A stretch of 64,000 nucleotides of DNA from Balanoglossus misakiensis. Its lineage: Eukaryota > Animalia > Hemichordata. The notes below the pieces were generated by a model, which saw only the letters and a list, made by a program, of their open reading frames with translations, was not told the DNA's origin and searched no databases. This document shows, in pieces, positions 1 through 64,000 of this stretch. Numbering within the stretch: position 1 is the stretch's first letter; each line of letters starts with the position of its first letter. The DNA lies in contig CM082586.2 in assembly GCA_040954595.2 (NCBI GenBank), positions 9,021,337 to 9,085,336 of the forward strand. Reading direction: 5' to 3'. Both the position numbers and the translations under genes were made by a program.

Positions 1-1
1 T

Positions 2-151
2 TTTTCCAACCTGGTTAAATTTTTTGAGCAAGAAAGTTGTGATGTCTACGCTGCCAGAGAAGAAATACATGAGATGTTCCGAAAACTTGGTGTGTCAGCT
101 GATCATCATGATGTTGAAGGTGACATGGCTAATCTACATCTTACATCTTAA
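2..151 (+). CDS. possible 3' end of an upstream host coding exon
   Basis: Stop-free frame from the window edge (FSNLVKFFEQESCDVYAAREEIHEMFRKLGV...LHLTS*), followed by AT-rich UTR-like sequence; no family recognised. Confidence 0.25.
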   Translation, partial: FSNLVKFFEQESCDVYAAREEIHEMFRKLGVSADHHDVEGDMANLHLTS

Positions 152-1715
152 GATGATGACATCAACATCTCTGAAGCAGACCATTGTGACGTCAGTATAT
201 CAATTTCTGATTAGTATGGCAAACGATGGCAGTATTTCCATGGAACTTGTTGCAATGTCTGAGAAATTTAACTGAGTAACGTAATGTGTGTGTGCAAGGA
301 AAAGGTTCCGTACATACATACTGTTATAAGCCCTGCAGAGAAATCAAAGCCAATACACCAAACCACCCTCCACCATTACTGTCTTCTCAATAACCAGGCT
401 GTACAACGAGGAGATGGTGATTGCAGAAACAGCTACCAACAGGTGACACAACTAAAGATAAATGAATGGAATCTGTGACATAGATCTAGCATGAGATAAC
501 AGAAAGTGAATTACCCAAATACAGTACAAGACCATCCTGCAGATACTGACCTATTTGAAGTGTATGTAATGGTTAATTACAAATTAAATCACTCTAAGGA
601 ACATGATGTCATGTCAGCTTCACAGGATGGAGACACATGCAAATAAAGTGAGTCAATTACAATTATGAGAAAGTGACAACTAAGAAATTGTCATGTTGAG
701 TTTACAAACTGCAGCTAATGACATCAATGACCATTATAGCAAAATAAAGTTGATTTTTTAAAAATTCTAGTGATTTTTGTGATTTGTTGCAACATTTTTT
801 ATTCAAATTATTGTTTTCACCAAAAAGCTGTACAGTAATATTTTTAATCCTGATCATCAATATCTTCAGTAGAAACATTACTTTTGTTTGTTGACAGATT
901 TAGGAAATTCACTCTATGTTTTGCAGATGTTCATTTTGAGCCAAAAAAGCTGAAACATACATATCCTGTCAGTATACAATGTCTCTGATTTGTAAAGCCA
1001 AATTAGTTTGTAAAGAGTTAGTTTGTTTCAAATTGCACTAACAATAATTCCAATAAGTTTAAGCAGAAATCTGAAACACTTGTACTAGACTTATCTGTTT
1101 TTAAATCAAATGTTAAAACTTTACTTTTTAAATCTGTTTTTTAGCCATTTGTTGTATTGTACTTTTGCTTTAAGCGTCATTGATCACATTTTTTTGTGGA
1201 TACTGACGCTATACAAATAAATTATTATTATTATTTATTATTACTTGTTAAGAACATGTTCACAATGATTTTGTGTAATGTTCTGGACTTCAGTTTTGAT
1301 GTGTACTATTTCCCAAAAGCAAATGACTAACCAAGAATATGCAATTTAAGAGAGGTTGTCATACACTTCTTGCTTTCAATTACATTGAACACACTCTCAA
1401 CATCTTTTTTCTATGTACACAAGTTGTCACTTCAAGATCATTCATATTAGGATTGAGAAACTATTTTCTTAATTTTGAATTATAAACTAATACAGACATC
1501 ACCATTCACATTTTGCAGACATGCTATTTAGGTGGTCGACATATCTTTATATTTTTAGTATTAAAATGTGGGAAGTGTCACTTTGAAAACAGAAAAAAAT
1601 TTGCTTTCTCAAAAATAAAAATACTTCAAATTTTCTCAATACACATTGAATGGTGGCCATCTTGATTTTAAAATTTGAATCAGTTTCGCTTTATCATTCA
1701 AAATTATGCCTGTTT

Positions 1716-1913
1716 AAAGGATATAAGAGTAAAAATCTCGCCAAAATGAATAAACGGTAGAGACCGATTATTCATTTTGACGAGTGTTTTACTCTCGTGT
1801 CTACAAGTGGGATGGAAGTTGTGGGTGGTCGAACGTTGATTCACTATATATCCACAGTCTTGTATCAAACATAATTAACAGAAAAATGGCAGCAAGAGAG
1901 AGATTTTGTCCCT
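1716..1913. mobile_element. partial MITE of the AGGGACAAA/TTAA family (right half)
   Basis: Ends ...GCAGCAAGAGAGAGATTTTGTCCCT followed by TTAA; internal sequence matches the copies at 21049 and 42465. Confidence 0.7.
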
Positions 1914-2656
1914 TTAAATGTTATTCCATGTATGACCTCATCTTGGATATGAATATTATCTGTTACCAATCCTTGCAATGCAGTTTCCATAACTGCAGTT
2001 TTACAGTTCTTTTTCATGAGGACTTGAGAAATGAATTATTTACTGCTTCTTCACAGCCAGAAAGATTCTTTATAGGTTTTTAAAATCCTTGATGTGTTCA
2101 AAATAAATCTTTTACTTTTGCAATCTTTTGTGTATATGTGTGTCCATTGTTAGCATTTCCCCCCCCACCCCCCACCCCCCGAGTTGAACACGGGCTGCCA
2201 AATTATTGCAATACAAGACATGAACTATTCCTACTGCTTCTCATGTTTGGTTTTAATGTGCACCTTCAAAATCAGTCATATTCTCCTCAATACAACTTTA
2301 GATTATTCTTGCTTAAAACAAAGAATACAGATTAATTATTCACCGTAAAAATTTGAATGACAAAAATTGTCTCAAATTTGAAATTCAAAATGGCCGCTAT
2401 AACTCCATGGTGAACATTGTTTATTTTTTTATGAAACCAAGGTGATGAAAATCTTTTTTTTTTCAAATCGACTTCATATACACTTTAATACAAAAACATG
2501 GAAGAGTTTGGAGGACTGATCTTTGTGAAAATAACCAACTTAATGAATTTTTTTTTCACTCAACTACTGGAAAGTAAGCTGTGCTTTGATTGGTTGCTGA
2601 CTGAGACAAATGTGTAGATAACCAATCACAACACAGCTACCTTCATGATTGAGCAT

Positions 2657-5600
2657 TTAGAAAGTGTAGTCTCCCTCAGAAATCGCCCAAAACATCGCTA
2701 TTAATGCGAGCAGAGGATAGCATGTATGAACTTTGACATGAAATTGGTAGTTACCCTGGTTACGACGTTGATTTGTGACTGGTACACTTTCCACCCTTTG
2801 AAGAAAGAAAAAAAGAAACAAGTTCTTTTCTGTGCAACACTTCAGAGTCACAAGTGATTTTCATCAAGAGAAACTTCTATCAGGCAAATTTTACTTGAAA
2901 TGTTTGAAGAATTGGCACTGGGTTGATTTTATTTTGGAGTGAGTTAAGTACTCAGGGAGTCATCATTTGGTATCCCCAGGGGGGGTCTAGATGCTGTTTT
3001 CTGATGGGAGAGACAATTCATTCCAGTGGAATGTGACACTTAGGAAATAAATAGACCATAGCACCAAAAAGAACAATTTCAGAATAAAATCCCTCATAAC
3101 ATATCAGCTCACAATCAGAATGCAGATAAGTATATGAGATAAGAGAAATTCCAACAAATGTCTTCATATTTGACTTCCAGTCCAACTTGAGTGGAAATGG
3201 CATAAACTTCAATGATTTTGTGCCCTTGAGCAAGGCACTTTTTATTCTCATTGATCTGGGGGGACTGACTTTGTATAGATGATTGTTCTAGTCATCCTAT
3301 CCTAGGTAGACAGCATTTCTGTGTTTGATATGGATGAATTTATGGATGAATTTAATAAATTAAAAACTGCATCGTTAGCCATTTTTGAATGCTGCTAAAT
3401 AATAAATATATCCAGAATTTGATAAAACAATTCTATTTGAAATCCATTGTTTTCTTTGGCAATATATGACCATAATTTTGTCGCAAATATATAAATGGTA
3501 TATATACAGTATTATATTATATCATGCTACCGTCCGCAATTCTGATTGGACGAGAGCTCAATCCAGCGATGCTAAAATACTCATAATGCACTGCTGGCAG
3601 AGCTAAAACGGGCCCCTGCTGAACTAGCATATGGCAGCAAAAACCACAGTCGCGCGTGTTTAAACCAAATAAATAAAACAACAATACTGTTGAATTAACG
3701 GACGTTTTATTTTGAAATTGCTCTGTGGAAATATTTTTCACTTTGCCACGCGCGATGCCCGTCTTGTCACTTTTTGTCGTCTGCTTCATGTTTAATGCTC
3801 GATCCCGGCTGGATCCCGGCCTTGCCGTTGTATGGGCATGCGAACGATTCCACTTGTATGTATATGGTCAGAAATTCACCATTGTGACAGACCACAAGCC
3901 GTTGGTCCACATATACAACAATCCAATTTCGAAACCACCTGCCAGAATCGAACGTTGGGCACTGAAGCCGTCGGCACAGAAATTAAAAAGAAGAAGAAGA
4001 AGAAGAAAATGAGCACGAGTTACACATCTATAAAATTTACAGCTTGTTGAAATTAGGAAGGTTACTTTTCAATATCAGTAGCGCGATACGAGACAAACAA
4101 CCCTCTATATACCGATAAGAAGTTGTTACCATGGTGATAAAATAAACATCTGTAAGACTGAGATCTGTCAATTATTTTTTTTCATTCATGCATAAGAAAT
4201 AGATCACTAATCGAAAAATTAAAATTAAATCTTAATACTCAACAACAGGGTTCGGCCTTAATGTCAAAATTACTCTATTCTATAAATAGCTCTCAACGGT
4301 TAGATTTTTTGAAAGTAAATTATTGCTGATGGTTGGAATACTTAATTTTCAATCTCAGATTCCGTGAAAATATTACAAAATAATACAGGATAAAGTCGAT
4401 GGCGTTTTAATTGTCACTAATGCATTCTATACGTCCCCTGGAGGTAACCCAGGGAGATTCCTGAACGAAACAGGGATGGTGTCCCATTGTGAAGGTTGTC
4501 TATGGGAGGAAACTGATGGGCAGGCCTAGGGCTTTAGTTTTTCAGCTGAAAAATTAATGCGTTTCGTGTTTATTTATCTGTGATGTGCCTAAAGTACCCC
4601 AAACCTTCCGTTTCTACAGTCAACTTGTCGTCATATTTCATTTTTCTAAAATTGTGAAAAGAACACAAAACAATTTAAATTTGCTTCTCCAAGAACATTT
4701 TACTTCTGTTCTACAAAATAAAGGGGGAAAAATGTGTCATTTGTCTGTCGATGTTTAAAGGGGCAATTTTCAATCCCTGGTTTTCGCATTAGTAGGTGCT
4801 CCTCCTAGTCAAACATTAGGCTAGTTGCGATGTTTAACCTACAGTACGTTAAAAGCACACTCCAATCACAACAGTTTACCACCTTAGCTAATCCTATAAA
4901 GGGTGCTAGGTATTACAGATAACGATAACGGCCGTGCCATGGTCTAGCTGCACACGAGTACAGTAGAGACTGTTTACGGTCAACTGGAAAGCAAGAGGCC
5001 GATCGCTCTAACCACTTCGACGCTCAATTCTCCCAAGCGCGCACAGGTGCAAGCTCTGGAATGCGATCGCGAAACTTCGGACAATGCTCTGTAAAGTAAG
5101 CCCTACAACGCAATCTCGCACAAAGAAGCTGTATTCACCTCACTATGATCTGAAATCAGCGTGTATTGATTCTTACTTGCATTTGTCCTGCGAGGCAGGA
5201 CCGTCTTGATGACGACTTTGACCTCAAGCAATTGTGATTGGAGGCGCAGCCGGCAGCATGCAAAACAGTCATCCTGCATGCATGACCGGCTACCGTACCA
5301 CGCGTCGGTCAATCCACTTGCGCACGGCTGGGGCGGCTCGGCACAGGCCTGTCTATAATTTTCCTATCAACTTGAGAGCGGATCGCTACTCAAAATAGGC
5401 GTTGAAATGTCTGAATTCGCGATCATCAAGTTTATAGATCGACATCGATACAAACCCAGTTCAAGCTAGACTGATCCCCGGAAATGAACGATGCGAAAAT
5501 GTCCGCATTGTTTTAATTGCTGACAATCGCGATCGTGGCGTCGGTAATTTTTGAAGGGAGCTCAGATGCTTGTCGAAAATTCCACATGAAAGGAATACAA

Positions 5601-8600
5601 GTCGAATTACCAAAACTATAAATGATTGGCAGCATGTCTTGATACTTGGTGCGTCATGATTTGCAGGTAGAAAGTCCTATCTATTGCTATTGCGACATGG
5701 GCCTATAGGCGCGGCTATATGCACTCGTGAAGCTGTCGCGCCCGTGTACAGCAGCATGCACGCTCAGGCACAGTTACGTTAGCATTCAAATATCCAGATG
5801 ACGGGCAACTTCAATAGCGTGGAGGCATTATACCTGATACATGGTACGTGTCTGGCGGTTTTTAAAATAAAAACATACTTGGAAAAATCTTTTACTGAAT
5901 GGCGAAATATTGCTTGCCCGTCACTTGGAAATGACAACGCCGTGGGTCACATGGCCAGATCACGTGATTGATAGCAAAACAATTCTTTGACTGACTTTCT
6001 GCGTTTCCGTACGTTTCGATATTTCATCAAATCCGGGCATCACTGAAGTCAAGAGTCCGTTTAAGGTTTTTTAAGAGACGACATTATTGTACATATTATA
6101 ATGCGATACATCTTTATTTTTGGCAGTTTTCTTTGAGTGGTGATTGTTTTTGACAAAAATGAATGGTACATTAAAATAACACCAAAGTCATATCCTCGGG
6201 TGTGTAGTGTACTTCTTTATTCACTTTTATATGTGAGTATGTGTGCCTGTGTAATGATTTGTGCATTTCTTTTTAATTTTTTATTACGAAGTGTTTTGGT
6301 GATTAGGGTAGTTCTCTTTTTGAAGGATGTGGTGGCCCTGATAAGGGCCGTTTGGTATGTGTATGCACTAGAGCATACGTCTCTGGGTTTCTACAGAGAG
6401 GCACTAAAAACTTCTTCGACAAAACGCCTCCACACATTGGTCCTCCAACGACTTGTTTTTTCCGTCAATACCCTGCGCTCAGACCTCCTCCTGTACTGCC
6501 TTCCTCGCCGACTCTTCCTGGTATTGGTTGACACCACTTTCGCTTCTGCGTCATATTTTATTGTTTTGTCAGTGATAAGCTTGCACAGAAACATTGTAAA
6601 TTATCATGGGGAAAACATGAACACACTCGGAAATAAAATAAAACTTACCCAGTCCAGACAGGTGAGATCACTCCTGAATTTATAGGAGTTTTTTTTTTAA
6701 TGGGATGCGCAACATTGTTGAAGCTCTTAACATAGTGTGTGTCTTTACACTAGAATGGAAAATAAAATAAAATCTTTACAAAGAGTAGAGACTTTGGTTT
6801 TCCATAATCGTGTCTGCATATAGCTGACAAAAACTACAGCATAATCTCGGTACAAGAAAGCCTGAGAGAAATACTGCTATGCTCTATCTGCTGCATGGTG
6901 GTACAACTATGTCAGAGTTTTGTGCATTCTTTCATGTACCGTGTCGTGCATCGCTCATATTTTCAATCCCCAGCTTAATGGTGCGGTCTTCCGATGCGAT
7001 TTCCTGAAATTGGATTCAAAAACAAAATGTATTAGGCCTATATGAACACACGGATAAAATGTGGCATGATAAAAATATCAAATAACATTTATTTAGTTGT
7101 TTTTGGGTGGTGAAATGTCATACCTCGTTTAATGCATCATCCATGGATTTGACCGCTTCATTGTGGACAGTTTGTCGGTACTTCTCAAAAACTTAATAAA
7201 AAAAAAAGACAGACGAGAAATGGGCCGCCGCAAGGGAAAAGGGCCCTTATGCATGGATTTTTAGATTTTTATTTTTTGTCGTTTTTTGATAGTACCTGTG
7301 CTCCTCTTTTCATATGTGTGCCGCTCACTATGAACTTACACCTGGAAATGGCATTTGTGGCCCATTGAATGTGACATATGACCTTTGACCTCAGCCCACA
7401 AATAAAATTCACTGTTTTTGTTTCACAATAAAGAGGTTTAAAAACCAAACATCTTTTCCCAACTACATGGAAGATCTGTATCCATTTATACCGTAGGTAC
7501 TGACTAAATCAACTTTTTAGGGGGAGAGGGGGTGTCTGTCATTCCATTATATCATAGGGGTGGAAAGCACACAAGATGATGCTAGTTCTATTTAAAAATA
7601 CATTTTATTAGACACCACAAGTGCCAAAACTCTACACATCACATCCTCCGAAAATATGAATATTTACATGACATTATTGACATAACTGTTGCCATGGCTA
7701 CCAGCAGTCTCCATCTAAACTGTTGCCATGGCTACCTATAGTGTCAGAACTCCAACCATTACATCACTGATATTGCTACATACAATTCTAACTATCATTT
7801 TTTTCAGATAACATTTAAATATTTACAAGTTTGCATTTATTTTCAGTACTACATACATGCAAGAGTATTCAGTGGGTTTTTGGATTTACTCTTCAGGGCA
7901 AAATGCATGTCTAAATGGCTGTCTGACAAATGGAACAATTTCCTTCTGTAACTCTCTCCATCTGGCTAAACTCATTCCTCCAGCAGGCAATACAGAGGGT
8001 TTTATATGTGGTGATGGAGGCAAAGTAGCATTTCTTTTGAGCAGATCTATACGGATTTCATCATCTGTGACTAATTTTCTAACATATACAGCACCAGGAT
8101 CATTCTTGGTGAATCTAAAATGATGATAAACACGAATTCCCTTCAATGGTTTGAGAAATGAAGAAAAAAATGAATCCCACTCAAACCATTGAAAGTTGGG
8201 ATCAGAATTCCGACTGCCATAACATTTCACATTGTTTATTCGTGAACTTTTTGACACAATGTCTGCCAGCTGCTGAACTGTGTCAACATCACTTCTACGA
8301 TACACTTGCCGAATCTTACCGAAACAAGCATCACAAATGCACTTTGTATGACCTGGTTCCAAGAAATGATAATTAATTTCGTCATGTTAACCAGTACTGG
8401 TACGGTAACAAAAATAATGAATGACAGTTTTGTTTTTATTCTGACCTCCACAGTTGTCAGCATGGCAATGACAACTCTTTTCACCCAATCCATGCTCCTC
8501 AAAATAATTGTGAAGCATGCTAACTACATTATTGGCACCATGGCACTTTCTGTTATCAATGCCAATGGTCTCAGACTCATCAAACAGATAATTCATTTGA

Positions 8601-11600
8601 GATTGTTGACTATCATTACATATACCAAAGCAATTTACACGTAGTGGATTCAGAAAATACAGTGGACTAACTTGACGAGACTGATGGGGCAGCAGAAAAC
8701 TCTGTGCAAAATCAAATGTATAATGAACATTATGTAAATCATAAGAGCAAGGACTACATGGGGGCTGAACTTCAATGTCTCTGAGTTCATCCTGTGCCTT
8801 TCTAATGCACAAGTTCAGAAATTCTCTTTCATTTTGTGATTTCAAAATGTGTCCTGAGAATGCAATACTAGAGTTCAGTTTGTCTTCTTCTGTTGAGGCA
8901 AACTGAATTTCATTCCGGAAGTGTTCACATTTGGCACACACATCTGTACGAGGTTCCATTCGCTGACACACAATTTCCAGATATTTCGGAAAGTTGTCTC
9001 CCCCACAGGCTGCTTGGTTGGCTGACAAACATTACAGGCCTCCACATACTTCTTATACATATCAGCCTTGGTGTCACAGGATGGAAGATAAATTGGAGGC
9101 CTTCCATCTCTACCACAAGGAGCAGCTGGCATAGGCAGACCATTGTCATCTGCATATCTGTTGTGTGTGGTCGAGCACTGATTCAATGTCGGAGGGTCCA
9201 TGTGAAAGTCTCAGTGTCAATTGGGCATGCTCCAAACTGTGGGTGAAAAATACTACTTCAAGATGGCCAGCATATGAAGCAGCTGTCAGGAGGAGGAGAC
9301 AAGATATTGAGGGGCCCATATACAGTATTACTGTATACACATGATGACTGACTGTGACAATGAGGGCAACAGTGTATTTTTGATGACCTTGGGACTGAGG
9401 GCATAGGGAAAACAAGACTGTTTTAGTTGTGACTAGCAGTCCCGAGGTCATCAAAAATACACCGTTGCCCGAATATGTCAGTCATCATGTGTTTTATAAC
9501 ACACCAAACATGACACACACCACATCCAGGCAATTGACGGAATTGCGGTTAGGCATAGCATATCATAATGACATGTCTGCATAGTATAAAGCCAAACGCG
9601 CACCGTATGTTGAACGGGCATAGTATCATGGTGAATGTGCGACGTATAATGATATAGGCACAGCGTATAATGATGTAGGCACAGCGTATAATGATGTATG
9701 CACAGCGTATAATGCTGTATACACATTGTATAAAGATGTATGGGCAGCGTATAATGATGTATGGGCAATGTATAATGATGTATTCACAGCGTATAACGAT
9801 GCACAAGCAGCGTATAATGATGTATGCACATTGTATAAAGATGTATGAGCGTCGTATAATGATGTATGGGCAATGTATAATGGTGTATTCACAGCGTATA
9901 ACGATGCACAAGCAGCGTATAATGATGTATGCACATTGTATAAAGATGTATGAGCGTCGTATAATGATGTATGGGCAATGTATAATGATGTATTCACATC
10001 GTATAACGTTGCACAAGCAGCGTATAATGATGTATGCACATTGTATAATGATGTATAAGCGTCGTATAATGGTAACAATGGACTTAAGACAGCTGTGGCT
10101 TTCCATACTTTTCCCTTGCGGCGACCCAAATATTAGTGATGATTTGCCTACTTTATATGCCAGCACAGTCATGGGGTGACTGTGATGATAATCGACAGTT
10201 AATACATTTGGAAAAAAAAATTGTCTTGACATGTCTTTATATGCTGCAGTCATGTCTGTAACTCCATGGTCATACAATATATTGAAACAGTCTGAGAATC
10301 AATGTAAGTTGACCACACTAAAAGTAGGACTGATCACAAATAAATATAAAACTAGATAGTTTCAGCTATAAGAAAGTGTAAGCTTACATTTCGTTCTATA
10401 CTTGTCCTTCAACGACCCCATATTTGCACTGCTGGTTACAGTGTCATAAGTCCGCGTCCGTACGCCAGCTGACAACAACCCGTGTAACAATCTGTTGGAT
10501 AATGTTCATAGCATTTCAAAGTTACGACGCGAGAGCATAATACATTGACGTATTCTTGGTAAATAAAAGATGACAAAACAATATAAGTCCGTATCATACA
10601 ATGTCACTGTATTTACACTTACCTGTAGTTGACGAGTAGTCTCCCGTTCGGTAAATACGGCGAAGAATTCCAATTGAATCCGTGATCTTCCTCGCACTTG
10701 AAACTGACCCTCCCCGCGTGGCCCATCATAGTCGTGCGCTTTGAGGCAAGAGTTCCTCGACATGCTCCGGAGTGTGATTCGACAGTTTTTACGAGGTTCT
10801 GGACAGAGAGGGTCGTTGTCAAATATATCTGGTCCGTTCTATTGGACACCTCTGGTACACTGGTTCGTGGAAAGCACCTTCTTCTGGTTCGTCACGCATA
10901 CCACCATTGCCGTTCGTTTCGTGACTCGTCAGGAAGAAATCAAGTACCGTTGATAACACGTCAAAATTTGTTGCCCTACCCTCCTTCATCAGAGTTCGAA
11001 GCTTTGAAATTTTACGTTGAATTGCTGTCTTATCTTCAGTAGTTGGGGCAACAAAATCGACATTTCCGCGGACAGTGTTATCCCGCACCCGACGTATGTG
11101 ACGATCCCTGATTGCTTCCCTAGTCATGGAAGGACAAATCTCTGAACCCGGCATGTTTAAAAAAAACTCGAAAAATTAAAAAAAATGTTGACTGAAAATC
11201 TAAAAATATATCAAATTGTAAATAAAGAAAAACTGCAAATGTTTAGTTTTTTTAATTTTTTATTGGTATTTTAAAAATGTTTTCCTGTTTTTTTGGTTAC
11301 TTTTTCATGAATATGCGAATTAGATATTACATATTCATGAGCACACACGCATTGCCGAGCTTAGGTGGTTTCCAAGGCTTCAGCCTCGTGGTTGCGTGGT
11401 TTCATGTGTGCATGGAGGTACTAGAGAGAAGGAGCGAGGACGGATTTTAAGCGGATTAACTCCCTTTCTTCTGAAGTGTGATAAGCTTCTTAAGTCTTTG
11501 TGTTTCTGTGTTGAAAGCGTCCTTTGAACCCACTGTGCGTTACCGCCGATTTTACAGTTAGGTTTGCAAGATCTACGGGGTAATATTTCTATAATATTAA

Positions 11601-14600
11601 AAACACAATGCGCACATCGCGGACGAGCGTACTACATATGCGTGGTGACTTTTATTTACATCTAGGGGTGAAGTTTACGCATCACCACTACCGGAAACGT
11701 GTCAGGCGGACGTTTTGGAAGACTTGTGGCGTTATTTTTCTTCTTTGTACAACCAAAAAGCATGATTTTGAAATGTACATTTTGAGTTTTTCGCAAACTT
11801 CCGCAAAAAACAATAAGTTCTTAGGTTTTCTTTGAAAACCAATCTTCCCGATGCAAGTATTTTTGTTCGCGTGGGATGGTGTGGGATGCCCGATAGTCAC
11901 CATTGTAATTGCTAGTGCAGAGACTTTCGGCACAGCAGTTTGGTCTGGTTGAATATGCTAAATGTAAATCATGGAGACACGCCGCCAGCTATAATTTGTT
12001 TATCTACGCAAGCGCACAGCCTTTATGAACGCCTATCAGGTGATAAAAGGATGAGATCCTAATGATATCTGCAAACAGATTAAGACGCACATGGGGTTTA
12101 TAGGAAACAATAGTGTCCTCGCTCCTTCTATCTAGTACCTCCATAGTCTTGTTCTCACTAAAAGTTTTGACACCGGTGTAATGCCAGTGTTTACTCTCTG
12201 CAAACACAGGGGATTAGTCCACAGAATCTCCGTGCGTCCACACACTAAACTTTTGGCCACTGTTTTGAAATAAACATCGTCTAAATGGCCATGTTTAGCA
12301 ACACGGCAACTAACAAAATTGAGGACGTCGAGGACATTACAGTTGCAATTTATATACCTGCATATACGTTCTAGACGACTTTGTGACAGTTTTGATAATG
12401 TTTAGAAGTAAATGAATGTTAATCCATAAATGGAAAATGCCTCAGCTTTTCGGTGATCGAGAGAACCTTCCGAAAGTTGGTAGCAGACAGAAGTGTTGCA
12501 GACCATGCAAACTGCGAATGGTTTGAAAACCACTCACGTCCAGTGTGATTGACTTAACAATGGAAACTGACCAAAGACAATGGGCTATACCTAATAAACA
12601 TACCCAAAAGTCACTGCAGGGTGGCGCTTTTGAACGGTGTTTGTTTATCTTTGCGTTCTCACTGACTATTTTCGTCGGAGCGCTGGCCCAGCACTGGCCC
12701 TGACCCGCCACCCATCGCCGTCGCAAATCAACACCGGCCCAACACCGGTGTAAAGCGTTCTCACTTGTTTTTTTCCGTCGGTGTCAAATCTACACCGCTG
12801 TAGCACCGGTGTAAACGTGCCAGTGAGAACGCCCTATATGATGTGTGGGCGGGCGTGGACCGAAACGGCGAGGTTTTGACGAAAATTCGGCAAAAAAATG
12901 TCAAAAATATCCCCGTTTCGGTCCTTAAATGTGCCCAAAGCTCATAACACATTCAGAAAACGAAGTTTGCGAGCGAATGGACAGAAGTAAAATAGTCTAT
13001 GGTATTGTATCGCGACAGACATGTGCATCGTGTGGGCGGTACGCGGTACGTCCGATTCATGTTGTTTTAGTCGATGCCTTCATTTCCTGCCAACGTAATC
13101 GTCGGTGTAAGACTGCTTTTTACGGTAAACTGTACAATGAAGGTAAGTTCTTATCAGCTATTTTCGGATTGCATGTGATGCGAGTTTCGTTCGGTACGTG
13201 CGATCGATAGTATGGCATGCAGAGGACGGCCTAAGTATAATCTCATTCTGGGTCATAGCAGTGGTGTTTTCTGGCAATTTTTGTCTGACATTTTGCGGGC
13301 AATTTTCTGATCGACACGGAAAAAGAGCCCGTAAAAAGGAAAAGTACAATTAGCCAGAAAACACCACAGCTGCAGCTATGGACCCACGCCACGCACAGTC
13401 TGACTTGGGCGGGAAAAACTTGTTTGTAGCATTCTCCTGTGCAACTAGGCCATATGTTAATTACTTGTTTGTTAAGTCTTGTAACACTCCTTTGTCTCAA
13501 TTTATTGTGTAGCACACTGTTTCCAGTCTCCTTGTATTAACAAAGTGCAGGTGCAGGTGGTGTTTACAATGTGAGATTTGAACACTGCCAGGTTGGGGGT
13601 TGAAACCAAAGGGTCCCATTATTTTGGGAGAAGTGGTTCAACAACATTGTCAAGAAATGTGCATTTTTATGAGTGACAAATATAGATGATTGCCTTTCCA
13701 TCAAAATTCAAAACTACAAAGTTATTGTTTATTAACATCAAGCAGAAAATTGAAAGTCTCAGCCACAGCTACAAGATTGGTTGTGGCCACAGCCTGAACA
13801 CAGACATACAAATGCCATGCATTTGGTACTAAATTTTGGTAGCAAATGACAAGGAAAGAACATCTGATTTGGAAGTAAATTATACAATATATTTACTCTG
13901 CATCAGAAGTCACAAAAATCTCCATGTCATTAGAAAAATATGCCATATTTCTGAATGTACGTGTAGTGTACAAAATATGTCCACACTGAGTAATCAAATT
14001 GCATGCACATACAGCTGGAAATACTTCACCTCTCAGTTATAATCAATATTCCAGCGTTTCAAAAAATGTGTTGCCATTTTTGTTTGTTTGTACAATTTCA
14101 ATATACGTTTATTTCTCTTGTAATCTTCCAAATTTGGTGCACAACCCCAATGATTTATGCAATATTCTTGTTCCCACTCTTTGATTGACAGCTTGGCTAT
14201 GCTGTATGATTTCATCAGCTTTGTTCCTACTTTCACCTTAGCTTCTATATATTCATTTATTAACTTCTTATCATTGGGAAGGGCCTTCAAAGAATTTCGT
14301 GATTTATCAAATTATTCGACTTCTTTTGTCTCTCCAAGGACAAATATCAGACTGTCCATCGTGGTTGAAGAAGTATCACTAACTTTACTCTGAGATTGAT
14401 GACTCTTCATGTGTGGCTGTTATCTTTGCTGTTGATTTGGCAACTTCTTTGATACTTGACTTGCCTGAATGCAAACAAGAAAACAACATTAAGGTTTAAC
14501 AGCAATAATAATGAGTTTTTCTTAAAGTGATTTCCTTTTGGGCCACTTAAACTGACCTGGGGTTCCACAAGGTCAACATGAAATATTGAACACCTATTGC

Positions 14601-17600
14601 CTGGCCATGAGGGCCATAGCGGCCGTTTATTACACCCGAGGGGCTGTGAGTTACCAGAATCATATGCGGCCGAGGGAAATAGCATATGATTCTGGTAACT
14701 CACAGTCACGAGGGGGTAAAAACGGCTGCTATGGCCCGAATATAGGCCAGGCTATAGGTGTTTTATAATAAACCTCATGCTAACAGCTGGGAAAATCTTG
14801 CAATTTTTTCTTGAGGCTGGCAGACGACATCTTCAGTGGTGGCCATTGTGTCAGACGACGCGACGCTGATTGACGTGACCGAGTCTGCGCACTCACGCGG
14901 GTCACGTGACCGGTTTATATTTTTTCTGCTATTTCCCTAGCGGTTCATAGTCGATTCTATTTTCCTATCACGTGACGGATTCTGGCGAATCACGGCACAG
15001 TATTAGCATGAGGTATATTATAAATGTACATATATGTGGGTGTGTCATGTTTCATATCTTTTCCCGCTCACACACATTTATCTTTCCTTTCTAAAATAAA
15101 ATTGAAATGACTATCTCCTGCACTGTGACATAACTATGTGCTTGGAATGTGGGCTTGCAGATTTATTTGGGGATGGTGGGGGGGGGGGGGAGGAAATAAG
15201 AATGAGTGGAACCTTGAAATGAACAATCCCATACATGGTAACTTCACTATAGTAATAGTTACCTTCTTGAGTGCAGCAATTTTCCATACCATTGACTTCC
15301 ATCCTTTCTGCTTCAACTGTCTCCTCAGTGTGCTCTGTTTCCAAATCACAGTCTGTCATGTTGATGTCTTCCCCTGTACTATGCTGTGTCTGTCTTGTAT
15401 CTTCTATTGGTATACTGCAACGGGTCTCCTCAGCATTGCTACCATGTAATGTTATGTTCCTTTCAGGTACACTTGTCGGCTCGATGTCATTCATGTCCAT
15501 GGTGATATCAGGGGCAAGTTTATCATCTTCTACTGAGAGGATGTGTTCATGGGAACCAGGATCAATCAACAAGTCATGGTCATCATCATCTACACCAATT
15601 GGATGCTCTGGAATTTCCTCGGATTCTATAAGGTAGTATAAAATATTGACATTTTTTGTAGTGCTTGTATTATATAGTGTTATTTCAAAATTTATTACTG
15701 TTATAGACTAATCATAATTCAAAAATAATTTCAAACGTTCATTTAACTAAGCCGTTCCAGCCAGTATTTATGTCACTCAATTTTGCTAAATCAGGCGAGA
15801 AGCAACACATTTCGCCCATTAGATATACTTTCATTGAATTCATGTGGTATTGAAAGTTGAACATGGCTGGGTATATATAGGTCAATTAATTTTGACAGGC
15901 TGAAGTGAAAGAAATTCATATTTTTGAAAGTAATGTTTCCCCCAAAATTATATGCATACAGATGAAGTCACTTATTTGATTTGACTGTGATGTAATATGC
16001 TCTTACGTCTGCTATCATCTTGAAAGCCTGTGACAGTGAGGCTACCACTTCTTTCACCATTGCTGTCATAGAGCTTTATCTTGTGGATTGGTAAAGCAAT
16101 TGCTTCACTTCTTACTCTGTCCACACAATCTTACCAACACCTGTTGATATCACATTGTACCTTTTGCAGAGATTATTGTGTTGTATTGGGACTCCGTACG
16201 CCATGAAGTCTAGTCAACAGAGTGCCAAAACGAGGCAACTCACTTTATTACCATAAGTCAACATAGAGGGCAGTATTACAGATAGTAATGTACAAGGCAT
16301 TCAAAGTAACATACATTACACGCCCCTTTTTTACAAATGGGTGACCGGTAATACAAGTGTGAACAATTCAGGATGTTTGACAATGTGAAGACATTTTTCT
16401 TATAACTCGGGAAAGCACCAAAAAAGTTCAGAACAATAATACAAAGAAGTGGTATCTCAAATACAATGCAAGTCAATTCTTTATAACACAGAAAACTACA
16501 AATCTAATTGAACTTTTCCTTTTGATACTCGGCCATAACGAGTAGTGACATCCGGTCGGATTTTCACTTGATCATGTTTGAGCTTTGTGTGGGCAGTAGT
16601 GTTGGGTGGGGTGGTATGTGGTGTGTCTGAAAATGTGGATTCAGAAAGACGGTTGGAAACTGGTACAGGTTTGGAACAAGATTCCTGTAGATATTCATCA
16701 ATATCAGGTAAATCTGGTGGTGGTGGGTTTTCAGATGTTGGGTACATATGTCTGCGATTTCTTTTGTACACCTTTCCAGACTGACTTTCAACTAACACAG
16801 ATCTGGGCTGTGGAAGTGATTCCTTTACAACACCATATTCCCATTTAGCATGTGGGTTACGAAATCTGACTGGCTGACCTGGGACAGGCTGTGCAATATT
16901 ATGACGTGCTGTTCTGTCATAATAGTATTTCTGCTTGAGCTGTCTAGCTTTCAAGTGATTTGTCATGGGAGGGACTATATGAGGTTTTGTCAAGTTTTCC
17001 GCTGTGGGAAGTTTGGACTTCAAGATTCTGCTCTTAAGCAATTGACTGGGTGATAAACCATTTGTTCCATCTAGGGGAGTATTGCGAAACTCTAGCAATG
17101 AAACATAGGGGTCTTGACCACTTTTATATGCCTTTTTCATCAGACGTTTGACTGATTTTACAGCATTTTCAACTTGGCCATTGGATTGTGAATAACCTGG
17201 GCTGATCTTGATGTGGTTAAATTCCCAATCATGAGCAAATTTACGGTATTCACGATTGTCATAACATGGACCGTTATCACTAATGACAGTATCAGGGATT
17301 CCTTCACGAGCAAATACAGATTTTGTTGCGGATATAACTGCATTCGCTGTTTTGTTTGGGAGCTTTATTACTTCTGGGAACTTTGAGTGATAATCAATAA
17401 TGACCAAATAATCATCTGATCCTAATTCGAACAAATCAGTACCAACTTTGGACCATGGGGTAGTTGGTATCTCGTGGGGGATCATCGGTTCTCGAGAACG
17501 CTTGGGACGAAATTCCATACAGACTGAGCATTTAGATATCATGTCTTCAATCTCGTTGTTGATACATGGCCAAAATAGTATTGAGCGGGCTCTTTGTTTT

Positions 17601-20600
17601 GTTTTTACAATTCCTTGATGGCTGGCGTGTAGTTTTTGCATGATTTCTGGACGCATACTTGCTGGAATAATGACTTGGTTGTTGCGGAACAATATTCCAT
17701 GGGCATATGTTATTTCATGTCGATATGCATGATATGGTTTGACTTCATCAGAAACATACATTTTATTGTCGGGCCATTTTGAGGTGGCTAGGTCAATGAC
17801 CTTCAACAGCGTTGGGTCACACGTGGTTTCTTCACGTAATTTCTCTAACTTCTGATCTGATATGGGCATTTGATTGATGATACTGAGAACTTCGCGTTCT
17901 GCATCTGACTGTTGTGGAGCATCGATCGGGGCTCGACTCAGCGCATCGGGTATGAGCATTTCTTTACCGGGTTTATACACAATGTGTAGATCATATCTCA
18001 GAAGATTCATGCGCATGCGTTGTAAACGTGGACTCAGTTTATGCAGCGGTTTCTGAAATATACCGACAAGGGGTTTGTGATCGGTTTCGACAGTTGTTTT
18101 GTCTCCATATATATAATCATGAAACCGAGTACATGCAAAGAGAATTGCACTCATCTCCTTTTCGATTGTCGCGTAATTTACTTCTGCATTATTCAGTCTG
18201 CGCGAGGCGTAAGCAACTGGGTGTGAATCTTGGCTTATCATAGCGTCAAAACCTTTGTCACTAGCATCAGTAGAAATTGTGACGGGCTTTTTAGCATCGT
18301 AGAATTTCAGAACGGGAGCATTTGTAGCGACTTCAATCAATTTGTCAAACGCAGCATCATGTCTGGCTTCCAAGCTCCATTCTATTCCTTTTGCAAGAAG
18401 CTCACGTAATGGGGCTGTAAGTGCTGACAAATTTGGCACGAACTTTGCTAGATACACCATGATGCCGAGAAATGTCTGGAGCTCAGATTTGTTTTGCGGC
18501 TTGGACATTTCTGTGAGGGCTCGGATTCTTTCTGGACTTGGTTTCAGTCCTTCACTTGTCAGTAAGTGACCTGAGAATTCGACTTCGTCAACAGCTATTT
18601 CACATTTGCTGCCATTGAGTTTCAATCCGGACTCGCGAACTTTGTCTAGGAATTGACAGAGGTTTTTGTCATGCTCGTCATCACAAGTAGCTTGTAGTAG
18701 CATATCGTCTACAATGACTTCAATACCTTCTAAATCACCAAATTCATCTATCATGGCTCTTTGCCAAATTTCGCTTGCAGAGCTAATACCAAATGGCATT
18801 CTCTTGAACATATATCTACCCCAGGGGGTGTTGAACGTGGTTAGCTTGGAACTCGCGTCGCTAAGTTTGAGTTGCCAATAACCTGACGTGGCGTCGAACT
18901 TGGAAAAAATATTTGCGTCTGGCATTCGCGTTACGACGTCTTCTAACGTGGCGTTTGGAAAGTGCTCACGACGTATTGCTTTGTTTAATTCTTGTGGATC
19001 TAGGCATACGCGCACTTGGCCATTCTTTTTCATGACCACGGTGATTTGACTAACCCAATCGGTTGGCTCGGTGACGGGTTCAATTACATCAAGTAAAACC
19101 ATACGATCTAATTCTGCTTTGACTTTGTCTCTCAATTTGTGAGGGATTTGTCTTGGTGGTAACTGAACTGGGGGTACAGTGGGGTCAATTTGTATGTCAT
19201 ACTCACAGTTGTTCAGACAACCAAGGCCTTCGAATAAATCCTTGTTTTTGTCAAGTAACCTTTGGGCTTGTTTAGTACGCTTTGAGTGTGATTTTTCTGA
19301 AGCAGTTGAAATATTGCCATTCTGTTTGGGGACAGGACCACAGGTTTGTACATGAAATACCCTTTTCAAAAGATTCAACCTTTCACATGTTTCACGACCA
19401 AGGATGGGTACAACATTACCTGTAACAACTTGAAATGTGATGGGGATGGGCTTACTCTGTGTGATTTTGCCATTCACACCTTGTGTATTTACTTTCACTT
19501 TGAGCTGGACTTGGCCAATGGGCTTAATCACATGATTGCTGTATGATTTCAAAGTGATTTGTGAACGCTTCAAATGAATGTGCTTAGGTACCAAAGATTT
19601 CAATACAGACACTGGAATAATATCAACTTGTGAACCACTATCTAGTTTGAAGGATACATTGGTGTCTCCAATGCGACAACTTTGAGACCAGTCTTTTGAT
19701 CTGCTATCAGTTTCAGTTTCAAGGGTTCTGACAGTTAGAGTGTCAATAGTGAACAGTGCGATGTCTTCATCACTGCTATCTGCATGCGTAACTGCTTTCA
19801 CTGCACGCTGGCTACGTTGGTGCTGGCTTGACCTGGCTCGTGACATCGACTGCTGGGCAGGATGTTGTGTTGTGGGGCTGGCACAACGGTTGTTGGTACG
19901 CTGGGCAGTACCTCTACACTTACTTGCAAAGTGGTTTGGTTTTCCGCATTTCCGGCATGTTTTGCCATATGCTGGGCATTTTCTAGAATCGTGTTCATAG
20001 GGACAGTTCGGACACTGCCTGTTCGGAGATTGCCTATTCCCCGCGGGAGGTCGACGCGTAAACTTCTGGTGGGACTTACCACGTGACTGTTTACCGCCTG
20101 CACGCTTGACGTCGTGTACATCAACTGGACTATCGTTATCGATGAAAGAGAGTGATCTCATCTGATCTGCGGATAGTTCTGCTGCTTTGCAGGTGTTGAC
20201 TGCATTCTGCAGTGTGAGGTCGTCAGTTCGTAGAAGTCTTTCTCGGACTTTCTCATCTCTGATTCCACACACTATGCGATCACGAAGAAATTCATCCGCC
20301 AAATCTTGGGGTAAACTGCAGTCTTTGAGCAACGTGCGTAATGACGTCAAATAGTCCGTGAACGACTCGTTGATTTTCTGTTGTCTTGAGTTGAATAAAT
20401 AACGGTTTACGGTTATGTTTTTTCTTGGCTCACAATAACCGGCGAACTTTTCGATGACTGGATCGATTTTGTGTTCATCTCTGGGATCAGCGAACTCGAA
20501 CGTGTCGAAGACTTGCCGCGCAGCGGTACCAGCTACATGTAGAAATGTGGCGACTTGTACGGCCTCTTCTTTTTTGTCCAGTTCTGCTGCCGTGGCGAAC

Positions 20601-23600
20601 GTTTCCCAACTGCGACGAAACTCCTTCCAGTTTTGCGCAACGTTACCATCTAGGCTTAGATGTGCTGGAGGTTTCAGTTGAATGTTGGATTGAGCCATTT
20701 TCCTCAACTTCTGACACCATGTGTTGTATTGGAACTCCGTACGCCATGAAGTCTAGTCAACAGAGTGCCAAAACGAGGCAACTCACTTTATTACCATAAG
20801 TCAACATAGAGGGCAGTATTACAGATAGTAATGTACAAGGCATTCAAAGTAACATACATTACAATTATGACCGGAAATGATGCAGATGAGGTCCTGGTTC
20901 CTATTGAAATAAACAGGTAAGGAGATTGATCAAACATTCTTTATATAACAGTTTACACACAACACCAATGGCTAATGTAAGTACTATAATCTTGGACAAT
21001 TTTTACAATAGAATTTTCCAAAATAAATAAGGATTTGCAAGCTGTTAAAGGGACAAAGTCTCTCTCTCTCGCTGCCCTTTTCCCATTAATATTATGTTTC
21101 ATTCAAGACACTGTTTATGTTAATGTACATGTGGATATATACTGAATGAACATTCAACCACACACACCTTCCATCCCGCTTGTAGACACGAGAGTGAAAA
21201 ACCTTGCCAAAATGAACAATCGGTCTCTACCATTTATTCATTTTGGGCGAGTTTTTACTCTCATATACAAGCATGGTGGAACTTGTGTGTGGTTGAACGT
21301 TCATTCACTACATATACACATGTACATTAACATAAATGGTGTTTTGTATCAAACACAAAAAGAAAAAGGGCAGCGAGTGAGAGACCTTTTTAGAAAGCCA
21401 TAAAACATGTGGGATATCCGAGAATAGTTCTATTATTTGTAAAAATGGAGGTTGCTCGTCACAAAAAATAACAGAACCTGCTTGACAGAAAAGTTCCATG
21501 AAAAAGACAGGGCATGTATAGATGTAATTTTTGATGCTTTGATACTATATTTTAGATTAGTTTTTCCTGTCCCAAAACACCATGCAATCTGTTGTATTAT
21601 GTCTGCATATAATCAACATTAATTGTTATTGAAAAGAAATAAAAGTGTGAGTTAAAATATTTGGGACTAAATTGCACTGCAGATACCTTGAAATCATCCT
21701 GGGTATCAGAGTTAAAAACTCTATTGCTTCCTCATGTCTCTGCCACAATGCACCTTCTCCTGGCAGCAAGAAATCTGCAATCCTTTCATAGTGGCTTTGC
21801 AGTAGTGTTGGTCGTCGCAGTATTTCGTCCTCAGGGATTACTGTATTCTGACGTTTTGGGAGCTGCTTTCCAATTTTGCTAATTTCAGATTCTATAATTT
21901 GTGATGGATCTCTTTCTTTTGTCATCTCTTCTTCTGCACCTAGACGTATCATGGCATTACCTATGATACCACCTGGACGCTTGGAGGAAGTTGTTTTCGT
22001 CACTCTCCGTATTCGATTGAAAACTCGCTCCTGGTTTTCAGCATTTGTTGACCTCAGAGAAACCAATCTCAGTTGATCAGGTAGATGGACGGTGATGTTA
22101 TGGAAATACCGCCCGAACATCTTTCGTTTGGTAAGTTTCTTTGGCTTCTCAAATACCCTTTTGCACAATATTCCATGCAAAAATACAGTGTTATACAATC
22201 GCAGAATCAGTCGTGGGCATCTGTCATTGTCATGTTTATAAGCAGTTTCGCTTATTTCAGCAAGCGTGTCAATAAGCTGACCATGCTCAGTATTTATGTT
22301 GTTCTCGTGAAGATACTGGGACACCAGAAGGATAGCTTTGCGTGCATCGCATCCCCGAATTTCGTCTTTACCACCATATGTTGCCTGAATAAAGTTCTGT
22401 AACTTTACTGCTTCTTCTTTATCCTTGGTTTGTGCTGGAATTTCTTCTAACACATTGTGGATGTGTCCCTTCAGGTCATGGAGTGGCTCTGATGGCAAAA
22501 TTTCATATGCAGAGCAGTTTATTTCAGCAAGATTATATTCTGGAGTGAGATGGAGCAGTGCTGGTACTCTCTGCATACCATGTAAAATTTCAGAGAGTTT
22601 AGATTGTAAGTCTGGCTTCTTTAATCCTTCAGTTTCTTCACCCCTAGCATCAAGCTCTCTCCTAAGGTCGGCCACTGTTAAGTTGGCAAATGGATGGGAA
22701 GTTTGCCGTGACTTTTCTCTCCATATTGGGCTGCCCTTGATTAACAAGTTACGTTTCTCATCTATTGACAGATATTTCAGATGGTAACATGCAGACAGAT
22801 CATCATGTCTTCTTGACTCTATTCCACAGATGCACTGGTAGTGACCTCCTTTCTGGTGCTAATCCTCAAACTCCTGTGCCGGTCCATCGCCATGAAAAAA
22901 TCGGTGGACATCTGTGTATTCCCTGGAACCTTCGTCGGATGTTATTGGTCCTGTTGCACATTTTAGATCTTCTACTCTGGTTTCAACATATGACAGCTGA
23001 TCAACGTCATTGGAGTTGGATCGTCCCATTATATATAGATGTGGCTTCTCAACAAGCGAGTCAACGTTTACTTTTTTTCCGTGTTTCTCCAAGTACTCCT
23101 CATTTGTCAGATATGTTGCCGCGTCGTATATCCAGCTCACCATGAAGACAATGTGGGAATGGTTGCCTACAGTACTGTGGTCATGCCATATTTTGAAGTG
23201 CCGTGAGTGATGTAGTCTTTTTAATTTACTGCGCATTTCATCGATGGTTTCTCCTTCTTTCAACTCGTGTATTCTTTGTAGCTCATCCCTTATTTCTTTT
23301 TCTTCTAGGTTTTGGTAATGACCGTCGTCATACCCATAAACATGGCTTCTCAGAACACCAAGCTTAATTTGTCTGTCAAGCTCTCGTTTTCGGATTGTCT
23401 GTAAGTTTATTTTTCTAGCGTAGATTGTATAAGTTTCTTCTTTTAATTTGCCATCTTTTCCAATGGTCATCTTTTGGAACTCTTTTGGTGCTATTAATTC
23501 ACCGATGTCGATTTCGCCACTTCTTATTTTTGTTTTCAATATTTCTTGCAGGGCTCTTGCTGGTCGGTGTTGAGGAAGTGACACCTCCCCCAAGACCTTT

Positions 23601-26600
23601 CAATGTTTTACGGTGTACTCTTCTGACAAAATCTCGACCTTGAACCTTCTTATTGATATTGAACTTGTCAGTGTCGATGCCAGCTGAGGTTGCGTACTCT
23701 TTCAGTATTTGGCCACCATTTGCAGCTGTTAGCCCGTACTTTCTCGCAAGGCTACTCCAGTTGACCTTGCCAGCATCATAATTGGAAAGTTCACTTACAA
23801 ATGAGCTTTTGTCCCATTCAACAGACTCTGTTTTTACAACATGGTCTTTTGGTGTCAGCTTGTTGAGGGATTCTAGTTGTAGACGGCGATTTACTCGCTT
23901 CTTGGCAGAATCGGTAGACTCAAAGTCAACAGACCGTCAACATGATTCGTAGCAAGCAAATGACTGACCGGATCCTAGGATTGTTTTTAAATCTCCGTCA
24001 TTTTTAGCGTGGGATTTTTCGATGCTTTGCTTGACATTAGTATAAAGTGCTCGTCTGTCTTTCTTTTTCTGTTCTTTGCTGATTTTTGTCTGTAGCTTGA
24101 ACCCCGGAACTTTGAGAAGCGCTTCACTGAAAGGTGTTGAGTACACTTTATTGTATGACTCCTCTACTCGCTGATATAGCTGTCCGGCAGTTCTTACGGT
24201 AGATTTAAGAGGGACAGTCAGCTTTGTCTCATGTGGATTTTGTAGTTGTTGCATCTCTCCCATTGCATCTTCAATTACCTCAACAGTCGAGAAGGGAAGA
24301 CTTTTGATATGTTTCTGATAGTACTTGTTCAAAAGCAGAACATCAACATTGCTACTTTGGCACTCTTGACAGTCAAGTGCTGTGTGTAGGATTTGCCTTG
24401 ATAAAGGCAGTTTTTGCCAACTAGTTGCAGAAAAATACTGTAGAAATACTGACATTTTTCCTGGAATTCAACCATTGAACTGAAGCACTTAGTGTTTTCT
24501 CAAATCGTGGCAGTTTAAATTTAAACTGGTAACTTGCATATTTCTGCTGTTAGCCATGATATCCTGATATTTGGCATACCTTTGTCCAATGGATATGTTG
24601 TAAACAGGCATAAATCTTGATGTATTTTCAGCCTTTTCCTGAGTAGACTTTTCGGAATTAGAAAGCTCTTTTGTTGCTCTTGCAGCTATGGCCATAAAAT
24701 AACCACAAAATGCCATGATGACATGCCAACTGAACAAGTGCATACCTCCAAATAACAGCTGAAGGGATCATCTGCTGCAATTTGAATATGGCGCCAATTT
24801 TACATGAACAAAGGAAAAGTTGAACTTTGACCTTTCAAGACGCACTATTTTGATGGGGTAAAATGAAAACCATGTACTCACCAGATTGAAGTTGAAATAA
24901 AGGTTTATTTCCCTCATATAATGTTGTCATGGCTTGTTAAATAAGTGAATGAGTGACAGTAATTACTACTTGTGGCTAAAAATCATCCCAAACTGATTGG
25001 GAATTATGTATGTTCACGATTTTCTGAACTGTAGCGACACTAAAATGATCTTGAACGCGGGCGGGCGCTAATGGTAGCGTCCATGTCAGTTGCTAGGATA
25101 CGCGTATACGATCAGCTGATTTTACCCACAATGCATCACGCCAACTAAGGCATTACGTAATGGCACCCCTGGACGAGCGTCCCAGGGTAAGGATAATTTA
25201 CGAGGCGGAAAATACGAAAAATCCACCGCTAAACAGCTTTATTTTCTGACACCTCTGGTCGTAATCGAAGGTTAACATGTTTGCCCATTTCAAGATTACG
25301 ATACTGTGTTTGAAAACGAAGTTAATGATTCAGCATAACCCTATAAATGTTGGAATTTTGGCTGCCGGTCAATGGGTAGTCGATAATCTACATCGTCAAA
25401 ATATTATGGCAGCGAAATACACTACAGTATGAGTCCTATCAGAGAAAGTTGACGGGTCATAAGGTGAAACTAAAAAATAATAATGGGATTGTGAGCATCT
25501 AGCGGTGGATTTTTGGCCTTCTTTTAAGAATATCATTTTCGACCCCCAAAATGCCACTATTTGTCACATGATAATAGTTTTGGAGGTTTTCTCGGAAATG
25601 TCTCATTTTATTTGCTTGTCTTGAACATGAATTACATCAACTGATTGGCTGGTGTGGTTACAATTGTTTATTATGCTCGATTAACGTATTCAGTCTGTCG
25701 ATAGAGGGCGCCCACGCCTTAACGTACACGAGAATGGCGTTCCACCGGAAGTATCACCATGGTTGCCTACTTACTTCACAATTTCATTTTTATAGATCGA
25801 TCGCCAAAAATTGAGATTATCCGAATTATTTTATACGTAATCATAATTTACGCGTACAAGTGTCGTTTGTTGTTCCGAACGTATGTTCCACACGTATGCC
25901 ACGTCACGTGACAAGGACGTTAGCCAATCACATGAAGCAACATCTGCATGATACTATCGAATCAGAGCGCGAGCTCAAACGGATTAGGAGAGACATCTTG
26001 ACCGCGTCTCTGAAAAGCCAAAGGTCAATTGTTTAAATGATAAAAAGGATTTAGCAAAGTTCACATCAAAATAGAGGAAAAATATGCACCTATCTATTAT
26101 GTTGTTGATTGATTCATTCCAAGGTGTACATTAAGAACTGTCCCTCATTTGACTTAATAATCCAAATTACACAAACAATAAACGCATAAATTTTATTGTT
26201 ATTAATGAAAATACTGGTAGAGTTGATAAGCTGAATACTGGACATTTAAGCATATCTCAATTTGCAAATATAGAACTGGAAGTGAACATAGTATCAATAC
26301 CCAAACAACATGAAAATCACGCACCCTTTTTTAAAACTCTAGACCAAGGTAAAATAATTGCCTGAACATTTTTCATCAGATCCCTTCTATATTTCCAAAC
26401 AATTCTTGAACACAAATCCAAAATCCAATGGTCACATAATCTAATCCAAACACACCCTTCAAATAAATCTATGTCATATAATCCAATCAAAGCACATATT
26501 TCAAATACATTTACATCCAACAATTGTGGAATTAGAAAATGTGGAATTGAAAGTCTCTAGAGCTGCCACTTTTTAGCATTAATTTCCAACTTAAATTAGT

Positions 26601-27831
26601 CCATCTAAAAAGCTTACTTAGGTATACATGAACACCTTATCGATGCCCGATTATGACTGCATGTTGCAATTGAACACTTTTGTATTAAAACGGTGCCGCA
26701 CCTATTTCATCAGCCTCCATACAAACAGTACGCAGCTATCGTGGTTTGCGTTGCCAAAAGATGACAAACTGATGCAAATGCGAGTAATATGGTTTAAGTT
26801 GAGGATTTAGAGGATAGGGAATATATTTGAAGTATTTTATTGTTGAAAAAATGTGAAATTTGGCAGCTATACAGGCTTTAATAGACAGGCATTGAAATGA
26901 CTTTACAAACAAATTTTTCTTGAATGTTTAAGACAGACAGAATCAACCCACAGTCAGCCTCAAATATATAAACTATTACAAAATGTTAATTAAATGGAAA
27001 ATTTTGAAAAAATTTGCTTGGCCACTCATTTGATTGCATTTTTTCCATTTCATATTTTAGGCATGGTATATCAATATAATTTGTTGTGTTGTGTATATAT
27101 TATGCTTGAAAACCAATTGACGGAAATATTAATTTAGAATAATGGTTATATTTTGAGAAATCACAAAGATTTCTACATCACTCCCACATCATTGGTTGCT
27201 TAGCAACAGACATTCACCCTCCAAGCAAATTAATATCCTTTGAGAAGTATCATGTGGAGAGGATCATGCAGTCACATAATCTTTGATTTGTACCATCCAC
27301 CATTTCATTGTAGGCTTTATCATAAAGGTGTTGTTTGGATTTCTGGCAGTTTGTAAGGTGATATGAGAAATGCATTCCTTTCTGGCAAAAGACAACAACG
27401 TGTACTGCAAATTAATAGCTGGAATCATGATGATGATGATGATGATAATAATAAATATTATTTTTTTAAAAACAATATTTTGAAAATAACTGTAAAAGAG
27501 ATCGCCCACCGTCTCTCTCATATACAGGAGTGACGTCGTAAAGACACACAGCTCTGCCCAGCATAGCTCTGGACTTATACGCTGTTTGGGTCAACGCTGC
27601 TCTCCCTCCCCAAAGCTATGGAGCCATCCATAGGAAAATCCGTTGGGTGCGGAGCAAAATGATACGCACCGATTTTCAAACAATAAACTACATGAACATG
27701 TACATAATGTTGTCAGAAATAAAGATCGAACGAAAATTTCACAAATGGGAACCTACTTGACGTGTTTGTCGCCGAATCGTAAACGTCGTTAATGCAGCGC
27801 CGTAAAACTGGTGACCCTCCCATACAAACAT
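2657..27831 (-). CDS. tentative host gene on - strand; candidate exons 27831-27757, 27404-27294 and 2795-2657, with the TE cluster lying in a large intron
   Basis: ATG exon MFVWEGHQFYGAALTTFTIRRQTRQ ends at gtaggt and joins in phase 0 to an ag-bounded exon YTLLSFARKECISH...KWWM. The last exon follows a strong pyrimidine tract (VESVPVTNQ...YQFHVKVHTCYPLLALIAMFWAISEGDYTF*) but is phase 2, so intermediate exons are not identified. Linkage is inference only. Confidence 0.25.
3820..3966 (+). pseudogene. isolated Ty3/gypsy RNase H fragment
   Basis: LAVVWACERFHLYVYGQKFTIVTDHKPLVHIYN...PPARIERWAL is the typical gypsy RNase H C-terminal motif (TDHKPL); no LTRs or adjacent pol sequence. Confidence 0.85.
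7886..9250 (-). pseudogene. Sola DDD transposase, disrupted by a frameshift and a stop
   Basis: Three consecutive ORF pieces carry PRTDVCAKC, FDFAQ, ADNCGGQNKN and GHTKCICDACFG, the Sola DDD triad motifs. Confidence 0.88.
9629..10070. repeat. 21-bp minisatellite with a 105-bp higher-order period inside the Sola element
   Basis: Unit about CGTATAATGATGTATGCACAG; translated ORFs repeat every 7 and every 35 aa. Confidence 0.95.
12150..12834. mobile_element. remnant of a non-autonomous DNA transposon (Harbinger-like end)
   Basis: Repeated GTTCTCACT and ACACCGGTGTA motifs and a terminus CAGTGAGAACGCCC at 12821-12834; matching left end not found. Confidence 0.4.
14590..15022. mobile_element. palindromic non-autonomous repeat (Crypton-like architecture)
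   Basis: Long imperfect hairpin 14590-14761 centred on CATATGCGGCCGAGGGAAATAGCATATG, plus a second inverted pair ACCTCATGCTAA / TTAGCATGAGGT. Confidence 0.55.
16177..16320 (-). repeat. 3' LTR
   Basis: Matches 20720-20863 except GGGACT vs GGAACT; PPT AAAAAAGGGGCG lies at 16321-16332 on -. Confidence 0.98.
16496..20698 (-). CDS. gag-pol polyprotein of about 1400 aa (Gag with Zn knuckles, protease, RT, RNase H, integrase)
   Basis: CRKCGKPNHFASKC knuckle, LDSGSQV protease, IVDDML RT, TDHKPL RNase H, HASHQG...CSVC and GTDLF/SDNGP/NGQVE integrase; gypsy domain order. First ATG at 20698. Confidence 0.97.
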   Translation of the reverse strand: MAQSNIQLKPPAHLSLDGNVAQNWKEFRRSWETFATAAELDKKEEAVQVATFLHVAGTAARQVFDTFEFADPRDEHKIDPVIEKFAGYCEPRKNITVNRYLFNSRQQKINESFTDYLTSLRTLLKDCSLPQDLADEFLRDRIVCGIRDEKVRERLLRTDDLTLQNAVNTCKAAELSADQMRSLSFIDNDSPVDVHDVKRAGGKQSRGKSHQKFTRRPPAGNRQSPNRQCPNCPYEHDSRKCPAYGKTCRKCGKPNHFASKCRGTAQRTNNRCASPTTQHPAQQSMSRARSSQHQRSQRAVKAVTHADSSDEDIALFTIDTLTVRTLETETDSRSKDWSQSCRIGDTNVSFKLDSGSQVDIIPVSVLKSLVPKHIHLKRSQITLKSYSNHVIKPIGQVQLKVKVNTQGVNGKITQSKPIPITFQVVTGNVVPILGRETCERLNLLKRVFHVQTCGPVPKQNGNISTASEKSHSKRTKQAQRLLDKNKDLFEGLGCLNNCEYDIQIDPTVPPVQLPPRQIPHKLRDKVKAELDRMVLLDVIEPVTEPTDWVSQITVVMKKNGQVRVCLDPQELNKAIRREHFPNATLEDVVTRMPDANIFSKFDATSGYWQLKLSDASSKLTTFNTPWGRYMFKRMPFGISSASEIWQRAMIDEFGDLEGIEVIVDDMLLQATCDDEHDKNLCQFLDKVRESGLKLNGSKCEIAVDEVEFSGHLLTSEGLKPSPERIRALTEMSKPQNKSELQTFLGIMVYLAKFVPNLSALTAPLRELLAKGIEWSLEARHDAAFDKLIEVATNAPVLKFYDAKKPVTISTDASDKGFDAMISQDSHPVAYASRRLNNAEVNYATIEKEMSAILFACTRFHDYIYGDKTTVETDHKPLVGIFQKPLHKLSPRLQRMRMNLLRYDLHIVYKPGKEMLIPDALSRAPIDAPQQSDAEREVLSIINQMPISDQKLEKLREETTCDPTLLKVIDLATSKWPDNKMYVSDEVKPYHAYRHEITYAHGILFRNNQVIIPASMRPEIMQKLHASHQGIVKTKQRARSILFWPCINNEIEDMISKCSVCMEFRPKRSREPMIPHEIPTTPWSKVGTDLFELGSDDYLVIIDYHSKFPEVIKLPNKTANAVISATKSVFAREGIPDTVISDNGPCYDNREYRKFAHDWEFNHIKISPGYSQSNGQVENAVKSVKRLMKKAYKSGQDPYVSLLEFRNTPLDGTNGLSPSQLLKSRILKSKLPTAENLTKPHIVPPMTNHLKARQLKQKYYYDRTARHNIAQPVPGQPVRFRNPHAKWEYGVVKESLPQPRSVLVESQSGKVYKRNRRHMYPTSENPPPPDLPDIDEYLQESCSKPVPVSNRLSESTFSDTPHTTPPNTTAHTKLKHDQVKIRPDVTTRYGRVSKGKVQLDL
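20702..20719 (-). promoter_or_regulatory. primer binding site (probably tRNA-Leu)
   Basis: TGGTGTCAGAAGTTGAGG immediately inside the 5' LTR; TGGTGTCAGAAGT is complementary to a tRNA-Leu 3' end (from recall). Confidence 0.8.
20720..20863 (-). repeat. 5' LTR
   Basis: 144-bp direct repeat of 16177-16320. Confidence 0.98.
21049..21390. mobile_element. MITE of the AGGGACAAA/TTAA family
   Basis: TTAA|AGGGACAAAGTCTCTCTCTCGCTGCCC at the left and GGGCAGCGAGTGAGAGAC at the right; internally palindromic; right tip eroded. Confidence 0.8.
25085..25135. promoter_or_regulatory. putative promoter cluster upstream of the RAG1-like transposase
   Basis: GTTGCTAGG (RFX-like), ATCAGCTGAT (E-box) and TACCCACAATGCA (ZNF143/Staf consensus-like) within 50 bp of CpG-rich sequence. 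Confidence 0.4.
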
Positions 27832-28089
27832 GGACGTTCGCCTTCATTTAAGTCATGTGATCAACACGTGACACGTGTTTTACTATGCCAAGCAGAGCTA
27901 CATGGTGCCTGCAAACTGCATGTGGCTAAAACGGCACATATTCTAAGTTGTGCGTTTAATGTATCAGTAGAACAATACCTTCATTTTGCAGCTGTGTTGT
28001 TTTCATGTTCGCGGAAAACTTCTTTGCCACCATCGGTTTAAAACTATGAAAGCCAGTTGGGGACATGTACATACGCAATAAATAAAAAA

Positions 28090-28581
28090 TTATCTCGAGA
28101 TCTCGAGATAATTCCATTCGTTTTCCTGACTTTTATTTTTTTATCTCGAGATCTCGAGATAATTCAAGTTCGTTTTCCTGACTTTTTATTTTTATATCTC
28201 GAGATCTCGAGATAATTCCATTCGTTTTCCCGACTTTTATTTTTTTATCTCGAGATCTCGAGATAATTCAAGTTCGTTTTCCTGACTTTTTATTTTTTTA
28301 TCTCGAGATCTCGAGATAATGCTATTCGTTTTCCCGACTTTTTATTTTTTTATCTCGAGATCTCGAGATAATTCAAGTTCGTTTTCCTGACTTTTTATTT
28401 TTTTATCTCGAGATCTCGAGATAATGCTATTCGTTTTCCCGACTTTTTATTTTTTTATCTCGAGATCTCGAGATAATTCAAGTTCGTTTTCCTGACTTTT
28501 TATTTTTTTATCTCGAGATCTCGAGATAATGCTATTCGTTTTCCCGACTTTTTATTTTTTTATCTCGAGATCTCGAAATAA
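28090..28581. repeat. left subterminal array: 10 copies of the 22-bp palindrome TTATCTCGAGATCTCGAGATAA, period about 52 bp
   Basis: Directly counted; linkers are near-identical variants of TTCGTTTTCCYGACTTTTTATTTTT. Confidence 0.97.
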
Positions 28582-29020
28582 TTCTCTCGAAAGAGGGCGG
28601 TGTGTTGGTAGGGGGACTGTCCAGAGAGGACCATGCATCGATATCGGTCCAGAGAGGGACATGCATCGATATCGGTACGGAGAATTGGCAAGCAAGCACT
28701 CAGTGTATTCAATGGTAGGAGTGATCGTCGGTTTCAGAGCTGCATGCTGCATCGTATCATCAGACTGAGTGCATGAGTCTTGGTAATTAGTTGACATTTC
28801 AACTTCGTAATATTTATAATTACTAGTTATACGTACTGGGACAAATTACCGAAGTCTTGGCCAGAGATTACTTTCCAAGTTGGCAAGAAAACTGACTCAG
28901 TGGTAAAGTTACTAAACAATTGGTTTCAATATTATACTTTATTCATTATCATTATACGATAATTCCTTTTATCTAATGCGACAATTAACATTCCTCCTCT
29001 ATCGAACAGATAACGTCACC

Positions 29021-30988
29021 ATGGAAAGAGATGATATAATCCGTATCTATTTCAACATGGGCTTCAACTACAGTGAAATCCTGGCTACTTTAGCTGTCAA
29101 TCATAACGTTGTCATTAGTATGCGTCATCTTAAAAGATTACTGAAGAAACTCGGACTTTTCAGACGGAAGTACCATTCAGACATCAATGAGGTAATAACA
29201 TTTCTGAGAGAAGAGGTTGACAAATCTGGAAGACTCCACGGCTATCGGTGGATGCATTTAAAGTGTGTCCAGAGAGGATTGGTTATCGACAGGGAGAGTG
29301 TGCGGTTGTTACTCCAGATCATTGACCCCATAGGTGTGGAATTAAGAAAGAGACGTCGTCTACGCCGTCGCCAGTATGGGTCTCCTGGGCCGAACTATAT
29401 GTGGCACCTAGATTCGTATGACAAACTTTCCCCTTACGGAATAGCAATCAATGAGTGTATAGACGGGTTTTCCAGGCGTGTAATTTGGGCTCAAGCTTAT
29501 CACACCAACAGTGATCCGAAGATTATAGCAGGGTACTTCATCAAAGAAGTTGAAAGTCTGAAATCTTGCCCCCAAAACATGCGAGCGGATAGAGGCACAG
29601 AAAATGGACATGTTGAACAGTTCCAGAAGTTTCTAACAAATGATGACAACTGCTTTTATTATGGCAGCAGTCAACTCAACCAACGCATAGAACGATGGTG
29701 GGGTACATTTCGCCAACACTGTGGACAGTTTTGGTTGGATCTTTTCTACAAACTAAAGGATGATGGAGTCTTCAGTGGTGATTATCTTGATAAAGATCTG
29801 GTCAGATTTTGCTTCCTGAAAATGATACAGGTAAGAAGAAGAATTTGGGACTTAAAAAATAATTGTCTTTCCTCAATCTGTTACACTATCACTTATACTG
29901 TATATACTTTAAATACTTATACAGAAAATATTGCTAGGATTGATATTATATAGTGAAAACGTACAATACAATAAAATATAAGAAGTCCCATGTATAAACT
30001 GACTAACAATAACCCTACGCTCTTCCAAATGGGAGGAGTATAAAAAAGAACGTTTTTATGTATTGAAAAGAAAGGACTGCTCACATATTTTGGTTTAAAC
30101 CTTCAAATACAAAGTAAAAAAGGCTTAAAATGTGCTGTACATGTGTTGATATGTATCATGATGAACAAAAATCACAACCTGCAATGCATTGTGTGTGTGA
30201 TTTAAGACTGTCCTTGTCTACTTATTCCAATTGTCCATTTTATGCACCTCTATCCTGCATGCATATGTTGGACAACATTTTAGACTTTCCACTCCTTCGA
30301 CAAATACCTTACTATTAATCTCGGATCGAATACTGTTGGTGTGATAAGCCTCATCATAAATTACACGCCAGCTGGTAAACCCGTCTATACACCAATTGAT
30401 AATCTAATATATGTAAATTGTTATAATTATAATATTTGTAATTTTATTCCGTTTGTTTGGTTATATTTCACTACAATAAATTAATTTTAGGTGTACCTTC
30501 CCGTCTGAAGAGTTCATGTAGATGAGGTGTCACCATGTATGTATCTTTTAGATATCCTATAGTACCTAGGGACTATGTTTAACTGATGCATGTATTAAAC
30601 TGCTAACATTGAACTTCCTCATACATTTTGTGCCTGTCATTTTATAATTCAGGATGAACTGGATGATGCTGTAATGGAATGGAATTGTCACAGGATCAGT
30701 CGTTCACGTAACGCAGTCTCTCCCATCGGGCGACCTCACATGATGTTCTTTGTCCCGGAGATGTATGGAAGTCATGATTTCGGATCAACTGTTTCTCAGG
30801 AACAGATTAACACATGCTGAGAGGAATGTGTGTTCAAAGGAGCGTGCCCCTGTGATGAAGATTTATTCGAGTACTGTGTCTCATACATGGTCGACAACAA
30901 TATGCATTTACCTTCTGACCCATATTCTGCTGTGGAATTGTACGTGAATCTCCGAAATTCTATAAAATATGAATCCTTATCTGACTAG
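29021..30988 (+). CDS. integrase-like DDE transposase; exons 29021-29830 and 30653-30988; one premature TGA at 30818
   Basis: N-terminal HTH-like region, then WHLDSYDKL, CIDGFSR, RADRGTEN and NQRIERWW. Phase-0 intron CAG|gtaaga...ttcag|GAT continues into DELDDAVMEWNCHRI...GRPHMMF...AVELY. Confidence 0.9.
30221..30400 (-). repeat. diverged inverted copy of transposase exon 1 (29447-29620) inside the transposase intron
   Basis: Reverse complement aligns co-linearly with the exon, with exact blocks GTGTATAGACGGGTTT, GGCGTGTAATTT, GCTTATCACACCAACAGT, GGATAGAGG and AAAATGGACA. Confidence 0.9.
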
Positions 30989-31515
30989 CAAGACCTTACT
31001 GTAAAAGGAAATTATTATACATCACCCAAACAACAACAACAATGTCACTTCCATGCAAGGAACTGGATGAATTAAAGCAAGATATTTGTCAACACAACAA
31101 AGTTTTATTAACTTTCAGAACATAATGACAATATTGTTCATCTTCAACACTGAAGTAATATGAAACTATGGCACAGACTTTGTGTTAATGTTAGATCTAA
31201 TTCTGTAAAGTATAATACTGTCACCGCAAATAAAAGCTGAAATACAACAACTTTGTGGCTCAACTGTTTGCACCTTAAAACCACATGATGCCCAGGCTTG
31301 GTTGTAGATGTAAATATGTAAACAAACAAACAAACATGTTAATAAAGAAACTAAGTATACAGACGATAAGTGACAAGTAAAGCACTGATCTTCTTTGGTA
31401 GAGTGGAACAGAGACTACTCCTAGTTGTTTGTTTACATTATATCTACACCAATAACCAAGCCTGGTCATCCTGTGCTTTAACCATTATGTCACACACTGT
31501 GTCACATAGTAACTG

Positions 31516-31617
31516 AATAAGTAACTGAATAACTCCCCACAACAGGCTGAATAAGTAACTGAATAACTCCCCACAACAGGCTGAATAAGTAACTGAATAA
31601 CTCCCCACAACAGGCTG
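31516..31617. repeat. 34-bp tandem repeat, 3 copies, between the convergent 3' ends
   Basis: AATAAGTAACTGAATAACTCCCCACAACAGGCTG repeated three times. Confidence 0.95.
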
Positions 31618-32005
31618 CAATAACACATCAAGTATTTAGCTTCTCCATATATTAGATAATATGTGTAAACTTTTAACGTAATCAATGATAAAACAATTTG
31701 TAGGAAATATGACAGTAAATGGCAACTGTATGAACATTTAAAGAAAACACTGAAAATAGTGCAAAGTTACAGGCGCATCCCTTAATGAATCCACATAAAT
31801 TCACCTCTTCCATGCAGCAAAGAGGTGACTTCTGACACGTCAGGTTCATCATTGACATAATCATTACTTTGCATACCAAGTGACTTTACACAAGTATTCC
31901 CTGTATTCTTTCTATCAATGTAAGCCAAACACAACAATATTGTCCCTTTAATTCATGTAATAACTCACCATTGCTGTTCTACCAATGGAAACAATATCAA
32001 TGGTC

Positions 32006-34515
32006 TCAAATAATATCCATGTCCCAAAAACCACTGTTCAAAACTGCATTGAACTCACTTCTGAATTCTACGAAGTTGGCATATGACAATGGCAGTTCAA
32101 GCACATTGCCACATGTGTGAGCAACTGGACGACGTTGTAAACCATCAAGTTTAACAAATGACACTTGAATCGGCTCTGCTGTCATTATGTCACAACCAGT
32201 GCAATATCTCAGGAACTTCTTTAGAGTACTTTGTTCAAGTTCACGGATGTATCGTTTTAAGTGATTAGCAACAGCCCTCTCATCATTATTCAAGCATTCG
32301 GCGATTTGAAGATGTTGTAGGACTTTCTTTGTTGTTGGTTTCTTGTCATTATACAGTCTATCCAAGTTCTCTTTGCCAATTTGTTTGCCTAATGGCTGTA
32401 AGATTGGTCGCCAACTATCAATGACAAACATTGGCTCTTGTACTATCTCTTTATGCGCTATTTCGTGCAGAATGGATCCAATGTTTTCTTTGGTTGGCAG
32501 TCTTTTACAGTCATGTCGGTCTAACACTTCAATTAACTCATCTTCTTCTACTTCTTGGAAGTTCTTCATTGCAGCTTCAAATACTTCACGGTCCGATTCA
32601 GACAGGAAGTGATAATACACTTGAAGTAGACTTGCCTCTTCACACTTCTGGTCTCCAAACATTACTTCTTCCATGAATGGCTTTGCAAACTCAATAGGGA
32701 AGTAATCCATTTCCTTCCAACCCTTCATGATTATTCTTGCTACAGCTTCCCATTTTTCTCTTGGGTAATCATGCCTAATGAATGGCACCCGGCAATTCTT
32801 TCCAACTGTGCAACATTCATAGAACTCGGACCAAAAACTTGTAAAACAGTCTCTCACAACTCCATTACCACTACCACGCTCAATATTACCTCCTGGCATA
32901 ACCATGGCCACATTGATAGGACATGCCATAATCTTTGGATCTGAGAATTCTGAAATCATGTCATTCAAAACATCACTCCTGTGTATTACAAGTGTTCTAG
33001 TCTCCACTGGGTCTTGATCTTCACTGATATGACTAGTAGTGTCTTGGGGCTGGGATTGGCTAACAGGTTCATCATTTTCAAAGAACGGCAATGTAGAATC
33101 AAGGCTTTCTGCTGAGTTACTATTGGAACCCCGTGATCCAAACTGAACAATGTTTGAATCATTATCACTAATCACCAGTGGTTCTGCATCAGAATCGACT
33201 GTCTCTAATGTGACTTCAGAACCTACGTCAGGGATGGGTTCAGACTGGAATCTGCTACAACTGGGCATACCATGATCATGGTGAACTGTATCTAGGATAT
33301 GCTTATTGTGGTTTCCTGCACTTGGTACACCTGCATCATTGCTCTCATCAGACAACATATCAATAGATTCCTGTGGAAGAGCTTGTGACTGTCCCTTGCT
33401 TGCTTGTCTCGTCTTTGCCGGTGGAACTGGCACATGCCTATCAAGTCCTGGATCAGGTAGATCACCATAACTGCTGTCATCTGACAATGACACTGATTCT
33501 AATTGTGACTGCTTACTTGTTTGTCTGCTCTTCTTTTTAGGTTTCACTACCTGTTCACAGTCTTTTCTCTTTGTCATAATGTAGAAGCGGAGCATTCTAA
33601 ATCCAGTTACTTCATACAATTCGCCAACGGTGCTTGTTTCATCAATTGTTCTTTCTCCTGAATCTCTTATGTCAACGTGATAACTGTCCATGTCTCCTCG
33701 CTGTGATACGCCGTTGGGGAAAAACAAATCTTTTCCTGTAGTCAGGAGATCAGCTTTCGTGCTCGACTTACTTACTGATATACACCTTGTTCCACCACCT
33801 TTTCTGGCTCGAACTTGCTTGTATTCTTTTTCAATGAAATCAAAATCAAGCCATCCTATTTCAATTTTCCGCTTTATTTTTGCTGCATGTGTATTACCAA
33901 ATGGTCTTGGTCTAGTTGAGGCTTGTCCACGATTACCTTTACTTGATTCTCCCTTGTCATCTGATACACTATTCTGCTTTCCATTTCGAAGGCTAAATTT
34001 TTGTCTTATTTTTTTCAGTAGTTCTGACTTCCTGCTCTCTCTGTCTGGAACAGTACAAAATAATCTGCGAGAGAAGTCCACAGCAGCAACTCTGTCCCCA
34101 TAAGATGTCAAATACTTAGATAACATCTCATCATCCATTAAGAGGATCACCGATGGATCAATCTGAAAATCAATTTAAAGCACATGGAATCTTAGTGCAT
34201 GCATATGGGCAGAGGGTGCGGGGGGTCTCGCTAAATACATACATACATACATACATACATACATACATACATACATACATACATACATACATACATACAT
34301 ACATACGGGTACATACATACAAACAAACAAACAAACAAAGATGGAAAGACTGTCAATGAATATTTTTCCACCTACTAGCCTTAAAGCTCATTTAGCCATA
34401 TTTACATATATGCAACAAGAACTAATAAAAAATTTACCTTTTCCTGTTCAAGTCTGTCAATTTCCTCTTCAGGCACTCTGCGTCGTCTAAGAAATTCATA
34501 TAGTTTTTCTGCCAT
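32006..34515 (-). CDS. SAM-like domain + HECT E3 ubiquitin ligase, 744 aa; exons 34515-34438 and 34162-32006
   Basis: Exon 1 MAEKLYEFLRRRRVPEEEIDRLEQEK joins in phase 0 (AAG|gtaa...ttcag|ATT) to IDPSVILLMDDEMLSKYLTSYGDRVA, giving a SAM-like fold. C-terminal HECT motifs GVVRDCFTSFW, LKKFLRYCTG and RPVAHTCGNVLELP (catalytic Cys retained). No disablements seen. Confidence 0.88.
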
Positions 34516-34822
34516 TTTGTCTGATCTGTTTGCTTAAGTAATATTTTTCTGTAAGGAAAATCAACAACAGTTAAATCAAAACTGATGTACCTAAAGACAA
34601 GCATGAAATAATGCATCAACTTGATTTTTATGAACAGTTTGGGAAATTTGAGAATATCTACTTTCTCACCTTGAATAAAGTTGATATTTCACCAAAAATT
34701 ACAGTGAAGCAAGAATTTTGTTCAGAATTTTTGATGAGGAAACTTCTCAATTGTCAACATACATACATACATACATACATACATACATACATGCATACAT
34801 ACATACATACATACATACATAC
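34215..34822. repeat. two (ATAC)n microsatellites (34215-34305 and 34757-34822)
   Basis: Directly visible tetranucleotide runs, one in the HECT gene intron and one upstream of its first coding exon. Confidence 0.95.
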
Positions 34823-34944
34823 ATACATACATACATACATACAATTTAAAATAATTTAGGGAGTGATTAAGACTTCAACTTGGACTCTATTGATAATTAT
34901 ATAACTCTTTGTAATAAATGCCATCGGTGCTTAAATCTTCATTA

Positions 34945-35255
34945 TATTATACCAGTATATTGATGGTGTAAATCACGCTATTTGATTGGTCGAGACACGA
35001 CACGTGACCGTGATATATTAGCCATATACCACAGTCATATATCATAGTCAAAGAAAATGCCTTTTTAAAATGTTTAATGCAAAGTTTCAATATACTGGCA
35101 TAATATAATAGCAATAAAACACCCCAGCCATGGTATACCACTCGATTTTGACCAGTTCAACTCCATATACGCACTCGCTATCGCTCGTGCGTATATGTCG
35201 TGAACTGGTCAAAATCTCGTGGTATACCATGGCTGGGGGTGTTTTATTGCTTAAA
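34945..35255. mobile_element. palindromic non-autonomous repeat (Crypton-like architecture) inserted in the IS3EU element
   Basis: Short inverted pair TATACCAGTATATTGA / TCAATATACTGGCATA, then a ~140-bp hairpin centred on CACTCGCTATCGCTCGTG. Confidence 0.6.
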
Positions 35256-35344
35256 TATTAAATCAAGTCAATCAATGTGCACAAACATTACACACACACT
35301 CATTAATACATAGAGACAGACACAGACAGACACATACACACTCA

Positions 35345-35393
<49 letters not shown>

Positions 35394-36198
35394 CCTATTT
35401 TGCTTTAATTTTTTTGTTTGAAACTTTCATATCAACTGAAGAGTTGTTGACGTTTGACCTTGGATGTACTGAGGTCACCATACACACTCACATTTGTCTG
35501 TGTCATAATCACAGACTGAAGCAAAGTAAAATAAATCACAGCAGCTGTACTGATGTTAACATTGCATTGTTTAATATTCAAGATCAAGTTAAAGTGCATT
35601 TATTTATTGGAAGAATCCAGTTATGGCAACTTGATCCTAGGCGATGTAACTATCCGCCCCACACACAAGTTGAATCATGTATGATATATGTTTCAAACAG
35701 CGCGGCATAAGGCCAGAGTTAGCCTCAAGTTGTGATGGCATATATATATATATATATATATATTGATGGCATATGTTACATCATGAATCAAAAATCAAGC
35801 AAGTTAAGTTGAGTACGAGATACTGACAAGAACGTCTCAGTCAACCTATTGCATGCAGCACATTGTCAACGTCGCGTCGATCGTGTTTGGCATGATCATG
35901 ATGACGCTTGACGTGCAAGGCGACTCAATAGATTGCCACATCACAAACCAGTACAAATTGTGCATCGTGTGGTCATGTTACGTGTACGACAAATCTAACG
36001 GTTATGAGAAGGAGGTAAAATCTCAACTTACCAACACTCAGTCAGTCTGATAAGATACGATGCAGCATGTAAGGCAGAATCCGACGAAAAGTCCTGGTAC
36101 TAGGTCAAGCTAGTAAAAGAACGCCATATTCTCTGTACCGATACACCGCCCTCTCTGGACTCTCTCCGTACCAATACACCCGCCCTCTTTAGACAAAT

Positions 36199-36272
36199 TT
36201 ATCTCGAGATCTCGAGATAAAAAAATAAAAAGTCAGGAAAACGAATGGAATTATCTCGAGATCTCGAGATAA
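36199..36272. repeat. right subterminal palindromes (2 copies)
   Basis: TTATCTCGAGATCTCGAGATAA twice, with the linker inverted relative to the left array. Confidence 0.95.
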
Positions 36273-36639
36273 TTTTTTATTTATTGCGTATGTACATGTC
36301 CCCAACTGGCTTTCATATAAAACCACTGCATCAGGTGAATCTCAATTTTTAAGAGCGATACTTCAAACATGCAGCACTGTTTACAAATCGGGGTCAAAGG
36401 TTATACAAGAATAACCATGTACAGTTGGTATTTTTCGGATGTACCTCTGGCCATGGCCTTGGTCTATAAATTGTTCTTGACAACATATATTTTTAAAGAT
36501 TTTGGTTTACTGAATTACATCTATAGCTTATAGTGATGGCTGTTTACCTAATAATCATTTTAACAACGCCAACTTAGCTGGCGCTGGATCGAGGGTACAG
36601 GACTATCCTAGGTCAAGGGTCAATCGTGAATGTTTTGGT

Positions 36640-37211
36640 CGCGAATCAGCTGATCTTTTACAACAGCGTGTTACGCCCCTTTTTTAAATTTCTCATGAGT
36701 GGAGACGTCAGTGAAAGAACATATTTCGGATAATGGAGCATTCTTGGCAGTGTTTTCAAAGGGTTTCGCAACCTTTCTACATGGGACGCGGCGGCGCTTG
36801 GCAGAACTTTGCGAGGTGGTCGTCATCACAGGTCGCACCGTAGTTGAGAGAGAGAGCCATGACACTGACAGAGCCGGGTGAGTGATTGAGATCCTGGATC
36901 AGTTGCCGTCACTCAGATCACTAGATATTCTCTCTCATTAGGGTGTAGCTACGGTGTTGCCACGGGACCTACGACGTTTTATCGTGACGTCGGTGTTGCC
37001 CCGACCGGCCAGGGAAGTATATCAGATATGATGAGTCCGGTGATGACTTGGCTTTACGGCAGTCGCTGTGCCTGTAGATAAAGGAAAGGAACAGTACAAC
37101 GCGCCGCCAGTGTGATTAGCATCGCTTGGAGCAAGACTAGATGACAGACATCGCCAGGGTCGTTGGCAAGACCTTGGCGGGCAGAGATGTGTGACACAGG
37201 TCCTCCTACAG
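36640..37211 (+). promoter_or_regulatory. CpG-rich putative promoter and non-coding first exon of a + strand gene
   Basis: CpG-rich island with TGACGTC/CAGCTG motifs, ending at a consensus donor CTACAG|GTAAGC (37211/37212). Confidence 0.4.
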
Positions 37212-38286
37212 GTAAGCCAGTCTTAATTCTTTTACATGCTTTTCAGAGTCAGCTTTTTGAGATGGTGAGATCTCTGTCGTGTGGTTTCTCTGTGTGACCT
37301 TTAGCTCTGCATACAGCCGGGAACACACAGACCTGTACGCAGAGCTATGTGACCTTCTGAGTCATATAATAATGTCACATTTAGTACTACATTATCTCTA
37401 TGGAAACACAGCTAGGGGGAGGGTGGAGGGGGGGGGTTCTATGCTGGTTTCCCCCATCATAGACCCACCCGTGACCCCCACCACAAAAATCTGTAGTGAA
37501 ACAACAGCCAAACCAGTGCACTATATCACAGTCCCTCTATTACATACTGTGACTGTATAAGCTAAAAAATAAGACATTCACTTTTTGAAATAAACATTTC
37601 TCTGTTAATTATCTCTGAAAGCTTGATATAGGAGAACATTTCGGTTACTTCAATGTCACCATTGTTTTCACTACTATCACGTAACAAGCAATTTAAATTA
37701 CCTTCGCAAAAACAGTATGCTCTATGTTTTTTTGTTAACGCTTTGAGATGTCTGGCTCAAATCTGCGTGAATGCAAGCTGTCATAACTTTTGTACAAAGT
37801 AGTGTCTCATTTTTTTTTAAAGCAACTAGCTTGATTTTTAAAATGAAAAAAACTTCTGATATACTAGGAATAGTAGGATTTATTCACTGCTCCAGAAGTT
37901 TTCTGAATTACAATGCACTTAACGGGACATTAGCTGTAACTTTTGGCTTTAATTGATGTACATATATTTTTGTTCTGAGTATCAATGGGAATTTCTTGTT
38001 CTACTCCAAACAGCATGCTAATATACCCATTTATACTTCACTTGTCAACATAGCCCGTGAATGTGTAATGTTATCATTCACATTTTTTTACTACTGTTAC
38101 GTAAATATGCAACATGTCTAAAAAATATGTTTTTATAGAATGTATTTATTTATTTAGAGTAAAATGTTTTTGGTGACATTTAAATATTTAGTGGATGGTA
38201 TTTTATACATCAATTGTGGGTTTCAACATATTGTTGGGAGTAGCACAAGAATCTTAAGTGGCCACATAGAATTAATTTTCAACCTT

Positions 38287-38463
38287 CAGTAAAACCTGTC
38301 AAAACCAAACCCTGTCTAATCTGGAAACCTGTCTATACTGAACACCTTTTCAGTACCTTCGACATAGAATCACATGTTAAAAGAACCTTTACAAACTGGA
38401 AATGTCTGTAAACTGAACAATTTCTTCAGTGCCTTCAGTGTTCGGTTCAGACAGGTTTTACTG
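38287..38463. mobile_element. small Tc1/mariner-like MITE
   Basis: TIR CAGTAAAACCTGTC ... GACAGGTTTTACTG followed by TA; related ends near 43410 and 61720. Confidence 0.7.
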
Positions 38464-38469
38464 TATTTA

Positions 38470-38927
38470 ATTTCTCACACTGCTGGCCGCTGGGAGTGTG
38501 GGATAGGATATCCCCGACGAGTGTGAGAAATACGATCTCAGGTCCTTGGGAGTGTGAGATTCTATTATTCTCACACTCTCACTGAATCGAAAGCTGTATA
38601 TGACGCGAGCGCTGATTGGTTGACAAAGAGTTCTTTCTCTTCGCGCACTAAATGTTATCCAATGGCGTGATGTGTATTACAGGCACAGAACTATAACGTG
38701 CCCCCAGACGACAGTTCCAGAGTCATTTATTCAATGTTTTAACGAATTTGGCTAATTTGTGACCGTGTGAGAAAAATAATCTCACACACCAAGGACCTGG
38801 GATCGTATTTCTCACACTCGTCAGGGATATTTTGTCCCACACTCGCCTGCGGCTAGTGTGTGACAGAAAATCCCCAACTCGTGTGAGAAATATGATCCCA
38901 GGTCCTTGGGAGTGTGAGATTCTATTA
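38470..38927. mobile_element. Crypton-like hairpin repeat (TCTCACAC family)
   Basis: Terminal hairpin centred on CACTCGCCTGCGGCTAGTG; a second copy lies in inverse orientation at about 60100-60525. Confidence 0.65.
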
Positions 38928-39889
38928 ATCCCAAATGTCATAGCAGCTGCCCCTTTAAAACAATTTCTTTAAAAAATGTGTTTCTAATAGATTTGGTCAG
39001 GTGGAAAAGTATGTCACATACTGTTTTCACTGAACACTGATGTGGTTGCAATTTTATTGACACAAATTGAATCACACTATGCATCACATTAGACTTAGGG
39101 GTAAACCATTTTATATTTAGGAGAGTGCAGTTTAGTTTCTACTCTGCCTATTCTCTGATGTTTTTTCTTTACTATTTGGCAGAGGCAAAATGCAGACTAG
39201 TTATGGAAGTGTTCCTAAGTAACTATGCATAAATTATTTCTAATAATCTAAGCACATTATGTAAAATATAAATCAACCAGGTAGACTCATGTCTCCCCCT
39301 ACAGTAATGGTGACAATTCTTTTTATAGTACCCAACTTACTCAAGTAAACACACTTAATGTTAGCAAACAGTCCTATAGATATAGCCTGGTCCCCTGTCC
39401 CATTCCTGCTGCTGGTAGTGACAGCAGGGTTAGAAAGTGGGCAGAGAACAAGAGTATCTTACAGGCCTCTTTCATGACCCCTGTGTGACCTTACATCCTG
39501 GTGATTTGTTGGTTTGACATCATTCATCATTCAATGTTGAACAGCTAACCTTTTCTAACAGGCAATGTTCACCAGTTTTGTTCAAGGATGAGAAAAAATG
39601 CATTGATTTAATAGCGTGGTTGGTAAACTCGAAATTGTATACTCACACCGACAAAAAGCCAGGATGTAGAGGTCAAAAGCGGTCATAAAAGTGGCATGAT
39701 ATAGCACAGTTGCCAGTGGTGTAATGTTTATATGAACTGTGCAACTTCATTCATATTTCTTAGTGGCAGTAATGTTATTATAAATATAAACTGACATCTG
39801 AAATCACTTTGCGATGTCGAAATTCAGTGGGAAGAAACAAACGCCAAAAGTTACCACATTTTATACTGACACTTATTTGTTTTGTACAG

Positions 39890-40013
39890 TTTACCCTATG
39901 GATCCAGCTATCATAGGAATAGGTGCAATAATTGTAGCTTTGGTGGGCTGGTTGATCGCTTATGGGCTTGATCAATCATCCCATCTAGGCTACAATTATT
40001 GCAGATATCATAG
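39890..40013 (+). pseudogene. signal-peptide-like first coding exon of a secreted protein, with a defective donor
   Basis: Acceptor tttgtacag, ATG at 39898, MDPAIIGIGAIIVALVGWLIAYG hydrophobic stretch, then GYNYCRYHR; followed by GAAGG where GTAAGG would be expected. Confidence 0.4.
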
Positions 40014-40131
40014 GAAGGGCACATTGGGAACCCCCCCCCCCCCCCTCACACACACACACACACACACACACAATTTGGGCGACAACACAATATATATATA
40101 TGATGCAGTCTACAAGTTGCACCGAAATATC

Positions 40132-40960
40132 TTTAGGTCCCATTTGTATATACTGGTGGTACCTCATGAGATCGGTTGCGTCTGTATGGATGTATGTCCG
40201 TTCACATCAAAAACTTGAAAACCGCTGAGCATATAACCTCGATATTTGGTGTGCAGATGCAGGCAGGGCTGTAGATGGGAGTTTGTTCAAATGAAGTTGT
40301 TGGGAAAAACGTAAATTTGGCCAAAACTCAGAAACTCAACAACCACTGGTCATATTGATTTGAAAATTGGTATGCATGTACCTTATATTAACCTCACACA
40401 GTTGTGTATGTTTTGAACTAATTGTTTGAATTTTCTATAATTTATGTATTTTTTTGTCTTTTTCCACATTTTTGGTAAAAAATCTACTTTTCTGGAATTG
40501 ATGACCTGACTTCTTTGAAATTTAGTATGGGGCTTCATATAGGTGATGTGAGTTATCAAAGTTTTGTTCAAATTTGCTGCAAAATTTGCAAATTTATAAT
40601 TTTGGTGCAAATTTTGCCTTTTTGATCAATTTTTTTCTGTAAAACCATTTGTCAGATTGCTTTGAAATTTGGTAGGCATAGAGATGTGTGTTTGTCAAAT
40701 CAATTTGTAGAATTCAATAGTATATTTTTGGGGTGAATTTTGCCATTTTTGGTCAAAACTCTTTCTCAGAACCCTCTACCCCATTGCTTTGAAATTTGAT
40801 TTGAAGGTTCCATGGTGAGTTGTCATGATGATTTACAAAACCTATGATGAAAGTGTCAATGTTTTGTGGGGGCAATGTCTTGTATTTTGGGGGTATATTT
40901 ACCAATTTTGATAAAAAATTATATTTCTCAGAAAGTGTACACTGTATGGCTGATTTCTAT
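40132..40960. mobile_element. Helentron/HINE-like non-autonomous repeat
   Basis: Terminal hairpin, short (TGTA/TGGA) microsatellite, then degenerate TTTGAAATTTGGT repeats; an inverted relative lies at about 42960-43270. Confidence 0.45.
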
Positions 40961-41920
40961 AAATTTTAGTTGTAAGTTAATGGGATTGGCTTCTTTAGAA
41001 TTATTATGAAATCATATCATAGGTAATTTGGAATTTCTACTGGGCTTGCGTTTGATATTTTATTTTTTACGCGCAGTGCACGCAAAGAGCCAATTTTTTT
41101 TTCGTGAAATTGTATTTGAATTACGTGCAACAAAATAGCGATAGACAAGCAGGCTTTCAGATAAACATACTTGAATGAGTTCTCCCTTCATGTCTAGATG
41201 GCCCAACACAAAAAATATCATTTAGAATGTAGCGAATAAAGTACATAAACATCATGAAAGAGACTGTGTACAGTGGTCCCCCCCCCCCCCCGATACATAT
41301 TAAGTACAGACAAGGTATGGAATTCTTGTGTTATATCATCAAGGAAAATGACCCAGAAGCCCTACTTGCTTTGTTATATCTAATGGCTTCTGTGTGCATA
41401 AATTATAGCCCGACACGTGTCAAGTTTGTGGCCTAGGTTACCGCACGTACATCATTGTGCGTCCTGCTACAGCATACAAGCGCGCGTACGCGTACATGTG
41501 TACAGGGCGCCTGACCGGCCAACCTTGACAAGGCGCCCCAGATAGCCTCGCCCGCTGTTATCTTTCAATGGATTTTTTGTGTGCGCATGTCACGCAACTG
41601 TGACAAAATATTTGCGCGCACACATTGTAGTTTTGTGTTATTTAGTGTTATTTTAAATGGGTGTCACACCGATTTAATCAGCCTCCATTCAAAGAGTACA
41701 CAACAGTCGTGTTATGCATTAGCAAAAGATGATAAACTGATGCGGATACAATCAATATAGCTTAATGGTGATGATTCTAAAGCAGAAGGCTAATTGTCAT
41801 TAGTATCTTACATGCAGAGCCTGAATTTGCCACTTTCTATTGTTCTCACCAAATTTAGTGTAATAACCCCTAAGTACCACCCTCTAATTTTAAAGAACAC
41901 TAATTATGGAAGCCCATTAA

Positions 41921-42005
41921 CCCTTTCACAACCAAGGTTCAGTCAAAACCCATTGTTTTCTATGAAAAGGTTTGACCTGTATAGAAGGAACTTGGGGTGA
42001 AAGGG
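41921..42005. mobile_element. tiny piggyBac-like MITE
   Basis: TTAA|CCCTTTCAC ... GTGAAAGGG|TTAA; partial relatives near 44180-44277 and 61765-61840. Confidence 0.7.
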
Positions 42006-42166
42006 TTAAAGGGACAAAGTCGCTCTTTTTGACTTTTGACTCACTTGCTTTTATTAGAGGTTCCTACCTTTAAATGTTTCATAAAATGTTTAATCAAATC
42101 TGTCTACAATCAGAGTAGACATTGTTTACATATACCTTTTGTTAAATGATTGTTGTTGTATTTCAG

Positions 42167-44462
42167 ATTGTTGTCAGGAGCAGGTGAGAAATATGGTATG
42201 ATTTCTGAAGGTCTGAGTACTGCATTGCAGTTATTTGACGATATGAAGAGTTTACGATATTCAAGGTAATTATGGTAAAATTCTGAGTTTCAAGATCATT
42301 CTCTACATATGGCCCTGACTTTTTTGGTGGTTTATCTGTTTTTGTAAAGTTCACCATGTAAACCAGGAAATGATTCCATACAGACAGTGGAGTACATTGA
42401 AACCTGCCTAGGAAGGACACCTCTGGGACCACAAAATGTGTCCTTAATAGAGAGGTGTCCTTAAAGGGACAAATTCTCTCCCTCGCTGCCCCTTTTCCAT
42501 GAATTAGGTTTGTTACAGGGCACCATTTCTGTTATTCTACATGTGGATATATAGTGAATCAATGTTTCACCACACACAACTTCAACCCTGCTTGTAGCCA
42601 CCAGAGTGATAAAAAACACACGCCAATAATCGGTCTCTATCATTTATTCATTTTATGCGAGTTTTTATGCTCATATCATTCAAGTGGGATGGAAATTGTG
42701 TATGGTTGAACGTTCATTAACTACATATACACATGTACATTAATATAAAATGTCTCTTGTATCAAACATAATGGAAAAAATCGCGTCAAGGACACAGTGG
42801 TCCCATTGAGGGAATACACAAGAAAAAGTCTACACCGGAGTAAATGGCGATATACTGACAGACACACACACTAAATAGAACAGCTGGCCTCTTTAAAACT
42901 TAGCCAGTTATGTAATCATTCAGGAATTTCCTGTGTATATAAACAACTCAATAAAGTAAATACACACCACTTCGCAAAGCAATCTGACCAGTAGTTCTTG
43001 AGTTACTGAGTTTTGACTAAGTTCACATTTTTCCAGCTAATTTGCATATTTTTGGCAACGACAACTTCATTTGAACAAACTCCCATCTACAGCCCAGCCT
43101 GCATGTGCACACCAAATATCAAGGTGATACACACAGTGGTTTTCAAGTTTTTGATGTGGACGGACATACATCCATACATCCATACATCCATCCATCCATA
43201 CATACATACATACAGACGCAACCAATCCCATAAGGTCCCATGGTATATAGGCCTATACCAATGGGACCTAAAAAGGGCAGCGAGAGAGAGACTTTGTCCC
43301 TTTAACAGAAATGTGCATGTAATATTCTATTCAAACCATTACTCTTGTCTTGAACAATCTTTCCTTAATAGAGAGGTGTCCTGATTAGAGAGATGTCTGT
43401 ATTAATTGACAGGTTTCACTGTATTATCAACATTTTCAGTTTCATAATCCTTCTGGATGTCTTTGTCAGAAAATTTTGACAGCAGCCAAAACTTTCTCTG
43501 CCATACTCACATAAGAGAAAGCTTGCACCTGTGTGTAAAACGGGTTATTTTCGCAAGCAATTAATTTTTGCGAAATAGGCGAGAGCGAACAACATGTGAA
43601 AAGAAAAAGTTGCGTAAAATGTTTTTCGGAGATAAAGATGCAATGAAATACAAGAACATGAAAATTAATCCTCGCATAACAGTTGCCTCTTTTAATATCG
43701 CGAACATTTCCTGTCACGAAAATAATCCGTTTTACAGTAATATTGAAGGTCAGAATGCTTTTGATGAGAGAACAATACACCAGTTGCAAAGTATCTTGAC
43801 TAACATAAAAATGATGGTATTTTCTGAAGAAGATATATTCTCGCAGTTGGTGTTTTGTTTCCTCATCAAAAGCATTCTGACCTTCAATATTATTCTGTTG
43901 AGCTATACATGCAATCTAGTCTGATCAGAGATGATTATATCATCGACAATAGATCCTGGATACTAAAAGAGCATAAAATGACTGCGACAGATACCTTGTT
44001 AGTTGTAACAGGTGTGAAATAAGAATTTGGATAACACTGACAGTATTTTGGCTATTGTTGGGGGGGGGGGGGTGGAGCAATAAGTGATTTTGAAACCCCA
44101 TGTAACACCTGTCTTACCATTAATATGACTGCATTTATGGTACCATAAGGAATGTTAACAAAATGACTGGGGAACCCTGGTTACATTACCCTGATCACCA
44201 CAATGGTTCAGTCCAACTGCATTGTTTTCTATGTTAAGGTTGGAGCACTGAAGAGGAAATTGGGGTGGAAGGGTTAAAAAAAAACACTGACTGACAATAC
44301 TGCCAATAACAAAATATTGTTTTATCTTCTCTTTGTATACAGCGCACCAATATAGAAACATTGTATATTGATCTGAACTCTCCTCCATATCCTTTGCCAA
44401 GTCAAGGTAGTATTAATTACAGTGGATTTACTGTAGAACAATTGGCTGCCATGTTGGGTGAG
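42167..44462 (+). pseudogene. MED25: two consecutive Mediator subunit 25 VWA-domain exons (42167-42265 and 44343-44462), disabled
   Basis: LLSGAGEKYGMISEGLSTALQLFDDMKSLR and KHCILI(C)NSPPYPLPSQGSINYSGFTVEQLAAMLGE match the recalled MED25 VWA sequence (EGLSTALQLFDD...CLLICNSPPY). Canonical splice sites, but a TAG and a 1-nt deletion in the second exon. Confidence 0.82.
42465..43301. mobile_element. AGGGACAAA/TTAA MITE with an internal insertion, itself inserted in another MITE (about 42395-43422)
   Basis: TTAA|AGGGACAAATTCTCTCCCTCGCTGCCC ... GGGCAGCGAGAGAGAGACTTTGTCCCT|TTAA; flanks carry TCCTTAATAGAGAGGTGTCC repeats of a GAAACCTG/CAGGTTTC element. Confidence 0.8.
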
Positions 44463-44754
44463 GTAAGTAAGCGATGTAAAACATTTCATACAACACTGCA
44501 TACTAACAATAGTCATATCAACCTGACAAGGGAAGATGAAAAAAGCCTAAGCCCCTTTGAACAGCTGTATTTTCTTGGAATCTGGTTTTATAATACACTT
44601 TGATTGATTCCCTTACGAAAAAGTTCTATAGAACTTCTATTGCTTTTCAATAAAAATTTCTATTAAGAATCAATGGATATTCCATGGAAACTCAATGGAA
44701 TTTCTATGGAAATTCTATTGACTTCTATGGACTTTTGGCCACTTTTCAATTAAA

Positions 44755-45547
44755 CTTCTATAGAAGAGATATAGATTTCAATTGATTTTCTATTGAACTT
44801 CTATAGAAGAGTTATAGATGTGTATTGATTTTCTATAGAAGAGATATAGATTTCAATTGATATTCTATTGATTTTCTATAGAAGAGTTATCGATGTGTAT
44901 TGATTTTCTATAGAAGAGATATAGATTTCAATTGATTTTCTATTGAACTTCTATAAAAGAGTTATAGATGTGTATTGATTTTCTATAGAAGAGATATAGA
45001 TTTCAATTGATATTCTATTGATTTTCTATAGAAGAGTTATCGATGTGTATTGATTTTCTATAGAAGAGATATAGATTTCAATTGATATTCTATTGATTTT
45101 CTATAGAAGAGTTATCGATGTGTATTGATTTTCTATAGAAGAGATCTAGATTTCAATTGATTTTCTATTGAACTTCTATAAAAGCGTTATAGATGTGTAT
45201 TGATTTTCTATAGAAGAGATATAGATTTCAATTGATATTCTATTGATTTTCTATAGAAGAGTTATCGATGTGTATTGATTTTCTATAGAAGAGATATAGA
45301 TTTCAATTGATATTCTATTGATTTTCTATAGAAGAGTTATCGATGTGTATTGATTTTCTATAGAAGAGATCTAGATTTCCATTGATATGCTATTGATTTT
45401 CTATAGAAGAGATATAGATTTCAATTGATTTTCTATTGAACTTCTATAAAAGAGTTATAGATGTGTATTGATTTTCTATAGAAGAGATATAGATTTCAAT
45501 TGATTTTCTATTGAACTTCTATAGAAGAGTTATAGATGTGTATTGAT
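44755..45547. repeat. left subterminal tandem array rich in TTCTATAGAA palindromes (period about 78 bp)
   Basis: Repeats of ATTGATTTTCTATAGAAGAGATATAGATTTCA and ...GAGTTATCGATGTGT. Confidence 0.95.
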
Positions 45548-45871
45548 CCTGTATTATCTGGTTACCAAAGACAGAGGGGTGGGATTCGGGCAAAAAGATT
45601 GATATTTATAAAAAAAAATACTTCACTGAATACTCAGCATATTCTTTCAGTCTGTTGTTTAATATTAACACATAAATGTGCTAAATACAGTGTTGCCTCA
45701 GTCAAATTAGTTTTCTGCTGGCTTTCAGTGAAATATTTGAGAAAAAACCAACATACTCATCAAATTAAAACTTAACATTTTATTGCAATAAATCAATAAA
45801 AAAGGTGACATGAAAAATAGAGTTTAAATAAATAAAGATAAGCAAAACACATAAATGAAACAGTTAACCAC

Positions 45872-48800
45872 ACTACTTGTGTTTTGCTTCGGAGTAAATT
45901 TTCATTTTAATGTACTGCTCCACCTCAGCAACCTTGCAGTCAAACTTGCTGCATACAATATCTGTGGGGAAACAGAGAAAAATAATTGCTGAATGAAATT
46001 GTACTGAACCAAAGCTCAAACCTTAGAGATGTCTTTGTTTGCCATACTATATTTTTTTTTTCTAAAACCTAACCGCCAGAAACAAAGAACAAACTAAATG
46101 AAAATATATCAAGGTTACGGTAGAGAGAATGGTATATTTGATTTGCAGTCCCTTAAACGCTTTTACAACTTTTTAAAGATGGCCTATCTCATTCCACATA
46201 CAGGTCTCCATTAGCAGACCAAAGCAGATTTTGCAAAAGCACTGCAAAATTTGCACCCTATCTACAGCAGGTTACACTATGTTAAAGAGGTATACATCAC
46301 TGATCACTCCAAATATACAAAATGCCAATATATCTTTGTGTATTCCTATGACCTAAAATAGCAAATTAATAATTGGAGATGATAAGTAACTTAATACCTA
46401 CATACCTTTAATGGCTCTTATTTTGTCGGCATCCAGCGCTGGTTTGGGTAAAGAACCCTTGACTGAGTTGCACACTCTGCCACTATACGAATGAGTCCTG
46501 AGTGTTTCCCTATCAAACACCACTGCCATCAAATCATACGTCATTTTCTTCGCTGTTGATTTGTCAACGCGGCTCAGCTGCTTGGCAGTTACTATCATCT
46601 CATCATTGACCAAAATCTGAAAAAGACCAAAATAATTGGTAACACTAGAGGCAGACACAAAATAAATATGATTTCTGTCATAGAAAACCTGATAAAATAG
46701 AAAGTACAGTAAAAACTCTATCACAGAGTTCTTACAATACTTTCTATTTTCTATGAAATCAACAGCTCTAACAATACAACCACATTTTCCATGGAAGTAA
46801 AGTTGCAGAGCCATGATCTGTTCTAAACAGAGTTGCAATCATCAGGTCTGCAGATAAATAAACAAAAACTTTATGACCAAAATAATTAAATTCTTTGTTT
46901 TGCATCTACTCAGATTTTGATAGGTAAGTGCACAAGTTCAGAAACACAGAAATTTTTAACAGGTAAATTTAATATTTACTCGATAGTTTCCATGTAATAC
47001 AAGCACCTTATCAAGAATCTCAGCAGAAACTAATTTTTCACCCTGTTAAGTTGCACTCAAATGTGACATTCTGCAAGCATGCAGGTGTTCCAATCACATT
47101 TCCCAAAGCATGTATACAAAAATTTGCAGGCAGAAAAGTTTTTTTCATGAAATCTCGCAAAACATACACATGCAGAACAAAGAATTTTCTTACTTAGGCC
47201 ATATGGTTGAACCTAAGAAGCAGAAGTATTATTTGAATGACTATGACTATGTCTATGCAGATTCCTGAAATCAGACATTCATGATAAATTGAAATAGATG
47301 TCAACAGTTACCTCTTCACTGTTCAATTGGGCATCATGTGTTCCACTGGATTTATTTGTCTTTGAGACTGCAGGTGCACCAGTCTTTACACCAAATGTTC
47401 TTTTTACATCAGCAATTTGTCCAAGCAGGCCAGGTAACTCTATACCATTTGAAAAGATTAGAAAATAGAGGTATAGGACATATGTTCATTGATTTAACTC
47501 CAATAGTTCATAGGAAAAGGAATAAAAAAGAGACAATCCTGGCAAAAAAATATTGTTAACCAATAAGACAGTGGACCATCATCCATAAACAAAATTATTT
47601 TAATTGTGGTGAACTGAGATGTTTACATACTGACCAGCATTATCAAACTATTGTCTAGTAACTACAAAACACATAGTTTGAGAAAGCTGGTCACAAATGA
47701 AGGCTTTCATTGGTGCTGAAAAAGGTAAGTTACAGCTTGCCCAGCTTAGTCATCATGTACAAGTGAATAAATTAAATGTTTTTCATTTATAAATTAATTA
47801 TGGTAACATTTTACTTTGTATTTCAAAACATATATGGAGTCCTTGATACTTCAATTTCTCGTCAAAAAAATGCCGAAAATGATGTTCTTTTGTGATATTC
47901 ATGAGTATTTTCAAAAACAGTCATTCTGTGGCATATTTTGGCTGTTGACTTTTGATATTTCTAAAAATAAAACAAAAAAAACACTGACAAAATAATTTGA
48001 TTCAGCTAAAACCTACTCATTGCATTAAAAATATACAAGAACTAAAACAATCCACTGACTTTATTCAATGCGTGTATCAATATTCTTTTACCTTTTAACA
48101 CTCGAAGAGAATAGTGTAGTGCAGCATTTTCCTCCTTCAATTCCCTTATTTCTTGGTGTAGCTTGTCCTCATCATAGCCTTCTGAGCCACTGGACACTGG
48201 TGTTGAAGCACGGAATGAACTCTAGAATGCAGAGGAACATTAATGAAATAGACTAAAAATCACAGTTGTCAACAATAACAACACAGTTCATACATGGATT
48301 TCAACATGCTTGTGATATTTACCCATCAACAGCACTGAACTGCAGTCACTTTTTGATGGAAATATTATTAGTTTCAATAATTGCATAACTTTGCTCACAT
48401 TTTAAAGATACATTTTGCAGGGGTTGCGTTAACCCCATATTTTGCTTCCCGAACTTTTCAGGGGGACTCTTACTTTTTACACAGAGGGGTCCCATCTCTC
48501 ACATAAATACAAAAATTTTAATTTCCTGTCTTTAATTTCATGTGACAGGGACTCATTCTGAGCAAACACTAGTGCAATCCCTGTTTCATAATTAAGCCAC
48601 ACAAGCTCACAACACTCTCTTATACGTCAGCATTATTTTAGCTTTTGTGCAAGTTTGGAAGTAAAAGTATATGCTTCAGGGGCAGAAATTGTGGCGTATG
48701 ACATTGCCAGTACTTACAGACTTAAGTGACTGGACATCCTCCTCCATTTTTTTTACGAACTTCAGATGTCTTCTTGCTTTCTAACTTTCTCAGCAAATTT

Positions 48801-49701
48801 AAAGACGAATTCTTTTGGCTGATCTTCTTTTTTTTATTCAAGTTATTTTTTTCCTAAAAAAGAAATGAAATGATTATTGTGAGATACTTCTGAACACTTG
48901 GCATGGAGTTTTGAAAATGGGTGTTTATATTGACAACGAGAAATTAATATCATCTGTACCTAGATAAATCATATTGAATTCTGCATCAGCCACATGGTAG
49001 TTAAATATCAACTTACCGGTACATAATCATCTTCATCATCTTCGCTGTCGGTGTAGATTCTCTTTGGTGCCTTTTCACGTTTCCCCCGTCCATATTCTGG
49101 AGTCTTAATGTTTGTGTTCACCCCTTTTTTGACATAGACGTTGGCTAGTCGCAACAGCTCCTGCCTGTCATCTGTAAAGATAAACATTATGACCTGGTTG
49201 TGAAAAACACACACACACACAACTGAATGAGAAACTTTTGCTGACGATCAAAAATGCACAACACAAACCACGTAAAAAAATTGTGTCACAAAGTAAAACA
49301 AAGGGGTTGCTGGCTTTCCTGGCAACTCGTTTTGTTATGCAAATAGTATAACAATGAACAGGAAGTAAACAAGCTGTGTTTGGTTCAAGGGAGCCCAAGA
49401 CCCTGGGATCGAGATAAAGGTAACTTTCTACAATGAACGTCTTCAACATTGGGAAATGTTTCTACCTGACACGTTTTTTTTGAGTTTTGAAAAAATCCAA
49501 ACAATTCTTACCGCTAAACTTGATAACTTTTGCTACATATCTCGCCGGATCTCTTCCTGCCTTCTTTGATGACCACTGGACAGCACAATCTTCGTCGAAG
49601 TCAAAACTCATAACGTCGTCTTCATCGAGATCTTCTATCCAATTCGTCTCACCAACTTCAACACTCTTTTCTTCGTAAAAATCAAATAAAGCGTACTTCA
49701 T
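45872..49701 (-). CDS. multi-exon coiled-coil + BEN domain accessory gene of the CACTA element, probably with small frameshifts
   Basis: GT-AG exons 49701-49512, 49171-49017, 48853-~48718, ~48222-48092, ~47440-47312, ~46616-46407 and ~45961-45872. C-terminal MTYDLMAVVFDRETLRTHSYSGRVCNSVKGSLPKPALDADKIRAIK is BEN-like. Exons 3 and 5 each appear to carry a 1-nt shift in an A-run. Confidence 0.72.
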
Positions 49702-49784
49702 GGTGACTAGATCGACGTTCGTAAATAGCGAAATCTTAAGCGGAGCTGGTAGCGAGTGACGCGTAGTGTGTCTTCGGTGGTTAC

Positions 49785-50104
49785 TGAATCAGCTGTAAAA
49801 GGTCAGGAGTTCGCCGACTATTTATTTACCTCGATGCATGCTGGGTAAGAAATGCGGGCGTTTATGAGAAGAGTCAAAGGTCATGCAGTAGGTCATGTGA
49901 TTTTAAAATACAGCATTTCTTAGAGCTGAGATGTTATTTGAAAAAAAAACACGTTAAGATATCATTCACTTTATTTTGAAACGCCAAAATTCACCTTAAA
50001 GTAGTACCACAGATCGATCGGAACGTTAAAATTTGTACTTGAGATGATGCCATATCTATCACCCAGCATGCACCGCAGTCACCGACGCTTGCACAGCTGA
50101 TTCA
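49785..50104. promoter_or_regulatory. mirror-symmetric bidirectional promoter
   Basis: TGAATCAGCTGT (49785-49796) and TGCATGCTGGGT (49835-49846) recur exactly inverted at 50093-50104 and 50061-50072, between the two divergent ATGs. Confidence 0.65.
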
Positions 50105-50140
50105 CTAGATCATCAGATCGCTGTTCGTCGCGGAAGAGAC

Positions 50141-53100
50141 ATGTCGAGGGTCGTGCGCGGTCCATACAAGCGTTACCTAAATGATACCGAAGTCAGTATT
50201 CCAAAGAGAACCTTGTTTAGATGGCGAATTCGCGATAAACATGGTTTAGAGGTAAGTGTAGCTCTTTTTTTACCACGGCCTGAAGTATGCGCCGCGCTTG
50301 CTGCAGCTGCAGTTCCGTAGCCTGCAACATTCCTCGATGTGTGTGTTACGGAAAGGTGCCCCTTCCGTAACACACACATCGAGGAAAGTTGCTGGCTACG
50401 GAACTGCAGCAAGCGCCGGGCGAAAACTGGCATTGTCTGTCATTTCTCGGTGATTGTTATAATTATAGGGTGTCATAGGTAGTGTATGCATTTTATTTCT
50501 GTTCTTTTTGGTTTTATTAAAGTCCAAAAGGCTAGCTTGTACATCTCCAACTCTTTGTCTAAATATAGCAGCATTTATGCCGCTGCAGTATTTTTTAATT
50601 GAAAAATAATTTAGTACTACGAATATTTAGGGAAAAAAACAAAAAAAAACAGGTCATTACTGACACCAGCCTACTTTTCTTTATAAGAACTATTAAAGCA
50701 TTAGCACTTTCCTCTGAGATTTAGAATCAAATGATGTAATATGCATTATGTAGTCCCGCTATACTGAAATACATATCGTAACCACATTCTATTCATATCT
50801 TTCAGACTGATGATATCGCCATCGACACTGACAGTTGTTCTGTAAATAGTGACTACCAATCTGAAAGTGGCAATGATGAATATTTATATGATGGTAACGC
50901 CTCTCATGACAGTTATCGAAGTGGACTAACTTTCTCTCACAGAGATACAGACATTGATGAATACAGCACTACAGAACCAGACACAGATGACTATTTATCA
51001 GCCGACGAAACATCAGATGATCAGACATCATTCATCATAGATGACCAAGTACCAGCTCAGGAAACGTCACATGTCAACTTACTGAGTGGCGGAAGTGGAG
51101 AGATTGAAGAAAGTGAAGAAATTATACACACACGCATATCAAACGAAAACACTAATGGGACGGGCACAGGAGAAAGTGGTGATGAATTGGTAGGTTCTGC
51201 TTTTGACTTTAAAAATTTTATGGTTGCCAATTTGAATTTTGTGCGGTAACTTACCTTAATCACTTATGATCTATGACTTTTTACATTATTTTGATGATTT
51301 ACTTTCAAAGTAAGTGTACTTACTGAAGGGTGTGCATTTACAACTTGAAAAAGTGGACATGGTGCAATATACACATTGATTCCTTGACAGAAACATGACA
51401 GTGATACACACCAAAATGTCTCTATTCTTTTAGCAATGTGACCAACTTTTGATCATCGGAAATTTAAATTTTTTTTATTTGTTTAGCTATTACAACATCG
51501 TTTAGTATTCCACTAATCAATCTGTTTTATATGTTAATGCAACTTAATACACATCGTTATTATAAAATACAAGTATGAAAGCTAGTGTCTCTATGGTTGT
51601 GAATGCATTTATTTTAATTCTCAAGGAGGCCTATTATTTAGAGCATGACCCCTGTTTTCAAAATCTGGTGATCAATGCATAAGAGATCAGAACCTGTTTT
51701 CACAAATGTCAAATCACAATTAAATGTGTCAGTCCTGTGAGTGTGACCATTGCATTGTTCATGTTATTTCTGGTTGTCCTATTTTTCTAAATGTACTACT
51801 ATTTTTCTAATTCTCAGGGAGCTGAAGAAGGAACTGGAGAGATGAATGTCACAACAGAACAGCTTTGTCTACTTCTCCAGGCTTTTGTCCTCAGACACCG
51901 ACTTACGAAAGATGCTCTCAAAGACTTGTTGCACGTCATTAACCTGATAGCACCAGAAACTGTACCAGCAACACCATACTTTTTTAAGAACTGTTTTGCT
52001 GAGACAGCTGTGTCGTGTAAGAAGCACTTCTATTGCTGTAGTTGTATGGCATATCTTGGTGCCGAGGGCGAAATTCAAACTGACACCACTTGTGGTAGCT
52101 GTAATGAGCCTTTCAGTGAGCAAATATCTGTAGCAAATAACAATTTTTTCATTGTAATGCCAATCAAGGACCAACTTGTAGATTTATTAGAAAATCAGAA
52201 TATTAATAGTGAATTGTCAGTTTCAAATTTATTGGATGGCTCCATTTATCAAGATCTCCTTGAAAATGGTATCATAAGAGATAATGACTTAACCCTTCTC
52301 TGGAATTGTGATGGGGTCCCTGCCTTTAAGTCCTCTGGTTTCTCAATATGGCCCATTCAGTGTGTAGTGACAGAACTGACTCCAAAATGTCAAAAACAAA
52401 ATATTCTCATGCCGGGCCTATGGTTTGGTCAATCCAAACCACAGATGGATTGTTTTTTGGCACCATTTGTTGAAGAATGTGTGAAATTGGGTAATGATGG
52501 TTTTACCTGGAGAAATCAAAGTTCTGGTGAGATAATCACAACATGTGTCCATGTGTTATTGTGTTCTTCTGATTCAGCTGCCAGGCCTTGATGCGCAATT
52601 GCAAACAGTATAATGGGCAGTATGGATGTGACTGGTGCCTGCACCCAGGGGAATACATAGCAAAGGGCAATGGTCATGCACGTGTATATAGTGTACAGGA
52701 TCTTCCTCATCCTGAGTTGAGGAATAACGATCAGTATGAGGATTGTTGTAGGCAGGCGGTTGAAAGAGACCGACCAATATTGGGTGTGAAGGGACCCAGT
52801 GTGTGTATGTTGCTTCCCAATTTCGACATTGTGAAAGGGTTTGTTCCTGATTTTTTGCATTGTGTTTTATTAGGGGTTGTCAGGCAAATCACCTCACTTT
52901 GGCTTGACAGTGAAAACAAGCAGAAACCCTGGTACTTAGCCCCTGCTAAACAACGTGTAATTAATTCCCGTTTGATGCAGCAGTTTCCTCCAAATGAAAT
53001 AACCAGGACACCACGATCGTTAGATTACAGAAAGTATTGGAAAGGTTCGGAGTGGAGGGCATTTCTCCTTTTCTATTCTTTAATTGTTCTGAGAGGTGTG

Positions 53101-54033
53101 TTACCTGCAGTTTTTCTGAACCATTGGTTTTTGCTGGTTTTTGGAATCCACACGTTACTTCAGGAAAAAGTAACAGCCCGCTCTGTTGATCTGGCAGAGC
53201 AGGCAATCAGAAAGTTTGTGACTCAAACTGAATGCCTTTATGGGAAAGAAGTGATGTCATTTAATATGCACATTCTACTGCATTTGTCTAGTAGTGTTAG
53301 GGAATGGGCACCTCTCTGGGCTACATCTTCCTTTGTGTTTGAAAGTCACAATGGTGTAATCATGAAGCTATTTCAGGGTACTCAAAGTGTGCCTTCACAG
53401 ATATCAAACACATTCTGTCTGTGGAGAGATTTATCAAGAAGATCCACAATTATACCACAGGATAGTGATCTGAGGCCACTATTTGACAAATTGTCTAGAG
53501 GAATTGTGCATTTAAAGAGGGACTTTCATAGCTGCTCAGGGGTTGTGGCCATGGGAGCTGCTGACAAACGGGAAATAAGATTGACAGACAGGTTAGCTGT
53601 AGAGGAGGCTGTGGGCCACCCTATCTTGAATGTGAATGCCAAATATTACAAGAGATTCACTATATCAGGTGCTGTGTTCACAACAAGTAGCTACACTAGG
53701 GCAGCAAAGAGAACGAACCATTATTTTCAGGGACAAGATGAGCAATTGTATGTAATAAGAAACCTTGTAATTCTTAGGCCAGGTTGCATATGCCAAGGTG
53801 ATTGTCACTGTAATGAAAGATCATTCCTGATAGCCAGTGGTTGTTTAAGTGGGAGGTCAATGTTTGTTGACAATGAAATTGGCATACAGTGTACACATGT
53901 AAAACCACTGCGTGAGATTTCACATGAAAGAATTGCTGTGCGACCGTCGTTTTTGAGACGTAAATGTGTAGTTCTTGGAATGGGTGAGTCAATTTACCTC
54001 TCACCACTCCCCAACCCTTTTGAAAGGGACTGA
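50141..54033 (+). CDS. CACTA/EnSpm Tnp2-type transposase; exons 50141-50251, 50806-51189 and 51818-54033; one frameshift near 52588
   Basis: WNCDGVPAFKSSGFSIWPI, SDSAARP, YNGQYGCDWCLHPG, PDFLHCVLLG, WKGSEWR, FNMHILLHL and FVFESHNG; phase-0 GT-AG introns. Confidence 0.9.
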
Positions 54034-54358
54034 TAAGGGCTGCAAAAAAAGTCTGTAGGTAGCAAACACTTACCCCAGTACTGTAGTTGAGAGTCCGTTT
54101 CTTCTGATTTGTATTTATATACAGATTTGTATATGTACCAGTGTTTTGCAGATATCATTTTGAAATTGTAATAAATGAATTATTTACAGAGACATATTTG
54201 TCAAGTATTCATTCACAATATAAAATAGAATGATTAAGAATGAATAGCTGTGTGTTTGAGCTGAATGTATACTGGTATCTGTTTGCTCGGGGTGAACTGG
54301 TTACTTTCCATGGCCAAACGATACAATCTTCGCCTAAATCAAAATCCTTAGCGTCCGG

Positions 54359-55585
54359 TCATGGTTGGCAATATTTTTCAATAGAAAATCTATTGACGGC
54401 AATATAATTCAATAGAGACAGTGGATTTTTGTTAAAATACACTGTTCACAGTGAAATGTATGTAGTTGGGGCAAACCTGACAAACTCTTTGTCATTTTGT
54501 GATGATTATGTGCACACATTTGCTAAAAACTAGGGGAAAATGTTTCTTTCACCTATTTCATGGTTGGCAATATTTTTCAATAGAAAATCTATTGACGGCA
54601 ATAGAATTCAATAGAGTCAGTGGATTTTTGTTAAAATACACTGTTCACAGTGAAATATATGTAGTTGGGCCAAACCTGACGAATTCATTTGTCGTTTTGT
54701 GTTGATTATGTGCACACATTTGCTAAAAACTAGGGGAAAATGTTTCTTTCACCTATTTCATGGTTGGCAATATTTTTCAATAGAAAATCTATTGACGGCA
54801 ATAGAATTCAATAGAGACAGTGGATTTTTGTTAAAATACACTGTTCACAGTGAAATATATGTAGTTGGGCCAAACCTGACAAATTCATTTGTCGTTTTGT
54901 GATGATTATGTGCACACATTTGCTAAAAACTAGGGGAAAATGTTTCTTTCACCTATTTCATGGTTGGCAATATTTTTCAATAGAAAATCTATTGACGGCA
55001 ATAGAATTCAATAGAGACAGTGGCTTTTGTTAAAATACACTGTTCACAGTGAAATGTATGTAGTTGGGGCAAACCTGACAAATTCCTTTGTCATTTTGTG
55101 ATGATTATGTGCACACATTTGCTAAAAACTAGGGAAAAATATTTCTTTCACCTATTTCATGGTTGGCAATATTTTTCAATAGAAAATCTATTGACGGCAA
55201 TAGAATTCAATAGAGACAGTGGATTTTTGTTAAAATACACTGTTCACAGTGAAATGTATGTAGTTGGGGCAAACCTGACAAATTCCTTTGTCATTTTGTG
55301 ATGATTATGTGCACACATTTGCTAAAAACTAGGGAAAAATATTTCTTTCAACCATTTCAAGGTTGACAATATTTTTCAATAGAAAATCTATTGACATCAA
55401 TAGAATTCAATAGAGTCTGTGGATTTCTGTTAAAATATACTTTGTTCACAGTGAAATATGTGTAATGGGGGCAAATCTTACAAATTGCTTTGTCATTGTA
55501 TGATAATCATGTTAAAACCTATTAAAAATCATTTTTCACTTATTTCATGCTAGGTAATATTTTCAATAGAAAATCTATTGACGGC
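54359..55585. repeat. right subterminal 200-bp tandem repeat, about 6 copies
   Basis: CATGGTTGGCAATATTTTTCAATAGAAAATC recurs near 54360, 54559, 54759, 54959, 55158 and (diverged) 55358. Confidence 0.96.
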
Positions 55586-56065
55586 TAGTTTAATGGAAAT
55601 CATCTGTATAATTCTATAGAAAATAATATTCTATTGATTTTCTGTTGAAAATTAATAGAAGTCACCTGTAGAATTCTATAGAAAATAAATTTCTATTGAT
55701 TTTCTATTGAATTCTACACGTTTCTATAGAGGTCTATAGAGTTCTATAGAACCTTTTTCGTAAGGGACACTTCTGGCACTGGTGGGATTCAAACCAACGC
55801 CATCAAAATGACTGCAGGTGTCTAAAACCCCTTGACTGTAGGACACAAATGCCTGACAGTGATATAACTATGTTATAATGTTACGTCGACACTACATAAG
55901 TTTGGGGATATGTTGTCTCAAATGATGAAATTGAGAAAAATTATCCCCATCTTGTTATAATCTGAGCCCAGTTGTCTTTGGTGTGAGATTCCAGTTGTTA
56001 AGAGTAGGCTTATCTTGAATAATGTAATGCTTGTAAATTATTTCGAATTTCTTCTTACCCTCCAG

Positions 56066-56188
56066 ATATGAATAAATGTCACAGTTGTGGAAATGCGTGT
56101 CAACACTATTGTCAGAATACCCATGGTAGTTATTGCTGCGCTTGCAGACAAGGCTTCAATGTGCTGGAGGATGGCCATGCATGTGCAG
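56066..56188 (+). CDS. calcium-binding EGF-like exon (phase 1-1)
   Basis: ccag|ATATG...GCAG|gtatgt; DMNKCHSCGNACQHYCQNTHGSYCCACRQGFNVLEDGHACA. Probably part of a pseudogene. Confidence 0.8.
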
Positions 56189-56808
56189 GTATGTAACTGT
56201 GGATATTGATCTCTTCTGTGGCTACACTGTTTGGGGATTGTATATTGCTATGGTTACAATAAAACATGCATCCTGTCTGTCCATTGCACACATTTTAAAC
56301 TTTGAAATCAACCGCACACTCGTACTGAACACATGTTTGTTGAAATTGTATCTCAGAAATTTTCCAATTATAATTATGCATAATATAAACAAATTAACAA
56401 ATGTGAAAACTTAGCATTGAAAATTTGTTTGCAAGGGTGAAAAAGTAATCTGTTGTTTTAAAAATCAGACAAAGTTTTGCTGACAGGGTACACGAGTTTC
56501 AGGGGATTTTGTTAAAATGAGAATGATAGAGAGTGTTAAAATTCCTAGAAAGAGATTGCCATGGATATTGAGGACTTTGGTGTAAAAACAATCAACTGAT
56601 CAATTAATATGTGGTTACGAATATGTGTCATCAACCTCACCTTCTATCCGCAATGCTGGATCTATAGACAGTTTTAAAAGGGGTTTAAAAACTCGTCTTT
56701 TTATTCTGCACAATTTCATTCCATTGCTTTTTTTGGTTTAAAAGGAATGTCTTTCAGAACTGTTTTGGTTTCTTTGGGGTTTTTAAGTGTAATTTTTTTA
56801 TCCTTTAA

Positions 56809-59448
56809 AGAGCATATCTTAGCTCGAAACACACTTTGAGGATAAATAATAATTGGGCGTGTGTGTTAAATGCTGGTGTCCTTTTACTTATTTCATATGG
56901 ATAAATAAATGTTAAATTTAAAAATGTTCAGGGCCTGAGAAAAAACTTCTGTTTGGGCCACGCCCATTTCTGTGACGTCACAAGAGGAACCCATTTACGT
57001 TTGCAAGACTGTACATTGCAGTGGTTGAATTGCAATCATACATGTCTGTGATCTAAACAGCTTTGCTGGGTCAGCCTCTGGATCCCCCGTTCCATTCAAA
57101 ATAAATGTACATATATACCTTTTCATCTAGGGGAGATGCGATTATGAAAAAAATAACACTACTCGGCCCGGTTAGGCTACGGCTACGCATTGCAAGCAGT
57201 ACACAACATGCAATGGCAGCGGATGTGTATAGGCACCTTACACATACAATGATTGCTGCCTCGATTAAGATGGGTCCCCCGTATCTTTTTGCTCGTTTCT
57301 ATGGGCCTTTATAGGACACTACACTCAATTTTGATCGAAACCGTTATGAACGTCCGACAAGGGGCTTGTAACTAGTTAAAAATACACACGATTGTGTACA
57401 CACCCCCTGTCCGAGTATGTTTACCGCAGCTACCGCCCGGCCATAGGCCGCCACGCTAATACGGTAAAGCAGCGGTCAGCGATAGCATGCGCGTCCTGTG
57501 ACCACAGTAACTGGATCGAACGCTAAAAATCCAATGTTTTGTACACAGAGATTTTGTACCGTTCACGAAAATCCCTAAGGCTTTTTTCATAGGCCACGTA
57601 CGCCAGTCAAATTTGACCTGCTTGTTGAGAACGCACTTCCTCACAGTGTGACGGATCGTTTTTTCGGTTTTCGTCGTGCTAAGAAGCGATACCGGTGGAA
57701 GAGTGCGTCCAAAAACACCTAAAATCGATGACTTTTTCCGCTGTGGTACGGGTATGCTGATATCGTAGGATACAACGATAATATTCGAAAACAAAATCCG
57801 TCACGATCTTCCCTGGTTCAAGCAACTAATGAATACGTATCAAGTTCGTTTTTGAGGTCACGGAATAAAAAGCCTTAGGCTTTTGAAATTTGACCTAGCT
57901 AATTTGCATATCAATGGCGTCAGGGGGCGCGCGCTCACAATCGTGCAGATTTTCAACTAGTTACCAGCCCCTTGTTAGACTCTGAAAACGGCTGAGTCCA
58001 AATCGGGGTGTAATGTCCTGCAAAGGCCCATAGCAACGGGCAAAAAGATCCGGGGGACCCATCTTAAACCGTGGAATATTGCCCAGAGGTTTAGGACTAG
58101 AGTGTTGGGTCTCAATCTACTTATCTTGGACAATGTCAACTTATTGACAACTGATATATCGTGGTCTTTTGGCGATTTTCGATCACTGCCTCAACAGACA
58201 AAATACGCGCGTGTTATTACAAGGGAACTCCATCAGCGCCGATGCGTGTACACGCAGTCAGCAGCGATGACACATATCGCGCCGCGATGTATATGTACCA
58301 TGCCAGCACTAAAATTCTGTCTTCTGAATTACATGTAAGCTATATGCCTTTTTGGTGATGACAAACAGAAACATTTATGACTTGTCGCTGTAATCATGAA
58401 AGTTCCTTCACATGCTTCATACTGCATTATAACAAAATGAAACCATACAACCAACAGCAACAGGCGATCATGCCGGGCCGACCCACTCACGCTCACAAAG
58501 CATGAAACATTTTCATTGATACACACGAATATCCAAGTTTGGAAACGGTTTTCACTCACACGCGGCAAAATTTATTCAACACATTTTGTTTCAAAATTTG
58601 TACAGTGTGTTTTGGAACCGATGAGTCGGACATAGTGCGACGTAAAACTTGTAAACAAAGAAATTAGAAAAGAAAGATGGCGACCATTCAGCCGAAGCCA
58701 TACAAAGGTATGACTGAAAAAAATGTGAAATAGTAACAGTAATATTTTGAACGTTCAAGTTTTCACATTGATTGCTGTCAACCTTAATTATCGAAGTTTG
58801 CGGTCCCTGGGTACCGGGTAGCCAGACGAAAGAGTGAATAATTATAAGCAATCTTGATGTCGGCCAGCGCAAAATTGTGTTTACGCCTCCTGCCAGTTCA
58901 CCTTCTACTGTGTAATCGCGGTCGCTGGAACACTGAATGAACACCAATATCGGGTATAAACGATCAGTTGTGCTCTGAATTGAATATTGATCACTGGTCG
59001 ACCTCTCCTACTGACAGGCTTCTATTTTCCTGTAAGGGTGTGGATTGTCTTCTCGTGATTCAAACCTGGCCGATTATCGTTCAACGGTCATGCATTGACA
59101 GTTACGGCCGCCGCCGCCGGATGGCTTCATATCCACCGTACAATATCGATGATCGTGGCATAGACTTTCATTGGTTTTCGGGGAATTCACATGGGTGACT
59201 TCCGTCTAGGTAATGTGTTGCTGCAACCACGGCAACCACCTCTTTTTCCCATTGTGGTATTACACAGAAAAGCACGAAAACACCGTATGACACCTGTGAG
59301 CATCGCTAAAGCTGGTCTATTTTATGAGAACAAAACAAATATTATGGAAATCGATACCCGAAAAATATTGTCACTTTTGGTAAATATTAGATTTCTTTCA
59401 ATCATTTTTTAACCTTCTGATAAGATTTAAAAAGGCAAGATATGCTCT
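56809..59448. mobile_element. non-autonomous Kolobok-type element with TTAA TSD
   Basis: TTAA|AGAGCATATCTT ... AAGATATGCTCT|TTAA; CpG-rich interior. Confidence 0.75.
57269..58063. mobile_element. nested 795-bp non-autonomous DNA transposon with TTAA TSD
   Basis: TTAA|GATGGGTCCCCCG...; imperfect TIR of about 65 bp; ...CGGGGGACCCATC|TTAA. Confidence 0.88.
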
Positions 59449-59575
59449 TTAAGCTTTCACTTGTTTTCCAATTTTATTATTTTCAGTAGAAAATGCACTA
59501 AGATGTATGTGTATTACGTTTGTCAGGAAATAAATAATAATAAAATTAAAAATAATAAACTATCTTTGATTTCAG

Positions 59576-59683
59576 ATGTCAATAAGAGAGCAGATCTTTG
59601 TGAACGCCAGTGTGTGAATACAGCAGGCTCTTTTTATTGCACTTGTTCTGTGGGATATTGATTGGTCAATGGAGAGTGTACAG
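59576..59683 (+). pseudogene. disabled calcium-binding EGF exon (phase 1-1)
   Basis: ttcag|ATGTC...ACAG|gtaag; DVNKRADLCERQCVNTAGSFYCTCSVGY*LVNGECT; first Cys lost and TGA at 59659. Confidence 0.8.
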
Positions 59684-60099
59684 GTAAGACCAGCACAATA
59701 TGTGGACAACGAAAGGTCCAGTATCTGTAACTTTTGAATTTTTATTTAGTATTTTTCTGGTTATCAACCATCATTTCTTGTTCAGCTCGATGGGTAAGCA
59801 ATGTTGTTATGTGTAAACATTGTATTCAAGCCTGGGTCTGGACTTGGATGCAATTTGTTAATAATAACAGTGATTGGTAACTGCATGTTTACATAACTGG
59901 CTAACTGTTAAAGAGACCAGCTGTTCTATTTGGTGTGTGTACAGTACACATGCCATTGGCAGCTTATGGGTCAGCCAATGTTTGCCTGTAGATCTCTTGA
60001 TGTGTGTGTGTGTGTGTGTGTGTCTGTCTGTATATGTACTCCGGTGTAGACTTTTTTCTTGTATTATCCGTGAATGGGACCACCGTGTACTTAACGCAA

Positions 60100-60525
60100 T
60101 TTCTTACACTCATCAGGGATATTTTGGCTTGTCTAACACGAGCTAAAAATATCCCCAACTCGTCTGAGAAATCTTTTACCAGGTCCTAAGTTTGTAAGAC
60201 TAATAGAATCTCACACTCCCAAGGACTTGGGATCATATTTCTCACATGTGTTGAGAATTTTCTGTCCCAAACAAGCTGCAGTCGAGTGTGGGACAAAATA
60301 TCCCTGACGAGTGTGAGAAATATGATCCCAGGTCCTTGGTGTGTGAGATTATATTTCTCACACGGCCACAAATTAGCCAAATTCGTTTTAAAACATTAAA
60401 TAAATGACTCTTGAACTGTCATCTGGCACGTTGTAGTTTCTGTATCATAGGATAACATTTAGCTTTGTCATCCAATCTGAATCAGCGCTTGTGTCATATA
60501 CAGCTTTCGATTCAGTGAGAATGTG
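60100..60525. mobile_element. second copy of the TCTCACAC Crypton-like hairpin repeat
   Basis: Reverse-complement similarity to 38470-38927. Confidence 0.65.
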
Positions 60526-60699
60526 TGATTGATTTGTTGTTCATTGTTCAGGTGCACAACAGTGCACGTTAATTGATTGTCAAGGCCTCCAGCCCATAGG
60601 TAAGAGGGCATAAAGGTAATCAGAAAATTGTACGAAAATGAAATAAATAATACATGTACTCAAATAATATAAATGACAACATCAAGCAGCACTTGTGTG

Positions 60700-61690
60700 G
60701 AAGTACGTACTCGGGATACAAAGTGAGGAACTTAGCAGATTAAGTTTTTTAACACATTTTCTCTAAGTTTAAAGGCATTGTAAACATAAATACTTGAGGA
60801 TTCTGATGCGCTCATGATATTAACAAACATTTGAATGTGGGGAATTTTAGTGTAACCAATATATTGTTTTCTAAGACTGTCATATAAGGGGCAAACAAGT
60901 AAAAAGTGATACTCGTCTTCTATTTGTGCACCAGAGCATAGCCTACAGTGTCTCTCTGAAACGTCCACATTCTGATCTCTTCCCTCCTCTATTGCAAGAG
61001 GAAGGGCAGAACAGCGAAAACATGCAAAAATGTCTTTGACATTACGTGTACAGTTGACATTAACTACTTTTCAGGCTGTAACAATTATTTAAAATGTGTG
61101 TATGTACGGAGTTTGGTTTTGGACGGACAGTGTGATTTCCATTGTTGCTTCAAAATATCTGAAATTCTTGTCTCAAATGCTGAAAGGAACAAACGCTTAT
61201 CGCCTCTTTCCTGAGAAATCCAGGCGAAAATAAAATGTGTTTCACCGATGTTGCCCAAGTGTGACGGCCTAAACAGTCAAGATTACGTATGTAGCATTAA
61301 ATATGCTTGCCTAGGGAGTCTTTCCTGTGGCATCTCTATAAGTTTCACCCAGTAACGAATACAACATTGTGTGAACATACACTGGCAACCGCCCACATTC
61401 TCCAATTACAGCTTCATTGGTAGTGCTCCTTGGCACACCTAGAAAAATTCTGCACCATGTTCTTTGCACTTTTTCTATGATGTCATAAAACTCAAGTCTC
61501 CGATCCATAACAAAGAATGGGTAAGATCATGGCATCAAACACCTTGAAGTGACATTCAAATGGCATATACCCTAGTTTCCACCTGGCAACTGAGAGTAGA
61601 GACAACACCTTGCTGGCTTGATTAGCCAATGTTTGCACTGCTCTGGACCAGGTGTTGCGATTTAACAAAAGTGAACCTAGGAGTTTGAAC
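60700..61690 (-). mobile_element. 5'-truncated decayed LINE (RTE-X-like 3' end)
   Basis: FDAMILPILCYGSE, IEKVQRTWCRIFLGV...VIGECGRLP and CRLCSGAQIEDEYHFLLVCPLY zinc knuckle; frameshifts. Confidence 0.8.
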
Positions 61691-62399
61691 AATGTCCTTG
61701 TAATAGACAGGTTTTGGTTGAGACAGGTTTTACTGTATTTTGATACATGCTCTGGCTTAACCATTTCACCACCATGGTACAGTCCAAACCCGTTGTTTTC
61801 TATGGTAAGGTTGGACCTCTAAAAAGGGAACTGGGAGGTTCTTTCTGGGAATCTCATTATTTCTTCTGTCACAAAAATTGCATGGGAGTTCTAATTCTAA
61901 AAGGAGCACTGATTTGATAAAATATCTCAAAGTCAAGTTTTGGATGTGGCTCCAGTTCAAGTATTGTAGGTGACTAGTTTTCCGGAGTTCAAGTCTGTAT
62001 ACTTGCAGTAGAGTTGGTCACATGGACTTGGGTAATCTGAGTGTGGTCAGAAATTGAACTTACACACACACATTGATTGAGTTAAGAACATGTCTGGTGT
62101 ATTACTGTAATATGACTAGATACTGCAAATGCATAAACAATAAGCGTATGTTAAAACACACAGTTTTCATTGATATATCTGATTCATGAAATTAAATACA
62201 CATGTTCATTAAAACCCACTATGATAGAGCGCCCCCACTGTTCAGAATGTCAGTTTTGAAGTCCTACATCTATGACGTCATGCCTAGCTGTCAATGTTAA
62301 CTGATGTGTACTTGTACTACTTGTAAATGGAAGTACTTTAAAGTAAAGCTCAGATGTAAGGGTTTTGTAAAATAAATATAATATTAAAACATTGCAATC

Positions 62400-63365
62400 A
62401 TTTTAGTCCTTCGGAACAGCGGTCCAATTGACTAATGTGATCACTCTGTGTGCGGCATATGGCATATTAAGCATTTAGTATTTTTCAATCAGAAGCCATT
62501 AATCCTGTGATTAATTCTGTTTCTTGCAACACTGATTTTAAATCACCACACATGAATATTTTTATCCAAAGGACTGTGGTGCCCAAGTTTTTATGATAAG
62601 ATAAACAAACAGTGAAATTCACTGAAGAAGTGAGTGAGCACTTGCCCATTCATTGTTCAATGAAATGTGACCACCAATTCATTGACGCCTTGAGCATAGC
62701 AACAACAACCTGTGTATTGACGATACTGCCTGTAGCCTTTCAGTTGATGTTGCTTGATGTACATATATGACTGGAGTCGATCATTTGTGTTTTTTGTTGC
62801 ATTGTTATTTTTAACAGCGTATTAAGCAATTTTTTGTTTGAGTTCTTCATTCAGTGATGGTAGCTGACTAAAATCAGTGATGGTCGTCAGGTTGTGTATT
62901 TCAATTTTCAGGATGACTGCTTTTGTAATAAATTCACAAGTTCTGTGACCGTCACAATAGTGTTCTGAATTATTGGTTTGTTTTCCTGTAGTGTGCATTT
63001 ACATGTTCCCAGATAGGAAGTTTTAATGGGTATTAGTGTCAACATCCACAAGTGACTTGAGGCCAGTGAACTTGCAGTTGTGTGTAGTTTGGATATTAGC
63101 TTGTGGTGATATTAACATGGCGAATATCAAAATAGTACAAACAAATGTTTAAAACAGGACATATCCATAGCTTTCCCTTTCATAATTGGACTGTATTGTT
63201 ATTGAAGTACAAAGACTTTCCAGCAACATGACATGGCTGGATTTTTTTGTAGGAAACAAGTCCGGCTGCTATTTGCTGTCTTTGTATTACACTACTAGTA
63301 ACATCTCCATTTCTAGCTTTGCACCTCACATTCAATGAATAGACCTGTAGATGTTTTGACACTTC
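62400..63365 (-). mobile_element. highly decayed LINE AP-endonuclease region (CR1-like)
   Basis: LQVYSLNVR motif I and IFMCGDL motif on the - strand; many stops. Confidence 0.4.
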
Positions 63366-64000
63366 TCGTCAATGAATGTGTATGGCTGCAGTTTATCAAA
63401 TGATACACAAATCAAAGGAACAAACAGTGACTTTTATTTCTTTTGAGAACCTTGCATTCTTATATTTAAATGCTCACTCACTGGCCCCAATTGCAAAATA
63501 GCAACATTTAATACATGCGATATTCAATGCGTTTACAGTATTCAAAAATGTTTGAAATTGAATATTGTGCCAAAGAGTGGTGTTGTCAGTCCAAATATCA
63601 AAGCATTGAATGATTGTTCACAGTTTCCTGTATGGTTTGGCCCACCTCTTGTGAAAAGATGACTTGTGATATAGTGTTGTACATTGAAAAGAAATATATA
63701 TACATGTATTTTAAATAATTCATATTTTCAATCTAGAAGTAGGAGCTGCTTCCTCAAGATATAATTGACTGTCAGAATGAAAGGCAAGCAATTCACACAA
63801 GTTAACTCCAACACAACAACTCTTCAATTAAATAATTGACATCAGATAACCACAAAGGCATTATTCAAATAAATTGTATAAATGCAGTTACAAGATTTGA
63901 TGTCTGAAATTTACTGATAGGTGTAGATTTTGTCAGCATTTCCCTTCCTGGGTTTCTTTGCGATGAGTTGTTTTGCGTAGTAGAATGGAACAGTGCCCGG

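Follow-up and report, generated by a model that had tools for sequence, protein, structure and literature searches.

An IS3EU-type transposon of Balanoglossus misakiensis carries a predicted SAM–ubiquitin-like–HECT ubiquitin ligase as a recurrent second gene

What does a DNA transposon do with a ubiquitin ligase, and is such a gene a partner of the transposase or cargo taken from the host? The question is raised by the window analysed here, a 64-kb stretch (64,000 nt) of Balanoglossus misakiensis DNA. At 28045-36317 it holds an approximately 8.3-kb IS3EU-type cut-and-paste transposon with two convergent spliced genes of two exons each, a transposase on the plus strand and a ligase on the minus strand, the arrangement proposed in the initial annotation of the locus. 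Perfect terminal inverted repeats (TIRs) and a 6-bp target-site duplication (TSD) had also been described, and both were borne out. The inverted arms (28045-28142 and 36220-36317) are 98 nt long and 98% complementary, with the outer 90 nt perfect; the termini read TATGA...TCATA, TAAAAC flanks both, and the terminal 10-mer is confined to these two places in the 64-kb window. The features of the two ends are:

28039-28044, unstranded: left TSD, TAAAAC
28045-28142, plus strand: left TIR, starting TATGA
28090-28584, unstranded: subterminal array of the left end, 9.5 copies of a 52-53-nt unit with a 22-nt perfect palindrome
36199-36272: two palindrome units at the right end
36220-36317, minus strand: right TIR, ending TCATA
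36318-36323, unstranded: right TSD, TAAAAC

The palindrome units of the left array are likely candidate transposase-binding sites. A related complete element (L003) and a further locus (L017) have 21-nt subterminal arrays whose core is CGAGA. Rfam gave no match within 26000-39000. Among the loose ends listed for four public runs, one belonged with the right end, and it matched the window's own left flank; no other insertion site was found among them, in contigs that drop rare forms. The depth of run X1 was similar over the element and its flank (1252 versus 1613). Several candidate poly(A) signals lie on both strands, and a possible overlap of the 3′ UTRs was considered.

IS3EU/GingerRoot elements are defined by TA..TA termini and a 6-bp TSD (PMC10045372), and the window element has both. 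The animal families IS3EU-1_CGi, IS3EU-1_TC and IS3EU-1_DR likewise have TIRs of about 100 nt, TA..TA termini and 6-bp TSDs (PMC10045372, PMC6839031). By eye, the DDE motifs found here agree almost letter for letter with the IS3EU-1_CGi_2p and IS3EU-1_TC1p rows (PMC10045372 supplement). Termini, TSD and an integrase-like DDE core with IS3EU motifs support the superfamily to which the element had been assigned. The name ending '_2p' in IS3EU-1_CGi_2p suggests that Repbase lists two proteins for that family. A term look-up found neither HECT nor ubiquitin in the main text of PMC10045372 and PMC6839031, and the literature, excluding Repbase Reports and subscription papers, yielded no account of a HECT protein in IS3EU. 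The superfamily itself is known.

The transposase gene comprises the following parts:

29021-29830, plus strand: first transposase exon, encoding aa 1-270 with the integrase-like DDE core
30232-30400, minus strand: inverted, decayed copy of transposase exon 1 (29447-29610), within the transposase intron
30653-30988, plus strand: second transposase exon, encoding aa 271-381 and interrupted by a premature TGA at 30818-30820

The integrase-like nature of its product, recognized from the start, is supported by a match to Pfam rva_4 (E 8e-24) and by D131, D190 and E224, which are invariant in 46/46 aligned rows. Only one Cys lies N-terminal to the first Asp, so there is no upstream HHCC motif. The intron position is common to three related loci (L001, L003 and L017). 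The inverted copy in the intron matches exon 1 at 78% over 173 nt, and folding of the transposase pre-mRNA back onto this copy is predicted (z −16 versus 20 shuffles). No transposase relatives were found in the viral contigs searched. The initial annotation called the element complete, which holds for its ends, TSD and two-gene layout but overlooked the premature stop: the TGA is codon 326 of 381, and the conserved C-terminal region of the transposase is lost. Because of this stop the copy as assembled is probably not autonomous and would need transposase in trans. Glu145 is also peculiar to this copy, with Gly in 44 of the 46 aligned rows. Contigs of all four public runs differ from the window at 30818, where the premature stop is absent, and runs X1 and X2 differ at 29454; the lesions may therefore be private mutations, rare alleles or assembly errors.

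The ligase gene is read from the minus strand:

34438-34515, minus strand: first exon of the ligase gene, encoding aa 1-26 and the beginning of the predicted SAM domain
34043-34162, minus strand: remainder of the predicted SAM domain, aa 27-66
33563-33877, minus strand: predicted ubiquitin-like (beta-grasp) domain, aa 122-226
33011-33562, minus strand: basic patch, then a poorly conserved acidic linker rich in Ser/Thr/Pro, aa 227-410
32006-33010, minus strand: HECT domain, aa 411-744, and stop codon
32111-32113, minus strand: codon of the catalytic Cys710

Joining exon 1 (34438-34515) to exon 2 (32006-34162) across a GT-AG intron gives 744 aa with no internal stop, so the protein is uninterrupted, as first described; for the exon 1 boundary, several related loci have an AG acceptor before the matching codons. 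Models predict a protein made of a SAM domain, a ubiquitin-like domain, an acidic linker and a complete HECT domain. The SAM-like N terminus, low-complexity linker and HECT domain had been anticipated; a basic globular region had too, but its predicted ubiquitin-like beta-grasp nature was missed. The SAM and ubiquitin-like folds rest on a model of a homologue, P0001 (aa 1-229), and not on the spliced N terminus of the window protein. In that model the SAM region matched the SAM domains of tankyrase (Z 8.4, rmsd 2.4, 62 aligned residues) and BICC1 (Z 8.2), with Pfam SAM matching only 1/55 family members. Most structural matches of the ubiquitin-like region were ubiquitin-like folds (best Z 9.1), and it had no Foldseek match at E 0.001 or better. 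Conserved motifs of this predicted domain are EIGW, QVR..GGGTR and LFFP.G. Among 146 new matches to this domain, 35 of the 36 proteins of at least 500 aa also bear this HECT. Motifs resembling nuclear localization signals were present in the N-terminal 260 aa of 37/54 relatives, versus 2/54 in a control stretch of the HECT.

The HECT domain scored 29.1 bits against Pfam HECT (cut-off 23.9), which matched 53/55 members. The Cys of the AHTC motif noted earlier is Cys710; it is invariant in all 61 aligned relatives with a residue at that position and aligns with the HTC motif of HUWE1. The model (pLDDT 94) matched UBR5 (Z 23.8) and HUWE1 (Z 22.9) over 316-317 residues, with a Foldseek E of 7e-11, and both the N-lobe and C-lobe folds are complete in it (Z 23.8 over 316 residues). 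Many active HECTs need a Phe near position −4 of the tail, a feature that is not universal. Here the tail has Met at −4 in 59/62 rows and Trp at −6 in 56/62, not Phe. We predict that the protein is likely a catalytically active ligase. It shares the bilobal fold and HTC motif with the cellular HECTs UBR5, HUWE1, Rsp5/NEDD4 and E6AP, but differs from them in its N-terminal SAM and ubiquitin-like module, its Trp-x-Met-Asp tail and its being transposon-encoded and multi-copy.

The gene is not specific to this copy. A convergent IS3EU transposase was found at 22/26 HECT loci with at least 2 kb of downstream sequence and at 28/70 of all HECT loci, most of them on short contigs, against 1/12 in an upstream control; in these counts some loci are one element recovered in different samples. 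In two complete relatives (L003 and L023) both genes are enclosed by TA..TA termini and 6-bp TSDs. HECT and transposase genes carry neighbouring numbers at several loci in Sarotherodon, Gymnodraco, Chaenocephalus, Synchiropus and Hippocampus, and in fish genomes such neighbour pairs are multi-copy. Within one transposase cluster, 9/12 members match HECT members in the size of the contig that carries them. More distant transposases adjoin other HECT lineages at 2/10 loci (L072, convergent; L078, divergent); at the other eight of these ten loci from genome contigs, which are distant and partly short, a family profile and motif screen found no HECT. When part of the L072 HECT was used to look for longer relatives with a name, none was found.

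Pairwise dN/dS values, from which pairs with dS >1 were excluded as saturated, indicate purifying selection on the HECT: the median was 0.17 (64 unsaturated pairs of 990), 57 pairs were below 0.3, and 8/9 disjoint pairs lay at 0.13-0.21. These results bear on whether the HECT is a captured host gene that rides along without a role in transposition. GingerRoot elements do capture host gene fragments (PMC6839031), and 4/26 HECT loci with a long downstream flank have no transposase. The HECTs at those four loci, however, are partial or frame-broken. Position and orientation are fixed, and purifying selection acts between element families. The HECT is multi-copy in parallel with the transposase, the ubiquitin-like domain is present in 940 clusters at 50% identity, and window-type HECTs are only 10-18% identical to the solved host HECTs listed. 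Capture without function is therefore largely refuted, and we give it a very slight chance.

Co-divergence of the two genes is incomplete. HECT and transposase distances correlated over 15 dereplicated pairs (Mantel r 0.70), a value that is no proof of co-evolution since related hosts share the history of both genes, and fish clades match in both trees. Forcing the L051 HECT together with the HECTs of its transposase neighbours was rejected (p-AU 0.0004), as was imposing one clade of the HECT tree on the transposases (p-AU 0.005), whereas a third congruence test gave no rejection (p-AU 0.16); all three groups were picked after the trees were seen. The trees mostly agree but are not fully congruent. 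Given the recurrent pairing, the multi-copy fish pairs, the low dN/dS and the mostly agreeing trees, we conclude that the ligase is a fixed partner and not cargo, and that the HECT gene is almost certainly a fixed, selected accessory gene of IS3EU. The earlier proposal of a dedicated accessory factor is supported: the gene recurs beside the transposase, is not neutral and retains its catalytic Cys and full HECT fold.

As to its substrate, we favour, with a probability of roughly 45%, a reading in which the ligase, as a needed cofactor of transposition, ubiquitinates the transposase of its own element while this sits on the element ends. It would enter the nucleus by its basic patches, oligomerize through SAM and grip the transposase with a conserved face of the ubiquitin-like domain. 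Ubiquitin would pass from a host E2 to Cys710, and the tagged transposase would have host p97/proteasome clear the post-integration complex or remove excess enzyme. Across very distant hosts the putative recognition (ubiquitin-like) domain is under purifying selection (dN/dS median 0.24, from just 7 pairs), in keeping with a conserved partner carried along by the element. As a public good, an anti-silencing factor of general action would be harder to keep in cis, which we infer to favour the transposase as target. Partner swapping between HECT and transposase lineages is a poor fit to a strict cognate interface, and the best ubiquitin-like matches, which are Polycomb domains, point towards a host target.

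Were the target in the host, the SAM and ubiquitin-like domains would dock on a conserved chromatin complex (Polycomb PRC1 or a different silencing factor), which the HECT would mark for removal, so that the element is expressed or target chromatin opened. The top ubiquitin-like match is the Polycomb ULD complex 5fr6 (Z 9.1, rmsd 2.4, 80 aligned residues), followed on the Polycomb side by the Ring1B C-terminal domain 3gs2 (Z 8.0) and PRC1.1 5jh5 (Z 7.8). These matches lie within 1 Z of Atg5 (8.2) and the USP11 UBL (8.2), at 9-14% identity. The RING2/RAWUL cluster is the first named neighbour in the structure atlas, at a TM of 0.39 that is below the atlas bar, and Pfam RAWUL was absent among families matched by the 55 members at E 0.1, a weak test. 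In favour of such docking, SAM as well as RAWUL domains are found in PRC1 subunits. Swapping of partners among transposase lineages (the congruence tests, L072 and L078) suits a host-directed enzyme, but the pairwise dN/dS indicates purifying selection and not the fast change of an arms race. Precedents exist in the TET genes of fungal IS3EU elements and in Vandal/VANC MuDR elements, DNA transposons that also carry a dedicated non-transposase protein serving their life cycle, an anti-silencing protein (cited in PMC12730594); that protein binds DNA, whereas the window protein is a predicted ubiquitin-transfer enzyme. We place anti-silencing second and consider it somewhat unlikely. Its most specific form, in which a SAM and RAWUL-like module docks in a host PRC1-type complex that the HECT destroys or rewires, is highly unlikely.

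A third role, which we rate as distinctly unlikely, is that of an adaptor for target selection or repair, which would tether the transposase to chromatin and ubiquitinate histones or repair proteins non-degradatively where the element inserts, or act mainly as a scaffold. The modular SAM and ubiquitin-like domains, the long acidic linker and the nuclear-signal-like motifs would suit it. So would the two-gene DNA transposons of PIF/Harbinger, whose dedicated second protein is a DNA-binding and loading partner, although the second protein here is predicted to transfer ubiquitin. A domain search of the window protein and the 55 members detected no DNA- or histone-binding domain, and the notion of a pure scaffold sits poorly with an invariant Cys and a conserved tail.

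Ubiquitin or SUMO enzymes are borne by other transposons: Zisupton, Ginger1 and some MULEs have Ulp1 or OTU protease domains, for the most part as fusions with the transposase. Those enzymes remove modifiers, whereas the separate gene found here would add ubiquitin. Closer in layout are the TET+ IS3EU families of rust fungi (Kojima 2025), of the same superfamily, in which a protein-modifying enzyme, an alpha-kinase, likewise occupies the slot opposite in orientation to the transposase (PMC12730594); they carry alpha-kinase and TET/JBP, and the window element the predicted SAM–ubiquitin-like–HECT ligase.

These results assign a likely biochemical job to a gene that has received little study, the second one of a eukaryotic transposon superfamily. 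A selected, stand-alone predicted ligase in a DNA transposon means either that ubiquitination is needed to finish transposition or that a host protein is attacked, and both options can be tested directly, since fish have copies that are naturally intact. Many genes annotated as 'uncharacterized' or 'HECT domain-containing' in fish, frog, mollusc, echinoderm and beetle are probably transposon genes, and counting them as host genes would inflate host E3 numbers. If the Polycomb-like docking proved true, the uncharacterized fish and invertebrate HECT genes would be transposon counter-silencing genes, and the IS3EU second gene would be a swappable enzyme slot, filled by HECT in animals and by alpha-kinase in rust fungi.

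The element at 28045-36317 is a variant, with a HECT partner, of the already known superfamily IS3EU; the variant itself is new, real and well supported. PMC10045372 takes TA..TA termini, together with TSDs that are usually of 6 bp, as defining IS3EU, and unites this superfamily with GingerRoot. The window element starts with TATGA, ends with TCATA and is flanked on either side by TAAAAC, a 6-bp TSD. The perfect TIRs of the initial annotation hold for the outer 90 nt, whereas the full 98-nt arms are 98% complementary. A 22-nt palindrome lies within a 52-53-nt unit, present in 9.5 copies on the left and two on the right. By eye, the core motifs of the transposase agree with the reference rows IS3EU-1_CGi_2p, IS3EU-1_TC1p and IS3EU-1_DR1p in the PMC10045372 supplement. 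Inward of the TIR arrays, decayed inverted similarity of 78-79% links 28599-28758 with 36054-36180, which suggests that both promoter regions go back to an inverted repeat that was once longer. The element also holds a MITE-like hairpin (35101-35260, 85% self-complementary), located upstream of the ligase gene.

Features of the element
28045-36317: whole element
29021-29830 and 30653-30988, plus strand: transposase exons
34438-34515 and 32006-34162, minus strand: ligase gene exons (744 aa, stop-free frame)

The ligase gene is fixed, selected and carries the full HECT signature. Its two exons are open throughout, as the uninterrupted protein initially annotated requires. The Pfam HECT domain scores over the cut-off in the window ligase and is present in 53 of 55 aligned family members; sequence identity is 11-16% to UBR5 and HUWE1, whose solved structures the model of residues 411-744 (pLDDT 94) matches with Z 23.8 (over 316 residues) and Z 22.9, respectively. 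The catalytic cysteine, also noted at the outset, is Cys710, found in all 61 rows having a residue at that position, and the W-x-M-D tail is conserved across the family alignment. SAM and ubiquitin-like folds are predicted for the N-terminal part. We read the N-terminal fold from a model of the homologous protein P0001 (first 229 residues, pLDDT 85) as a stand-in for the window protein. This model first folds as a SAM domain, matching those of tankyrase (Z 8.4) and BICC1 (Z 8.2), and the SAM-like N-terminus proposed earlier is retained as a prediction for the window ligase. A ubiquitin-like β-grasp follows, with a Polycomb ULD as top match (Z 9.1) and Atg5 and the USP11 UBL tying; Foldseek returned no more than weak ubiquitin-like matches. 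Relatives of this domain number 940 at the 50% cluster level. Of the 146 new ubiquitin-like-domain proteins listed, 36 reach 500 aa, and 35 of these also bear this HECT. Among 54 relatives, 37 have an NLS-like motif in the ligase N-terminus and 2 have one in a control stretch. One relative, P0277, has two tandem ubiquitin-like domains and Phe in place of the catalytic Cys, and is possibly, from its sequence, an inactive or domesticated derivative.

The ligase is not confined to this copy: we found 73 HECT matches among 7888 candidates, the named ones from fish, frogs, acorn worm, sea cucumber, molluscs and beetles. In metagenomes, a scan turned up 71 HECT loci, 70 of them fitting the family profile. 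A convergent transposase lay beside the HECT at 28 of these 70, and at 22 of the 26 with a downstream flank of at least 2 kb, although the loci are partly redundant (one element in different samples) and the 22 pairs reduce to 15 at <85% HECT identity. The four long-flank loci without a transposase have partial or broken HECTs. As a control, a transposase upstream of the HECT was seen at 1 of 12 loci. The pairing elsewhere that the initial annotation proposed to look for is thus borne out, also by neighbouring genes in annotated fish genomes.

Complete elements and annotated fish neighbour pairs (HECT and transposase)
L003, metagenome locus: complete element, 7.7 kb, TSD ATATTG
L023, metagenome locus: complete element, 6.1 kb, TSD CAAATG
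Fish pairs: ACER0C_002508/002509; ACER0C 024914/024917
Fish pair: LOC117532431/117532430
Fish pair: KUCAC02_006291/006290
Fish pairs: LOC128757643/128757644; LOC128746623/128746624
Fish pair: LOC127613309/127613313

No adjacent pair was found among the few clusters examined per species in Photinus, Misgurnus, Girardinichthys and Oryzias. The converse linkage, from transposase to HECT, is weaker: this HECT family was at none of 10 more distant transposase loci, and two had a HECT of another lineage nearby. The one at L072 (7831-10934, minus strand) is multi-exon and convergent with an IS3EU-type transposase; the one at L078 (718-1185, minus strand) is divergent and ~9 kb upstream. Both contigs are binned as bacterial genomes, yet look eukaryotic (introns).

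The HECT is under purifying constraint, with a median dN/dS of 0.17 (57 of 64 pairs <0.3) among the 64 of 990 pairs with dS of 0.1-1.0. Disjoint pairs gave 0.13-0.21 in eight of nine, the ninth (locus L034) 0.99; the ligase N-terminal part gave 0.24 and the transposase 0.07 (7 pairs each). These values argue against neutral evolution, and that the HECT gene is neutral cargo is highly improbable. HECT and transposase distances correlate (Mantel r 0.70, p ~0.0005, 15 pairs), a value inflated by shared host ancestry, and fish clades correspond between the trees. Co-phylogeny nevertheless holds only in part, since post hoc clade tests rejected full congruence in two of three; partners were therefore probably swapped at times between HECT and transposase lineages.

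We favour, at a probability of about 0.45, the element's own transposase as substrate, an idea already raised in the initial annotation, on two grounds: hosts far apart share a conserved recognition module, and a cis-linked gene is best kept when transposition requires it. The ligase would enter the nucleus through the NLS-like motif and capture its substrate on the conserved ubiquitin-like face. Targeting of a host silencing complex, favoured by partner swapping and by fold matches leaning to Polycomb, is the next most probable reading, and a role of the ligase as an adaptor is less likely.

The window transposase retains the D131/D190/E224 triad, invariant in the alignment of relatives. A premature TGA at codon 326 of 381 removes a tail with residues that 23-25 of the 26 full-length relatives share. 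A second change is Glu145, the residue being Gly in 44 of 46 aligned rows. The window differs from contigs of all four public runs (two samples) at 30818 and from those of runs X1 and X2 at 29454, so the damage either is confined to this copy or this allele or reflects an error of assembly. Within the intron, at 30232-30400, part of exon 1 (29447-29610) recurs in inverted orientation at 78% identity, and a long pre-mRNA hairpin is predicted (z -16); this inverted copy could give double-stranded RNA or altered splicing. Loci L032, L062 and L063 likewise contain inverted transposase fragments.

The host is probably an animal with a transposon-rich genome. Across 35900-37400, element and right flank are alike in very high contig depth in X1 and X2 (~1200-1600 in X1), with minor contigs at 34-66, which is compatible with a single very deep locus or with repetition of a longer unit that takes in the flanks. 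A ~32-nt motif at 37316-37350, with dozens of differing flanks in public runs, is probably a terminus of a different element of high copy number.

Other features of the window
7889-9031 (minus) and 51791-54030 (plus): DUF7869 ORFs and CACTA/EnSpm-type transposase ORFs (Transposase_21)
16499-20752, minus strand: LTR retrotransposon gag-pol, open 1418-aa frame (zinc knuckle, RT, RNase H, integrase)
21629-24467, minus strand: probable other DNA transposon, three long ORFs, one with a weak SAP domain
54359-55585: 200-nt tandem array after the CACTA/EnSpm-type ORFs

In the literature searched, we found no description of HECT in IS3EU, although Repbase Reports may already label the second protein; a term look-up in PMC4255032 gave no match. 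Fungal IS3EU elements carry alpha-kinase genes opposite the transposase, according to PMC12730594, whereas the window element has a HECT ligase gene there. To this family the window contributes the SAM, ubiquitin-like and HECT architecture, counts for HECT/transposase linkage and for selection, and a damaged transposase in its own copy.
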